Origin: Octopus vulgaris
Taxonomy: Eukaryota
Reading direction: 5' to 3'
DNA: 64,000 nucleotides
Assembly: GCA_951406725.2 (NCBI GenBank)
Contig: OX597818.1
Coordinates: forward strand, 3,968,001-4,032,000
Within the stretch, counting starts at the first letter, position 1, and every line of letters starts with the position of its first letter. Positions 1 through 64,000 of this stretch are shown here, piece after piece. A program made the position numbers and the translations under genes. The notes beneath the pieces were generated by a model. The model was not told the origin of the DNA. It made no database searches and was given only the letters and a program-made list of their open reading frames with translations.

Positions 1-589
1 AGTTTAAGGTTAAAGACTACATGGTTTCAAATCAAACTTCTTAACCATACAGCCATGCCTGATTATATATATCTATTACTGTGCAGTATCAGTAGAAAAC
101 AAGAACATAATTTTAATGGCATCTAGTCATGTCTCTTTACATTCTGATCTTAATTTTTTTTATATTTTAACTTTTTTTAAGCAATAAACTAACAACCAGT
201 GAAACACTGTACCTGATTTAATCATCTGTGCCCTACAAAAATGCAAGAAATTATACACATAACACTATTATGTAAAACACAAAATAAATGTTACAATTTC
301 ATATATGAGATACAGTCAACCAGATTATTAAAGGCTCATCAAAGAAACCAATAAAATCCAGAAATAATGAACAAAGGGGGATTATTTTTCATTTCTTTTA
401 ACATCTGTAAGCTCACCCACATTCAAGTGGGATAATAAGTAAACAGAACACAACTTTTTTATATCTTTTAGTCAGGAGGGAAGACAGTGTCCACAAGGCT
501 TCCAAGACTGATGGAAGAAAGAGAGGAAAGCATCTTCAAACTGGAAGCCTGCCCAAATGCTTATAACAGAGTGGACTCTGCTAAGGGCT

Positions 590-890
590 CCCGTGGTACC
601 AGGTGGTGCTTTTAAACTGGGCAATGGTTAAGTCTACCACCCAAGTAAGTCATAGTGGGATTTGAACTAAGAATGTAAAGAGCTGGAATAAATACAACAA
701 GGCATCCGATTCGTTGGTTTTACAGTTCCACAAATCCATCACCTTGGAATAGTACTTTATTTTTATCAACCCTGAAAGCATGAAAGGCAAAGTTGACCTC
801 AACGGGATTTAAACTCAGAGCACAGAATCAGAACAAATACTGCAAAGCATTCTGTCCAATGTGCTAACAAGTCTACCAAAGTACTGCTGA
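590..890 (-). mobile_element. Degenerate tRNA-derived SINE copy or copies
   Basis: The reverse complement resembles the SINE at 14839/16614 (GTTTAAATCCCGTTGAGGTCAACTTTGCCTTTCATGCTTTCAGGGTTGATAAA). Boundaries are approximate. Confidence 0.5.
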
Positions 891-2600
891 AGCATACTGT
901 TGGGTGGGGGGGCAATTTAACTATGAGCTGGAAATTTTTTTTCATATCTCCAAAATTCTCCATTCACAATTCAAATCTGAGTTGTGTAGTCATAATTTAA
1001 TACTAATCCTTTAAGAAGTCAGACTGTTGAGTTGATATTGTTTTTGTTAGCAGTGGTTGGTGGTGGTTGATTTCCAATCTACTAACTTTTCGTAAGGCGT
1101 AGTTTGCTAGTTAAGACCGTGAAAAAAATATCAGATTTTAAATACACTGAACAATAGCACCCAAACCTTTTAGTTCTTCTGTAGAGATGTAATTAGAGGT
1201 TTAAAGATAGATATACAATTGTGTCATTAGTGTATAATACGAGGAAATAGGTTGCCAACAATGATAACAAAAAGCGCTTGTATGATTTTAATTTGATTGC
1301 TGGATAGGGCAAATAATGTTCGAAACATTAGATTTTCACTCTCACGGCGACAAAAGTTTCTCACACCAAGAAACACTTTTCAAAAAGTTTTATTAGAATA
1401 TTGGGAATAACAACAATATTGATTTAATAAAATACCATAACAACATAGTTTATATGCAATTTAGCAGAGATGCTTAATGTGTAGAGTGAAGTCGACGCTC
1501 ATTGAAACATAGATCAAGGCAACGCCGTCACAGTAAGCAGAAATCTAAATTTTGACAGAATAAAGTCTGTTTACTGTGTTTATCACTTTTGTGTATTGAA
1601 CTTATATTAAATGTTCATGATATTTTGTTAGACATATTGCGACAGATATATCATCAAGGTGAATGAGTATAGTAAATGATGTACTAATTAATGACCTTGT
1701 TGCATTACACAATAAAAATCTTATTAAGGTAACATTTGTCTTGAGATCGAAATGCCTTATCCTATAGATAATAATATAATAATAATATGAAACAAAATAT
1801 AACATAAAAAAGTTACAATGACCATATAAACGATCACATATGACGAGATAGTTGCTTGTAAATAAACGTGAAACAAAAAGGATAAATGTGACATGTTAAC
1901 ATAGCTGGAATAAAATAACACTTTGTTTAAAGACAGATAAAACAATATTTTTAATATTTTACCCACCATCGCAGTCGAAAAGAAATGTATCAACATGTGC
2001 AAGGAGATAATTCATGTGGTTGCCATCCAAATATAATGACTTTGATGTAGACATCTTCAGAGCGGTTGTTAGACCAATCTTAGAGTTACGTCCCTTTAAT
2101 TTACTCCCATTGAAAGACAATTCAGTTTGTGGATGTACAATTCAGTTTGCGGCTTCGAACATTATTCATAAATGAATGAAATTACTTAGAAATTAGAAAA
2201 TATAGAGAGATAAAAAAACAACCAGCCCCCATACCTACACACCTTTTTTCCATACATGTACTCCTCAATCTAAGCACTAATGTTTATGCTAGCACATATC
2301 CTCGTTTTGAACCAGGGAGAAAACTGACAGTGACGAATAGATAGATACTCAAGCTCTAAGCTCATAATGCTTCCATTGCAGCAAGCATTTTATGTATCCG
2401 AAAATAGCATAGTTAAAGAGTCCTTAGGCTTGTTGTCTTAAATCTAGCTGGATAATATCAGTGCCGGCATATTCAACATCCATTAAAAATACTTGGGACG
2501 CATCCTTCCATCTCTAGTGTACCGGGGTCAAGTATACAGAGAACGACATTGAATTAAATGATTATGCTTTTTATTGTGATGAGTGTAATGAATAAATTTT

Positions 2601-3116
2601 GGATCTTTTCGGTTTGAACGGCAGTTTTTAACATAACTTCTAGGTAACTAAAAAATTTTTAACTTCGTATACTGGTAGAATGTGTTTATGAAACATCATT
2701 TTCTCTTGGCTTTCTTGAGAAAATTCTGTAGTTTGTAACATATTTCGTCTTTAATTTCTTGCATTTCGGCAATTTTAACCTATTGCATTTCAATCTATTT
2801 TAGATTTAGGGTTAGGGGTGGGGAAGGGTATCTTTTTTTCTTCACAAATGTAAATAAACCCAATCTGTTTCTTAAACAAGGGACATATTCATATGGCACA
2901 GAATGCTTTCACCTCAATAGACGGTCATTGATTGGTTAAAATTGCCGAAATGCAAGAAATTAAAGACGAAATATGTTACAAACTACAGAATTTTCTCAAG
3001 AAAGCCAAGAGAAAATGATGTTTCATAATAAACACATTCTACCAGTATACGAAGTTTAAAATTTGTTAGTTACCTAGAAATTATGTTAAAAACTGCTGTT
3101 CAAACCGAAAAGAACC
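2601..3116. mobile_element. MITE/foldback DNA transposon with ~185-bp terminal inverted repeats (Mutator- or hAT-like)
   Basis: GGATCTTTTCGGTTTGAACGGCAG... at 2601 is mirrored by ...CTGCTGTTCAAACCGAAAAGAACC at 3116. The 8-bp direct repeat TAAATTTT flanks both ends (2593-2600, 3117-3124). Confidence 0.85.
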
Positions 3117-3505
3117 TAAATTTTCTTTCTCAAACATATAATGTTTCTCTTTTCACCCATGTACCATGTCCAAGATTATATTTCACTGCATTTTGTTCTT
3201 AACCCATAAAGCGCTTATATTTGCACTTACATAGCATAGACAGGTGAGCACATTTTATGAAAATGAGACTACCATGCACACATAAAAACAAAAAATAGTT
3301 AAAATATCTTCTTTGTATATAATGGTGACAAGTTTTAAATCATCTGAAAAGTCCTCAGTTGAACTATTAGTCCTCTTGCAGTCTGGAGGGGGGGAGTATC
3401 AGAGCGTTTGAGTGACATTAGACCTCAACAAACGCCCGCATCTATCTGGGCCACGATTGTGGCCTGTCGACCTGTGCCTGACGGCCATGATCGCTTTATG
3501 TGTTA

Positions 3506-3544
<39 letters not shown>

Positions 3545-5123
3545 GTCACCCCCACCAAGTATACAGGGCAACTTCAGACAATTTTTCAATAGAGTGGGGA
3601 TTGTGATCGCTCCGTAGCTATTTACAATGAATGGTCATGCGGCTAAGAAAAAAGTCTTTGAGAAAAAATTTGATCGAAACTGCAAAGTGTTCGAAACCAC
3701 CTCATTAGACGGTATCTTTTATGGCGGAGGTAAAGAATACGTACACCACCCGTTTTTGGCGTAACAAAAACCCTAACCCTAAACACAGGGTGTATGTATT
3801 CTTCACTTTCGTTTCTTTTATCAGTTAACTTTCTGCAGCTATGCTGTAGCACAGCGTTGAACAATTTTAGTCAAACAAATCAATCTAGTCCTTTTTTTTT
3901 AAAACCTGGTACTTATTGTATCAGGTTCTTTTACTGAACTGCAAAGTCATGGATGTATAAACACACCAACATTGGTTGTCAGGCGGTGGTGAGGACAAAC
4001 ACTTACACATTCAATAAATTAAAAGCAGCACTAGTATTGTAAACATTACTAACTGCACATACTCAATGTATGTCTTGTTCGTTCACTGGTTCACTGCATA
4101 TAGTGTTTGGCGGGGTGACTCCCTCATAACACTGGGTGTTAAGCACCTGAAAGTTATAGATATGTGAGACAATTTGCCTCCAATTGAAGTCAAGAGTGAT
4201 GGATACCAATATTTTGCCATTTTTGTGGCTTATCACACAATAACAGTAGACAAAAAAATCTTTCTTATGGTACAAAGTGTAAAAACATCATATCTTCCGT
4301 CTGTTGCCCTCTTTCGGATTCCCAGAAGCAGCGTTCCTAGCACTTCAGCCGTTATCAATGGGAAATACCAAAGAGAGGTGACTCAGAGTAGATTTAAAGT
4401 CCTAGCATTAACTAAAACATAGTCAACAACATTGACCAAGATGCACTATTGGACTGGGAGGTCAGGAGAAATTCATTAGTATCAGTGCCAAACAGTGTTT
4501 AGGCTTCAATGAACTTTAAGTTAGTTGAAATATGTTTGTGACATATTTCAACTAGTATTATTTTTTTTTTTTTAATGTACACGTATGTGTTTAAGTGTAT
4601 GTGTAGGAGAAAGTGTGTGTGTTTGTTGGTCACTCAAGTGGATTTTTCCAGTTATTTTAGTAACAGTATAATTTTTTTATTAAGTAACAAATTTTTGATA
4701 AAATGTAATTCCATTGCCTTCAGGATATACATCTTATCAAAAAATTCTTACCTAAACTACACATAAAAAAAAGAAAATGGAAAAATATATTTATAAACAC
4801 ATGAAAAATCCTCTTTTCTCATTACTGTTCCAAAAATAACTGAAAAATTTCACTTATGTAACCAACACACAAACGCTCTCACACACATATGGTTAAACAC
4901 ATATACATACACTTAAAAAACTCTTTAAAAACAGTTTGATACAGTGAATTTCCTACAGCTGGACAACAAGACAGGAAGCAAGAAATATAATGACTAAAAG
5001 AAAATTGACCTATTGAACTGTCATTAATTTCAAGCATCTCAGAAAAAGACCCTTTTCAGCAACTGGGTAACATGAGAACTGACCAAAGAGTACAATGCAC
5101 TTTCAACCATCTCAGAAAAGATA

Positions 5124-5223
<100 letters not shown>

Positions 5224-5975
5224 CCTGTCTGTCTTTCCTTTTACCTTTTTTCCTCTCTAACCAAGCCTCAAAAACTTCACCACACACACAAACACACACA
5301 GATTCAAAATAACAAAGAAAATCTCTTCCTAATTCAGCTTCAGATTTTTTCAACTCACATATATATATAAAAAGCATAAATTTTCTGTAAATAAATCATT
5401 CATGATGATTCTCTCAAAAAGAGATGAAAATGCTAAATAGATAACATTCCAAAATTCTGACTACCTCATATTTCTTCATATATAAAATCTGTACACCACT
5501 TCAAACAACTCACACAAGTGTCACGAATAGCTAGTAGCCTTATTAAACAATAATTAATGGTGATAGAAGCAGTATTAATGCCAAAAGGAAATAATTATCC
5601 CAATTTAAAAGTGGATGTTGAGTTAGAACACAAAGAACAGTGATAGTTATCATGAAAGTGCCTCACTTGTGGTCTTTTGGTACATATAAGCACTCTTGTT
5701 GATATCGCTAGCAATTCAATGTATACTGCTATACATTGAAGAGATACTGGTGCTATTTCCATCAGTCAAGTGTCTGCCATTGACAATGTCAACGAAGGCT
5801 GAAATCACATGGTACAGTAGTCTCTGCAGTGGCAATCACAAAGATTTATCTCTCATTAGCAATGTAAACAATAGTGCTTATATGTACCAAAACATAATAT
5901 GAGAAGTTCTCACATGGTAACTATTCCAGTTTTAGTGGAGATAAATATTTCCTTTCATTATTAATACTGCTTCTG

Positions 5976-6929
5976 TCACTACCACTCAGAGTGAAAGGTA
6001 GAATGTACAATGCATATGCCTGAACTGCCATGCTTCATGGCAGTGAAACATGGGCTGTGACCGTGGAGGACATGCGCAGGCTTGAAAGAAATGAAGATAG
6101 CATGATCCGCTGGATGCGTAATGTCAGTGTGCACACATGACAGAGTGTAAGCGCCCTGAGAGAAATGTTGGACATAAGAAACATCAGATGTTGCATGCAT
6201 GAGAGACATTTGCACTGGTATGGTCATTTACTACAGATAGATGAGGAGAGATATGTAAAGAAGTGCCACTCCCAAACAGTTGAAGGAATCCGGGTAGAGG
6301 TAGACCCAGGAAGACATGGTATGAGGTGGTCAAGCATGACCTTCGAATGTTGGGCCTCACAGAGGCAATGTCAAAAGACTGAGATCTCTGGAGATATGCT
6401 GTGACTGTGAAGACCCGGTAAATAAAGTGAGTTCATGGCTGTATCCTACACCAGTTTCACATAACCAGCCCTAGCCCACTCAAAAGTACCTTGGATCGTA
6501 GGGCAAACTGCTGTGCTTGCCTTGGATCATAGGGTGACCTGCTGTGCTTGAGGAGACCTATTGAGGCAAGTACATCAAAACTAAAATCAAATGGAAATTG
6601 TAGCTGTGATCCCCATGCTAGTGGCATGTAAAAAGAACCATCCGAATGTGGCTGATGCCAGCACTGCCTTGACTCTTTTACATGCTGGTGGCACGTAAAA
6701 AGAAGTAACTGATTGTGGTCGTTTCTAGCCTCCTCTGGCCCTTTTGCAGGTGGCATGTAAAAAGTAGCCACTACACTCTCAGAGTGGTTGGCGTTAGGAA
6801 GGGCATCCTGCTGTAGAAACACTGCCAGATAAGACTGGAGCCTGGTGCAGCTTCCTGGCTTCCCAGACCCCAGTCAAACCGTCCAACCCATGTCAGCATG
6901 GAAAATGGACGTTAAACAATGATGATGAT
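5976..6929 (+). mobile_element. 5'-truncated RTE-clade LINE (degenerate RT C-terminus, 3' UTR, (GAT)n tail)
   Basis: Homologous to 34670-35630 (LRVKGR...ETWAVT...RLHWYGH) and ends in GATGATGAT. Confidence 0.85.
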
Positions 6930-6937
6930 AGCGATAT

Positions 6938-7954
6938 ATCATCATCATCATCATCATCATTTAGCATCTGCTTTCCATGCTAGCATGGGTTGGACGGTTC
7001 AACTGGGGACTGGGAAGCCAGAAGGCTGCATCAGGCCCAGTCTGATCTGGCAATGTTTCTACGGCTGGATACCCTTCCTAATGCTAACCACTCCGTGAGT
7101 GTAGTGGATGCTTTTTACGTGCCACCGGCACAGGTGCCAGACGAGTCTGGCAAACGGCCACAATCGGATGATGCTTTTTACGTGCCACCGGCATGGGGGC
7201 CAGTCGGGGCGGCGCTGGCAACGGCCACGTTCGGATGGTTCTCTTATGTGCCACCGGCACTGGTATCTTAGCTGCAATTTCCATTGATGTTGATCGATTT
7301 CGATTCTCATTTGCCTCAACAGGTCTTCACAAGTAGAGTTTTGTGTCCCAAGAAGGAAAGGTATGCATAAGTGGACTGGCTACATCCCGTGTAGAGGCCA
7401 TGGGTTATGGTCTCACTTGTCCTGTCGGGTCTTCTCACGCACAGCATACTTCCATAGGTCTCGGTCTCTAGTCATTTCCTCAGTGAGACCTAAAGTTCGA
7501 AGGTCGTGCTTCACCACCTCGTCCCAGGTTTTCCTGGGTCTACTTCTTCCACAGGTTCCCTCAACCGCTAGGGTGTGGCACTTTTTCACACAACTATCTT
7601 CATCCATTCTCACCACATGACCATACCAGCGCAAACGTCTCTCTTGCACACCACATCTGATGCTTCTTAGGTCCAGCTTTTCTCTCAAGGTACTTACACT
7701 CTGTCGAGTATGAACACTGACGTTACACATCCATCGGAGCATACTGGCTTCATTTCTTGCAAGCTTACACATATCCTCTGCAGTCATGGCCCATGTTTCA
7801 CCACCATGTAGCATGGCTGTTCGTACACACTCATCATACAGTCTGCCTTTTATTCTGAGCGAGAGGCCTTTTGTCACCAGCAGTGGGAAGAGCTCTCTGA
7901 ACTTTGCCCAAGCTATTCTTACTCTAGCAGTTACACTTTCAGCACACCCGCCCC
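6938..7954 (-). mobile_element. 5'-truncated RTE-clade LINE, second subfamily
   Basis: ORF 7413-7976(-) reads GGCAESVTARVRIAWAKFREL...RLRWYGHVVRM...GRSRPRKTW. (CAT)n at 6938-6960. Confidence 0.9.
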
Positions 7955-8346
7955 ATATATATATATATGTTATCAAACTCTACATAGAATATTTTCTACA
8001 TGATATTCATGCAGTGTATGCAGATGGCACAATCCAACTTAGTGAATAAATCCACTCTTCTTTGTTCAGACATGTACTTTATATAAAGATACTTTCCAAA
8101 TACTTCTGGAGGGCAGATTCCAGGGTAGGTGAGCAAAATATAAATGAGTAACAAAGATGTATAAGTTTCAATTTATTACAGCTGTTTCTAATGATTTCTT
8201 TAATTGATCAATTGAAGCATTACGTCATTACAAAGAAAACTGTTCTCATCAGATGACTGCATAGACTTCAAGCATAAACAACAAGTTGGATATTTAAACA
8301 TATTCATGTCATCAATAGAACGATACAATGTATATATTTATGTATG

Positions 8347-8398
<52 letters not shown>

Positions 8399-8647
8399 AA
8401 GGTGAGAATGTGTGTCTGTCTGTGTGAATCTCTAAAACTTAACAACTATACAACCAATTTCATTCAAATTTTACACATTGTCATAGGCCAAAAACATTTT
8501 TAACTTCTTGTCTAGTGTGAGCCCACAGCAATATCATATCTTCTCCACTATTTCAGTATTACATGTCAAAAATGAAACAATGACATCTCTCTATTGTAAT
8601 GTCAGACGCTTTCACTTTAATACTGAAACTATGAGACGGATGACTTC

Positions 8648-8752
8648 TAAGTGGACATCCATTATACTAGAAGATCTGCTATGGCCATACCACTAACAAA
8701 GGAATGGTAAGACCATAGCAGATCTTCTGCTAGCATAATGGATGACCACTTA
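8648..8752. repeat. 105-bp near-perfect hairpin, possibly a TA-flanked mini-MITE
   Basis: TAAGTGGACATCCATTATACTAGAAGATCTGCTATGG pairs with CCATAGCAGATCTTCTGCTAGCATAATGGATGACCACTTA. Confidence 0.75.
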
Positions 8753-8896
8753 TATGTATGTAATATAATTTTTACTGAAACATCAAGTTTTTCAATAAGC
8801 AACACCACTGGTTTTAAATTGATATTAATCAAATTATTATTCAATTTTTCACCCTTATTATTTTATATTTAAATTTACATGCATATATATATATAG

Positions 8897-11013
8897 ATGT
8901 ATATATACCCGCTGGATTTTTCTCAGAAAAATATACCTATCCCTGCACGGAAACAATATCTCAAAGGTCTTATAGAGAAAACAGAAGAGTTTATTCGAAG
9001 ATTGAGATGGAAAGCCTTCTTCTTTGATAATAAACAGAAAATAGAAGGAAACAAATATGGATTTAAATCTCCCAGAAACCCGCCACCTATTCCGGAATTA
9101 GAAGCCTTCGAGAAAGACCTTTTCGAGCTTATTAGGAAAATTAAATTCCGCAAATATACCAACGAATTGCAGAAAAATATGAGAGAAAAAATTAAGGAGA
9201 TTAACGACTCGAATAAGATCTTCGTTAATTCTGACAAGACAAGGAACTTATATGCACTTGATAAGGACGTTTATAAGCGCCTGATTTCGAATAGTGTCAC
9301 AGACACATACAAAAAAGACAACATGAATATATACAAAGAGGTGAACTTAGAAGCAAGAGGAATAGCTAACGATCTTAAGATTAGCGATAGGATTGAATAT
9401 CTTTCACCACGACCAGCTTTTATTACTCTGAAAGACCATAAAGCCAATTTTAGTAGAAACCCCAAATGTAGATTGATAAATCCGGCTAAAACTGAGATAG
9501 GAATTATTAGCAAAAATATTTTGGACCGTATTTTAGTTAAGTTAGATAGCGAAGTAGACTTGAGAATTTGGAAGAATAGTAAGTCAGTCATAGAGTGGTT
9601 TAAAGGTATTAGCTATAAGAATAATTGTAGTTTCACACAATTCGACATTATTGACTTTTACCCGTCAATATCTAGGACGTTGCTCCTAAGGGCATTGGAC
9701 TTCGCCAAGCAATATGTCAACATCGATAGCTCGGAAATTGATATTATTATACATGCGAGGAAATCGCTTCTTTTTTTCGAGGATTCCACCTGGATTAAGA
9801 AGACCGAGGATTCTCTTTTCGATGTACCGATGGGGGCATACGACGGGGCTGAGTTATGTATGCTCATAGGAGCCTTTATTCTCCGTAATCTAAAAATAGA
9901 ATTCCCTTTTATAGATGCAGGTTTATATAGGGATGACGGCCTTATAGCCACGCATAATCTAAATGGCCATGAATCAGATAGACTTAGGAAGGACCTCATA
10001 GCTTTCTTTCAAAGGATGGGCTTACGGGTTACGATAGATGCTAACCTGAATAGTGTAGATTTTTTAGATGTAAATTTTAATGTAAGATCAGATAGATTTA
10101 AACCTTTCCGTAAGCCCAATGAAAAGATTCGAACCATCCACCAGTTATCCTTAGGAACTTAGTCAGCAATGTAGGTAGAAGAATATCTTCAATTTCTTCG
10201 GACGAGGCAGCATTCCATAATGCTGCACCTTATTACGATAGCGCATTAAAGAATAGTGGATTCTCTGAGAAGATCCAGTTCAACCAGCTTAATGCTGATA
10301 ATAATGCTGCACGAAGAACTAGGACCAGGAAAGTTTTGTGGTTCAACCCGGCTTTCAATTTGGCCGTAAAGACTAATATAGGTAAGGAATTTTTGAGATT
10401 AGTCTCTAAGCATTTTAAGCAGGGTCATAAATTCTATAGGATTTTTGATAGAAGAACCCTAAAGGTTAGCTATTCTTGTTGCAGAAATTTCGCCTCTTAC
10501 ATTAGCCAACATAATAGGAAGCTAATTGAGATTAGACATGGTGCCGAGCCCATTAAGAAATGCAATTGCAAAAACGAAAGCTCCTGTCCGTTAGAAGGGA
10601 AATGTCTAGTGAAAGGAGTAGTTTATAGAGCCAAGGTGCAAGTGGAAGGCTCATCAGAATACAAGACATACATAGGGGCTTCAGAAAATTCATTTAAAAC
10701 AAGATTTTATTCTCATAAAAATTCATTTAAATACCCAGAGAATAGGAAGAGGACCAGCCTAGCAAAATATGTCTGGGAACTAAAAGAAAAGGAAGCCCCA
10801 CCTTTCAATGTGACATGGAGCATTCTGGACAGGGCGGCACCATACAGGCATGGAGCTTACAAAAATAATTTCAAGTGCAAACTTTGTCTATTAGAAAAAA
10901 TGTACATCTTATTCAAAGACAATAATTCTTTGAATCAAAGAAGTGAGCTAATGAACTTATGTAGGCACGCGGCTAAATTTAAAATGTCGAATATAAATAT
11001 ACCATATGGATAG
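8897..11013 (+). pseudogene. Penelope-like RT plus GIY-YIG endonuclease, interrupted by one small deletion/frameshift near 10131
   Basis: Motifs SDK, FDIIDFYPSI, PMG, YRDD and DFLDV. After the shift, frame 2 reads NHPPVILRNL...WFNP...KVSYSC...CNCx5CPLEGKC...GVVYRA...YIGASE...FKTRFYSH...CKLCLLEK. Confidence 0.9.
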
Positions 11014-12075
11014 AGTATATATTTTGTATTTTTGATTTTTGAAATTTTGATTTTGACTCTTGAACGATGAGCGCTACAATGGATTTTGTTTTCCAAGCTA
11101 TGCGGATCTTAATCCGTATAGCAAAGTCTTATGTTTCTACATATACATCAGGAAAAACCTTCGACCCTGTTTTCAGGTTACTGTATTGTATAGGATTACC
11201 TTGATTATTTATATTACCTTGATTATTTATAAATGATCCAAAATAGGGTGTTATATTTTATTTTATATGTCTTTCGTATATATTTTTATTAATGCACCCA
11301 TTCTTTTAAAAAAAAGCAATGTTGTCAAAATTAAAATGTTGATGTAAGTATGTGTATAGCCGAGGATATGTATTTGTAAGCATGCGTATCTGTGTATGTG
11401 TAAGTGAGAGTATGTTTGTGCTTAAGCACACGTATACACGACTGTATGTATGTATCCATACGAACTTGTTTGTATACTTGTCTCCATATATGCCAATAAC
11501 GCCGTTACACAGATTGTATACATAATTTTTTCTTATTTCGTTTTTTTCCCCACCCCTCTTTCGTTCCTTTTTCTCTCTCTTCCTTTCTTTCGTCCACCCA
11601 CCTTACTCAGTATATGAGAATCGCTACATACATGATTTTTAACTTGCGTGCGAGATGGTTTTGTGTGAATATATGTACACATGCATTTATGTGTATATTT
11701 AGATTTATATTCATACGTCTGTATATGTATGGCGTTGGCGCGCATCCTTTTTGTGTATGTTGATATATATATGCACATTTTAATAAAAATATGTATTGCA
11801 GTGTAATATTTATAACAGGTTTAATTCCTATGAATTAATTTATACTTTCTTCATTAATGTCAATATGTATTTTATTCAATGTAAGGTTTTTTCCTCGGAT
11901 TTTATAATTTTTTATAAGCTTTTTTATATATATATACATATATTTTTGACCTTTTTGTTTATCGCTCGAAGATTGACCGTTTTTTTCTAAAGGGCCAATC
12001 AAACAAGTCCATTTCTTTTTAAAGGTGTAGCGTTTGTAAGAGTCTAGATTGAATTGATATATCAGTTCCATTCTA

Positions 12076-12128
12076 GCAAAAACTGTCTGATGAACGGCAA
12101 CGAGAAACTCAGAGTAACAGATTTTGTT
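12076..12128 (+). ncRNA. Type I minimal hammerhead ribozyme
   Basis: Stem I AGCAAAA.CTGT/ACAG.TTTTGTT; core CTGATGA (12087-93); stem II CG-GCAA-CG; GAAA (12104-07); stem III CTC-A-GAG; GUA cleavage triplet ending at 12116. Confidence 0.8.
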
Positions 12129-12153
12129 GAATTTTCTGCTGCTTAAAATAAAG

Positions 12154-12184
<31 letters not shown>

Positions 12185-12190
12185 ACATAC

Positions 12191-12239
<49 letters not shown>

Positions 12240-12240
<1 letters not shown>

Positions 12241-12762
12241 CTGGAAGGTTTACGAAAATTAAACAAAAGACGAAGGCAGGTGGAGTACAAACGAACAAAT
12301 GTATTAGTATGGCGCTCAGGAATAGAAATAGAACAAGTCTTTTACGTTTCAAGCCTACGCTCTTCAACAGAAAGATACACAGAAAAGAAACAAGGAGAGA
12401 AAGAAAATGCGTGTAGGAGCTAACGTGGAGAGAGGAGAGGAGGGGAAAGGAAGGGATGGTAGGGAGAAGAGGAGGAGGGGAGGGGGAGAGAAGGGGAGTG
12501 AGGGAGCAGAGAGAAAGAGAGAAGGGGAAGAGGGAAGAAGAAAGAAGAAAGAAGAAGAGGGAAGAAGGGAAAGAGAGTAGGGGTGAAAAGATGAAGGACT
12601 GAAGAGAAGTAGGAGTCGGGGGGGGAGGTTAGATGAAAAGGGGGGAGAGTTGAGCCCAAATGGCGTAAAAGAGCGAAGAGAGAAGATTAATCCCTGTTCA
12701 CGGCGCAAGCGGGAATCCGGATGGCCTCTGTGCAAGGACAATCTGAACACAGACAGGTGTTG

Positions 12763-12765
<3 letters not shown>
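12240..12765 (-). mobile_element. 3' fragment of a second Penelope-like element (GIY-YIG C-terminus, pyrimidine tract, hammerhead variant)
   Basis: ORF segment RLRREQGLIFSLRSFTPFGLN matches the typical PLE endonuclease ending (RE...I..L....P.GLN). Hammerhead variant at 12338-12375. Confidence 0.7.
12338..12375 (-). ncRNA. Minimal hammerhead ribozyme variant with CUGUUGA core
   Basis: Minus strand reads TCTTT-CTGTTGA-A-GAGC-GTAG-GCTT-GAAA-CG-TA-AAAGA. Stem I is TCTTT/AAAGA and stem III is the palindrome ACGT. Confidence 0.6.
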
Positions 12766-12831
<66 letters not shown>

Positions 12832-14100
12832 CTATTTACTTATTTTTTGAGTATGCATGTAAGTATGAATATAAGGAGGCGCGTGTGTGTGTGTGTATGT
12901 GTAAGCATAGATATATGTATACTTTTACGCATGTGTGTACTTATGTGTATATATGGATGCGCGCGTGTGTGTGTGTGTGTTTGGGTACGCATGTACATGT
13001 GTATGTGCGTGTATGTGTATATGAGTATATATGTAAGTGTGTGCGTATATTTGTATATGTATGTATGTATATGTATGTGTGTGTATGAATATATATATTT
13101 ATGCGCGTATATATATGTATGTATGTGGGTGTGTGTATGTGTATAAATGTATGTATGTATGGATGTATGGATGTATGTATGTATGTATACGTATGTATGT
13201 GTATGTGTGTATATGTATGTATGTGTATGTGTGTATATATATGTATATGTGTGTATGTGTGTATATATATGTATATATGTGTGTGTGTATATATGTGTAT
13301 ATATATGTGAATATATATATATATATATATGTATATATATGTATACATGTATGTATTTGTATGTAGGTGTATATGTATGTGCGTGTATTTATATTTATTG
13401 GTGTATATGTATAGACTAGCCTTCTAAGAGTGTAGACATGAATCTGTAGGTACGCGTATGTATGTGTATATACGTGAATATATGTAGATGTATGTATGTA
13501 TGAATATAACGCGTGCGTATGTGTATGTGTATGAGTGTACGAATGAGTGAGTGTACGTGCTAAAAAGTGCGCGTGAGTGAATGAGTGCTTGTTTTCCAGT
13601 AGACAGATAAATGGACTGGCTGTCATAGCCAAGATGTTTGTGACCAAGCGGCCAAAGATAACAAAAGTAATAAACTGAAGATAATAAAATTAAAATTAGG
13701 GAATGGGTCTGTATTTGTATGTGTATATATATGTGTGTATGTGGAGGTAAGCATAGGTACACATATGTATATATATATATATATATGTATGTATATGTAT
13801 GTATGTGTGTGTATATATGTGTGTATGTGTATATATGTGTATATAGGGACTAATGTGCTGCTGTGTGTGCATGTGTGTGTGTGGATATATGTGTGTGTAT
13901 GCGTGTATGTGAGTATGTGTGTGTATGTGTATATAAATTTTTCTGTGTGTATATGTATACATATATGTGTATGTGTAGATATGTATATGTATGTGTAAGT
14001 GTATATATATGTATATATATATGTGTGTGTGTATGTATGTGTGTATGTATATGTATATATGTTTGTATGTGTGTGTATATATGCATACATATGTGCATAG
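12766..14100. repeat. Compound (TA)n/(TG)n/(TATG)n microsatellite tract
   Basis: Directly visible low-complexity sequence. Confidence 0.9.
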
Positions 14101-14361
14101 GTATAAGTGAGAATCTCCTTATTTACCTAAAACTCTATTTCCCCTTTTTTTATATATATATATTTTATTTTTTATTTTTTTATTTTTTTATTTATTTATT
14201 TATTTATTTTTTTATTTATTCTTCTATCTAATTTAACCCTGACTCCTTGACCACTCCCCCAAGTATGATACTTTGCGCTATGCCTACCCCCAAAAAGTCC
14301 CCCACCAACACCCCTTTAAACCTGCCTAAATGTATAAATGCTAATACAATTCTTGTTAAAT

Positions 14362-14412
14362 AGCTTCCTGAAGATTTCTCTTGAATGAAACAGTACTAGT
14401 CCTGTAGAAGCT
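14362..14412 (+). ncRNA. Type I hammerhead ribozyme in a probable PLE terminal-repeat fragment
   Basis: AGCTTC-CTGAAGA-T-TTC-TCTT-GAA-T-GAAA-CAG-TACTAGTC-CTG-TA-GAAGCT. All three stems close, and AATAAA follows about 10 nt downstream. Confidence 0.8.
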
Positions 14413-14495
14413 CCTTCTATATAATAAATTAATTTTACTCTGCTATGTATTGAGTACCTTATTTACTGTGGTTAACCCCGAATCAACCCGGGACC

Positions 14496-14529
<34 letters not shown>

Positions 14530-14741
14530 TGTATATGTATACATGTATATGTATACATGTATATATGTACATGTATATATCCATATATATATACATGTAT
14601 ACACACACACAAAGATAAATTGAAAGATACAACTCAGTGGGCAAAGAAAAATATGAGACACTGCCTAGTGCATTTTTTTTATTTTGATAAGCCTGGTACT
14701 TATTCTATCAGTTTCTTCTTGTGAAACCAGTAAGTTATGGG

Positions 14742-14780
<39 letters not shown>

Positions 14781-14838
14781 TTCAATTTATCTTTGTGTGT
14801 GTGTATACATGTATATATATATGGATATATACATGTAA

Positions 14839-15068
14839 GGCGTCGAACTGGCAGAAACGTTAGCACGCCGGGCGAAATGCATAGCCGTATTTCGTCTGTC
14901 GTTACGTTCCGGGTTCGAATTCCGCCGAGCTCGACTTCGCCTTTCATCCTTTCGGGGTCGATAAATTAAGTACCAGTTACGCACTGGGGTCGATGTAATC
15001 GACTTAATCCCTTTGTCTGTCCTTGTTTGTCCCCTCTGTGTTTAGCCCCTTGTGGGTAGTAAAGAAAT
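14839..15068 (+). mobile_element. tRNA-derived SINE (octopus OK/OR-like)
   Basis: Pol III A-box-like TGGCAGAAACGTTAG and B box GGTTCGAATTCC. Close homologue at 16614. Confidence 0.85.
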
Positions 15069-15089
15069 ATATATATATATATATATATA

Positions 15090-15984
15090 CTAGCATTAAA
15101 GACCCATCGTTGCCGGGTCATAGAGCTAGCGCATGTTTATATGTGTATATATATGTGTACATATTACATGTACATCTATATATATATACATCTACACATA
15201 AAATGCAAAATACAAAGTTATATCTTGATATCACTAGTGATAACAATACTCAAAATATATAACAAACTGGAATTGTTAGCTCTTCTTTTTTTCTCTACAT
15301 TGTATACTTTATAGACAATAGTCTTTTCTTTAATTTAATTTTTTATTATCCATCTGGACTATTCCATTTCTGCACGCTAATTTTACTTTCAATTTATTCC
15401 CATTCATGTGAAACCACTTATTCAAGTTCAAATCATTGATGCAATTTTATACCAATTGCTATTTTTACTTTTGTTATGTTACGATTATATTATACTTTAG
15501 TTTGATTTTAATTATTACTTACTACATATAATTCAATTGTTATTATTATTTTTATTGTTAAAGTGAGAGCATCTGACATAAAATAGAGAAATATTTTTGT
15601 TTCACTTTTAACACGTAATACTGAAATAGTGGAGAAGATATGATATTGCTAATGGGCTCGCTCTAGGCAAGAAGTTAAACATTTTTTTTGCCCATGACAC
15701 TACATGGATCTAAGTAAGGCATGTGTAAAATTTGAATGAAATTGGTTGTGTAGTTCTCAAGTTTTAGGGAATCATAGTGGAGAAGATATGATATTGCTGT
15801 GAGCTCGCCCTAGGCAAAAAGTTAAACTTTTTTTGCCGATGACACTCCCCAGACCCTAAGTAAGTCATGTGTAAAATTTGAATGAAATTGGATGTGTAGT
15901 TCTCAAGTTTTAGATAAACACATAGACAGACAGACAGACAGATACACATTCTCAGTTTTATATATATAAAGATATATATATAGA
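15090..15984 (-). mobile_element. Non-autonomous Helitron-like element
   Basis: Minus strand begins A|TC-TATA and ends with the hairpin ACCCGGCAACGATGGGT followed by CTAG|T. Its internal motifs recur at 8400-8640, 16000-16075 and 45530-45780. Confidence 0.65.
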
Positions 15985-16237
15985 TCTACATGTAATATGT
16001 ACACTTGAGAACTACACAACCAATTTCATTCAAATTTTACACATTCATTACTTAGGGTCCATGTAGTGTCATAGGGGTCATAGCTGTAGTGTCACCTGAG
16101 CATAAAAGATGAGCATTATATGTAATTCAATGGTACAACAGTGTAAGAGTTTACTTTGACATCTATTTAGTTTCTGATTTCTGCACATATATACATGCAT
16201 ACGTATATACTCCCATACACACATACACACACACATA

Positions 16238-16398
16238 GGTGCAGGTGTGGCTATGTGGTAACAAACTTGGATCCAAAACACATGATCCTGAGTTCAGTCC
16301 CACTGTGTGGTGACTTGGCATGTGTCTTCTGCAATATCCTTAGATCAACCAAAGCTTCGTCAGTGGATTTTGTAGACAGAAACTGAAAGAAATCAATC

Positions 16399-16400
<2 letters not shown>
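16238..16400 (+). mobile_element. Second tRNA-derived SINE family (head region)
   Basis: GGTGCAGGTGTGGCTATGTGGTAA (A box) and GAGTTCAGTCCC (B-box-like). Minus-strand relatives lie at 1-60 and 59975-60325. Confidence 0.65.
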
Positions 16401-16453
<53 letters not shown>

Positions 16454-16575
16454 ATATAGAATAAATACCAGGCTTATCAACATAAAAAAAGCACTACACT
16501 GTGTCTCATATTTTTCTTTGCCCACTCATTTGTATCTATCAATTTATCTTTGTGTGTGTGTGTGGGTGGGTGTAT

Positions 16576-16613
<38 letters not shown>

Positions 16614-16616
<3 letters not shown>

Positions 16617-16842
16617 GGCGAGCTGGCAGAATCGTTTGTACGCCGGGCGAAATGCGTAGAGTATTTCGTCTGCCGTTACGTTCTGAGTTCAAATTCCGCT
16701 GAGGTCGACTTTGCCTTTCATCCTTTCGGGGTCGATAAATTAAGTACCAGTTACGCACTGGGGTCGTTTTAATCGTCTTAATCCGTTTGTCTGTCCTTGT
16801 TTGTCCCATCTGTGTTTAGCCCCTTGTGGGTAGTAAAGAAAT
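16614..16842 (+). mobile_element. tRNA-derived SINE (same family as 14839)
   Basis: High identity to 14839-15068. B box AGTTCAAATTCC. Confidence 0.85.
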
Positions 16843-17124
16843 ACATATATATATATATATGGATTTCGTAGACAGAAACTGAAAGAAATCAATCGTATAT
16901 ATATATGTATGTAGAAATCTAAGGGTATGTGTGTGTCTTTGTCTCTGTATTTCACCCTCATCACTGCTTCACAACTGCTGTTCATTTATTTACATCCCCA
17001 TAACTTACTGGTTTCACAAAAAGAAACTAATAGAATAAGTATCAGGCTTATCAACATAAAAAAAACACTAGGCTGTGTCTCATATTTTTGTTTGCCCACT
17101 CAGTTGTATCTATCAATTTATCTT

Positions 17125-17161
<37 letters not shown>

Positions 17162-17564
17162 GTAGAAAAATTATATATAAATATTACAAAAGGGGACAAG
17201 AAGGCAAACCACACAAAGAGACGACACAAAAAAACAGACGGGTCATTCGAAGCCTCTAATCTTCAGTCGGGAACCGGATCATCTTAACAAATTTGGCTGA
17301 TTAATCCTGATATTGCTCCGATCCAGCCAGCCCCAAGGAAAAACTAGGCTACGAGCATTAGATTTCTTGGAAAAAGAATCAAATGTATACGAAACAAGGA
17401 CAGAAAACCGGACGATGCACACGAATATAAATTCAGTGCAGCAGTTTTCGAATGTATAAGTAACACACAAACACATAAAGACATTGACTTTGATATAATA
17501 GATATGAATATGCACATATACATACATGTATATATATATATATATGTGAGTGTGCGTGTGTCTC

Positions 17565-17597
<33 letters not shown>

Positions 17598-17689
17598 AGT
17601 GTGCGTGTGTGTCTTATATATATATATAAGACACACACGCACACTCACACATATATATATATACATGTATGTATATGTGCATATTCATA

Positions 17690-18957
17690 TCTATTATATC
17701 AAAGTCAATGTCTTTATGTGTTTGTGTGTTACTTATACATTCGAAAACTGCTGCACCGATCATAATGAAATTTGGAACACAAAATCCAAGCCTACGGAGA
17801 AGGGTAATGCTGTGTGTTTCATACAATTTCATGGACAAAAATTACTGAATGGGTCCTTTTAATATTTGAAACTTAGATTCAATGCATAAGAGAGGGTATA
17901 ATGCAATATGTGGATAGAACCCTCATGAAAATTCATAAATTTTCAATGCTGATGAAGTTTCAACCATGGGTAATTGACACACATCAAGAAGTATTCTCAA
18001 AGTTTCCACTTCACATGAGGATTCTAAGACACCCTAATGGGGGCCTTAACTCCCAAATTTTAGTCATTTCTTTTATGATCCAAAACTAGGTCAAAAGTAC
18101 TGAATGGATCTTTAGGAAATTTGGGAATTATATTCTATGCATAAGGGCCATTTCATATATTTTAGCTGTTGAATGAAATTTTAACCATAGATATTAGACA
18201 CAAATGAAGTAATATTTATAAAATTTCATCTTCTTACAAGTCAGAAAGACCCCTCCATGGGGACTTAACACCCACAATTTAGTCATTTTATCTAAGAAAA
18301 GACAAATACAGTTGTACTCTTGGAAGCTGTAGGGTCATCCGAGCATAAAAGATGAGCATTATTTGTAATTCAATGGTACAACAGTGTAAGAGTTTGCTTT
18401 GACATCTACTTAGATGTGGTGCATAAATTGTCAAGTAAATGAGAGGTATCTTTGCCTCCACTGATTCAGTTGCAAAGTTTTAAGTAAAGTTATTTGGTTG
18501 CAGACATCCTTTCAGTCTTTTTATTATCACTGGGTCGCACATAGTCCCCAGATGGTAACATTGATTTCAAGGCCTTCCCAGATGAGTGACTGGTTATTCA
18601 AAGATATTTATAGATTGTAAATTTATTCTGTCCATTTACGTATCAGTATAGTGGTCATTTGCAAACTCCAGAGGTGACACTTTCATTTCTCCTTAGCCCT
18701 CATGTCACACAGTTGTTCATGTTTATTTCAGTTGGGTCATGCCCTTCAAATTGTTATAGATGCGTACTGCATCTTATGGCTGCGCCTGTCACCTGGATGG
18801 TGAGGAATCCTACATTGGGAGTGGTAACGACTAGGGTACTGTAGCTGACTGCTTATTGTGATCATTCGTCTTTTGGTTTCGTGTAGCTATTCTCTCAACA
18901 GAAAAGTCTAATTCTTCAATTGCATGTAACACGGGCAACATCAGGTATCTCTGCTAG
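17690..18957 (+). mobile_element. Non-autonomous Helitron-like element
   Basis: A|TCTATTATATC start and CACGGGCAACATCAGGT...CTAG|T end, with no TSD. Shares a block with 16080-16170. Confidence 0.65.
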
Positions 18958-19011
18958 TATGTATATATATATATATATATACATTATATACACACACACA
19001 CACACACACAT

Positions 19012-19075
<64 letters not shown>

Positions 19076-19175
19076 ATATAATGCATATATACATATATGT
19101 ATATATATATATTTATATATATACATATATATATAAATATATACATATATATATATATAAATATATACATATAAG

Positions 19176-19226
<51 letters not shown>

Positions 19227-19230
<4 letters not shown>

Positions 19231-20566
19231 ACGGAATCACCCGTCGTCGCCCGTCCCGAATGGCTCACACAAGTTCCGCCATGGAACCCAAAGAGGCGGA
19301 GAGAGGAGATACAGATAGATACTGCCACAACCTCAACAGCACAGAGATACAGAGGCACAACCCGAGATACAACCCAAAGAGGCAAGGCAACAACTGGCAA
19401 CACTGGCTTATATTCAAACAACAGTTTATACGACAATCAATTGCTACACATCAAATACATTTAAGGCAAACAACAAATCAATACATCATACGGTATACCA
19501 CAGATCAAAGCATTTAACAACATGCATGTAACAATATAACAGTGTTCAGTAACGACACAACAAGTCCAGATCAAATAATGTTCACGATACGTCACAGTTC
19601 AATCAGAACACTTCGATACATTATACAATGTTCGTATCACAACAATTCACGTTACAATTCAACAAGTCCTTTACTCAATTCACAATGTTCTTTATCGACT
19701 ACATCGACAGAGTCCTTCTTTTTCTCTCTTCTTTCTCTTCTTTTCTTTTACATCGTGACACATATCAATGCACAATCACATACCTTAATTCCTAACTGAA
19801 TCGCCAGTGTCCCATTCTGCACTCATCTCTTAATACTGCTAAATCCTCTGAATACTCTGCTAATTCCCCTCTGTGCATATTCCAATCGCTTGCTCCTAGG
19901 CCTCCTCGCATCCCAGCTCGCTCCCAGGAATTCCAACGCTTGCTCCTTAAATCCAAGGTTCCATCCACTCGCTCTGACCTCCAGAGTCCGTCTGTCTTCT
20001 TCGAGGACCGGCCAGCGACTGCAAGATCCGTCTGTGTTCTTCGACGACCGCTCAATGACTGCCAAGACCTCACTTCGTCTCTGTCCTTCTTCCACTCCCC
20101 TCATCTCCCTCTGTCTATATCGCTCTTACCCTTTCTAACTGCTCTCTGATTCCTTATACCCTATCTATATCGCCTGCTGTCTCTTAGCCTTTCTATCTGT
20201 CCCTTACTGCTTATCCTTTCTATTTGCCCTCTGCTCTTACTCTATCGCTATCGCCTGCCAGACTCTTAGCCTCTCCATCCGTCCCTTACTCTTATACTCC
20301 ATCTCTCTCATGACAGCTCTACCATACTCTCTGCCTGTCCTTCTCTCTTACTGTCAATACCCTCTCCATCTGCTCTTAGATTCCCTTAATCTGTCTTCCT
20401 CTTCTTTCACTTCTCACTGACCCTCTTATCAACCACACGAGGTCACAGGTCATTCCAAAACCCATTAGTCTTCCATTAGACAAAAGACTGTCACATTTCG
20501 CCCAGACATGCCGGAACCATAATTCCAATGTGGGTCACCAAGACTGCACTAGCTAAACTCATAACA
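19227..20566. mobile_element. Probable solo LTR inserted in (TA)n
   Basis: TGTTAC...ATAACA termini with ATAT on both sides. No coding capacity. Confidence 0.7.
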
Positions 20567-20691
20567 ATATATATATATATATATATAATGTATATATACT
20601 TATATGTATATATTTATATATATATATATGTATATATATAAATATACATATATACATATATGTATATATATATGTATAAATATACATATAT

Positions 20692-21005
20692 CATCATCAT
20701 CATCATCCTCGTTTAACATCCGTTTTCAGTGCTAGCACGGGTTGGACGGTTTGACCGGGCTCTGGAAAGCCAGGAGGCTGCACCAGGCTCCAGTGTGATC
20801 TGGCAGTGTTTCTACAGCTGGATGCCCTTCCTAACGCCAACCACTCCGTGAGCATAGTGGGTGCTTTTTACATGCCACCGGCACAGGTGCCAGACGAGGC
20901 TGGCAGCACCCATAATCGGCTGCTGCTTATTACGTGCCACTGGCACAGAAGCCAGTCAAAGCGGCACTGGCATCGGCCATGTTCGGATGATGCTTTTTAT
21001 GTGCC
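20692..21005 (-). mobile_element. RTE LINE 3' UTR fragment
   Basis: (CAT)n followed by GTTTAACATCCGTTTTC...GGATGCCCTTCCTAACGCCAACC, as in the other copies. Confidence 0.85.
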
Positions 21006-22072
21006 ATATACAAATAATTGAGATTCAGTTGAATTAGTTACTTAAGTTGAAGCACCAAGTCAGTTCAGTGTTATTCTCACAGCTCGAAGTAAGGTGAATA
21101 AAATGAAAATAAGCAACAGGATGTCAAGTAGTGACACCGTATGACCATTTCAAGCAGCTCCATGTAATTGAACAATGCAATCATTATATCAATTTAAATG
21201 CATTGCCATCATCAACTGCACAGATAAATAAATAGAATTTTAAACAACTGGACACATTAAAATAATTTTTCTCAAATACTTTAACAGAACAAGATGGAAG
21301 AAGTTCATGTTGTCACTACTGTAGCTAAGAATAGACTACACTTCCAAGAATGGCATGAAGCCCACTGGGGTCATAGCTTGTAAAGGATTGTGGTTCATTT
21401 CTAATTCATTTGTCTCTATATCTAAGACTTGAGAACTGTGTCTGTTTAGAATGAAGGGCAAGATTGAGTTGACTGCTTATGGCTCAGTGTGGTCATAAAT
21501 ATTACCATATGTATCCCTTTTCCTCAGGGAGGAAAGAAGACATTAGGATATATAGTGACTTGGATATAGAGCTACTGTCTATAAAAGGAGGCTGGGTAGG
21601 GGAAGACTCTAAATCCTGATGTTAATTACCAGTTAAAGGGGCAAGATGCTAATAAAACTTAGGATGTTAATACAGACGAAATTTTACCTTGGGGTACTAG
21701 GGGTGATTGTTTATAAACAATATTGTTATGTTGTATTAAAATAAAATTTAAGATTTTCAAAAATGATATCATAACCAAAATAGGTAAAATGTGTGCATAC
21801 ATTAAAAAGGAAAGATTACATAGAACAATTTTAATGTTGTACTTAACTAATTACTTATTAGGTAGTTTCTATAAAGACTGCTCAGGACATTTACCTATGG
21901 AATACTTGAAAGATAAATATATTATCTATATATTAATTATAAGCCAAGAATGAGAAAAAAATAAAGATGTGTACAGATACACAAACATATTACACAAACA
22001 TATACACAACAACAACAGCAACAACAAAATCAACCACAACCAGAGCAACAGCAGCAACAACAACAACACCAA

Positions 22073-22699
22073 TTGACCAGTGCGGTTCTTGCAGAACTGC
22101 AACAATCGATCTGTGCTTTAAAAGGGGAAGTAGCAGGAATAAAAGCAACCATTCAGGTTGGACTCCACAATGAGGGGTCTTATCGGAATGCTCTGCTAAA
22201 GAACCTCCCTGTACCTGTACCTCTTGTCGCATTTAAGACCGCGGATTCTGCCACCCATGAAGTCATTGCCATTGGGGTGCCAGAAGACATGGCTGATCTT
22301 CAGGCTTTTGCTGCCAACTCAGCCAAAGACCTAGGCTGCGTTCCCCCAACGGGTGCTATCCGCCTTGGACGACCTGGCCCAAAACCTAGGCTCATCAAGT
22401 TGTCTTTTACGGACCCCACTGAGGCAACCTCTTACCATCTGGCCTCAGTTAAAGCTGGGCGGGAAAATCGGACCACCTTCCGAACACGCCCAGGCTTACC
22501 GTCCGATGTACGCCCAAAGCTACGTGTAGTGGCTTCCCTGAATAGGAACTCAGCTCTACAGGAAAGCTTCAGTCTTCGGGAAGATGGACAAATCTGGAGA
22601 TTTGTCAAGACTGCTGAAACGTGGAAGAGAGATACCAGCTGGTCTGAGTGCTCTCTACCCACAATAACTAAAAAAACTACAGCAACTCAGGGAAACTAA
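22073..22699 (+). CDS. LINE ORF1 protein (probably 5'-truncated)
   Basis: Coiled-coil-like N-terminus and IGVPE...IRLGRPGPKPRLIKLSF RRM-like motifs typical of LINE ORF1. No ATG start. Confidence 0.7.
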   Translation: MTSAVLAELQQSICALKGEVAGIKATIQVGLHNEGSYRNALLKNLPVPVPLVAFKTADSATHEVIAIGVPEDMADLQAFAANSAKDLGCVPPTGAIRLGRPGPKPRLIKLSFTDPTEATSYHLASVKAGRENRTTFRTRPGLPSDVRPKLRVVASLNRNSALQESFSLREDGQIWRFVKTAETWKRDTSWSECSLPTITKKTTATQGN

Positions 22700-25520
22700 G
22701 CCAGAACAACCTGCCATCCTCTACACACCATCATAAACTGCGAGCAGGGTACAAATTGTTGTCCTTAAATGCTCGCAGTTTATGCAACAAAATACATTTG
22801 TTCAACGCCTACGTCAGAAGTGTTGACCCTGACTTCATCACTGTCACGGAAACATGGGCGCATTCCTTACTCTGTGATGGGGTTTTCAACATTACGGGGT
22901 ACAACCTCTTCCGTAAGGACCGCACTAACCGCCGTGGTGGTGGTGTGATGGTCTACGTTCGTTCAAATTTTTTGGTAATTCCTTGTGCCGATTTGAACGA
23001 ATCACAAGAAGAAGTTTTTTTCTGTGACGTGCGTATGACCATGTCAACACTCCTGCTTGGCGTTGTTTATCGTCCCCCAAGTTACCATCGGGACACACAG
23101 CTTTGCAATGTCCTCCGAGCTGCTGCCAGGAAAACAGCCACTTATGTGTTTATTGCAGGCGATTTCAATCATCCTGAGATCGATTGGGAGACCTTCCATT
23201 GGCCACAGAGTGCAAACGATTTTGTTGAGCTTGTGCTGGACTCAAACTGGTCACAAGTAGTCACCTCTCCAACAAGAGGCGACAACACCTTGGACCTGCT
23301 CTTCACCACAACTCCTGAAGCGGTTATCAATTGCACTACGGAGGAACCTCTAGGTGACTCTGATCATGCTATGATCATCGCCAATCTGGCTCTTGCGGGC
23401 AACAAAAACCTGAACCATCTCCAATCTGCTTCCTTCGATTGGAAGAGAGCAGATTGGAACCTGTACCACACTGAACTACAGCACCCAAACTGGCGTGAAT
23501 TCTACAACTCTGGAGATGTGAATACTATACTCCAGAGTATCCTGGACTCAATATGGGCAGCATGTGCAGCATCAGTGCCACGTAAACAAAAAAAGAAGAA
23601 CCGCCCCAAAAGGGCAATTTGGGAAACTTCAGCGGTCCGACTTGCCAGGAGGGAACGTCGGACTGCTGAACGGGAATACAGGTTGCATAAATCAGACACC
23701 AACAGGAAGAAGCGGAATAAATCCTCCAACCATCTCAAGCAAGTGACAAAAAATGCAGTGCTTGAATTTGAACAGTGCATAGCAGCCAATCCTGACAGCA
23801 AGGTTTTCTGGAAATATGTGCACTCAAAGCAGAGACCTCACTCTCCAGTGGGCCCTCTTCGCAACCCTCACACAAACCAGATCACTGACGACCCCAAGGA
23901 ATGCGCAGAACTCATTGCCGAGTGCTATGCAAACATATTCACTGTTGAAAGTCAAAATGTACCATCTTCACCATCACTAACAGCAAACTCCATAACAACT
24001 ATGGAATTTACACCTGCAATGCTGCGACGTCACCTTCAAAATAAGCGCAACTATGCCTCCCCTGGTCTCGATGGAGTTACATACCTGCTTCTCAAACGTG
24101 GCAGGCACTTCCTTTTACACCAGCTTTCTATTTTCTTCCAGTACTGTCTCAACAATGGTGCTACTCCGGAGCAGTGGAAAACTGCCAGTGTCATTCCTCT
24201 GTTCAAAAAGGGCGACCGCACATCACCTGTCAACTATCGCCCAGTCAGTCTCACTAGCTGTATTGCAAAACTGATGGAATCGTGTGTCAGAGAAACACTC
24301 TGGAACTTCTGGAGCTCTCACAGTCTCATCCGACCCTCACAATATGGATTTGTCCCTAACTCCAGCTGCAGTGACCAGCTTGTCGAGTTCCTTGAGGACA
24401 TTACTCAGATTACTGACAGTGGCTCATGGGTGGATGTTGTCTACCTTGACTTTGCTAAGGCTTTCAACTCTGTGCCACACAAAAGGCTTATGGTGAAACT
24501 CTCTGCAATGGGTGTGGGGGATGACCTTTTTAACTGGTTGAAATCCTTCATCCTCAGCCGAAAGGAGGTAGTCACAGTTCTAGGACAGCACTCTACACCA
24601 TATGAGATGTCATCGGGTGTACCACAGGGATCTGTCCTTGGCCCCCTCTTGTTTGTGGCATACATTAACGACATAGATGCCAATTTAAAGAATGCCACAG
24701 TATTGAAATATGCAGACGACATCAAGCTGTACCTTGAAATCAAGAGGACAGATCCTGATGTCTACAACTCTTTCCTGCAATCAGACCTAGACACAATGCA
24801 GCAATGGATCACAGACTGGCAACTGAAACTGGCTGTGGACAAGTGTACCACCATGCATTTTGGGAGAAAAAACCCTGCGTTCACATACTCCCTCCACAAC
24901 ACTGATATCAAGAAATCCTCTTGCGAGCGTGACCTAGGCATCACTGTCAGCAGTGATTTGCGTTGGTCAAAGCATATCTCTAAGATTGTCAGGAAGGCCG
25001 AGGGTGTCTTGGCATCACTCAGCAGGTCTTTTGTTAGCCGCTCTCCAGCCATCTATTTAAAACTGTATACAGCTATGGTACGACCACACTTGGAATTCGC
25101 ATCATCAGTTTGGAACCCCTATCTTGCACAGAACATTGACCTCCTGGAATCTGTCCAGAGACGTGCAACCAAACGCATACCCTCCATCAGACACCTACCA
25201 TATTCTGAGCGCCTTGTTTCCCTGGGCATGGATTCACTGAAGCTCCGGCGTTTGGCGACGGACTTGGTAACACCCACAAAGTTATCAACCACCTCACCAA
25301 CAACAACACTGAACACCTTTTTGATCTCCATGTGTCTAACACACGTGGACATGCCTACAAAGTCAGAAAACAATACAGCTCCCATGACTTTCGGAAACAT
25401 TTTTTCACGCTCAGAGTTGCTGAAGCATGGAATAAACTGCCTGCGTCAGTTGTTGACTGCCATGACACTGCATCTTTTAAGGCCCTCATGCTTTCCGAAA
25501 TCCGCCGAAACTTCACCTGA
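22672..25520 (+). pseudogene. LINE ORF2 (AP endonuclease plus reverse transcriptase) with a single frameshift near 25270
   Basis: NARSL, VTETW, GDFN, SDH; YLDFAKAF, GVPQGSVLGPLLF, YADD. The true C-terminus TRGH...FFTLRVAEAWNKLP lies in another frame ending at 25520. Confidence 0.9.
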
Positions 25521-25601
25521 TTATATATACACTTTAGATGAGTTGTAGTGCACCTGAGCACTGTACACAATTATTATTATTATTATTATTAACATATGTG
25601 T

Positions 25602-25878
25602 ACACATGCACACATACACAAATATTTATACGTTTCTATGGATATAGTAAAACCATCTTGCATAGACTTAAGTAACTGAAAAGTATCTATTTATGAACAA
25701 GAAAAATAATTTATAAGGGGTAAGAGGTTAATAGGTTATGCACATGCATGCATACATACACATACACAAATATTTATATGTTTATATGGATATAGTATAA
25801 CCATCTCACATAGACTTAAGTAGCTGAAAAATATCTAAGAACAGTAACAACTTACAAGGGATAAGAGGTTAATAGGTA
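25602..25878. repeat. Diverged tandem duplication of a ~140-bp unit
   Basis: ACACAAATATTTATA...CATAGACTTAAGTA.CTGAAAA.TATCTA...AAGAGGTTAATAGGT occurs twice. Confidence 0.75.
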
Positions 25879-26502
25879 AGGATATCAAAATAAGAAAACA
25901 AAATAATAAGAATTTATAGAAAATAATAAGGAACACATATAACCTACATTGAAAGAGACAGGGTATTAAAATTTGAGGTAGGGAAGAGATAAAGGTAACC
26001 CGAAAAGAGGAGGCAGTAGGTATGGACATAGTGAGGGCAGTTTGCGGTATTCAGACCGAAGAGATTTTATAAGTAGTAATGTTACAGGTGCTATTATATA
26101 TATGATTTTATAGTTTCTAGAGGGTATATAATTAGTCAGATGGCTTACATGAAGTCATTACAAATACACATAATATGATCAGTAGAGTAGAACATCATAG
26201 AAAGGGGGAAAAGAAAACAAAAGGTATTCACCAAAAATATGATGAAGTCAGACTAACTTGGGTAGAGCTATCAGGGAATAGTAATTTCATATAGCACACC
26301 ACATATCATAACATATAGCTTATAACATGCAATGCAATTTAATTCAACATATAACACAATATCCCATGATTTTATATGTAATACTAGTGGGTAAGTTTAC
26401 AACGGACATGACACCAAAATTAACTTCCACCATCAAAGTTCAAGCAGCTTGAAATGGTTGTACTGCATCACTACTTCATATCCTCTTGCTTAGTTTGATA
26501 TT

Positions 26503-27183
26503 ATCATCATCATCATCATCATCATCGTTTAACGTCCGCTTTTCATGCTAGCATGGATTGGACGGTTCAATTGGAGTCTGGGGAGCCCGAAGGCTGCACC
26601 AGGCCAGTCAGATCTGGCAGTGTTTCTACAGCTGGATGCCCTTCCTAACACCAACCACTCCGAGAGTGTAGTGGGTGATTTTATGTGCCACCGACACAGG
26701 TGCCAGACGAGGCTGGCGAACGGCCACGCTCGGATGGTGTTTTTTATGTGCCACCGACACAGGTGCCAGACAAGGCTGGCGGACGGACACGCTCGGATGG
26801 TGTTTTTATGTGCCACCGACACAGGTGCCAGACAAGGCTGGCGAACGGCCACGATCGGATGGTGTTTGTTACGTGCCCACAGCACGGAGGCCAGTCAATG
26901 CGGTACTGGCTACGGCCACGTTCGGATGGTTTTCTTATGTGCCACCGGCACTGGCACCACAAAGATACAAATTCCATTGATGTTCATCTATTTTGATTTG
27001 GTTTGATTTTCACTTGCCTCAACAGGTCTTCACAAGTGTCCCAAGAAGGAAGGTATGCACAGGTGGACTGACTACGTCCCAGGTAGGGGCCACGGGTTAT
27101 GGCCTCACTAGTCTTGCTGGGTCTTCTCACGCACAGCATACTTCCATAGGTCTCGGTCTCTAGTCATTTCCTTGGTGAGACCT
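26503..27183 (-). mobile_element. RTE LINE 3' end with an expanded ~60-bp internal tandem repeat
   Basis: (CAT)n tail. ATGTGCCACCGACACAGGTGCCAGAC.AGGCTGGCG.ACGG..ACG.TCGGATGGTG occurs three times. Confidence 0.9.
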
Positions 27184-27214
27184 ATATATATATACATACA
27201 TATATATATATGTA

Positions 27215-27608
27215 TTGAGAGTTACGCAAATGCCAGAACTGGGCACCACTGCGTGGTGCCTAGGACTCCAAGTTTGCCATCAAGATGTAGGACAAGATTC
27301 TGTGATAGCCTGGGCTTCTGTGACCCACAGCTCTTCAATATCCTCCCGAAGAACCTGAGAGACCTGCATGGGGTGGATGCGGATGTCTTTAAAATGAAAC
27401 TGGATCTCTTCCTGTCAGGTGTCCCAGATGAACCAACTTCACGGCAGGAGGTGCAGATGAGGGCAGCTGCATCGAACTCTCTCATGCACCAAATGGCATT
27501 TGCTAAAAAGCTTTCGTGAAGTAAAACCAAGTAGCAACACCAAATGGCGGTGCCCCAGCATGGCCACAGCTCATAAGCTGAAACTAGAATCAATCAATCA
27601 ATCAATCA
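27215..27608 (+). mobile_element. 3' fragment of a CR1/L2-group LINE with (ATCA)n tail
   Basis: Translation PQLFNILPKNLRDL...FKMKLDLFLSGVPDEP is a typical ORF2 C-terminus, followed by AATC repeats. Confidence 0.75.
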
Positions 27609-27721
27609 TATATCTGTGGATATATTTTGGATGTTTTGGAATATGCACATAAAAATCAGTAGTATGGAATACATGTAGCATGATTACAATTTTTTTAGGG
27701 TGTGTACAAAGGCATATATAT

Positions 27722-28765
27722 TGTTACGCTGCCACTTGGACCCTAGGCCTTCCGATTCCACCACGAGCCCTAAGTCACGACGACAATGCTCAGCAGACCG
27801 GAAATCCACCACGGGAAGGGGGGAAGGTGGCGAACGCAGCCAGGAACCAACACAACGACAACAAAAGAGAGAGACACAGTGGAAGTTGCGTAATTTAGCA
27901 ATTTTTTTCAAAACAAAATCAAAGCATTCCAAAACAAAGGTTGACAAATCATGTACAGAGTTCGAAGAACAATCAATTGCATTTAAACATAATACAGAGT
28001 TCGAAAAACAAATCATATAACATTTGTTCGATTTTCTTTTCCAAGACACATCATTTTACATTTAACACAAAGTTCACAATCAAAAAGGTTCCTTCTCCTC
28101 AAGTTCTTTTTTTTTCTTCCTTTTCTTTTCTCTTAAAAACAGCCAACAACACGCTTCTTTTTTTTTTTTTACACGACAGTTCTCAAAGTTCCTTCTGCTT
28201 TTTTTTTTAAAACAACACATTGACTCTATTTGAACATCGAAATCCGAAACACAAATAAAAAACATTACCACATGTTCCACGCCTGCAACACTCCCTGAAC
28301 ATCACAACCCCCACTATAGTAGTCTGGCTTCTTTATGTCTCTCTCTGCCCCTTCACTGTCATCTTCCTTACTACCTCTCATCCTGTCTCTTGCTCACTCA
28401 CTGTCTGTCTCTCTCTAGACCCTGGCTGTCATCTTTGTGGTTGCCTCTCGCTGACTCCACCATCTCTAACTCACTCCCTTGTCCACTCTGCTCACACTGA
28501 CCCTCTCACGGTTTCTTGCTGACTGCCCAACTAACTTAATGCTAGCCGTATTTATAACGTTGTCCTAGCATTTTTATTTTTTAAAACTTTCTGTGACCAT
28601 GTGGGGGCCATAGATCAATGCCTGGGACCATTAATAATCGTGGTCTTTGACAGGACAAAGGAAATACCATTGTCCTGAACAACTGGAGCGCCAGTTCGAC
28701 TCCAACTAATGGAACAAGGGGCATAGTGTTTTTTTGTTTGTTTACTTTTCCTTGCCTCCGTAACA
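27722..28765. mobile_element. Probable solo LTR related to 19227-20566
   Basis: TGTTACG...CGTAACA termini flanked by ATAT. Shares the CACTGACCCTCT and CCA(A)TGTGGG motifs and the overall layout of the 19227 element. Confidence 0.7.
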
Positions 28766-28811
28766 ATATATATGTATATATACATATATATATATATGCA
28801 TATATACACAT

Positions 28812-28891
<80 letters not shown>

Positions 28892-28908
28892 TGTGTGTGT
28901 ATATATAT

Positions 28909-30269
28909 ATCATCATTGTTTAACGTCCGTTTTCCATGCTGGCATGGGTTGGACAGTTTTACTGGGGTCTGGGAAGCCAGGAGGATGTACCAGGCTCCAG
29001 TCTGATCTGGTAGTATTTCTACAGCTGGATACCCTTGCTAACACCAGCCACTCCGAGAGTGTAGTGGCTGCTTTTTACATGCCATGAGCACAGGGGCTAG
29101 AGGAAGCTAGCAATGGCCACAATCAGTTAGTTCTTTTTACATGCCAGTGGCACATAAAAGAGTCAAGGTGGTGATGGCATCAGCCACGTTCGGATGGTTC
29201 TTTTTACATGCCACCAGCATGGGGATCACAACTACAATTTCCATTTGATTTTGGTTTTAATGCACTTGACTCAATAGGTCTCCTCAAGAACGGCATGTTG
29301 CCCTATCATCCAAAGTACTTTTGAGTGGGCTGGTTATGTGACACTGGTGTAGGTTATAGCTGTGAACTCACTTATCAACACAAATGTCTCTCTTGCAAGC
29401 CACATCTGATGCTTCTTACGTCCAACATTTCTCTCCGGGCGCTTACACTCTGTCATGTGTGTACACTGACATTCCACATCCAGCAGATCATGCCAGCTTC
29501 ATTTCTTTTGAGCCTGCACATGTCTTCAACAGTCATGGCCCATGTTTCACTGCCACGAAGCATGGCAGTTAACACACATGCATCGCACAATCTACCTTTC
29601 ACTCTGAGCGAGAGGCCCTTTGTCACCAGTAGGGGTAAGAGCTTTCTGAACTTTGCGCAAGTGGTAACACTCTCTGAGCATCCGCCCCCATTACAGACTT
29701 GGTAACCTAGGTAGAGTAAGCTATCAACTACTAGTTTCTTCCCCTGGAGTGTGATGGAATCCATTTTTCTGAGCATCTGTGGTGTTTATTGCCCCTGTGC
29801 ATCTGCCGCTCGTGAAAGTTATCTTCCTTTGATGTTGCTGCACCTCTTAAATGTCCATAGCTTACACTGGGTACGTCTTATGGAGTTTCTACCTACACCT
29901 TTTCTACAGATCAAGCATGGCCACCTACCTGAAAGGGTGTGTGATGTGTTCGCCTTCCTACTTTCTAGAATTTTGGTCTTTGCAACATTGACTCTAAGTC
30001 CCTTGGATTCTAAAGATTGCTTCTATACCTGAAATTTCTTCCCTAGTTCTGGTAGTGATTCTGCTATGAGGGCCAGGTCATCAGGATAGAGGAGCTCTCA
30101 GGGGCAACCATTCTTGACTTCCTCTGTTATTGCCTGGAGGACTATGATGAATAAAAAGGGGCTGAGGACTGATTGTTGGTGGACCCCTACTTCTACCCGG
30201 AATTCTTCACCCTACTCATTGCCAACCCTAACCTCACTAACAGCATCTCTGTATAGGGCCTGTAAAGCA

Positions 30270-30270
<1 letters not shown>
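28909..30270 (-). mobile_element. Degenerate 5'-truncated RTE LINE with an internal deletion
   Basis: Homologous to 33985-35630, including LYPDD and the Cys-rich block. Confidence 0.85.
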
Positions 30271-30330
<60 letters not shown>

Positions 30331-30332
<2 letters not shown>

Positions 30333-30395
30333 TTTATTTAAAGCAGCAGAAAATTCAACAAAACCTGTTACTCTGAGTTTCCCATTGCCGTTCAT
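30331..30395 (-). mobile_element. Truncated copy of the Penelope 3' end/hammerhead at 12090-12153
   Basis: The reverse complement ATGAACGGCAATGGGAAACTCAGAGTAACAGGTTTTGTTGAATTTTCTGCTGCTTTAAATAAAG is nearly identical to 12090-12153. Confidence 0.85.
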
Positions 30396-30411
30396 ATATA
30401 CAATTTACTCC

Positions 30412-30455
<44 letters not shown>

Positions 30456-31019
30456 CGAGATCACCGTGACCGACCAGGCTATCAGATGTTGCTACACATC
30501 GCTGGTCACAATGTGCTTCGCATTGTTTTAGCCTTGAAATGACGCCACCCCACTGGCTAAGCAAGCAGGCCAATATATATATATAAGCTAACTATGACTT
30601 AATTTTCCTCTCACACCATCTCCGATCAAGGGATATTATTAATTAATATCCTAGAAACAGCTGTAAGACCTTCTATCTATAAATGCTCTAATATCTATAC
30701 AGCCTTGGTTTTTTTTATCTTATTACACAAAAAATGATTATATATATATATTAGAAAAAATAAGGTACTCAGAAATTTGGATGGTTGTACATTTACAGAT
30801 TTTTATTAATATGTCACATGCGGTTTATAAATCATATATTCTGAAGAATCTACTAGAGTAGATGCAACCGCTAATATGTATATATACATGTATACATGTA
30901 CATATATATATATATACACGTGTATATATATATAGATGTCTGCATACACACACACACACATATATATATATATACATGTACATATATATATACATATGTA
31001 TATACATGTATATATATAT

Positions 31020-34000
31020 GAAGCGATGTCCAAAGCGAGCTAAGAATTACTCATTTCATTTCTTCCAACCCCTCGTACTACATTCGCCGCTAACACTTAA
31101 ATGTCTGAATCTATTCACTAACTGCTTGTTTGTTTTCTTTTCTTTCATGAGCTAACTGTTGATATTGTTCCCCACAAAATATAATCTTTTAATTTTTAAC
31201 CCTATCTCGTAAAGCTTATGTGATAATTATTCGTCCCTGTATGAAGTTAATTTGTTCGTTACTCTATGATATATTCTTCAAACCCTGATTGCTTAATTCT
31301 TCTCATTCCTGTCCCCAATCACACTTTGCCATTCACAGTGTGCCCGCCCTTTCCCGCCCCCACCACCAATACCGGATAACACTATGTTTACACCATCTAC
31401 ACCGGATATCCCTTCTCCCACCACCATTACGCGTGTCTATTCCTCCAACCCCTCCTCTTCAATATGCTATTTCACTATGTATTACCCCTGCCCCTCTTCC
31501 CTAAGACAGAAGCAGCTAGCGCCGCTGCTCATCAACCGTCCCACTTAACCAGTTATCTTACGTTTCCTTCTGTTTTGAAATCTGTCACTGCCTCAACTGG
31601 CCATCTCCTTCCAGTCCCTTCCCTCACTCGTGATATCCTACGTTTCATTCTGTCTAGAACCTGCCACCACCCCTACCTGTCATCGTTTCTCCTAACCCCC
31701 CTCCCCACTGGTGGTCCCCTATATTACCTGCACTCTCTTCCCCCACTTTCTCTGCTGGAACCCTTCCCCACCGCAATGCAACCAATTTTTTCAGCTGGAC
31801 CCCCTCCCCAACCCTAGAATATCCATGTTTCTGCTACGCTGCTTAAACTATGTTACTCAATGACCATAATGCTTGCTTAGAATGCTACTAACACCTAGAA
31901 TATCAGTATGACCTTAATGCTTATGCTTACAACGCTGCTAACACCAGCTCCTGCCGACGGCAGGGGCCACAACCTTAACATGCCTAAATGCTTGAATGTT
32001 GTCAGGTCGGAAGAGAGATCAGATGAAAAATGCGTAAAAAACGATCACCACCACATCACCCGCTCTTCTTTTCAGGCGCTGAATTGCACCCCTCCCCTAC
32101 ACATTACCTTCCCAGTTTTCAGAGTTGGCACTGTCAATGTTGGTACACTGAAAAGTAGGTCTAGTGAGATTGTAGAGATGCTTGAGAGAAGACGGGTTGA
32201 TGTATGCTGCATACAAGAGGTAAGATGGAAAGGAGCTTCAGCTAGGGTCCTCACAGGCAAGGCACATAGGTATAAAGTCTTCTGGCAAGGTAACATGGAT
32301 GGTGTAGGGGGTGTAGGCATTCTCCTTGCGGAGAAATGGGTGGATAAGGTCATAGAGGTTGTCAGGGTTTGCGATAGAGTGCTTAAGCTCAGGTTAGTCC
32401 TACAGAGTGGCACAGCTACGATTATCTCCGCCTATGCCCCACATGCGGGCTACCAAATGATCAGAAGGACTACTTTTATGATACCCTTCTACAGGCTACC
32501 TCAAAGATGAGTGGCAAGGACCTCATCTTTGTGGGTGGAGATTTTAATGGGCATGTTGGGCGGGAATCGGGTATCTTCACTGGGGTACACAGTGGCCATG
32601 GTATTGGCACCAGAAATGATGAGGGAACTAGACTACTGGAATTCTGTGATGCATGTAACCTCTTAATCTGCAACACTAACTTCAGGAAGCCTGACTGCCA
32701 CCTTATAACCTATCAGTCAGGAGACTCCGCTAGCCAAATAGACTTCATCCTCACCAGACAGCAGGGTGCAGGGTTGCTCTTAAATACAAAGACCCTCCCG
32801 GGTGAAGAATGTACGCCTCAGCTTAGGCTAGTCATTAGTGACTTTAGGCTTGAGGCCAGAAGGATTCCAAGAAACAGACCAATCCAGAAAAGAAGGATTT
32901 GGAAGCTGAAGAACCCTTCACAAGGTCAGAGATTTAGGGACATCCTCATCAAGAAATTTGATGAGAGGGAGGAGGATCTACAGACGTCGGACATAGAAGG
33001 TAGCTGGAAATTCCTACAGGTCATCTTGCTGAGTGCCACAGACCAAGTCTGTGGATGGTGCAAAGTCCCTTCCAGACCTAGAGTTACGTGGTGGTGGAAT
33101 AGTGCAGTAGACAAAGCCATTAGTGCAAAGAAACAGGCCTGGAGGGATGGGGGTAGCAGGGAACTGTACCAGGTAGTCAAAAGGGAGGCTGGGCGGCAGG
33201 TATACATAGCCAAAGATGTAGCAGAAAAGAAGAAGTTTGCCAATGTCCAGCGACATGAGGACCAAATAACTAAGGTATTTCGGATTGCTAGACAGTGTGT
33301 GAGAGAAATAGTGATGTTCCAGGAGAGAAATGTGTCCACATGGATGATGGTGAAAAGAAAGAGGCTTGGAGAAGCCATTATGAAAGACTGCTGAATGTGG
33401 AGAATGAATGGGAGGAGGAGAGCCTGCCAAATGTTGACCCAGTAGAGGGCCCAGCTATCCGAATAGACAGCTCCCTTGTAGTTAAAGCAATTAAGGGTAT
33501 GAAACCAGGTAAAATCCCCGGCCCATCACGAATCACTGCTGAGATGCTTAAAACAGCTGGTTATGTGGGCTATGGCCTAGTCACCTGCATTGTAAACCAG
33601 GTAGTTCATAATGGAGTCACACCCAATGACTGGCGTAGCAGCACCATAGTCAACTGCTACAAGGGTAAGGGTGATGCTCAAGATAGAAATAACTACAGGG
33701 GTATTAAACTGTTGGATCAGGTGATGAAGTTCTCAGAGAGGGTCATAACCCATCTCATTAGGGAGAGAATTTGCTTAGATGAGATGCAGTTCAGTTTTGT
33801 GCCGGGTAAAAGCACCACTGATGCTATATTCCTGGTCCGACAACTGCAGGAGAAGTACCTAGCTAAAGATAAACCCCTCTACATAGCTATTGTGGACTTG
33901 GAGAAAGACTTTGACAGGGTCCCCCGATCCCTTATCTGGTGGTCGATGTGGAAACTGGAGATTGATGAATGGCTAATAAGGGCTGTACAGGCCCTATACA

Positions 34001-35630
34001 GAGAGGCTGTCAGCAAGGTTAGAATTGGCAACGAATATAGTGAAGAATTCCGGGTAGAAGTAGGTGTACACCAAGGCTCAGCCCTCAGTCCCCTTTTATT
34101 CATCATAGTCCGCCAGGCAATAACAGAGGAATTCAAAACAGGTTGCCCCTGGGAGCTCCTCTGTGCTGATGACCTGGCTCTCATAGCAGAATCATTACCG
34201 GAACTAGAAAAGAAATTTCGGGTGTGGAAGCATGGGTTAGAATCAAAGGGCCTTAGAGTAAATGTAGCAAAGACCAAAGTTATAGTAAGCAGAAAGGCGA
34301 ACTCAGCACACACACCCTCGGGCAGGTGGCCCTGCTCGATCTGTAGGATAGGTGTAGGTAGAAACTCCATAAGGTGTACCCAGTGTAAGCTATGGACGCA
34401 TAAGAGGTGCAGCAACATCAAAGGGAAATTAACTGATAAGATAGCTTTCATGTGCGGCAGATGCACAGGGACAATACACAGCACAGATACTCAGAAAACA
34501 GATTCCATCATACTCCAGGGGGAGAAACTAAAAGTAGTTGATAGTTTCCGCTACCTCGGTGACCAAGTTAGTAGTGGAGGTGGATGCTCAGAGAGTGTCA
34601 CCACTAGAATACGAATAGCCTGGGCAAAGTTTAGAAAGCTCCTACCCCTACTGGTGACAAAGGGTCTCTCACTCAGAGTGAAAGGTAGATTGTATGATGC
34701 ATGTGTGCGAACTGCCATGCCTCACGGTAGTGAAACATGGGCTGTGACTGCAGAGGACATGCGTAGACTTGAAAGAAATGAAGCTAGCATGATCCGCTGG
34801 ATGTGTAATGTCAGTGTGCATGCACGACAGAGGGTAAGCACCCTGAGAGAAATGCTGGACATAACAAGCATCAGATGTGGTGTCCAAGAGCGACGCTTGC
34901 GATGGTATGGTCATGTACTGTGGATGGATGAGGAGAGCTGTGTGAAGAAGTGCCACTCCCAAACAGTTGAAGGTATCAGGGGGAGAGGTAGACCCAAGAA
35001 GACATGGGATGAGGTAGTCAAGCATGACCTCAGAGCGTTGGGCCTCACAGAGGCAATGACGAAGGACCAAGATCTCTGGATATATGCTGTGACTGCAAAG
35101 ACCGGGGCTGCTTCCTGCACCAGTCCCGCATAGCCCCAGCCCATTCAAAGTTCCTTGGATTTCAGAACATCCCGCTGTGCTTGAGGAGACCTATTAAGTC
35201 AAGTAAATGAACTTCGAAATAAATATCAATGGAAATAGTAGTTGTGATACCTGTGCTGGTGGCACATAAAAAGCACCATCCGAACGTGGCCGATGCCAGC
35301 ACCGCCTCGACTGGCTTCTGTGCCGATGGCACAGAAAAAGCACCATCCGAACGTGGCTGATGCCAGCACCGCCTCGACTGGCTTCTGTGCCAGTGGCACG
35401 TTAAAACCACCTACCGATCGTGGCCGATGCCAGATTCCCCTGGCACCTGTGCCGGTGGCACGTAAAAAGCACCCACTACACTTGCGGAATGGTTGGCGTT
35501 AGGAAGGGCATCCAGCTGTAGAAACACTGCCAGATCAGACTGGAGCCTGGTGCAGCCCCTGGCTTCCCAGACCCCGGTCAAACCGTCCAACCCGTGCTAG
35601 CGCGGAAAACGGACGTTAAACGATGATGAT
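31020..35630 (+). mobile_element. Near full-length RTE-clade LINE
   Basis: C-rich 5' region, APE-RT ORF, 3' UTR with ~60-bp repeats and a (GAT)n tail. The 5' boundary is approximate. Confidence 0.85.
32108..35133 (+). pseudogene. RTE ORF (AP endonuclease, RT, internal PHD-like finger) with frameshifts near 32445 and 33310
   Basis: GTVNVGTL, CIQEVRW, GDFNGHVG, QIDF; VDLEKDFDRV, GVHQGSALSPLLF, CADD (mutated YADD), RLRWYGHV, GRGRPKKTW. Confidence 0.9.
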
Positions 35631-35745
35631 TATATATGTATATATGTGCATGTATATGTATGTGTATATATATATACATGTATATATATATATATATATA
35701 CATGTATATATATACATATATATATATACATGTATATATAAACAT

Positions 35746-35777
<32 letters not shown>

Positions 35778-35956
35778 ATATATACATATACATATATATA
35801 TATACATGTATATATATACATATATATATATACATGTATATATATACATATATATATATGTATATGTATATATATATACATGTATATATACATGTATATA
35901 TATACATGTATATATACATGTATATATATATACATATACATATATATACATACATA

Positions 35957-36493
35957 TGTAGTGGATGCGTGGATGTATTAATAAATACATAAGTTGTTTT
36001 GTAATAAATTAAAGATTTATTTTCACTACATCAATTTGTAAGCAATGCTACACATCGCTTGTACAAAAATGCATATTAAATAATGCTTGCAAATAATCCA
36101 TATTAAAGAATGCATAATACATGGTACATATTAAAGAAGAATATGTTTGATGGTGTGTGTGTGTGTGAGTAAATCATGCAGGACAATCACCTTTATGAAT
36201 ATTCTCTCGTCGTCTCCATAAATGCGTGGCGTTCTCTTAAGCGTTGGTTCTGGTTCTCTGCAGATACCTATTTCTCCGTTCTATTTATAAAATCTCAAAT
36301 AGCCAGAAAAATAGATATATCGCAAGAGAGTTATCGTTAAAGTAGGTCGCTGGTCGTTCCGTTAAACTTCGCCTGACCTGCTCAGGTCAGAGGTCGAAGG
36401 GAGACGATCCATCATTTTTTGTCAGAACAAAGAGATTCTGATTTGGCGCCTTTTTGTGCATTGTGCTTAGAGAAGGAAGTGCTAATTCTTACA
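35957..36493 (-). repeat. Gypsy 3' LTR
   Basis: Near-identical to 41199-41289 plus 44002-44488. Preceded on the minus strand by the PPT AGAAGGGGGGTAG (36494-36506). Confidence 0.95.
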
Positions 36494-37093
36494 CTACCCC
36501 CCTTCTAGTGAGAAAGCCACAGAGATCGAACGATATTTGAAATGTATTATTATTATTATTTTAATTTTTTTTTTTTTGATTGTGTGCATGCAGAAAAAAA
36601 AAATTTTTTTACACATTGAACGATAAAAATATGCATGAAAGGTTTACAATTTGTATGCGCTATATGGTGGGCAATACGTATATGTGCCCAGGCAGAATTA
36701 TGTTGGCGCGTTGAAAGAGATGTGCGTCTATTGATTACTCGACCTACTAGAGGTCTAATAGAGACAAGGTATCTTTCAGTGGCGAAAAAAAAATCGAGTG
36801 ATAGCACGCATGAGAACAAGATTTGTAAATGTGTGTGGATATACAGTTAGCAAAAATATACTTATGAGAAAGCAAAACATTTTGAAGAGAAAACAAAAAA
36901 TATGTACATGCAAAAATGAAAGAAATGTTCATCAGCAAAGTTCGATTTTGAAATGTTCCGTAAAAGTTCATACAGACAGTTTTTTGTTTTCATTTTTTTC
37001 TTTCTTTACGTACACAAATGTTCTTTGATTTCTCTGGGTGGGTGATGCAGTTATGTGTTCATTAGGAAGATGGATACGTTAGGAGTTCAGAAC

Positions 37094-40000
37094 TTACCCG
37101 AAAAACTTGCACAAACCTTGCTGGCCATCGAACTGTTCTTCCTGATTTGGTGTGTCGGGGTTGTGCAGAATCTGTGGTGTTCGCTGGAGCTGCCGAGTCT
37201 GTTTGAGGAAAAGAGGGGACTGAATGTAAGTCCTCCTCGATGAAAGCTTTTTTAAACGATCAAGCGAGACCGTATTTCGTTTACCTCCAATATCGAGGAC
37301 GAAATACTTGGGTTCTCTTTTGATGACCTTGTAGGGCCCGGAATATGGTGGTCGAAGTTGAGAGGGTATCCCATCATTCCTCACGAAGACATGAGTCCAT
37401 GTGTTGATCTCTTTTGGGACACGTGAAACGACGTTCTGTTGTCTGGGGCCTGAAGGTGATAACTGCGACATGGATGTCCGTAATCGGTGCACATATTGTT
37501 GTGGGTCAGGGAAGTTTTGTGAAACAGGTTCGATCATCTGCCCAGGTAAGGTGAGTGTTGTGCCATAAACGAGTTCGGCCGGAGTATATCCCAGTTCTTC
37601 CTTAATCGTGGATCGAATTCCATGGAGGATGAGAGGGAGATGTTCCAACCAGTGAGAACTGTCTGGAGCTGCTTTTATAGATGCCTTGAGTTGGCGGTGA
37701 AAGCGTTCGACCATGCCATTTGCTGCAGGGTGCTAAGCTGTAGTGCGGGTGTGTTTACACCCGAGGAGACGAGTCAGCTCGGTGAAAAGGTGGGAATCGA
37801 ACTGACGTCCTCTGTCGGTGGTAATTGTTGCGGGTGTGCCAAAACACGAAACCCATTGTGATATCAGCGTTTTAGCGACCGTTTCTGCTGATATATCAGA
37901 TAAGGGCCAGGCTTCAGGCCATCGCGAGAACCTATCTACGCAAGTTAGCAAATATGAATAGTTCTGCGAAGGTGGCAGGGGTCCAACGATATCAATGTGA
38001 ACGTGCTGAAATCGTGCGTCGGGCTGCGAAAATGAACCGATTGGTGATTTTATGTGCCGGTGGAATTTCGCTTTTCGGCACGCAACACAGCACTTGGTCC
38101 ATTCTCTGATATCCTTGTTGATACTGGTCCACACAAAACGGGTCGATATTAGCTTTTGAGTGGAGCGAATACCAGGATGTGACAGAGAATGTAGAGCGGA
38201 GAAAACTTCTCGACGATATTTCTGTGGTACATAAGGGCGTTGGTAACCAGTGGAAATATCACACCAAATATGGGATGTGGATGATGGTAGCGGAACATGC
38301 TGAAATTTCAGAGATGACGAATTCCGGAGCTTTAAAAGTTCTTCGTCATTCTCCTGGTCAGCTGCTATACGTGCCAGATCAATTGTAGACGTGGTGTGGA
38401 TAGCATTGATCTGCGCACGTGAAAGTGCATCGGCTGCCACGTTGGTCGTCCATTTGATGTGGCGTATATCCGTCGTGTACTGCGATATGAAGTCGAGGTG
38501 GCGGATTTCTCTCGGCGAGTGGCGATCCGGTTTGGTGTTAAATGCATATACTAATAGCTTGTGGTCGGTGTATATGGCAAAATTGGTACCTTCTAGCATA
38601 TGACGGAAATGCTTAACGGCCAGGTATGCCGCTAATAATTCCTGACTGAATGTGCTGTATTTGGTTTCCGCGGGTTTTAACCGCTTAGAAAAGAAAGACA
38701 ACGGTTGCCATATACCGTCAACAAGCTGCTGTAGTACACCTCCAACTCCGGAATCGGATGCATCAACGAGTAAACATCGTGGGGCGTCTGGTTTTGGATA
38801 AACCAACATGGTAGCGCTAGATAACGCTTTTTTCAGGGCAGCGAAAGAAACGAGTTGATCTTCGGTCAGAGCTATATCTGCATTTTTGCAGGTTCGCTGA
38901 CGTAGCAAATCCGTGAGCGGTTGCGCTATTTCAGCGAGGTGGGGCACGAACCGTCGATAGAAATTCGCTAGACCGAGATATTCCCTTAATTTGCGGAGAG
39001 ATGTGGGTGGTGGAAAATCCACGATGGCCTTGACTTTCTCGGGAAGGGGACGAATTCCATTTTTATCGACTATATGGCCGAGAAAATGAAGGAAAGCAAC
39101 TCCGAACAAACATTTAGTAGGGTTGATAACAACACCAAATTGACGTAAGGCGTTCGAATAGCAGGTGAAGGTGTTGGTTATGTTCTTCGTCCGAGTTACT
39201 GGCCACGAGTATGTCGTCTATGTAGGCATAGACGAAAGGCAAACCTCTAGTCACCATGTCGATAAACCTTTGGAATGTCTGTGCCGCGTTTCGTAAACCG
39301 AAAGGCATACGCAAGAATTCAAACATTCCGAAAGGTGTAGTAACTGCTGTCTTTGAGATGTCTGCAGGTTCCACTGGGATTTGGTTGTATGCTCGCACCA
39401 GGTCGATTTTGGAAAAGATGCAAGCTCCATGCAGCGAGCTCGAAAAGTCTTGAAGAAAAGGCACCGGATAGGCATCACTGATAGTGCTTTTATTCAGCGA
39501 TCGATAATCGCCGCAAACCCGCCAATCGGTCGATGATTTTTTTGGGACGCAGTGTATCGGCGAGGACCAGTTGCTGCTGGAAGGGCGGATGATTCCGAGG
39601 TCGAGCATGTGCTGGAATTCCCGCTTGACGGCCTGGAGACGATCAGGTGGTAACCTTCTGGGCCTTGCAGCAACAGGTGGACCGCTGGTTTTGATGTGGT
39701 GGGTAACGTCGTGTTTTATCGGCTGATTATGAAAAACTGGTCGCGCGACATCTGGATATTCATTCAGGATGGAACTGTGACGAGTCGTTGTCGTAAGCAT
39801 TACAGTTGGGCTGACTGTGTCCATTCGAGCGGCTATACCGCGCACAGTAAGCTTGGTGGTGGTGTCGACAAGTCGTCTGTTCTTTATGTCTACCAGGAGA
39901 CCGAAATGATGCAAGAAATCGGCTCCTAAGATAGGGGTCGGCAGTTTAGCGACGATGAATACCCACTGAAATGTTCGGCGTAGTCCTATGTTTAATGTTA

Positions 40001-40229
40001 GGGACTGTTCACCGTAGGTTGGAATGGGTGAATGGTTGACTGCCTGAAGACAGACTGATGTCTCTTTTCTTTTTCCAGAAGTGTTGGAGACTGGGATGAT
40101 GCTGACTTCCGCACCGGTGTCAACCAGGAAACGCGTGCCTGTTACACGATCGCAAACGAAAAACAGGCGACTGTGTGGGTGCGAACCAGGAACTTCCGTC
40201 GCGTTCAATTCCTGGCTGTGCCGTTTCCC
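37094..40229 (-). pseudogene. Gypsy pol (protease, RT, RNase H, integrase) with a frameshift near 39140, an in-frame TAG at 37733 and a C-terminal frameshift
   Basis: FLVDTGA, RVCGDYR, KIDL, MPFGL, YIDD, VDASD, TDH, HHCC zinc finger, HIDIVGP, TDRGRQF, NGMVER, GPYKV. Confidence 0.93.
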
Positions 40230-41080
40230 GAACTGGGTGAGGAAAACGAGCACGGTACCGTACATTTTTGTGCCCGTGTTCCGAATGTTCGGTGGTACCA
40301 ACACGTGTCATGTGAGTTGCGGGTAGCACTGGGGCTTCGGGACCGTCTGCCATCTCGTCGAGATCGGCTGGTGCTTCGACGCTGGGGACTAAACTTTAGG
40401 GCTTGTATTTGGGCTGTGAGGATTTGTATTTGCGCAGCTTGCTGCGTCATTAATGCACACAAATCCGAAATCTCGGAAGAACTGGTTTGTGCACGGAAAG
40501 GATTGGTACTGGGAGCGGCTGGCGTCACTGTCGATACCGTTGGATATTTGTGCGGTACTTCGGCTATTTTGTCAGCTAGCTCCGCCAGTTCTTCAAGGGA
40601 TGTGTTTTCTCTGGTAGACGCGAGAACAACCTGGGTATTGGAGGGCAGACGCTGGAGAAAAAGTTGCTTGAAAATTTTTTCTGGGAGCGTCTCATCTCCG
40701 AGAAGCTGTTTCATTCTCCGAAGAAGCTGGGACGGCGTTTTGTCACCCAATTCTTCCGATATCAGAAGCTGGTGAAGTCTTTTTTGTTGGGATTCTGAGG
40801 TTCTGTTTATTAACGTGGTTTTAAAAACTTCATATGAAACAGAACCGGGTGGTGCCATGATAAGGTCACGTATTACGTTCGTTATTTCTGGTGACAGAGA
40901 ACCGATAACGTGAGAAAGTCGAGCCGCATCGCTCAATATTCTGTGAGAGGCAAACTGTGCCTCTATATGGTGAAACCACAATGTCGGGTCGTGGGTCCAG
41001 AATGGTGGAATTTTTAACGAGATCGCCGCTTGGAATGCCATGTCGATGTTGGCCGCTGGATTTTGTTCCGGGAGATTCAT
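40205..41080 (-). CDS. Gypsy gag (291 aa)
   Basis: Intact ATG-to-stop ORF with KIPPFW...WF...[24 protein letters not shown] and a CWYHRTFG...C...C knuckle. Confidence 0.92.
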
Positions 41081-41185
41081 TGTTTTCGTCGGTATTTTCA
41101 GTTGCTTCGTTGCTGGTGATGTGCAAACTGTAATTCTTCGACGCGGTTGATGAAGCTGGTTCCGGGGAAGGCGCGATTCGTTTTA

Positions 41186-41196
41186 CGGGGTCACCA
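41186..41196 (-). promoter_or_regulatory. Primer-binding site complementary to tRNA-Trp
   Basis: TGGTGACCCCG starts 2 nt after the 5' LTR and matches the conserved metazoan tRNA-Trp 3' end ...CGGGGUCACCA. Confidence 0.8.
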
Positions 41197-41198
41197 AA

Positions 41199-44100
41199 TG
41201 TAGTGGATGCGTGGATGTATTAATAAATACATAAGTTGTTTTGTAATAAATTAAAGATTTATTTTCACTACATCAATTTGTAAGCAATGTGTAACGTCAG
41301 TGTGAATATCTTCTCTGGACCTTTTGGGGGTGCGAGAAGCAATCACTTTCCGTTGCTTTAATATCCAGATTCTCTACCAGTCAGAAACAACAAGACGCAG
41401 ACGTAAAATATATATATCTACTTTATTCTCTTATGACAGTAACAAATAAGTGGTATATCTGGGTATCCCTTTGGTATAGATGTATCAGAGCTGAACGTTA
41501 TCGCTGTAGAATTTACAAAGTTCAAATGCTAACGACACTGGTCAAAGATGGCGTCCAGAACAGGGAGATGATGTTGTCTGCAACAATTTGGTTAAAGCCT
41601 TCGGCCGACTGCTATCAAAAATGGACAGCGAGAAAATATACGTCCGTTGCCTTCGGTCGCTTTGTCTCAAGTCAGTGACTGCTGCTGGACGCTAGTGGTC
41701 AACGTCCTACGATCCCCCTGCCTCGGCTAACTGCCACGTAGGCAAATGGTCCTACTTCCGGTGCTTCGCGCATGCGCGAGAGGGCCCCTCCTCTCTGCCT
41801 TGGTGAAAGCACCAACACCGCACGCGCGAAATAGAAATGGACGGTGCGCGTGCGCGCACCGTTATATAGGATCACTACAGAGCTCCGCCCCAGTGCGAAG
41901 CACGACACAAAATTCCCTGTAGTGACTATAAAACTCAAGGTGGATACCAGATAACCAAATAGCACACAATATAATAAAAATGGCAAAATTTACAACATAC
42001 ACAAGAAATTTACCAAAGGGGAAAAAAGAGAAAAAATACTCAAAATGAGCAAAATCAAAGTGCATGCGTGAAGGTGGATACGTCACAAAGTATAGAGCCT
42101 TCCACTGTAGGGAAGCAAAACTCACAGTTAATGAACCTAGGCGAAATTAAATCCAACTCCTCTAAAGGTGGTTGATCCTGCGAAATAGCAGTTAAATCAA
42201 TTGCTGCAGGAGAGGAAATGGAACCGACAGATAGATCGCCAGTAAGACAAAAGGCGACAGTGCAAGCATGCTGGTGTGATGCGCGACACAGATAATTTTC
42301 TCTGTTAATTACGTGACCAACAGGGGTCTAACAGGGAAAAATTTACGCCTATACATGGCGCAGCGCATGTGAACATCCGACATCTATGAGTCGGGAAAAT
42401 AATTAGGCTAACGCAAAACGTGTTGCAAAAACAAGGCAAGTACACGTGCGGAGCAAAGGCGCATGAAATGCAATAGGGCTTGCCAGACCGAAAAAACAGC
42501 AATGAATATGCCAGTGGTTGAGCGATTATATGCCTCGTTCGTACAGGACCAAAAGTATGGCATGCCGGCGCGTTATAATGGACAAACAACCCTCTCTATG
42601 TATACGTGACCCCTAGGGTCTATAGAAATGAGGTGTGTCCACAAAAGGCAAATTTAGCATGGAAAAAACAAGCGAGTAAAGCATGTGTGACGTATGTATG
42701 TGAGAGAGATAGCATTTATGTGTGTGTACGTGTGTGCAACAAAAATACAACAAGGTGAATGCGAGCAAAAATAAAAATACAGCGCATAGAAAAAGTCTCT
42801 CAGGGCTATTTCAGACAATGGAGTTAATTTACCAGTCTCTAATAGCCTGATGCACAATAGCAGTTCGTTTTGTAACAGAATGTTGAAATCACAAATGCAG
42901 ATGCCGATTGAACACATATCGTGTACCGGTTGTAGCTTCGATGCTGTGACAGGTTAACTGGAACAGAAGAATCTCGCAGATAGTGCTGGGCTGTTAATTC
43001 CTTGGTGTGCCATGCACAAACAGCAAGTGGGCTAAACTTCCGCGAGTTGCTATTTACATCTTGTTGTGTCGACGGTGTTGAAGGCGACTGGTGGTGGAGG
43101 CGACTGTGGTGTGGACTTGAGACAACATTGTTCTTAGTGGTGATGGCGACGAAGATAACGACGACGTGAAGTTCTAAGACGACGATGATGATGACGAAGG
43201 CAGAGAAAAAGCATCGATGATATGATGGCGTCCGTCATTATGTTGAAGAATAAAAAAGGCTCCTTCTATAACTGTCCGAGGGGACCGGAAACAAATCGTC
43301 GAAAGATGATGACTGCGTAGAGTTAAATCGTGTTCCGACCTGGCAGAAAAACTGGATTTCTTTGTTGTTAAGTGATCTCTGGTTTTAGACCAGAATCACG
43401 TCGGGGTCACCAGTGTAACGTCAGTGTGAATATCTTCTCTGGACCTTTTGGGGGTGCGAGAAGCAATCACTTTCCCTTGCTTTAATATCCAGATTCTCTA
43501 CCAGTCAGAAACAACAAGACGCAGACGTAAAATATATATATCTACTTTATTCTCTTATGACAGTAACAAATAAGTGGTATATCTGGGTATCCCTTTGGTA
43601 TAGATGTGTCAGAGCTGAACGTTATCGCTGTAGAATTTACAAAGTTCAAATGCTAACGACACTGGTCAAAGATGGCGTCCGGAACAGGGAGATGATGTTG
43701 TCTGCAACAATTTGGTTAAAGCCTTCGGCCGACTGCTATCAAAAATGGACAGCGAGAAAATATACGCCCGTTGCCTTCGGTCGCTTTGTCTCAAGTCAAT
43801 GACTGCTGCTGGACGCTAGTGGTCAACGTCCTACGATCCCCCTGCCTCGGCTAACTGCCACGTAGACAAATGGTCCTACTTCCGGTGCTTCGCGCATGCG
43901 CGAGAGGGCCCCTCCTCTCTGCCTTGGTGAAGGCACCAACACCGCACGCGCGAAATAGAAATGGACGGTGCGCGTACCGTTATATAGGATCACTACAAAT
44001 GCTACACATCGCTTGTACAAAATGCATATTAAATAATGCTTGCAAATAATACATATTAAAGAATGCATAATACATGGTACATATTAAAGAAGAATATGTT

Positions 44101-44488
44101 TGATGGTGTGTGTGTGTGTGAGTAAATCAAGCAGGACAATCACCTTTATGAATATTCTCTCGTCGTCTCCATAAATGCGTGGCGTTCTCTTAAGCGTTGG
44201 TTCTGGTTCTCTGCAGATACCTATTTCTCCGTTCTATTTATAAAATCTCAAATAGCCAGAAAAATAGATATATCGCAAGAGAGTTATCGTTAAAGTAGGT
44301 CGCTGGTCGTTCCGTCAAACTTCGCCTGACCTGCTCAGGTCAGAGGTCGAAGGGAGACGATCCATCATTTTTTGTCAGAACAAAGAGATTCTGATTTGGC
44401 GCCTTTTTGTGCATTGGTATTTGCCGACCAATGATTCTTGGATTTGATTTCGAATCCAAGCTTAGAGAAGGAAGTGCTAATTCTTACA
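41199..44488 (-). repeat. Gypsy 5' LTR (41199-41289 plus 44002-44488) split by a nested insertion
   Basis: The sequence AGCAATG|CTACACATCG of the 3' LTR is interrupted here. This copy also carries ~42 bp (about 44417-44459) that is absent from the 3' LTR. Confidence 0.93.
41290..43997 (-). mobile_element. Non-autonomous LTR retroelement (LARD/TRIM-like) with TSD AATG
   Basis: LTRs at 41290-41879 and 43414-43997 (TGTAAC...ACTACA) are nearly identical. PBS at 43394-43412 equals AATCACGTCGGGGTCACCA. The 1.5-kb interior has no long ORF. AATG at 41286-89 and 43998-44001. Confidence 0.92.
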
Positions 44489-44529
44489 CATATATATACA
44501 TACATGTATATATATACATATATATATAC

Positions 44530-44569
<40 letters not shown>

Positions 44570-44575
44570 ACATAC

Positions 44576-44628
<53 letters not shown>

Positions 44629-45864
44629 TATATATGTATGTATATAATACAAATAAGAAAATGGAGAAACAAATTTGGTTTTTTCATCAACTTTTGGACA
44701 TTAGGATGTTGGATTATTTATTCATTAAACAAAATGAGAACCTCAATAGCGTACATATATATCTTATAATTCAATACATATAAGATAAGAATACAAATTA
44801 TATGAATCATAATATAAATTATTGAAATCATTAAAATCACTTCTTACAGCTGTTTTAGCCTATGGCTAAAAGTAATTTTAATTTTTATTGCCTATAGTTG
44901 TCAACATAATGAGGTTGTAGGCATTTAAAAGTAGGATACTTATATATATAACCACATGCGTCATCAGAGGTTATAAGGAACTTTAAAAATATTAATATTA
45001 ATACATGAAACATGATACACGTATTATTTAATAAAAAATAATACGTGTATAAAAAATATGAACAAATATCCATATAGACACACACACAGTCTCCCTCTCT
45101 CACTAGACAATGATAAAAAAGAAATGCAGACAATTTTTTGAAAAGTGACACTTTGCCTCCCTTGGAGTTACAAAAGAGACCAACAAAACAATTTTTTCTT
45201 CTTTTTCTTTAACACTTCAGATACAAACACACACATGCTTTCTCTCACATTCTCCCCATTCATCACCCTCTTGTACAATCTCATATCCCTCCCCACCACT
45301 ACACACTCAATAAAACTATAAAAATGGTCAAATTTTCCCCAAGAACTTACTTCAATTTGAAAACTCCACCAGAATGGACGAAAGCACTAATATATGATAT
45401 ATGATGTATAAAAACATGTAATATACAAATAAATATCTGTAAATATAAAAACCATCCGAATTTCTGAGTACCTCATTTCTTCTAATATAAAATACCTGTA
45501 CATCATCTCCAAACCTTCTAATATATATATAAACTGAGAATGTGTGGCTGTCTGTATGTATGCATTACTGAAACTTGAAAACTGCTCAACCAATTTCATT
45601 CCTATTTTACATATGCCTTACTTAGGGTCCATGCAGTGCCATGGCCCAAAAAAATTTCAAATTCTTGCCTAATGTGGACCGGGAGCAAACTCTTATTTCT
45701 TACACTATTTCAGTATTTACGTGTCAAAAGTTAAACAATAACAGCACTATTGTAATGTGAGATAATACTTTCAGTTTCAATAGTTTCACTATTAATACTT
45801 TCAATATAGACACTGAAAATATTAACTCACATATATACCTCTCTATATATATGTGTATATATTC

Positions 45865-47065
45865 TTTTTATTTCTCGTATTGTATTTTCCTGTACATGTA
45901 TTTTTATCTTGTATTTTATTTTGTAGTTTTATTTGTATCGTTTTTACGTCCTGTTTATGATACATTTTTTTCTTGCTTGTTTTTACCCCTCTGCGAGGCA
46001 ATTTGATTTGAATTCTCTCGCAGGAAGGATTAGTTTAGCGAGTCGTGTCCTGTCTTGCCTTCGAAACACGCTGGAGCCGAACTAGTGACAGCTGATGATA
46101 GGGGATTTTTCCTTGTGTAGTATGTCCTGTACTTGTTTTTTCTGTTGTAAAAAAATAGTTTTTCCGTTTTCGTTGAGTTCTACGTCTAGTTGTGGTGTAC
46201 TGTACTCACGTGTATATATATTTATATATGCATGTATATATACATGTTGATGTAGGTACGTACATATATATTTTATTTATTACACTATCGTTTGACAGCG
46301 CCTTCGCGTCGGGTTCGATTCGATTCGTTCCGTTTCTTATTCTCCTAGTACTGTTTTATATATAATTATGATGCGAAATTCTTTCTCTCTTTGCTTTACC
46401 TTCCCCTCTCTCTCAGCCGCTTGTCTTCCTCTATCTCTCACTCCTCCTCATCTTTGCCACTGCTAGCCAAAACTACTTCCTTTTACACACGGCTTTCAAA
46501 CTATAAAGACACACATTTGTGTTCTCATGCGCTGCTAGAATCTCCTTCGTCTCAGCCAGAAAAAAGGCCTTTTCGTTTGTTTTCTTGTTTATTTTTATTT
46601 CTCATATTGTATTTTCCTGTACATGTATTTTTATCTTGTAGTTTTATTTGTATCGTTTTTACGTCCTGTTTGTGATACATTTTTTTCTTGCTTGTTTTTA
46701 CTCCTCTGCGAGGCAATTTTATTTTAATTCTCTCGCAGGAAGGATTAGTTTAGCGAGTTGTGTCCTGTCTTGCCTTCGAAACACGCTGGAGCCGAACTAG
46801 TGACAGCTGATGATAGGGGATTTTTCCTTGTGTAGTATGTCCTGTACTTGTTTTTACTGTTGTAAAAAAATAGTTTTTCCGTGTTCGTTTCCCGTTGAGT
46901 TCTACGTCTCTGTTTTTCTGTTGTAAAAAAAAATGGTTTTTCCGTTTTTCGTTGAGTTCTACGTCTAGTTGTGGTGTCCTGTACTCACGTGTATATATAT
47001 GCATGTAGATGTAGGTACGTACATATATGTATGTATGTATGAATATATTTTATTTATTACACTAT
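45865..47065. repeat. Direct duplication of a ~430-bp unit (45865-46290 and 46590-47065), probably a PLE-type partial tandem
   Basis: Long near-identical blocks, for example GCCTTCGAAACACGCTGGAGCCGAACTAGTGACAGCTGATGATAGGGG. Confidence 0.8.
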
Positions 47066-47559
47066 ATATATATATCGTGAAGTATACTTTCCACTTAAAT
47101 GTGGCTAACCCCTAAGGGTGGATGCTACTGTAGCTTGTAGCCCCAGGAGGTCACCTCCTCCAGCTGGCTATTGACACACTTTGTGCCCTATCAGTATTTG
47201 CAAAGGGAAGCCATCCTTCCCTATAATGTCACATAGTTGAGTGTGTGCATATATGAATATAAATACGTTACATTTTATAGGACTTTCTATTTTTGTTAAC
47301 ATGTCTGTGCTTTGAGCTTGTTACTTACATCCTTTCTGATGAGATTGGTGTATTGCTGACCATAATTTATCCGGTCAGCCAGTAAGCCATGCACCTTCAC
47401 ACACACATATATAGGCATACCTTACCCTATGTCGTTAATTGGAGACACGAGTCAAATTAACTTGTCAATAATAATCATTCCCAGTTCTGTACTTTATTTA
47501 TGGATGCATTTTCAATAATACTTATTTTATGCATATAAACAGATAATTTTCATTTTTAA

Positions 47560-49580
47560 ATACTGTACAGTAAAAAAAAAAAGTAATCTAAATTTACAAA
47601 TACAATTTGGCGGTGTTTACCATATAGTGCGGACTCTTTATTTATGAATGCGGTTTGTATTAAGACATGGTAAAATAAGAGCCTTTTTAAAGCTTAAAAA
47701 ACAAATTCAGTAATTATCATTTTGCAATAGTAAAAAAAACATTAACTATTTTAAATTGACCCATATATATCTACAATTTGGTCGTTTACATTAGGAATAT
47801 AGATGGCTGTGGATCATCAACATCAATAGTTGACTGTTTTTGTTGTTCGACACGCTTAAAAAACTGGTTGAGAGTTCCTGGAACTGTCTTCTTTTCCTCA
47901 AGGATTACCTTCTAAGGGGCAAAACATCATAGAAAGACCTTTTTCAATACTTGCTGCATTTTCTTAATGGTCAAGTGACATGGCTCAGGTTTGACTTCCT
48001 CTTCATTTTGCTGCTTGTGAAGCTCTATCAAATCCTCATTTGTCAGGGGCTGGTTGTCTTTTTCAAATAAATCTGTAAAATCATCCTCCTCAAAATTCAT
48101 TTCCAGTTCTTTGCTCAGTCACCAGTGTTTTGTTGATAGCGACATTGTCAAACCCCTTAAAATCATTCATGAATTGTGGACATAGCTTCTTCCATACACC
48201 ATTCAGAGCTGTGCTCTGTACATCATTCCATGCCACTGCTATGTTATGCACAGCCTTGTAGATATTGTATCTCTTCCAAAAGTCACAATGTGTGATGGAT
48301 TCAAAATCAGTTGCAGCTATTGCTTGCTGCAGTGTATGCTTCACATAGTAATGCTTGAAGATAGCAATTATTCCCTGATCCATTGGCTGCAGGAGAGTTG
48401 TGTTCAGAGGGAGGTATACAATGGTAACATTGGGGTCAAAATATATGATGTTTTGCAGGTAGCCAGGAGCATTATCTAAGATAAGTAAAACCTTAGAATG
48501 AAATCCTCTTCTCCTTACAGTACTTCTCTGCTGCTGGAATAAAATGATTGAAAAACTAATCTTCAAAAAAACAATAGTAACCCATGCTTTTGAATTAGTC
48601 ATTCACATAACAGGGAAAGATGCCTTGGATATGTTCTTCAATAATGGGGTTTGTGTGCATGATGCACAAGCTTTAACTTTTAAAAATCTGTTTGGAAAGA
48701 AACCAGTTTTCTTCGATGATTTTCTTTAATGCTTTAGGAAATTCCACTGCTGCTTGTTCATCAGCTGACCCACCTTCACCTTGCTTTTTAATGGAGTGAT
48801 AACTTCTTTGCTCCTTAAATCTCATGAACCATCCTTGGCTTGCCTTGAATTCTACATCTTTCTCATCCAGATATTTTTTCTTCAGGTCCTCAAAGACGAC
48901 GCTTTCTCTTGAATGATTTCTTGACTAATAGTAGCACACTGACAATTCAACCTAACAATCCTGAAAAAGAAGACTTGCCATTTCTCCAAAGATTTTGCCA
49001 CTTTTCTTATTGATGACAGTGTTCTTCATTCCTTTGATATATGCTAAACTCTCGTCCTTATGTACAATTATCGATGCAGTTGTCCAACTCATCCCAAAAG
49101 AGCATGCAATTGCTACCATTTTTTCACAGCCAGTTTATCTTTCAGCATTATAGCATGATGCTTAGCACTTTCACTATGAATTTTCTTAGGAGCCATGGGC
49201 CAAAAAAAAGTCACAAATGAATGAGAAAGTAACTGATAAACAGATGTAAACAATTCTGAATTCAAAACAATCGTGGGGATCATTAGTGACAAGGCCTAAT
49301 GGTAGATATTGGAACTACACTACAATATGATCTCCAACACAGCTGATTTCATTCACTAAGCTACACTACTTTATGGTGTGTATTTACTGTATATATTTTA
49401 ATATGATTTTATGCTATTCTTATTTATTGTACAGTAACGCGATTCTGTGCTTTTAACTGTTTTCTAGCGATTTTATGATTCCAATATTTGTAGCAGACAG
49501 AGTCAAGTAGAATGACTTGACTTGATTTTTATTTTTGAAAACCCACGTAAATCAAAACGATTAAAGCCGAGGTATGCTTG
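47560..49580 (-). mobile_element. Decayed Tigger/pogo DNA transposon
   Basis: FKASQGWFMRFK (CENP-B-type HTH) and LILDNAPG...YLPLNTT.LQPMDQGII (DDE_1). GAGGTATGCTTG at 49569-80 resembles a Tigger TIR. The left end is uncertain. Confidence 0.85.
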
Positions 49581-49639
49581 CATACCTAATACATAGAATA
49601 TAGATATACAATATATATATACACACTATATATAATTAA

Positions 49640-49858
49640 CCCTTTAGTGTTCAGATTATTCTATCAAACATAATGCTTATTGATTCACATTGATTTGAAT
49701 TAATCATGCATTATCCCATATCTTCAAGATCTTGATGGTGTAATTATTTAATGTAGAATAACATTGTAGGGTAGGTGTGAGAGCCTGGATCTGGTCAGTT
49801 TGAACATAAAACAGATTAACTATTTTGGCCGGATATGGCCGGTTTAAATACTAAAGGG
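49640..49858. mobile_element. piggyBac-type MITE
   Basis: TTAA|CCCTTTAGTGTT ... AATACTAAAGGG|TTAA. Confidence 0.85.
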
Positions 49859-50624
49859 TTAAATATATACATACATATAAATTATATACTATATATATAC
49901 ACATACCATACTATAATATATATATATATATATATACATATTCTTTTATTTGTTCTAGTCATTTGACTGCAGCCATGCTACGGCACAGCCTTTATTCAAA
50001 TAATCTGACGCCAAGACTTATTCTTTGTAAGCCAAGTACTTATTCTAATAAAAGAATTAAGCATCCTCACTATATAAGACTGGCTCCTTTCTTCTGTAGG
50101 TTCCAAAAAATGAGGGTAGTGATTGAAAGGTAGGTCCAGTGAGATTGTGGAGATGCTGAAGCAGAAATGAATGGATGTGTTGTGTGTGCATAAGGTAGTA
50201 AACAGCAGTTGAAACTTTTCTGGGTGAGAAAAGGATAGATAAAATAAGAGGTAGTTAAAGTGTGTGATAGAATAATTAAGACTAATTACAGGTAACTGGG
50301 AACTTCAATGACCAGAGCTCTAGCCACATTTTTTGGTTAAGTCCGTGCAAAGACAGTCTGATATATCATCATAATTTAACAGGTTGATAGGGTAGTTAAA
50401 GCCAAGGGAAGGCTTGTAAAAACTGGAAGGATGGAGGTAATATGGAATACTACATAACTATTAGGGCATCTGGTGTGCCTGGCTGAAGGTGAGGCAGAAA
50501 AGAAAACCTGGGTGAGAGAAATTCCCATTTCATTTCCTCACACTTGAATCATAGACATACCACAATATAAAGACGCTAAAACCTTAATCTTACCTGTAAA
50601 CCTAGATTAATACCCACTTGATTT

Positions 50625-50663
<39 letters not shown>

Positions 50664-51608
50664 TACACTCTTGCATTTCATTGCACTATCTTGCAGATTA
50701 TAGGACATGCAATCTGAAGAAATAAATAATAAAAGTTAGGATCCCAACTGTAAACACATGCAGACCTGAAACTTTAGTTGTTTTGAGGCTTCTTTACTAT
50801 ATGTATAAACACCACTAAAAATGCTCAACAAGCATTTGGACAGAAACAGTCAGCATATATTAGAATGAAAAATGTAGGCTAGAATATTTTAAAGTATTGA
50901 ACCAAGTACAGAAGAAAAAATCTTAAAATATTGTTGCTGGAGTTAGAATTTCCTAAAAATATTTCTGAAATTGCTCAGATAGTGTGTGCAATTTCTGTTT
51001 CTTTTATTTGTACTTTTCTTTTTAAAATAACAGATTCAATTTGGTTGAGGACTAAATTAGTGACAAAGCCTAGATTTGCTGACATGTGACTAAAAAGTGA
51101 TCTTAATATTTTTTTAAAACGAACTTTAAAGCATGAGCAAGTTGGTATTTTAGAAATAATAAAGGAAATTTTGAACACAGACTGTGAAAACAAGTAAATA
51201 CATAACCATGTATGTCTTAAATTTTGGCTAATTAGTAAGTACCATTAAGCTAAATGACAACATATATTGCCAACTTTTATAACACTAAATATCTTAAAAT
51301 CATCATCATCAAACGACAAAAATATTTTGATTTGTTAAATTGATCACCTTTTTTCCTCACTTAAAGCCACACCATATTTTTTGACAAGGTGCTCATAAGA
51401 TTCATCACAGCTGTTTCATTTGTCAAGTTTTCTTTTACATTTAGCAGAGAAATTTTGCATCAAAATCAATTTCGGAGGTTACCTTTTTTTTTGTCACAAA
51501 GCCATATTAGCTTTTTTGTAAAAATTTTTAAACAAAGTTTTCACCAAAAGATTTTTTAAATGAGCACGTTGTTATAAACTAATTAATCTGCACTTTTCTT
51601 GATAAATA

Positions 51609-52774
51609 ACATCATCATTATCATCGTTTAATGTCCGTTTTCTGTGCTAGCACGGGTTGGACGGTTTGACCAGGTTCTGGGAAGCCAGGAGGCTGCACCA
51701 GACTCCAGTCTGATCTGGCAGTATTTCAACAGCTGGATGCCCTTCCTAATACCAACCACTCCGCGAGTGTTGTGGGTGCCTTTTACCAGGAGAGGCTGGT
51801 AGCGGCCACGATCAGTTCGTGCTTTTTACGTGCCACTGGCACAGAAGCCAATCAAGGTGGCGCTGGCGTCGGCCACGTTCGAATGGTGCTTTTTACATGC
51901 CACCGGCACAGGTATCACAACTACAATTTCCATTTAATATTTATTTTGATGTTGATGTACTTGACTCAATAGGTCTCCTGAAGCACAGCAGGTCATTCTG
52001 CAATCCAAGGTACTTTGGATGGGCTGGGGCTATGCGAAACTGGTGCAGGGAGCAGCCATGAACTCATTATTTGTTGGGTCTTTGCAGTCACAGCATATCC
52101 CCAGAGATCTCAGTCTTTCGTCATTGCCTCTGTGAGGCCCAATGTTCGAAGGTCATGCTTGACTACCTCATCCCATGTCTTCCTGGGTCTACCTCTCCCC
52201 CTGGTACCTTCAACTGTTTGGGAGTGGCACTTCTTCACACATCTCTCTTCATCCATCCGCAGCACATGACCATACCATCGCAAGCGTCGCTCTTGCACAC
52301 CACATCTGATGCTTCTTATATCCAGCATTTCTCTCAGGATGCTTACACTCTGTCTTGCGTGCACACTGACACTACACATCCAGCGGATCATGCTAGCTTC
52401 ATTTCTTTCAAGTCTACGCATGTCTTCTGCAGTCACAGCCCATGTTTCATTACCGTGAAGCAGTTCGCACACATGCGTCATACAATCTACCTTTCACTCT
52501 GAACGAGAGACCCTTTGTCGCCAGTCCGGAGCAGGAGCTTTCTAAACTTTGCTCAGGCTATTCGTATTCTAGTGGTGACACTCTCTGAGCATCCACCTCC
52601 ACTACTAACTTAGTCACCTAGGTAGCGGAAACTATCAACTACTTCTAGTTTCTCCCCCTCGAGTGTGATGGAATCTGTTTTCTGAGTATCTGTGGTGTGT
52701 ATTGTCCCTGTGCATCTGCCGCACATGAAAGCTATCTTATCAGTTAATTTCCCTTTGATGTTGCTGCACCTCTT
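51609..52774 (-). mobile_element. 5'-truncated RTE LINE
   Basis: Homologous to 34400-35630, with a (CAT)n end. Confidence 0.9.
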
Positions 52775-52977
52775 TGTTAAATAACATACAGTGATTAAAA
52801 TTCAGTTTTTGGCCTTACTCTCCCATTTTTGACTAAAAGTCGACCTTTTTCAATAGAAATGAATCCATGTTAATATCATACAATTTTGAACAAAAAGGGT
52901 GAAAAAAAAACAACAAAAAAACCAATCCAGTATAGATAAATCAAGTCAATGAGATGAATAGAAAAAGTAGGCAAAAT

Positions 52978-52983
52978 TTTATT
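52978..52983 (-). promoter_or_regulatory. Candidate SNRNP70 polyadenylation signal
   Basis: AATAAA on the minus strand about 0.93 kb after the stop codon, followed by U/GU-rich sequence near 52900-52925. Confidence 0.5.
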
Positions 52984-53364
52984 TTTCGACAAAGCCTTTT
53001 CACATTTTATCAACCCCATTAATGGTTATGGAAATGGAGAGGGTGGGGTATAAAATAAAGAAATATTTTCTTTTAAACATTTTATCATATTAAGAAGTCT
53101 ATGCCACAACAACAGAAGTTCAATTTGCACCCACACCTGTTTCCTCACTTCAGGTGAATGCATTGCAGCATTTTCAGTGCACCAACATGGCTGGGAATTG
53201 CAATGTCTTATATTTTCTTTTTAAATAAGAAATTTAAAAATCTGAGTGTTTGTTTAATATAAGTAAACTTTGTTAAGAGTGACAATTAAAATCTAAAAAA
53301 AAAAGTGACAATTAAAATCTTAAAAATAAAGACAGATGTATAGAGTAAACCTATATATACTCAC

Positions 53365-53417
<53 letters not shown>

Positions 53418-53915
53418 ATAAAATGGCAACTATACATGCAGCTTTTAAAATACCTACTCTTTAGCTTTGTAACAGTTAAAGCTTAATATATTTCTTTGTT
53501 TCTAATAAAAAAGCTGTACAAATCAACTTTCTACTATATATAAAAGATTAACATCCAGCTTCATGACAGAAATACTTTTCTAGATGTATAAGATTATCTA
53601 ATCATCTTACTCAGAAACAATAGCATTAAAATGTAATTTACATGAAAGACAAACTGTAACAATAATATTTACCACTCAGATATAAAGATATTGTCAAACA
53701 ATATCATGTTATTTATATTAGAAACCTTCTAATGTTAAGGCATGAAGGAATGATTAGGCAAATGATACAGGAAAAATATAAAGGGACATTTAAAATTCAG
53801 AGAATGAAGGTATCAGATGAATAGCCCAGTCTGAAATGTTCAGCTGAAGCAAGTTATACAAATATACGGAATCAACATTACAACTCATTTCAATTAAGGT
53901 AAATTAATAATACAG

Positions 53916-54343
53916 CTAGTCTTCATTGTAATCTTCATACCTATCCTCCAAAGGATGATCTGGAGGTAAAGACTGAGTATTAGATGGTGATGGTCCTTGG
54001 CCGCCATTTGACATATAGTGAGCATTTTGTTCACTTGGTACTCCAGCCATACCCATTTGCGAGTAATTTGGGTGAATATCATATCCAGGATCAATAGGTT
54101 CTTGCTTGATTTCTCTATGTATCATTGCTTCATCATCATATGCAGGAACTGGTGGTGGTGGTACTGATTCAGCATTAGGTTCAAGCTTTTCTCCAGCTCT
54201 TCCTCTTTCTCTGGACCTGCGACGCTCTCGACTGCGGCTTCTCCGACTACCTCTACTCTTGCGCTCCCTGGATCTGCTCCGCCGCCGGTCTCGTGACCGA
54301 CTACGTCTTCGTTTACGTTCTTTTATGCGAATATCTTCTTCTC
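53916..54343 (-). CDS. SNRNP70: U1 snRNP 70 kDa protein, last coding exon (RS domain and C-terminus)
   Basis: Acceptor ...actctag, phase-consistent with the previous exon. Reads GEEDIRIKERKRRRSRSRDRRRSRSRE...YEDYNED, then TAG. Confidence 0.9.
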
Positions 54344-54975
54344 CTAGAGTAAACATTAAAAGAAAAAAAGTTCAAGCAACATTTTTTGCATATATAAAAA
54401 AAAGCAGCAATATGAATTTGTCATTGGTTTTGACAAATTTTCCAGTTTAATCAACTGGACCACCTTCTGATTCAATTACTAAGTCATCATCATTTAACGT
54501 CCATTTTTCATGCAGTTTGACAGGAGCTGGTCAGCTGAAGAACTGCCTGGGATCCATGTCTGTTTTGGCATGGTTTCCATGGCTGGATGCTCTTCCTAAT
54601 GCCAACCACTTTACAGAAGGTACTGGGTGATTTTAAGCAGTATCAGCATACATACTTTTTATGTATTTACAGCACCCACAAGCCCTCAAGATTAGGATCA
54701 CTCAGCTGAAGAGGGATGCAGGGAACATGCCTGCATGCAAAAACAACCACTTAGCTTGACATCTTTTCAAGTACAGCAAGCCACCAGAAATCTAGGTCCT
54801 TTGTCATCTCATCTGAGCAATATTTAATACAGAATAGACACTTTTACCCTTAATGTAATTCTCAGGCAGAATCAGCACGAGGGTGGATTTTTTAATAACA
54901 TGTACAGTCTATCTGACAGGCTTCCAACATATCATTGACCTAATTTTATGCACATACATACATATAAGCACATAC

Positions 54976-55205
54976 CTTCAGATACTTTTTCTTCTCTATC
55001 TCTACTCCTTCTACGATCACGGCTGCGGCTTCGAAGACGGCCTCCTCTTTCTCTACTCCTACTCCTCCTCCTCTCTCTACTTCTGCTCCTACGTCTACCA
55101 GCCCCACCACCACTGCCACCAATACCAGCACCACCACCAGCACCTCCAGCACGATCTCTTTCTCGGCTGCGAGATCTTTCTCGACCAGTGCGTTCATCTC
55201 GGTAA
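54976..55205 (-). CDS. SNRNP70: U1-70K exon (RS/RE repeats with a Gly-rich stretch), 230 nt
   Basis: catag acceptor and GTATGT donor. Reads YRDERTGRERSRSRERDRAGGAGGG...RRRSRSRE, and the phase fits. Confidence 0.9.
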
Positions 55206-55492
55206 CTATGAACATGAAAGAGAAAAGAAATAAATTTTCAGACTTATGCAAAAAATAAATAAATAAATCTCATCAAAACCCAAAGTTCTGTAAAGTAGAA
55301 TAATTTGACCATAAAATTGTATGAAAATGTATTATATACACCAGTTCAAATAGATGTAATTTTAAGTGATAAAAAGTTACATTACATGGTAATTATACAG
55401 CTAACAAAATTTAGGACATAACTTTGTAACTATGTCACCAGAAAATTCAACAGGAGTGACAAAGAAAAAAATTATGAACAAATACAACTCAC

Positions 55493-55580
55493 CCATCTCG
55501 ACCAGGATTAAACTCATCTCTACCAGAAAACCTTGTATTTTCTTCTGGCCCACCTTTTCTGGTACCACCTAGGCCACCAC
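55493..55580 (-). CDS. SNRNP70: U1-70K exon, 88 nt
   Basis: GGLGGTRKGGPEENTRFSGRDE with tgtag/GTGAGT boundaries. Confidence 0.95.
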
Positions 55581-55670
55581 CTACAGCATATTGAAAATGA
55601 AAAGGGAAAATTAATTTCATGAACCGATATAAAACAGCGTGATCTGCTCTCTAAATAAAATTATACGAAC

Positions 55671-55772
55671 CTAGTCGACGTGGCCGCCATCCTTTAACTG
55701 TACGTCCCCTTTCAACATCAACAAGTACTCTGCGCCCATCAATCTTTCTACCATCAGCATGTTTGTAAGCAG
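55671..55772 (-). CDS. SNRNP70: U1-70K exon (end of RRM), 102 nt
   Basis: [33 protein letters not shown], the highly conserved U1-70K signature. Confidence 0.97.
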
Positions 55773-57622
55773 CTGGTGAAATGAATAAATTAATAGCACT
55801 ATTATTGAAAACAACAAAGTCCTAGCACTTAAATAGCTAGGTGTGTAGGGATTCATGCAAAATGAAATGGAGGTATGTATTTTTACAGCTTCTGTGATAG
55901 TCTGCATCCAATAATGGTCACAGTAAATAGCCAAACCAGATCAATGCAATACAATAGAATACAAGAAGTAGTAAATCTGGTAGAACTGTTGGTTACTAAA
56001 ATTTTCACAAATGTAGCTTCATGAAATATTAACAGAACTTTTAAGGAAACCAAAGCAAAACTATTAATAGTAGATATATAAGTTCAAGAGTTAACATGTA
56101 TAGATCAGAGAGAAAAACTGAAAACCTCTGATATATTTAATCCAAAAAGTTAAAACCTAACACTGCCATAAAGATAAAAAAAAAAACAAACTACATCTTA
56201 GAAGCTGTAAAATTTAGGTATTCTAAGAAAATATACTTACCAATGCACACAATTTCTAACACAAAACATAAAATCTCATATAATGAAAAGTATAATTGCT
56301 TCCTGAGGTAGAGGAGAAATAACTAAATACTAGTACTCAAAGAAATGACAGAGCTAAGATTTAAAACGAAACTAGAAGATTTCTCAAATAACCAAGCATA
56401 AAAACCAAATGATTACCCTTCATAACATTAAACTCAAACAATGAAGCTTAATCCATCAAATTTATTAAAACAGTCAAAACTACAAAAAAACCTAATCAAC
56501 TGTTAGGACGACTGATGAAAACATCAAATATTGTTTCAGAGTAAAGAAATAAAGATAAATATATGAAAACTATCAGTGATAAAACAAATAATGCCCAACT
56601 TAAGAACGCTTTAAAATCTCAAAGAAAGAATGCATACAGCTTCAGAAGCCCCAATTACTTACCTTCTGTATGCACATTTTACTTTTAACTTAATGAATCA
56701 ATAAACTACATGCACTGATTTACATGAAGAAAACAGTAATTATAAAAAGTTTTTCACTTACGGCACTAAAAAATGTGATAGAAGAGGGTCCCTTCCCTAA
56801 ATGGATTTTGAGAGATTGGCAATGGTGACTCATCATGCATAAATGGCCATTTCTGCAGTCTATTTCCATTTTCCATAGTTTGAGAACTTACCTGACTTAC
56901 CTGGAAGCTACCATAAAAATGAACATCTACATATATTCACAACACACAAACCTAGTTTTGGTATAACCACCTATATAATTTGGCTCCAACTAGCTTATTA
57001 ATCAAACCCAAAAAATACTTTATAAAAGAAACAATTACTTTATCAAAATGAATGATTTGAAACAGCCAAATCTCCACAATCACACAGACCTTGAAGAACA
57101 TGTTTCAGATGTTACCCTTTTTATGGTGCTTCAGATTAATCAGTACAGTTTTTTTTTTTTAGCTAGCTACAAAATATCATGAAATTAGCTTTTTAAAAGC
57201 ATCTAAGATTTCAGTTACTATGTATTTTCTACATTATGTACTTGCTTTCAGATTCTGTAAAGTCTAATAAAAAGTTTCAGTTGAAGTCTTTAATCTTGAG
57301 TGGATTGTCTTACAACAATCACCCCAAAAAAAAAAAAAAAAAAAATGAAGGAAAAAAAAATCAAAACAAAAGTTTTAATCTCTAAATTATCCTAGTGTTA
57401 GAAATTACAGAAATTTGAAATCCTTTTGATTACAGAATATGCAAAGCATAATAACAAGCTCTACAAAATCTCAAGTAGAAAATCTATATAAGGCGTGAAG
57501 TACAATTACTTTAACTCATTAAATTATCAAAATTCTATGTATTCAGATATAAAACCTATTTCTAAGCAATTTTTTTTGTCTTAACACTTTTTTTTAATGT
57601 ATTTTTTAACCCAAGAGCTTAC

Positions 57623-57722
57623 CCAATATACAAACCTATTAACTGGACACCATATTTTTGATCAAGCAACTTTGGATTTGTTAGGGCAACATAGTGCGCA
57701 TGGGCCCACAACGTTCACCACT
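57623..57722 (-). other. SNRNP70: Candidate poison (NMD) exon of SNRNP70
   Basis: Branch point GCTAAC (57754-49), pyrimidine tract, CCTACAG acceptor and TGG/GTAAGC donor. The junction with the upstream coding exon forms T|AG. Confidence 0.65.
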
Positions 57723-59424
57723 CTGTAGGAAAAATAATAGAGAAACAGGTTAGCAGGCGGGAAACAAATCGCTCTGCACCAAACCATGTTACTCGGACTC
57801 TAATCTTATTGGAAGCTAGAAGTATCAGTCAATTCAGGTACAAAATAAAAACTTACCTGAACCAAACTGACATTGTGAAAGTCTCAGTGCTCACGAAGCT
57901 CAATTTTTGAAAGCTAACAGCAATAGCTTAAAGGCATATGACTTAATATCCCAAAAGAATATTTGACACTGGATTGATTATAGCAATGTAGAAAACAGTC
58001 TACCTAAAAATATATTGAAAGGTTTCTTTCAAAAGAATTCCAATAATCTAAAAGGAAAAAAAATCTAACAATTTGAAACCCATCAGAATTAACAAAGTTA
58101 TGTAACTTAAATTTAATTAAGAGAAAAGAAAGACTAATTGGGTTAAAAGACACTTTTTCTATTAGAAATTTCATAGGCAACAAAATAGACCAAAATGTAT
58201 CACTGACTCCCATGGCTTTGTACTAAGTGAATTTTGAGCAACTCCAAAGTAATCTTTGCAACAACTACAATAAGCTCTCTTCACCAAATCAAAAATGGCA
58301 AATTCTTTAGATTAACTGAATCTAAATAGAATGCATGAACTGTTTGGGAGCTAATTAATTTCCCATTGTATAACTTCATCTACAACCAATTTATATTTAA
58401 CATTTAAGCCACATATGCCAATAGTTTTGGATTATTGTTTTAATGCATATAGGTATATAATTTGTTCTACCCCATACTAATCCACTCTCCATATCTTAAA
58501 AATGCACATCCAATTCATTTCAGACTTGTTCAAAGCATTTGAAATGCAAGCAATAACAATGTAGTAGAGAGATACCTGAAAAGGATCAAATTCATTGCAC
58601 AATCAATGTTAAGTTCTCTACAAAACTGCAAGCATTCCAGTGTCAAAGTTTAGAATGAGAAGAGGCAGTTTTTTTCCTGATAATACAAGCAAAAATAATG
58701 GGAGAAAAGTCATTTCCAAAATTAATAAATAGTGCTTGTTAACCTGGACATTTCACAGAAATGATTTAACTGTAGAAAGCTACAACCTAACACAGTACCA
58801 GATAAAGGAGTGAAATGTTGAAATATTTTGCATGTGAAAAAATACAAATATTTCAAAAAATAAATTACCTGCGAACTCAGATTCACCATATATGCATTTA
58901 AACACTTGAGTCACTGTGGAAAGATTTGGATCTTACCTCACAAATGTCCTGTCACCTTGCAGGAAAATTTGCACCTTACCTCACAAATCACCTGTCACTT
59001 TTTTGTTTTTGTTTTTGTTTTGCTAATGAGTGGATTCAATTTACCTTCAATACATTACAAAATACTTCACTTGTATGTCTTTTTTTTTCACTAGAAAGTG
59101 AAGTCTACGAACCTTACAGAACAAAAAAGGTTTAGCACCAGAAATGACAAGTAGTTGGAAGAAAACGACAGTACTAACATTTAAAATAAATATAAACTGA
59201 ATTTGGGGTAACAAAATATGAGGAGGAACATATACTTGCCAGAAATAACACCAACAATTTATGTAATTTCCCTTTAAAATTGCATTCAATTAACCCTTTG
59301 TGTACTTAAAAATGCATAAGTTTATTGAATAAAGAGAATAAACAGATCCAGCCTAACAAGTAAAGCAAAAAAGCTAAATGCTACACCTAAAAGACAAAGT
59401 GAAGAGAAGGCAATGACTACTTAC

Positions 59425-59506
59425 AGTGCATGTCCCTCTCATGTTCATATTCAATGAAAGCATATCCACGCATTTTAACACTTTTAACATCATTGACCAT
59501 GCGGAT
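59425..59506 (-). CDS. SNRNP70: U1-70K exon (RRM RNP1), 82 nt; upstream exons lie outside the window or were not found
   Basis: IRMVNDVKSVKMRGYAFIEYEHERDMH with atag/GTAAGT boundaries. Confidence 0.97.
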
Positions 59507-59974
59507 CTATAAAAAACATCAATCAAAAATACATTTTAAATTTGAAGCAGATTAAATAGAAACAATCACACAAAACCAATGTGAATTTAATTTCACCGCT
59601 ATTTAGCAAGTATATGTTAACATGTCAAATCTTAACCTTCACCCGGGCAGCTCCTGTCAAACCATCCAACCCATGCCAGCATGGAAAATGTTAAACGATG
59701 ATTTATATAATTAAAGATATACATACATATATAAATATTTAAGTCACACTATATGGATTCAAGTAATCTGGTAGTACTCACAAAAAAAAAAAGATCCTTA
59801 ATCTATCATTCTACAAAACATAGAATATATAGTGCAGTACAACAGAAAACAATAAGAAATGTATGAAGTTACGACACAGAAATAGTATGATGAACATCTA
59901 TTTAACTATAAGAAAATTGAAATATGATGACAAATTGTCTCATAACTTTAGGCATGTAAAGATAATTCATATTA

Positions 59975-60325
59975 TTATAATTAATTCTTTTATTTGTTTC
60001 AGTCATTTGATTGCAGCCATGTTGGAGAACTGCCTGAAAAGGTTTTAGTTGAATAAATCAACACCAGGACCTATTTTTTTAAAGCCTTAGTACCTATCCT
60101 ATTGGTCTATTTTGCCGAACTGATACATAAACATACCAACAACTGTTCTCAAGTGGTGATGGAGAGAAAAACACAGACACACAAACGGGTTTCTTTCAGT
60201 TTCCTTTCGCCAAATCCATTCACAAGGCTTTGGTCAGCCTGCAGCTATCGTAGAAGACACTCACTCAAGGTGCCATGATGTGTTTGGGAAACAAGCTTCT
60301 TCTCACACACCCATGCCTGTGCCTA
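59975..60325 (-). mobile_element. Degenerate tRNA-derived SINE (family of 16238)
   Basis: Minus-strand head GGCACAGGCATGGGTGTGTGAGAAG and body GACCAAAGCCTTGTGAATGGATTTGG...GAAACTGAAAGAAA. Confidence 0.7.
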
Positions 60326-61229
60326 TGATAAATAAATTACATGTCTGCATCAATGCAAAATATCTTTTGAAAAACAACAAGAATGTAGCTTAATTTCGGT
60401 ATTGTTTTGAACAACTTTTTTGTATTTTGCATCAATGTAGACATCTATAAGAAGGTACCCAAAAACCCCCAGAATTTTGAAATATTTACTTAGTTTTACA
60501 TGTTTGCACTCTATTGCCTTCAAAACATTCTTCATTTGAAGCAATGCATCAGTCCAAATGAGTTTTTCCACTGTTCAAAGCAGTCCTGGAACTCTTGCCT
60601 TTTAAGCCTTTGTTGTATTTTTCTTCACCAGTGATGACCTTTAAAAAAACGTCCGAATTGACAGTCACACCAAACAAGGTTGGTCGACAAGTGACTATTC
60701 CTAAAGCATGAAAACCACTTGTAAACTTGTTTTGCTCATGGCAGCATCCTTGTAAGCTGTTTGAAGCTTGACAACTGTTTCGGATGCTATTTGCTCCAAC
60801 AGAAAATAGGATTTCACAGAAGCACACTGTTCCTTTCTTTCAGCCATTGCAAAAATCAACAATCAGGGAAGAAACACTGCAAACCAAAGACGTACTATAT
60901 GACAGTATGACCCCACTTGGCAGACTGATGCCTAAGGGCTCCATCAAGTGACACCCTAGTAGCGGAAGCTTGAACTACAATGGGCCTGTTCCACAGAACG
61001 TTTCTGGTTATTTTTGGATACCTCTTCATATATACACATACACACATACCATATTTATTAAATGTTTTGAACTGATGGGTATATGTTAATTAGTGTGTTG
61101 AAGTGCTGAGTAAGAGCACTGGCACAGTTTGGGCTACATGGTGTCATCCGCAGTGTTAGTTGAGCCAATGAGAATTGATTGAGAACAAGATAAAGATTAA
61201 TTCCAAATCCATCTTCTGGTTACTTATCA

Positions 61230-61279
<50 letters not shown>

Positions 61280-61952
61280 ACGCCACAAAAATCTACAACC
61301 AATCAAAACTTGTTCCTATGTACAGGGAGGGAACCAACTAACTAACCAAAACACTAATGCCAAAATGAAATCTATTTTTTGACTAAAAACATCCACTAGA
61401 AAGAATAAGATGTCATCAAAATTATAACCAATCAAAAATTAAATCTTTTCACGCAAAAACTTATATACACAACATATTTGTTCTCCCAAAACACCATTAA
61501 TAGCAAAGAGCCCAGTATGCAATGAAAAAGAACTACAGGCATGACAACATAAACTGTGAAAAAAGACTATTTTCACTCTTTCCCGTTTCTTCTCACTCTG
61601 GTTCAACTATTCTATAAAACCTCAACTGAACTTTCAGTAATGTACATTTGTGATATTCTTTGCCAAATATCTACTGATATTATCTACCTCTGTGAAACTC
61701 ATCAAACTTTATGTGAACATTTGATCATTTAAACATGTTTGTTCAATTTCTACCTTATAATTTAAACTGTTAAAATCCCCATCTTATATATATTTTGTAC
61801 CATTAATAGACAAAAAGTTGTTGAAAGTAGTCTGGGATGTTTGTTAAATATATTTAAAAACAACTCCATGGATTTCAAATTCAGGTGCATTTTCAAACAA
61901 CAAAAACAAATTCTATATTTTTTCCAGCACACACACACAAATATATAATACA

Positions 61953-62552
61953 CATACCCGGCAGGACAAGTGAGTCCATCCCGTGTCCTTTGCCAGGGAT
62001 GTAGCCAGCCCACTTATGCATGCCTTTCCTTCCTTGGACACACGAAGATCTGTTGAGGCAAGTGAAGTCGAAAGTGAACCAATCCTATGACTGGCACCCG
62101 GCAGTTGCCAGTGCCGCTGGACTGACTTCTGTGAAGGTGGCAAGTAAAGAAACACCGTTTCGACCCTGTGCTTGAGGAGACCTATTGAGTCAAGTACATC
62201 AACATCAAAAATTGATGGAAATTGTAGCTGTGATCCCTGTGCCAGTGGCACGTAAAAAGCACTATCCGAACGTGGTCAATGCCAGCGCCGCCTTGACTGG
62301 CTTCTGTGCTGGTGGCACGTAAAAAGCACCAATCCGATCGTGGCTGTTGCCAGCCTCGTCTGGCACCTGTGCCGGTGGCACGTAAAAAGCACCCACTACA
62401 CTCACTGAGTGGTTGGCGTTAGGAAGGGTATCCAGCTGTAGAAACACTGCCAGATCAGACTGGAGTCTGGTGCAGCCTTCTGGCTTCCCAGAACCCGGAT
62501 GAACTGTCCAACCCATGCTAGCAAGGAAAACGAATGTTAAACGATGATGATG
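61953..62552 (+). mobile_element. RTE LINE 3' end
   Basis: Homologous to 35180-35630, with a (GAT)n tail. Confidence 0.9.
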
Positions 62553-62720
62553 ACATTAGGTCATCCCATAAATAATGCATATATTTTCAATTGCATGAAA
62601 AAGTTGGAGAAGGACGAGACGAAATACCTGCATCAACTTGCTATAAAAGCAGGTAGAAATTTTACCATGTACTTATTCTTAGTGCAGTTTGATTTTAACA
62701 GTTATTTTTTCAAAGCTATA

Positions 62721-63080
62721 ATGGAAGTAGCAAAGGAGCATATCTGGCATATTTTCTTTCTCAGTTCAATACAGGCAACAATGCAACGAAATGTGCAAGG
62801 AATATTAATGCAGTATATGGGAATCAGACAAGCATAAGCCAGTGTCAACGGTGTTTCCTGAAAATCTAAGCTGGAAACTACAACCTAGAAGATGAGCCTT
62901 GTCTTGGAAGATCTGTGGAGCTCAATGATGACACCCTGCAAACCCTGATGGAACAAAATCTCATTGTAACTGTTGAGGAACTAGAAGAGAAGACTGAATT
63001 TGGTCATTCAACCATTCATCGACACCTGCATACCATTGGAAAAGTCAGCAAATTGGGTCAATGGGGTCCTCACAAACATT
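62721..63080 (+). pseudogene. mariner (Mos1/SETMAR-like) transposase N-terminal fragment
   Basis: EHIWHI...ARNINAVYG...LEDEP..GRS...TVEELE...GHSTIHRHLHTIGKVSKLGQWGPH, a degenerate WVPH motif. Confidence 0.8.
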
Positions 63081-64000
63081 CTGAATCTATTATTTACAGC
63101 TGACAGATATTTGTCTCCATCATGTTGTTAACAACGTTACAGATGATATACTTGCCAGCCTTCATCAGGTGCCTTGGGGAAATTGCGAACCTGGGTTTGC
63201 ATTCCTAAGGTATTTTTCAATGTTGTTGTTATTATTATTTAGGTCACTGCTTGGAATCGAACTTGGAATCTTGGGGTTTGTAGCCTATTGTAATGGGAAG
63301 AGCCCTTATGGTAGGGAAAAAAATTAATGAAACTATTTTGAAATGAAAAGGCATATGATTTAAGGAAGATTTTGCTGCTGTTCCTAGCATGTTAACAGGT
63401 TGTCATGGAATGTGCTAGAAACAGCAGCTAAATCTTTAACTCACATGCCTTTTCGTCTCAAAAGTATTTTCATAAATATTTTTCATACAATAGATTTTTC
63501 TCACTGTTTTTAAGTGCTTAGTAGAAATAGCCATTTTTAATAGTTCATTAAAGTATTGAAATGGTGACACATACCATAATCCCATACCTACATCAATTGT
63601 GCCAAAACACAAGTTTTTGTGGTTGTAGTTTTGGATTTAGCTAGGTCTGAAAATAACTACAAAATCAACCATTTGTTAAATGTAACAAAATAGGCAACTA
63701 TTAATTTGTGCAATTTGAAACTGATTTTCACCTCACTTTCAAAGATATAACATCACAAATACAGTTACTTATTTAGGCAAATTTCAACGAATTCAATGAC
63801 CATTCAAATTGTCATATTTCCTAAAATATTCCATCTAAATTTCACAAATGGGGTATCAAAATTTTTGTTTCTGGATGCACTTCAAGAAAAAGTACAGTAG
63901 AAATAACATCTAAATATCTTAAAAATTTCAGTGATACCTAGTCTAAGTCAATTATGTGCAATTAATAAATAGTCATGTCTTTCTCTCTGCCTCTTTTTAT

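Follow-up and report, generated by a model that had tools for sequence, protein, structure and literature searches.

The hammerhead ribozymes of Penelope-like elements (PLEs) are usually proposed to act as a terminal pair that trims a tandem precursor to unit length (PMC6765202, PMC4209133). In animal PLEs, a palindromic loop III together with action as a dimer is the published pattern (PMC4209133; PMC6765202; Perreault 2011, PMC3088659). For the Hydra clade, the rows of File S2 of Craig 2021 (PMC8557442) all have a stem III of 3-4 bp closed by a loop of 1-3 nt (26 of 26); a U.U mismatch lies under stem II in 14 of the 26 and the stem III arms are ACAG/CTGT in four. Proteins of this clade are marked by RWK, DKT and a CxCX5C linker and by the lack of CCHH. 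Almost all families of this clade insert in (TA)n (Craig 2021, PMC8557442), and an optional tail has been described at PLE 3' ends (Craig 2021, PMC8557442; PMC11167929). The natural U10.1-U11.1 is described as the best-tolerated mispair in hammerheads (Perreault 2011, PMC3088659), and it is for this reason not diagnostic of the Hydra clade. The axolotl hammerhead HHR_Amex2, which carries the same mispair, was 22% cleaved in 1 h alone and was far more efficient as a dimer (PMC7229834). The hammerhead of a green anole PLE cleaves, is dispensable for insertion in vitro and had no RNA-seq reads ending at its cut site (PMC11167929); the processing role is therefore uncertain.

The hammerhead analyzed here lies at positions 14362-14412 of a 64,000-nucleotide stretch of Octopus vulgaris DNA (64 kb, contig OX597818.1 of GCA_951406725.2; "the window"), a piece of animal DNA with a high AT content, many microsatellites and numerous retroelements. 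As a sequence, the type I hammerhead is complete: CUGAnGA, GAAA and UH are present in that order, 13 of 13 core letters are intact, and there are three helices of 6, 3 and 4 bp with stem I open-ended. The consensus G10.1-C11.1 pair is replaced by U.U, a described natural exception. The original prediction had named the stems, CTGAAGA, GAAA, the 8-nt loop and the GTA triplet, and all were found as placed; the U.U that it reported in place of G-C at the base of stem II is also present (14375/14386). Two features had been overlooked: a palindrome within loop III, ACTAGT, and the complementarity of 14403-14410 and 14414-14421. The features of the locus are as follows.

12829-14219 (+): TG/TA-rich non-coding stretch, its extent judged from the flanking (TA)n at 12767-12828
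14220-14361 (+): upstream body of the repeat, C-rich and non-coding, with seven variant places and one insertion
14362-14367 (+): stem I, 5' strand, AGCTTC
14368-14374 (+): core C3-A9, CTGAAGA (CUGAAGA), N7 at 14372
14375 (+): U10.1, mismatch partner (U.U) of U11.1 at 14386, at the base of stem II
14376-14378 with 14383-14385 (+): stem II, 3 bp, TTC/GAA, 4-nt loop TCTT (UCUU); the whole part with the U.U is 14375-14386
14387-14390 (+): core G12-A15.1, GAAA
14390-14393 with 14402-14405 (+): stem III, 4 bp, ACAG/CTGT, 8-nt loop TACTAGTC
14406/14407 (+): predicted cleavage bond, 3' of A17 in the GUA triplet 14404-14406; we take its place from the hammerhead consensus numbering
14407-14412 (+): stem I, 3' strand, GAAGCT
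14403-14410 with 14414-14421 (+): competing 8-bp hairpin with a 3-nt loop, -5.3 kcal/mol, a predicted off-switch
14423-14433 (+): AATAAA (14423-14428) and common 3' ends at 14429 and 14433, then (AT)n
14434-14499 (+): 3' extension, in the window copy and part of the family
14500-14527 (no strand): (TA)n microsatellite, 3' junction, likely insertion target

A descriptor scan of both strands, a check proposed with the original prediction, recovered 14362-14412 above chance. The scan gave two matches in the window, this motif and a minimal hammerhead at 12083-12120. Block-wise dinucleotide shuffles gave 0.08 loose matches per window, and none of 300 shuffled windows held an equally strong match, defined as stem I of at least 6 bp, stem II of at least 3 bp and stem III of at least 4 bp. 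The bare core pattern was less discriminating: it matched 2 times where 0.33 matches were expected, and at least 2 matches also arose in 7 of 100 shuffles. The covariance-model check proposed alongside came out negative: the Rfam hammerhead models had no match to the motif, even with E up to 10 on a 266-nt stretch, and the neighbouring minimal hammerhead at 12083 was likewise unmatched at the gathering score. The Rfam E-value matches that did appear were microsatellite-driven miRNA models and were dismissed. The minimum-energy fold of the motif is not a hammerhead, the core pairing with stem II instead (folding z-score -0.07).

Other collections were also searched. The exact motif had no match in prokaryote genomes. 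A generalised U.U pattern gave 66 loci in viral contigs, only one of which has stems I and II, and the remaining loci were taken as chance. The exception, L065:301-344 (-), lies between genes of a phage contig and is a type I hammerhead that has U10.1.U11.1 and 6-bp stems I and III; its minimum-energy structure is the hammerhead (-15.7 kcal/mol). A metagenome scan gave one locus (L001), at which the similarity, judged by eye, ends at the 22-nt pattern; it was also taken as chance.

The motif belongs to a large repeat family. At least half of the words of 14220-14498 were contained in 20 of 24 listed sequencing runs (four organism labels, nine studies), none of which is listed as RNA. Contigs were compared for four of the 24 listed runs, in which 12,477, 2,211, 1,323 and 54 contigs matched the hammerhead repeat (16,065 in total), with identity classes from above 99% down to below 90%. 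Variants were counted at a threshold of 3% of summed contig depth, which does not equal copy number and was not used as such; contigs also lose rare variants. Twelve places in 279 nt varied at this threshold, two of them inside the 51-nt motif. The first is N7 (14372), the sole variable core place, with A replaced by T in 11-19% of summed depth. The second is 14395 in loop III, where T makes up 72-88% of summed depth; this majority letter leaves a central 4-nt palindrome, which an 8-nt loop would have by chance in about 6% of cases. None of the 38 constrained core and stem places varied, both U's under stem II included. This pattern fits selection, but 0 of 12 variants in 38 places is not significant alone (P = 0.17), and covariation was neither seen nor measurable because no stem place varied. 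Since neither 14375 nor 14386 had a variant of at least 3% in the four runs, the U.U is a family trait, and its reading as decay of one copy was rejected.

Loose contig ends before 14362 occurred in all four runs (19, 7, 2 and 3 contigs among the best-supported ends listed), and every run has contigs that differ from the repeat as far as 14361 and align with it from 14362, where stem I begins. In one contig the 20 nt before 14362 are replaced at equal length; the contigs with unlike upstream sequence are therefore at least partly diverged subfamilies. Splice-like signals were noted here: 14341-14363 (+) has a branch-point-like CTAAT and an AG acceptor that ends within the first bases of stem I, and a donor-like GAG/GTAAGC lies at 13747. 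In D. virilis Penelope, an intron terminates at the 5' end of helix I (PMC4209133).

The 3' end of the repeat bears on its classification. Among the best-supported ends listed, family copies leave the element for (AT)n behind 14429 in four of four runs and behind 14433 in two of four, which is 17-21 nt past stem I, and other copies, like the window copy, continue to about 14498. The 14434-14499 extension is likely the optional PLE "tail"; it is about 65 nt long here, against 30-40 bp for the described tail. A hammerhead near the 3' end, two alternative ends and dispersed copies were all found. The repeat's 3' end behaves like a PLE end, and to that extent the original prediction, which pointed to type I hammerheads in Penelope-like elements, is supported. 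The repeat is also inserted in (TA)n, which is not diagnostic of the Hydra clade because Neptune and Naiad PLEs have it too. No RT/EN (GIY-YIG) ORF was found in 12829-14361, which is of low complexity and does not resemble the proteins of the neighbouring PLE. The stretch 12829-14219 is likely the remainder of a 5'-truncated long 3' UTR; here, only the T-rich segment immediately preceding 14226 was shown to belong to the repeat. The host repeat is likely a 5'-truncated PLE of Hydra-clade type; both PLE and Hydra membership go by resemblance because no RT/EN ORF is linked to the hammerhead.

The motif is one of three PLE-type ends clustered in the (TA)n tract. Directly upstream, at 8897-12146 (+), lies a near-complete Hydra-clade PLE with an RT followed by a GIY-YIG-like part. 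Its ORFs 8897-10162 and 10123-11013, into which the reading frame is split at about 10123-10162, carry RWK, DKT and CxCX5C and have an RT-like Atlas match; neither ORF had a Pfam match, and a search of viral and prokaryote contigs gave no relatives of its RT. The ORFs are followed by a 3' UTR of 1.1 kb, likewise long and low in complexity, and then by the element's own minimal hammerhead (12083-12120), whose stem II has A.A at its base and whose stem III is a palindrome of 9 nt. Cross-pairing of this same-strand hammerhead with that at 14362 was rejected, stems I and III being non-complementary. A third, hammerhead-like fragment at 12241-12766 (-) has its core at 12370 (CTGTTGA, with U for A6), a 4-bp stem II and a 5-bp stem I without loop III; it follows a pyrimidine-rich tract and has (TA)n on both sides. 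In addition, the 12083 hammerhead and its 3' end recur in truncated form at 30335-30395 (-), with 93% identity; this second copy begins inside the core and ends in (TA)n, and one of its stem II C-G pairs is changed to U-G.

Elsewhere in the window there are two LINE-type elements with endonuclease and RT domains, at 21965-25548 (+) and 31899-35133 (+), the latter with a weak PHD-finger match below the Pfam cut-off. A minus-strand LTR retrotransposon (36044-44416) has DUF7041, protease, RT, RNase H and integrase at 37094-41182 and an unusual split terminal-repeat arrangement (36044-36463/43998-44416, 99%; 41289-41879/43413-43997, 98%). Repeats with large inverted arms occur in at least seven places at 75-89% identity (5985-7940, 26506-27184, 28761-30274, 33976-35773, 51601-52774, 61956-62553 and 20562-21007) and are likely a DNA-transposon or MITE-like family. 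Copies of a short interspersed repeat lie at 14836-15070, 16611-16843 and 752-868 (91% and 71% identity); that at 14836-15070 presumably resembles an octopus SINE. A DDE_1 transposase fragment lies at 48090-48602 (-).

The original prediction also held that the ribozyme could fold and cleave as a monomer. Part of this was supported: stem III, of 4 bp, is predicted to be able to close within one molecule because loop III has 8 nt. The monomer as the main mode was not, in view of the palindromic loop III, the unstable stem II and the downstream hairpin. The energies given here are nearest-neighbour predictions that ignore Mg2+, tertiary contacts and concentration. In the isolated 51-mer the pair probability of stem III is about 0.73-0.74, or 0.54 with the majority letter at 14395; that of stem I reaches 1.0, and both stems persist until about 14419 is transcribed. 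The active monomer fold has -7.3 kcal/mol and makes up 2.4% of the ensemble, with stem II predicted to be unstable (+0.7 kcal/mol, pair probability about 0.1). In the neighbouring minimal hammerhead at 12083 the stem III hairpin is at +2.1 kcal/mol, the monomer fold at +0.7 and the dimer gain at -11.6. The predicted formation of the monomer at 14362 but not at 12083 favours a real monomer ability.

Pairing between two copies is predicted to be much more stable. The stem III hairpin has -1.4 kcal/mol, against -15.2 kcal/mol for the self-duplex of the 16-nt near-palindrome at 14390-14405, in which 14 of the 16 positions are paired, or 12 when 14395 has the majority letter. The swapped dimer is predicted at -27.0 kcal/mol and two monomers at -14.6, a difference of 12.4 kcal/mol, or 10.0 with the majority letter. 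The dimer leaves the weak stem II unrepaired. Of the two marks of the dimer type, the palindromic stem III and loop III is present and a stem III too short to close is not (4 bp, -1.4 kcal/mol). No complement of loop II (UCUU) that could form a pseudoknot lies within about 30 nt of stem I. The canonical loop-loop contact has a 3' A, which is absent from this loop.

The competing hairpin (14403-14421) includes the cleavage triplet as well as the 3' strand of stem I. For a transcript that begins at 14362, the pair probability of stem I, at first 1.0, is down to 0.52 when the transcript end reaches 14421 and to 0.29 when it reaches 14433; with more upstream sequence included, it is below 0.1. Shuffled tails reproduced this loss in 2 of 500 cases (21-nt tails) and 7 of 500 (40-nt tails), and a local hairpin of equal stability arose in 2 of 1000 shuffles; the test is post hoc, having been chosen once the hairpin had been seen. 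The same controls showed nothing comparable for the 12083 neighbour (320 of 500; 154 of 1000). Within the hairpin, the four runs have no variant of 3% or more. By these predictions, the hairpin would leave a lone copy only a brief period of activity during transcription and would keep re-ligated RNA inactive.

The reading that we consider rather probable places the 14362 hammerhead close to the 3' end of a likely 5'-truncated Hydra-type PLE, where it would act weakly and for a short time as a monomer and would work better when two copies pair. While the end of the growing transcript lies between about 14412 and 14419, stems I and III could form within one molecule, and stem II would then be mostly mispaired with the core. 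After 14414-14421 is made, the 8-bp hairpin would take the cleavage site. Alternatively, two copies could pair through 12-14 of the 16 stem III and loop positions. The cut after A14406 would thus be weak and brief in the monomer and better in a pair joined through stem III. In a tandem pLTR-body-pLTR transcript, as the PLE literature would suggest, two copies may release unit-length RNA, and the hairpin may keep a lone or re-ligated copy shut. The solitary, ORF-less copy in the window is probably a passive relic, whatever the chemistry of its family.

That the enlarged loop III ends the dependence on dimers, so that each copy cleaves alone and efficiently during transcription, is in our view unlikely. 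There are several reasons to consider it. First, loop III has 8 nt here and 1-3 nt in all 26 of the Hydra-clade rows considered. Secondly, stems I and III have the high pair probabilities given above, which last until about 14419. Third, the large-helix-III PLE hammerheads of fungi and protists cleave as monomers (kobs 0.16-1.97 per min; PMC4209133). Lastly, the phage motif L065, in which the U.U goes with a stem III of 6 bp, has exactly the hammerhead fold. However, only about 2% of the ensemble is in the active fold, little stability comes from stems II and III (+0.7 and -1.4 kcal/mol), and the pair probability of stem III drops to 0.54 with the majority letter at 14395. Loop II is without a nearby pseudoknot complement, the palindrome is retained in both alleles of 14395, and the competing hairpin prevails in the finished transcript. 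A related proposal, which we regard as distinctly unlikely, is that in this abundant PLE family loop III was enlarged for monomer cleavage and dependence on dimers was replaced by kinetic control over a window of about 7 nt; the hairpin would then shut the ribozyme, aid release of the 3' product and protect the re-ligated circle. If this were true, thousands of solitary copies could cut host read-through transcripts.

It is improbable that the family has only a hammerhead descendant with no appreciable cutting in any form, made uniform by recent amplification and not by selection. The missing Rfam match and the misfolded minimum-energy structure would agree with this, as would the few variant places across 279 nt and the non-significant result for conservation (P = 0.17). 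In addition, eight of nine amphibian (frog) retrozyme dimers are given as without cleavage in bioRxiv 10.64898/2026.07.22.740005, and PLE insertion in vitro proceeds without the hammerhead (PMC11167929). On the other hand, all 13 core letters are intact and the sole variable core place is the free N7, and diverged subfamilies retain the motif from its first base despite differing upstream sequence.

One contig, in one of the four runs, has a head-to-tail joint 14423 -> 14362 that makes a 62-nt hammerhead unit (14362-14423), which could fold as an intramolecular dimer. A non-autonomous retrozyme-like repeat, that is, a short ORF-less tandem unit making circular RNA as in axolotl or coral, would account for this joint, for the lack of an upstream ORF and for the U.U shared with HHR_Amex2, but it is highly improbable: the hammerhead is a single copy in the 64-kb window and not a short tandem repeat, copies end in (AT)n and not in another unit, the joint is listed for only one of the four runs, and canonical retrozyme hammerheads have a helix III of 1-2 bp with loop-loop contacts, unlike the 14362 motif (PMC4209133, PMC7229834).

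PLE hammerheads, the U.U and palindromic loop III are all already in print. No description of this family was found in the accessible parts of the Craig 2021 supplement, the 2026 Octopus vulgaris repeat paper (PMC13282606) and the hammerhead, Penelope and Octopus literature, of which the Lunse 2017 short-stem-III set may include similar motifs. In file 2 of the Cervera 2014 supplement (PMC4209133) one motif was sought and had no match, and file 1 may bear on novelty. As things stand, this is another PLE hammerhead family with a longer loop III. Hammerheads are frequent in PLEs and have low activity in vitro, and the one reconstituted element can insert without its own. With its many copies, natural loop III polymorphism and candidate off-switch, the family lends itself to asking whether dependence on dimers is under selection. 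Efficient cleavage by solitary copies, if it occurs, could shorten host transcripts at many sites.

Compared with known systems, the family falls between the minimal motifs, which need to dimerise, and the fungal ones, which act as monomers. It shares with the Hydra-clade rows considered (PMC8557442) the type I form, a short stem II, a loop II mostly of 4 nt, self-complementary stem III arms, a place near the 3' end and (TA)n. It departs from them in the 8-nt loop III and the competing hairpin; stem II is also weaker here (UUC/GAA), the U.U and ACAG/CTGT occur together in none of the 26 rows, and the Hydra-1_oBim motif differs in sequence. Like the metazoan PLE minimal hammerheads (PMC4209133), it has a place in likely PLE terminal repeats, a palindromic stem and loop III, mostly solitary truncated copies and an expectation of low-activity dimers. 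Those hammerheads have G10.1-C11.1, an extra base after A9, a long helix II and little or no helix III, whereas the 14362 motif has the U.U, a 3-bp stem II and a closable stem III. In the Aedes repeat hammerhead, complete pairing of loop III in the dimer produces a long stem, a feature shared with the 14362 motif. The Aedes hammerhead differs in sequence and host, and both it and the Nematostella example were inactive as tested (PMC3088659). The best tested analogue is HHR_Amex2 (PMC7229834), with the U.U under helix II and a somewhat more stable helix III; it differs in its 350-bp tandem repeats, its 2-bp helix III with a tetraloop and its loop 1-loop 2 contacts. The fungal and protist PLE hammerheads of the Serpula lacrymans type (PMC4209133) are also of type I, with a closable helix III and no recognisable tertiary contact. 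Their host PLEs are telomeric and lack an endonuclease, and action as monomers has been shown for them, whereas the octopus motif has a 4-bp helix III with a palindromic loop.

Follow-up and report, generated by a model that had tools for sequence, protein, structure and literature searches.

A putative programmed -1 frameshift site between ORF1 and ORF2 of a probable CR1-type LINE from Octopus vulgaris

The LINE copy and its proteins

The 64-kb stretch of Octopus vulgaris DNA analysed here (the window) carries a 3.6-kb LINE at about 22000-25590 on the plus strand, the features of which are collected in Table 1. As expected of an APE-type non-LTR element, it combines an APE endonuclease with a reverse transcriptase (RT), no terminal repeats (LTRs) were found around it, it ends in a 3' simple-repeat tail and it is truncated at its 5' end. 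The three Pfam matches of ORF2 are all above their cut-offs, and its best solved relative is L1 ORF2p. At the ORF2 C-terminus, motifs that we take to be of CR1 type are present and those that we take to be of L2 type are absent; the element likely belongs to the CR1 type. Searches with blastn and tblastn found no further copy of it inside the 64-kb window.

Table 1. Coordinates of the features of the LINE copy and of the Gypsy site used for comparison
Feature	Position	Strand	Remarks
Candidate 5' target-site duplication AACATAT	21997-22003, also 21984-90	+	7-nt match to 25591-97
ORF1 frame, 5'-truncated	21965-22699	+	Poly-Gln, coiled coil, RRM, C-terminal domain; L1 ORF1p-like, type II (from a structural model)
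A7 run at start of ORF overlap	22670-22676	+	Possible indel site
ORF2, APE endonuclease and reverse transcriptase, CR1-type C-terminus	22672-25520	+	Pfam PF03372, PF14529, PF00078
Slippery heptamer G GGA AAC	22690-22696	+	In ORF1 phase; ORF1 stop TAA (22697-99) directly after
In-frame CTG, A at -3	22711-22713	+	11 nt past ORF1 stop; candidate near-cognate start for reinitiation
Strong hairpin over endonuclease motif I	22732-22784	+	15-bp perfect outer stem
Small stem-loop AGTGC/GCACT at LINE 3' end	25547-62	+	Read from sequence
(ATT)7 tail	25570-90	+	Read from sequence
Gypsy comparison site TCG GGA AAC	40205-40229	-	gag stop five codons later

The 3' partner of the candidate target-site duplication directly adjoins the LINE tail, and AACATAT may mark the 5' end of the truncated copy, a call that is tentative because the flanks are of low complexity. 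ORF1 is without its start and without the N-terminal part present in its relative P0021 (58% identical to the window ORF1), which has about 195 extra N-terminal residues, Cys-rich by eye and with no Pfam match. The ORF2 reading frame runs uninterrupted from 22672 to 25548, with a frame break near 25262-25270 past which the last ~83 homologous codons (stop 25518-20) sit in another frame; this break is absent from relatives and thus specific to the copy.

The closest match of ORF1 is an Octopus vulgaris gene model (82-83% identity), and Pfam gave no family match for the window ORF1. Its AlphaFold model has a mean pLDDT of 85, with the tail predicted to be disordered, and the top 10 Foldseek matches of this model are all human LINE-1 ORF1p (best E 3e-5). 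With coiled coil, RRM and C-terminal domain (CTD), as in L1 ORF1p and in the type II ORF1s of CR1 and L2, the modelled protein would count as type II under the classification of PMC4120745, at low global TM-scores (about 0.3). There, the type II ORF1s of CR1 and L2 comprise IIA and IIC, the latter with an N-terminal PHD (CR1 subgroup 5, L2 subgroup 6); weak PHD matches were obtained in 3 of 57 members of the present ORF1 family. The parts of PMC4120745 covered here describe no frameshift.

The ORF1/ORF2 junction and the tails of homologous ORF1s

ORF1 ends in ACT CAG GGA AAC TAA and thereby contains, as a preliminary description of this DNA had claimed, a G GGA AAC heptamer in the X XXY YYZ phase of ORF1. 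The same description had assigned ORF2 to the -1 frame, with the frame open from 22672 onwards, and had noted the lack of an ORF2 ATG before the first endonuclease motif; both points hold, the motif (LLSLNARSL) occupying codons 29-37 and the first in-frame ATG lying at 22948 (codon 93). A start at this ATG would cost ORF2 its first endonuclease motifs, since the Pfam match begins at residue 31. The two ORFs share 28 nt, and the -1 frame across the heptamer reads TCA GGG AAA CTA. Two elements of a -1 cassette are therefore present, a phased X XXY YYZ and an open downstream ORF in the -1 frame, the latter in one copy only.

G_GGA_AAC and A_AAA_AAC rank among the most shift-prone heptamers (PMC5009743). 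A phased classical heptamer is expected by chance in 0.2-0.7% of cases at the last position of the overlap and in 1.3-4.7% at any of its 7 phased positions; because of this latter figure, a single copy is insufficient, and the heptamer taken alone is suggestive but not decisive. The window's Gypsy element shares the phased heptamer (40229-40223, minus strand), as the earlier account had also stated, there with a predicted 11-bp stem 5 nt past the heptamer (z -1.6 to -1.8).

As for RNA structure downstream of the LINE heptamer, a CCTGC/GCAGG stem had been suggested. The two motifs are present at 22710-14 and 22744-48, but the stem itself found no support: the region 22697-22760, when folded, is no more stable than its shuffles (z +0.61), and the helix has only 5 bp, begins 13 nt past the heptamer and is incompatible with a 15-bp hairpin that uses G22744-A22746. 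The perfect outer stem of this hairpin (22732-46/22770-84, z -4.2 to -5.3) begins 35 nt 3' of the heptamer, which is too distant for a classical stimulator, the usual spacer being 5-9 nt (PMC5009743). It may be unconnected with recoding, because other windows along the LINE fold as strongly or more so (4 of 178 have a lower z, down to -8). In Rfam, its sole match was a weak generic hairpin (21 bits vs. a cut-off of 100). Back-translation of P0002, the closest full-length ORF2 (57%), allows a 13-bp stem, which 10 of 60 shuffles also reach; in eight other ORF2s, none was clearly above the null (best 4/60).

At 5-9 nt past the heptamer, where a canonical cassette has a stem-loop or pseudoknot, helix enumeration (rather than a dedicated pseudoknot program) returned only weak helices of -4 kcal/mol or weaker. 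Because no such structure was found there, the junction is not filed as a canonical cassette, although it would work like a -1 cassette. Two more strong hairpins lie in ORF2 between endonuclease and RT (23420-23458 and 23628-23670, z about -8). A possible 12-bp long-range pairing joins 22715-22726, starting 18 nt past the heptamer, to 24512-24523 in the RT region (-18 kcal/mol, calculated with no null).

Conservation was analysed on proteins. A length-unrestricted search of 1.84 billion protein representatives with ORF1 gave 63 matches, of which 56 were kept for counting and 7 without the C-terminal Trp motif (truncated, chimeric or unrelated) were dropped. The homologues are divergent, with a median core identity of about 38% over 300 sampled pairs. 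An enlarged set included six more proteins from a profile search, the profile of which included the motif; here, 62 of 71 matches were kept and 9 without the Trp motif dropped. A single-sequence word search yielded one match among 259 candidates and the ESM Atlas leads only (scores 0.88-0.90). Four loci from a motif scan of prokaryotic genomes were discarded as chance, the resemblance being confined to the motif; another scan gave none.

The dipeptide Gly-Asn, encoded in the window by the heptamer, occurs in the tail past the last conserved Trp in 41 of the 56 homologues, the remaining tails having Lys-Asn (6), Gly-Lys (2), Glu-Asn (6) or none of these (1). Within-tail shuffles (10,000) gave a mean of 6.4 and a maximum of 16 tails with Gly-Asn, and the dipeptide rate of the protein body predicts 1.6, the related sequences not being fully independent. 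In the enlarged set, Gly-Asn (46), Lys-Asn or Gly-Lys (3) is found in 54 of 62 tails (shuffle mean 13, maximum 25), Glu-Asn in 7 and none in one. Gly-Asn had been predicted beforehand by the heptamer, and Lys-Asn and Gly-Lys follow from the heptamer rule, being the peptides encoded by other slippery heptamers; Glu-Asn is a post-hoc class, which would correspond to a non-canonical G GAA AAC or to decay. At this site, P0090 has Glu where its near relative P0043 has Gly, one base apart if the Gly codon is GGA or GGG. Search bias is minor: of the 63 best stretches, only 2 extend as far as the Gly-Asn of the query. Among ORF2 C-termini, Gly-Asn was found in 1 of 19.

Around the dipeptide, the tails are otherwise unalignable. 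Its position floats from 3 to 36 residues after the Trp and from 0 to 19 residues before the ORF1 end, so that neither the spacing of the motif nor the end of ORF1 is fixed across homologues; the three closest complete ORF1s (P0021, P0022 and P0023) end in Gly-Asn-stop, like the window ORF1. The residue preceding Gly-Asn is never N, D, H, Y, C, F or I (0/41, P 1e-4 to 4e-4). These residues, whose codons cannot end in G, make up 17-20% of the tails. Likewise, all six Lys-Asn are preceded by residues with codons that may have A as their last base, which the heptamer A AAA AAC would require. On a quick version of the tree, Lys-Asn requires four changes, of which well-supported branches force at least two. 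Ser and Gln are enriched before Gly-Asn (P 8e-8 and 2e-4, respectively), and a 5' bias has been reported for -1 sites (PMC5009743). What is conserved across relatives is the peptide (41/56, proteins having been compared), and the signal appears to be common to the whole ORF1 family rather than confined to the window copy. A TURBS-like UGGGA motif was considered and rejected: among the 41 residues before Gly-Asn, a codon ending in TG is possible for one only (a Val), and phase is not required of a TURBS.

A single fused ORF, which the preliminary description had named as evidence against its proposal, was not encountered at the protein level: no full ORF1-ORF2 fusion is present among the 71 ORF1 matches, and none of the 19 ORF2 matches has an ORF1 domain. 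In the 63-match set, 62 proteins are 120-412 aa long and the other is a 2242-aa protein aligned in short stretches. Only P0088, a Capitella teleta gene model, includes endonuclease sequence among the 71: it belongs to the ORF1 family, is without the tail and runs into an endonuclease closest to L2-type proteins, presumably where the gene predictor bridged a frame change. It shows that the same ORF1 precedes an APE ORF2 in an annelid too. P0002 carries an open extension of 59 residues, for which a start has been called and in which the G-K-[LPHQR] or K-K-[LPHQR] signature expected of a -1 frame was not found; it begins Met-Ile, which would fit an AUGA start-stop overlap.

The ORF1 family thus occurs with an L2-like endonuclease in P0088 and with a CR1-type ORF2 in the window, which suggests that the ORF1 module has moved between lineages, consistent with ORF1 exchange.

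Translation of ORF2

The frameshifting proposed by the preliminary description is supported by Gly-Asn in 41 of 56 divergent ORF1s and by substitutions that fit other slippery heptamers. The best explanation, to which we give a probability of about three in four, is that ORF2p synthesis in this CR1-type LINE lineage depends on programmed -1 frameshifting. Translation would usually terminate at TAA and yield ORF1p, while a minority of ribosomes would slip back one base on G GGA AAC, with Gly-tRNA in the P site and Asn-tRNA in the A site. Such slippage would be tandem, -1 and of low efficiency. The next codon would be CTA (22696-98), followed by a linker of ~20 residues, the endonuclease and the reverse transcriptase. 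A pause at the adjacent stop perhaps helps slippage; pea enation mosaic virus is a case where a stop located 3 nt downstream plays a role (PMC5009743). A low frameshift rate would suit a LINE, because little ORF2p is needed (PMC3894237). No protease or 2A motif is present in the element and, for this reason, the fusion would stay whole; its predicted length is about 1,350 residues, of which about 40 would form a disordered linker. It could join ORF1p oligomers via the coiled coil, as Gag-Pol joins Gag. Among the points against this interpretation are that no near stimulator was found, that the -1 relation is seen in one copy, itself with another frame break, and that the extension of P0002 is without the expected -1 signature.

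Termination-reinitiation, which we consider unlikely, would have ribosomes stop at TAA and restart, aided by the hairpin, either at CUG 22711 or at an AUG that the window copy no longer has, the mode of ORF2 translation in SART1 and mammalian L1. Like the window LINE, SART1 and mammalian L1 are bicistronic; SART1 requires RNA structure downstream of its ORF1 stop (PMC3894237; PMC10275272), and L1 ORF2 initiation is considered AUG-independent (PMC5009743). The CTG is in a favourable context, with A at -3, and lies 18 nt before the hairpin, and P0002 has a called start, although with no Met at the position of the CTG. Unlike SART1 and L1, the window LINE has overlapping frames, a conserved slippery peptide, no AUG and no stop-start overlap: its stop context is TAAGC rather than the UAAUG of SART1-type coupling, with no in-frame ATG before 22948. 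Reinitiation also leaves unexplained the phased Gly-Asn of 41 of 56 ORF1s and its Lys-Asn and Gly-Lys substitutes, and in most tails with any of these three dipeptides the stop is 1-19 codons further on. It could coexist with frameshifting.

It is improbable that Gly-Asn is instead a short protein motif of the ORF1p tail, for binding, cleavage or degradation, with the heptamer as a by-product. The comparison covered proteins only, Ser-Gly-Asn is the commonest form (25/46) and the tail is predicted to be disordered, as is common for linear motifs. Against this, Lys or Glu stands in for Gly and Lys for Asn, residues that differ chemically while their codons (GGA/AAA/GAA and AAC/AAA) are close. 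Moreover, the dipeptide ends the protein in some members but lies inside the tail in others, and the sole DNA example has precisely the heptamer G GGA AAC, with the -1 frame open across it.

Very improbable is a family with one fused ORF, with the window copy lacking one base through mutation or assembly error, the A7 run (22670-76) being one possible place. The run is present and the copy has a similar break near 25262-70; yet three independent close homologues stop right after Gly-Asn, for which reason the frame offset is not taken for an A7 lesion, 62 of 63 matches are 120-412 aa long and 0 of 19 ORF2 matches have an ORF1 domain. Polymerase slippage at A7 was also rejected because the tails of the closest homologues are without Lys-Lys. 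Finally, it is scarcely credible that Gly-Asn reflects a 5' splice donor (CAG|GTAA) joining ORF1 to ORF2 by splicing, as the Ser, Gln, Pro and Ala before Gly (which fit MAG|GT) and the joining of both parts in P0088 might suggest, given that the window copy reads GGA there, with GT absent, that a canonical GTAAG would yield Gly-Lys while tails are Gly-Asn in 46 cases vs. Gly-Lys in 3, and that spliced RNA would reinsert as a fused ORF, of which none was found.

The junction read as a frameshift site resembles retroviral gag-pro, Ty3/Gypsy gag-pol and PEG10, where a phased G_GGA_AAC likewise lies near the end of an RNA-binding structural ORF; the enzyme ORF is also in the -1 frame, and the Ser-Gly-Asn-Gly peptide of the window's Gypsy occurs in many LINE ORF1s too. 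It differs from these cassettes in that the LINE is a non-LTR element, has no fusion-cutting protease and has no 3' stimulator found at 5-9 nt.

The TRE elements of Dictyostelium belong to a different, L1-like clade. For the non-LTR elements TRE5-A and TRE3-A, a figure legend in a review states that a -1 frameshift is required for ORF2, the statement giving no heptamer or test (PMC5911963). Recoding has also been proposed for the gag of Drosophila HeT-A (PMC5009743) and, as a +1 shift or reinitiation, for Paramecium LINEs (PMC5405496); HeT-A shifts inside gag and has no RT, and the Paramecium case is +1 and drawn from consensus sequences.

The mechanism is thus already known in retroviruses and LTR elements and asserted for slime-mould LINEs. 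For LINE ORF2, the options given in the relevant parts of reviews are reinitiation, stop-start coupling, IRES and 2A, and the part of PMC3894237 that discusses ORF2 mechanisms includes no frameshift; the term 'frameshift' has 0 occurrences in the available text of a CR1 survey (PMC13343379, 2026). In the literature searched, no report of a slippery site in animal CR1 or L2 elements was found, and no animal LINE lineage with a conserved heptamer signature of retroviral type; an earlier mention, for example in subscription papers, Repbase Reports or supplements, may exist.

On balance, we lean slightly towards a broader view, namely that a widespread and unrecognised animal LINE lineage (in octopus, an annelid and dozens of other hosts, with CR1- or L2-type ORF2s) relies on -1 frameshifting of the retroviral type to produce its RT, which would remain part of an uncleaved ORF1p-ORF2p fusion; the signal would travel with a swappable ORF1 module and act with no classical 3' stimulator. 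If true, animal LINEs with the conserved -1 site would join those elements that use the Gag-Pol solution, the site could account physically for cis-preference and for a constant ORF1p:ORF2p ratio, and endonuclease and RT would be shown to function with ORF1p attached. It would also provide dozens of natural cassettes, possibly with a type of stimulator other than a near stem-loop.

Other elements of the window

The Gypsy element extends over 35953-44416, with its coding part at 37094-41182 on the minus strand, and is young, its LTR parts being 99% identical. Its pol is no longer intact, with a frame change near 39114-39217 and a stop at 37733-35. A 2.7-kb insert, likely a nested LTR element, interrupts the upstream LTR at ~41289 and carries direct repeats of 590 bp (41289-41879/43413-43997, 97.8% identical).

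At 8897-11013 (+), two overlapping ORFs of 421 and 296 aa with a -1 offset and no Pfam match resemble what we take to be a Penelope-type RT and a GIY-YIG endonuclease. No slippery heptamer was found in their overlap, and for this reason the offset is probably a lesion. A fragmented LINE at 31899-35133 (+), presumably RTE-like, has APE and RT; its RT core is followed by a PHD-like zinc finger (E 7e-4), and fragments related to the LINE are scattered across the window. Lastly, a 1.9-kb imperfect palindrome (73%) at 5985-7859 consists of inverted copies of a dispersed repeat.
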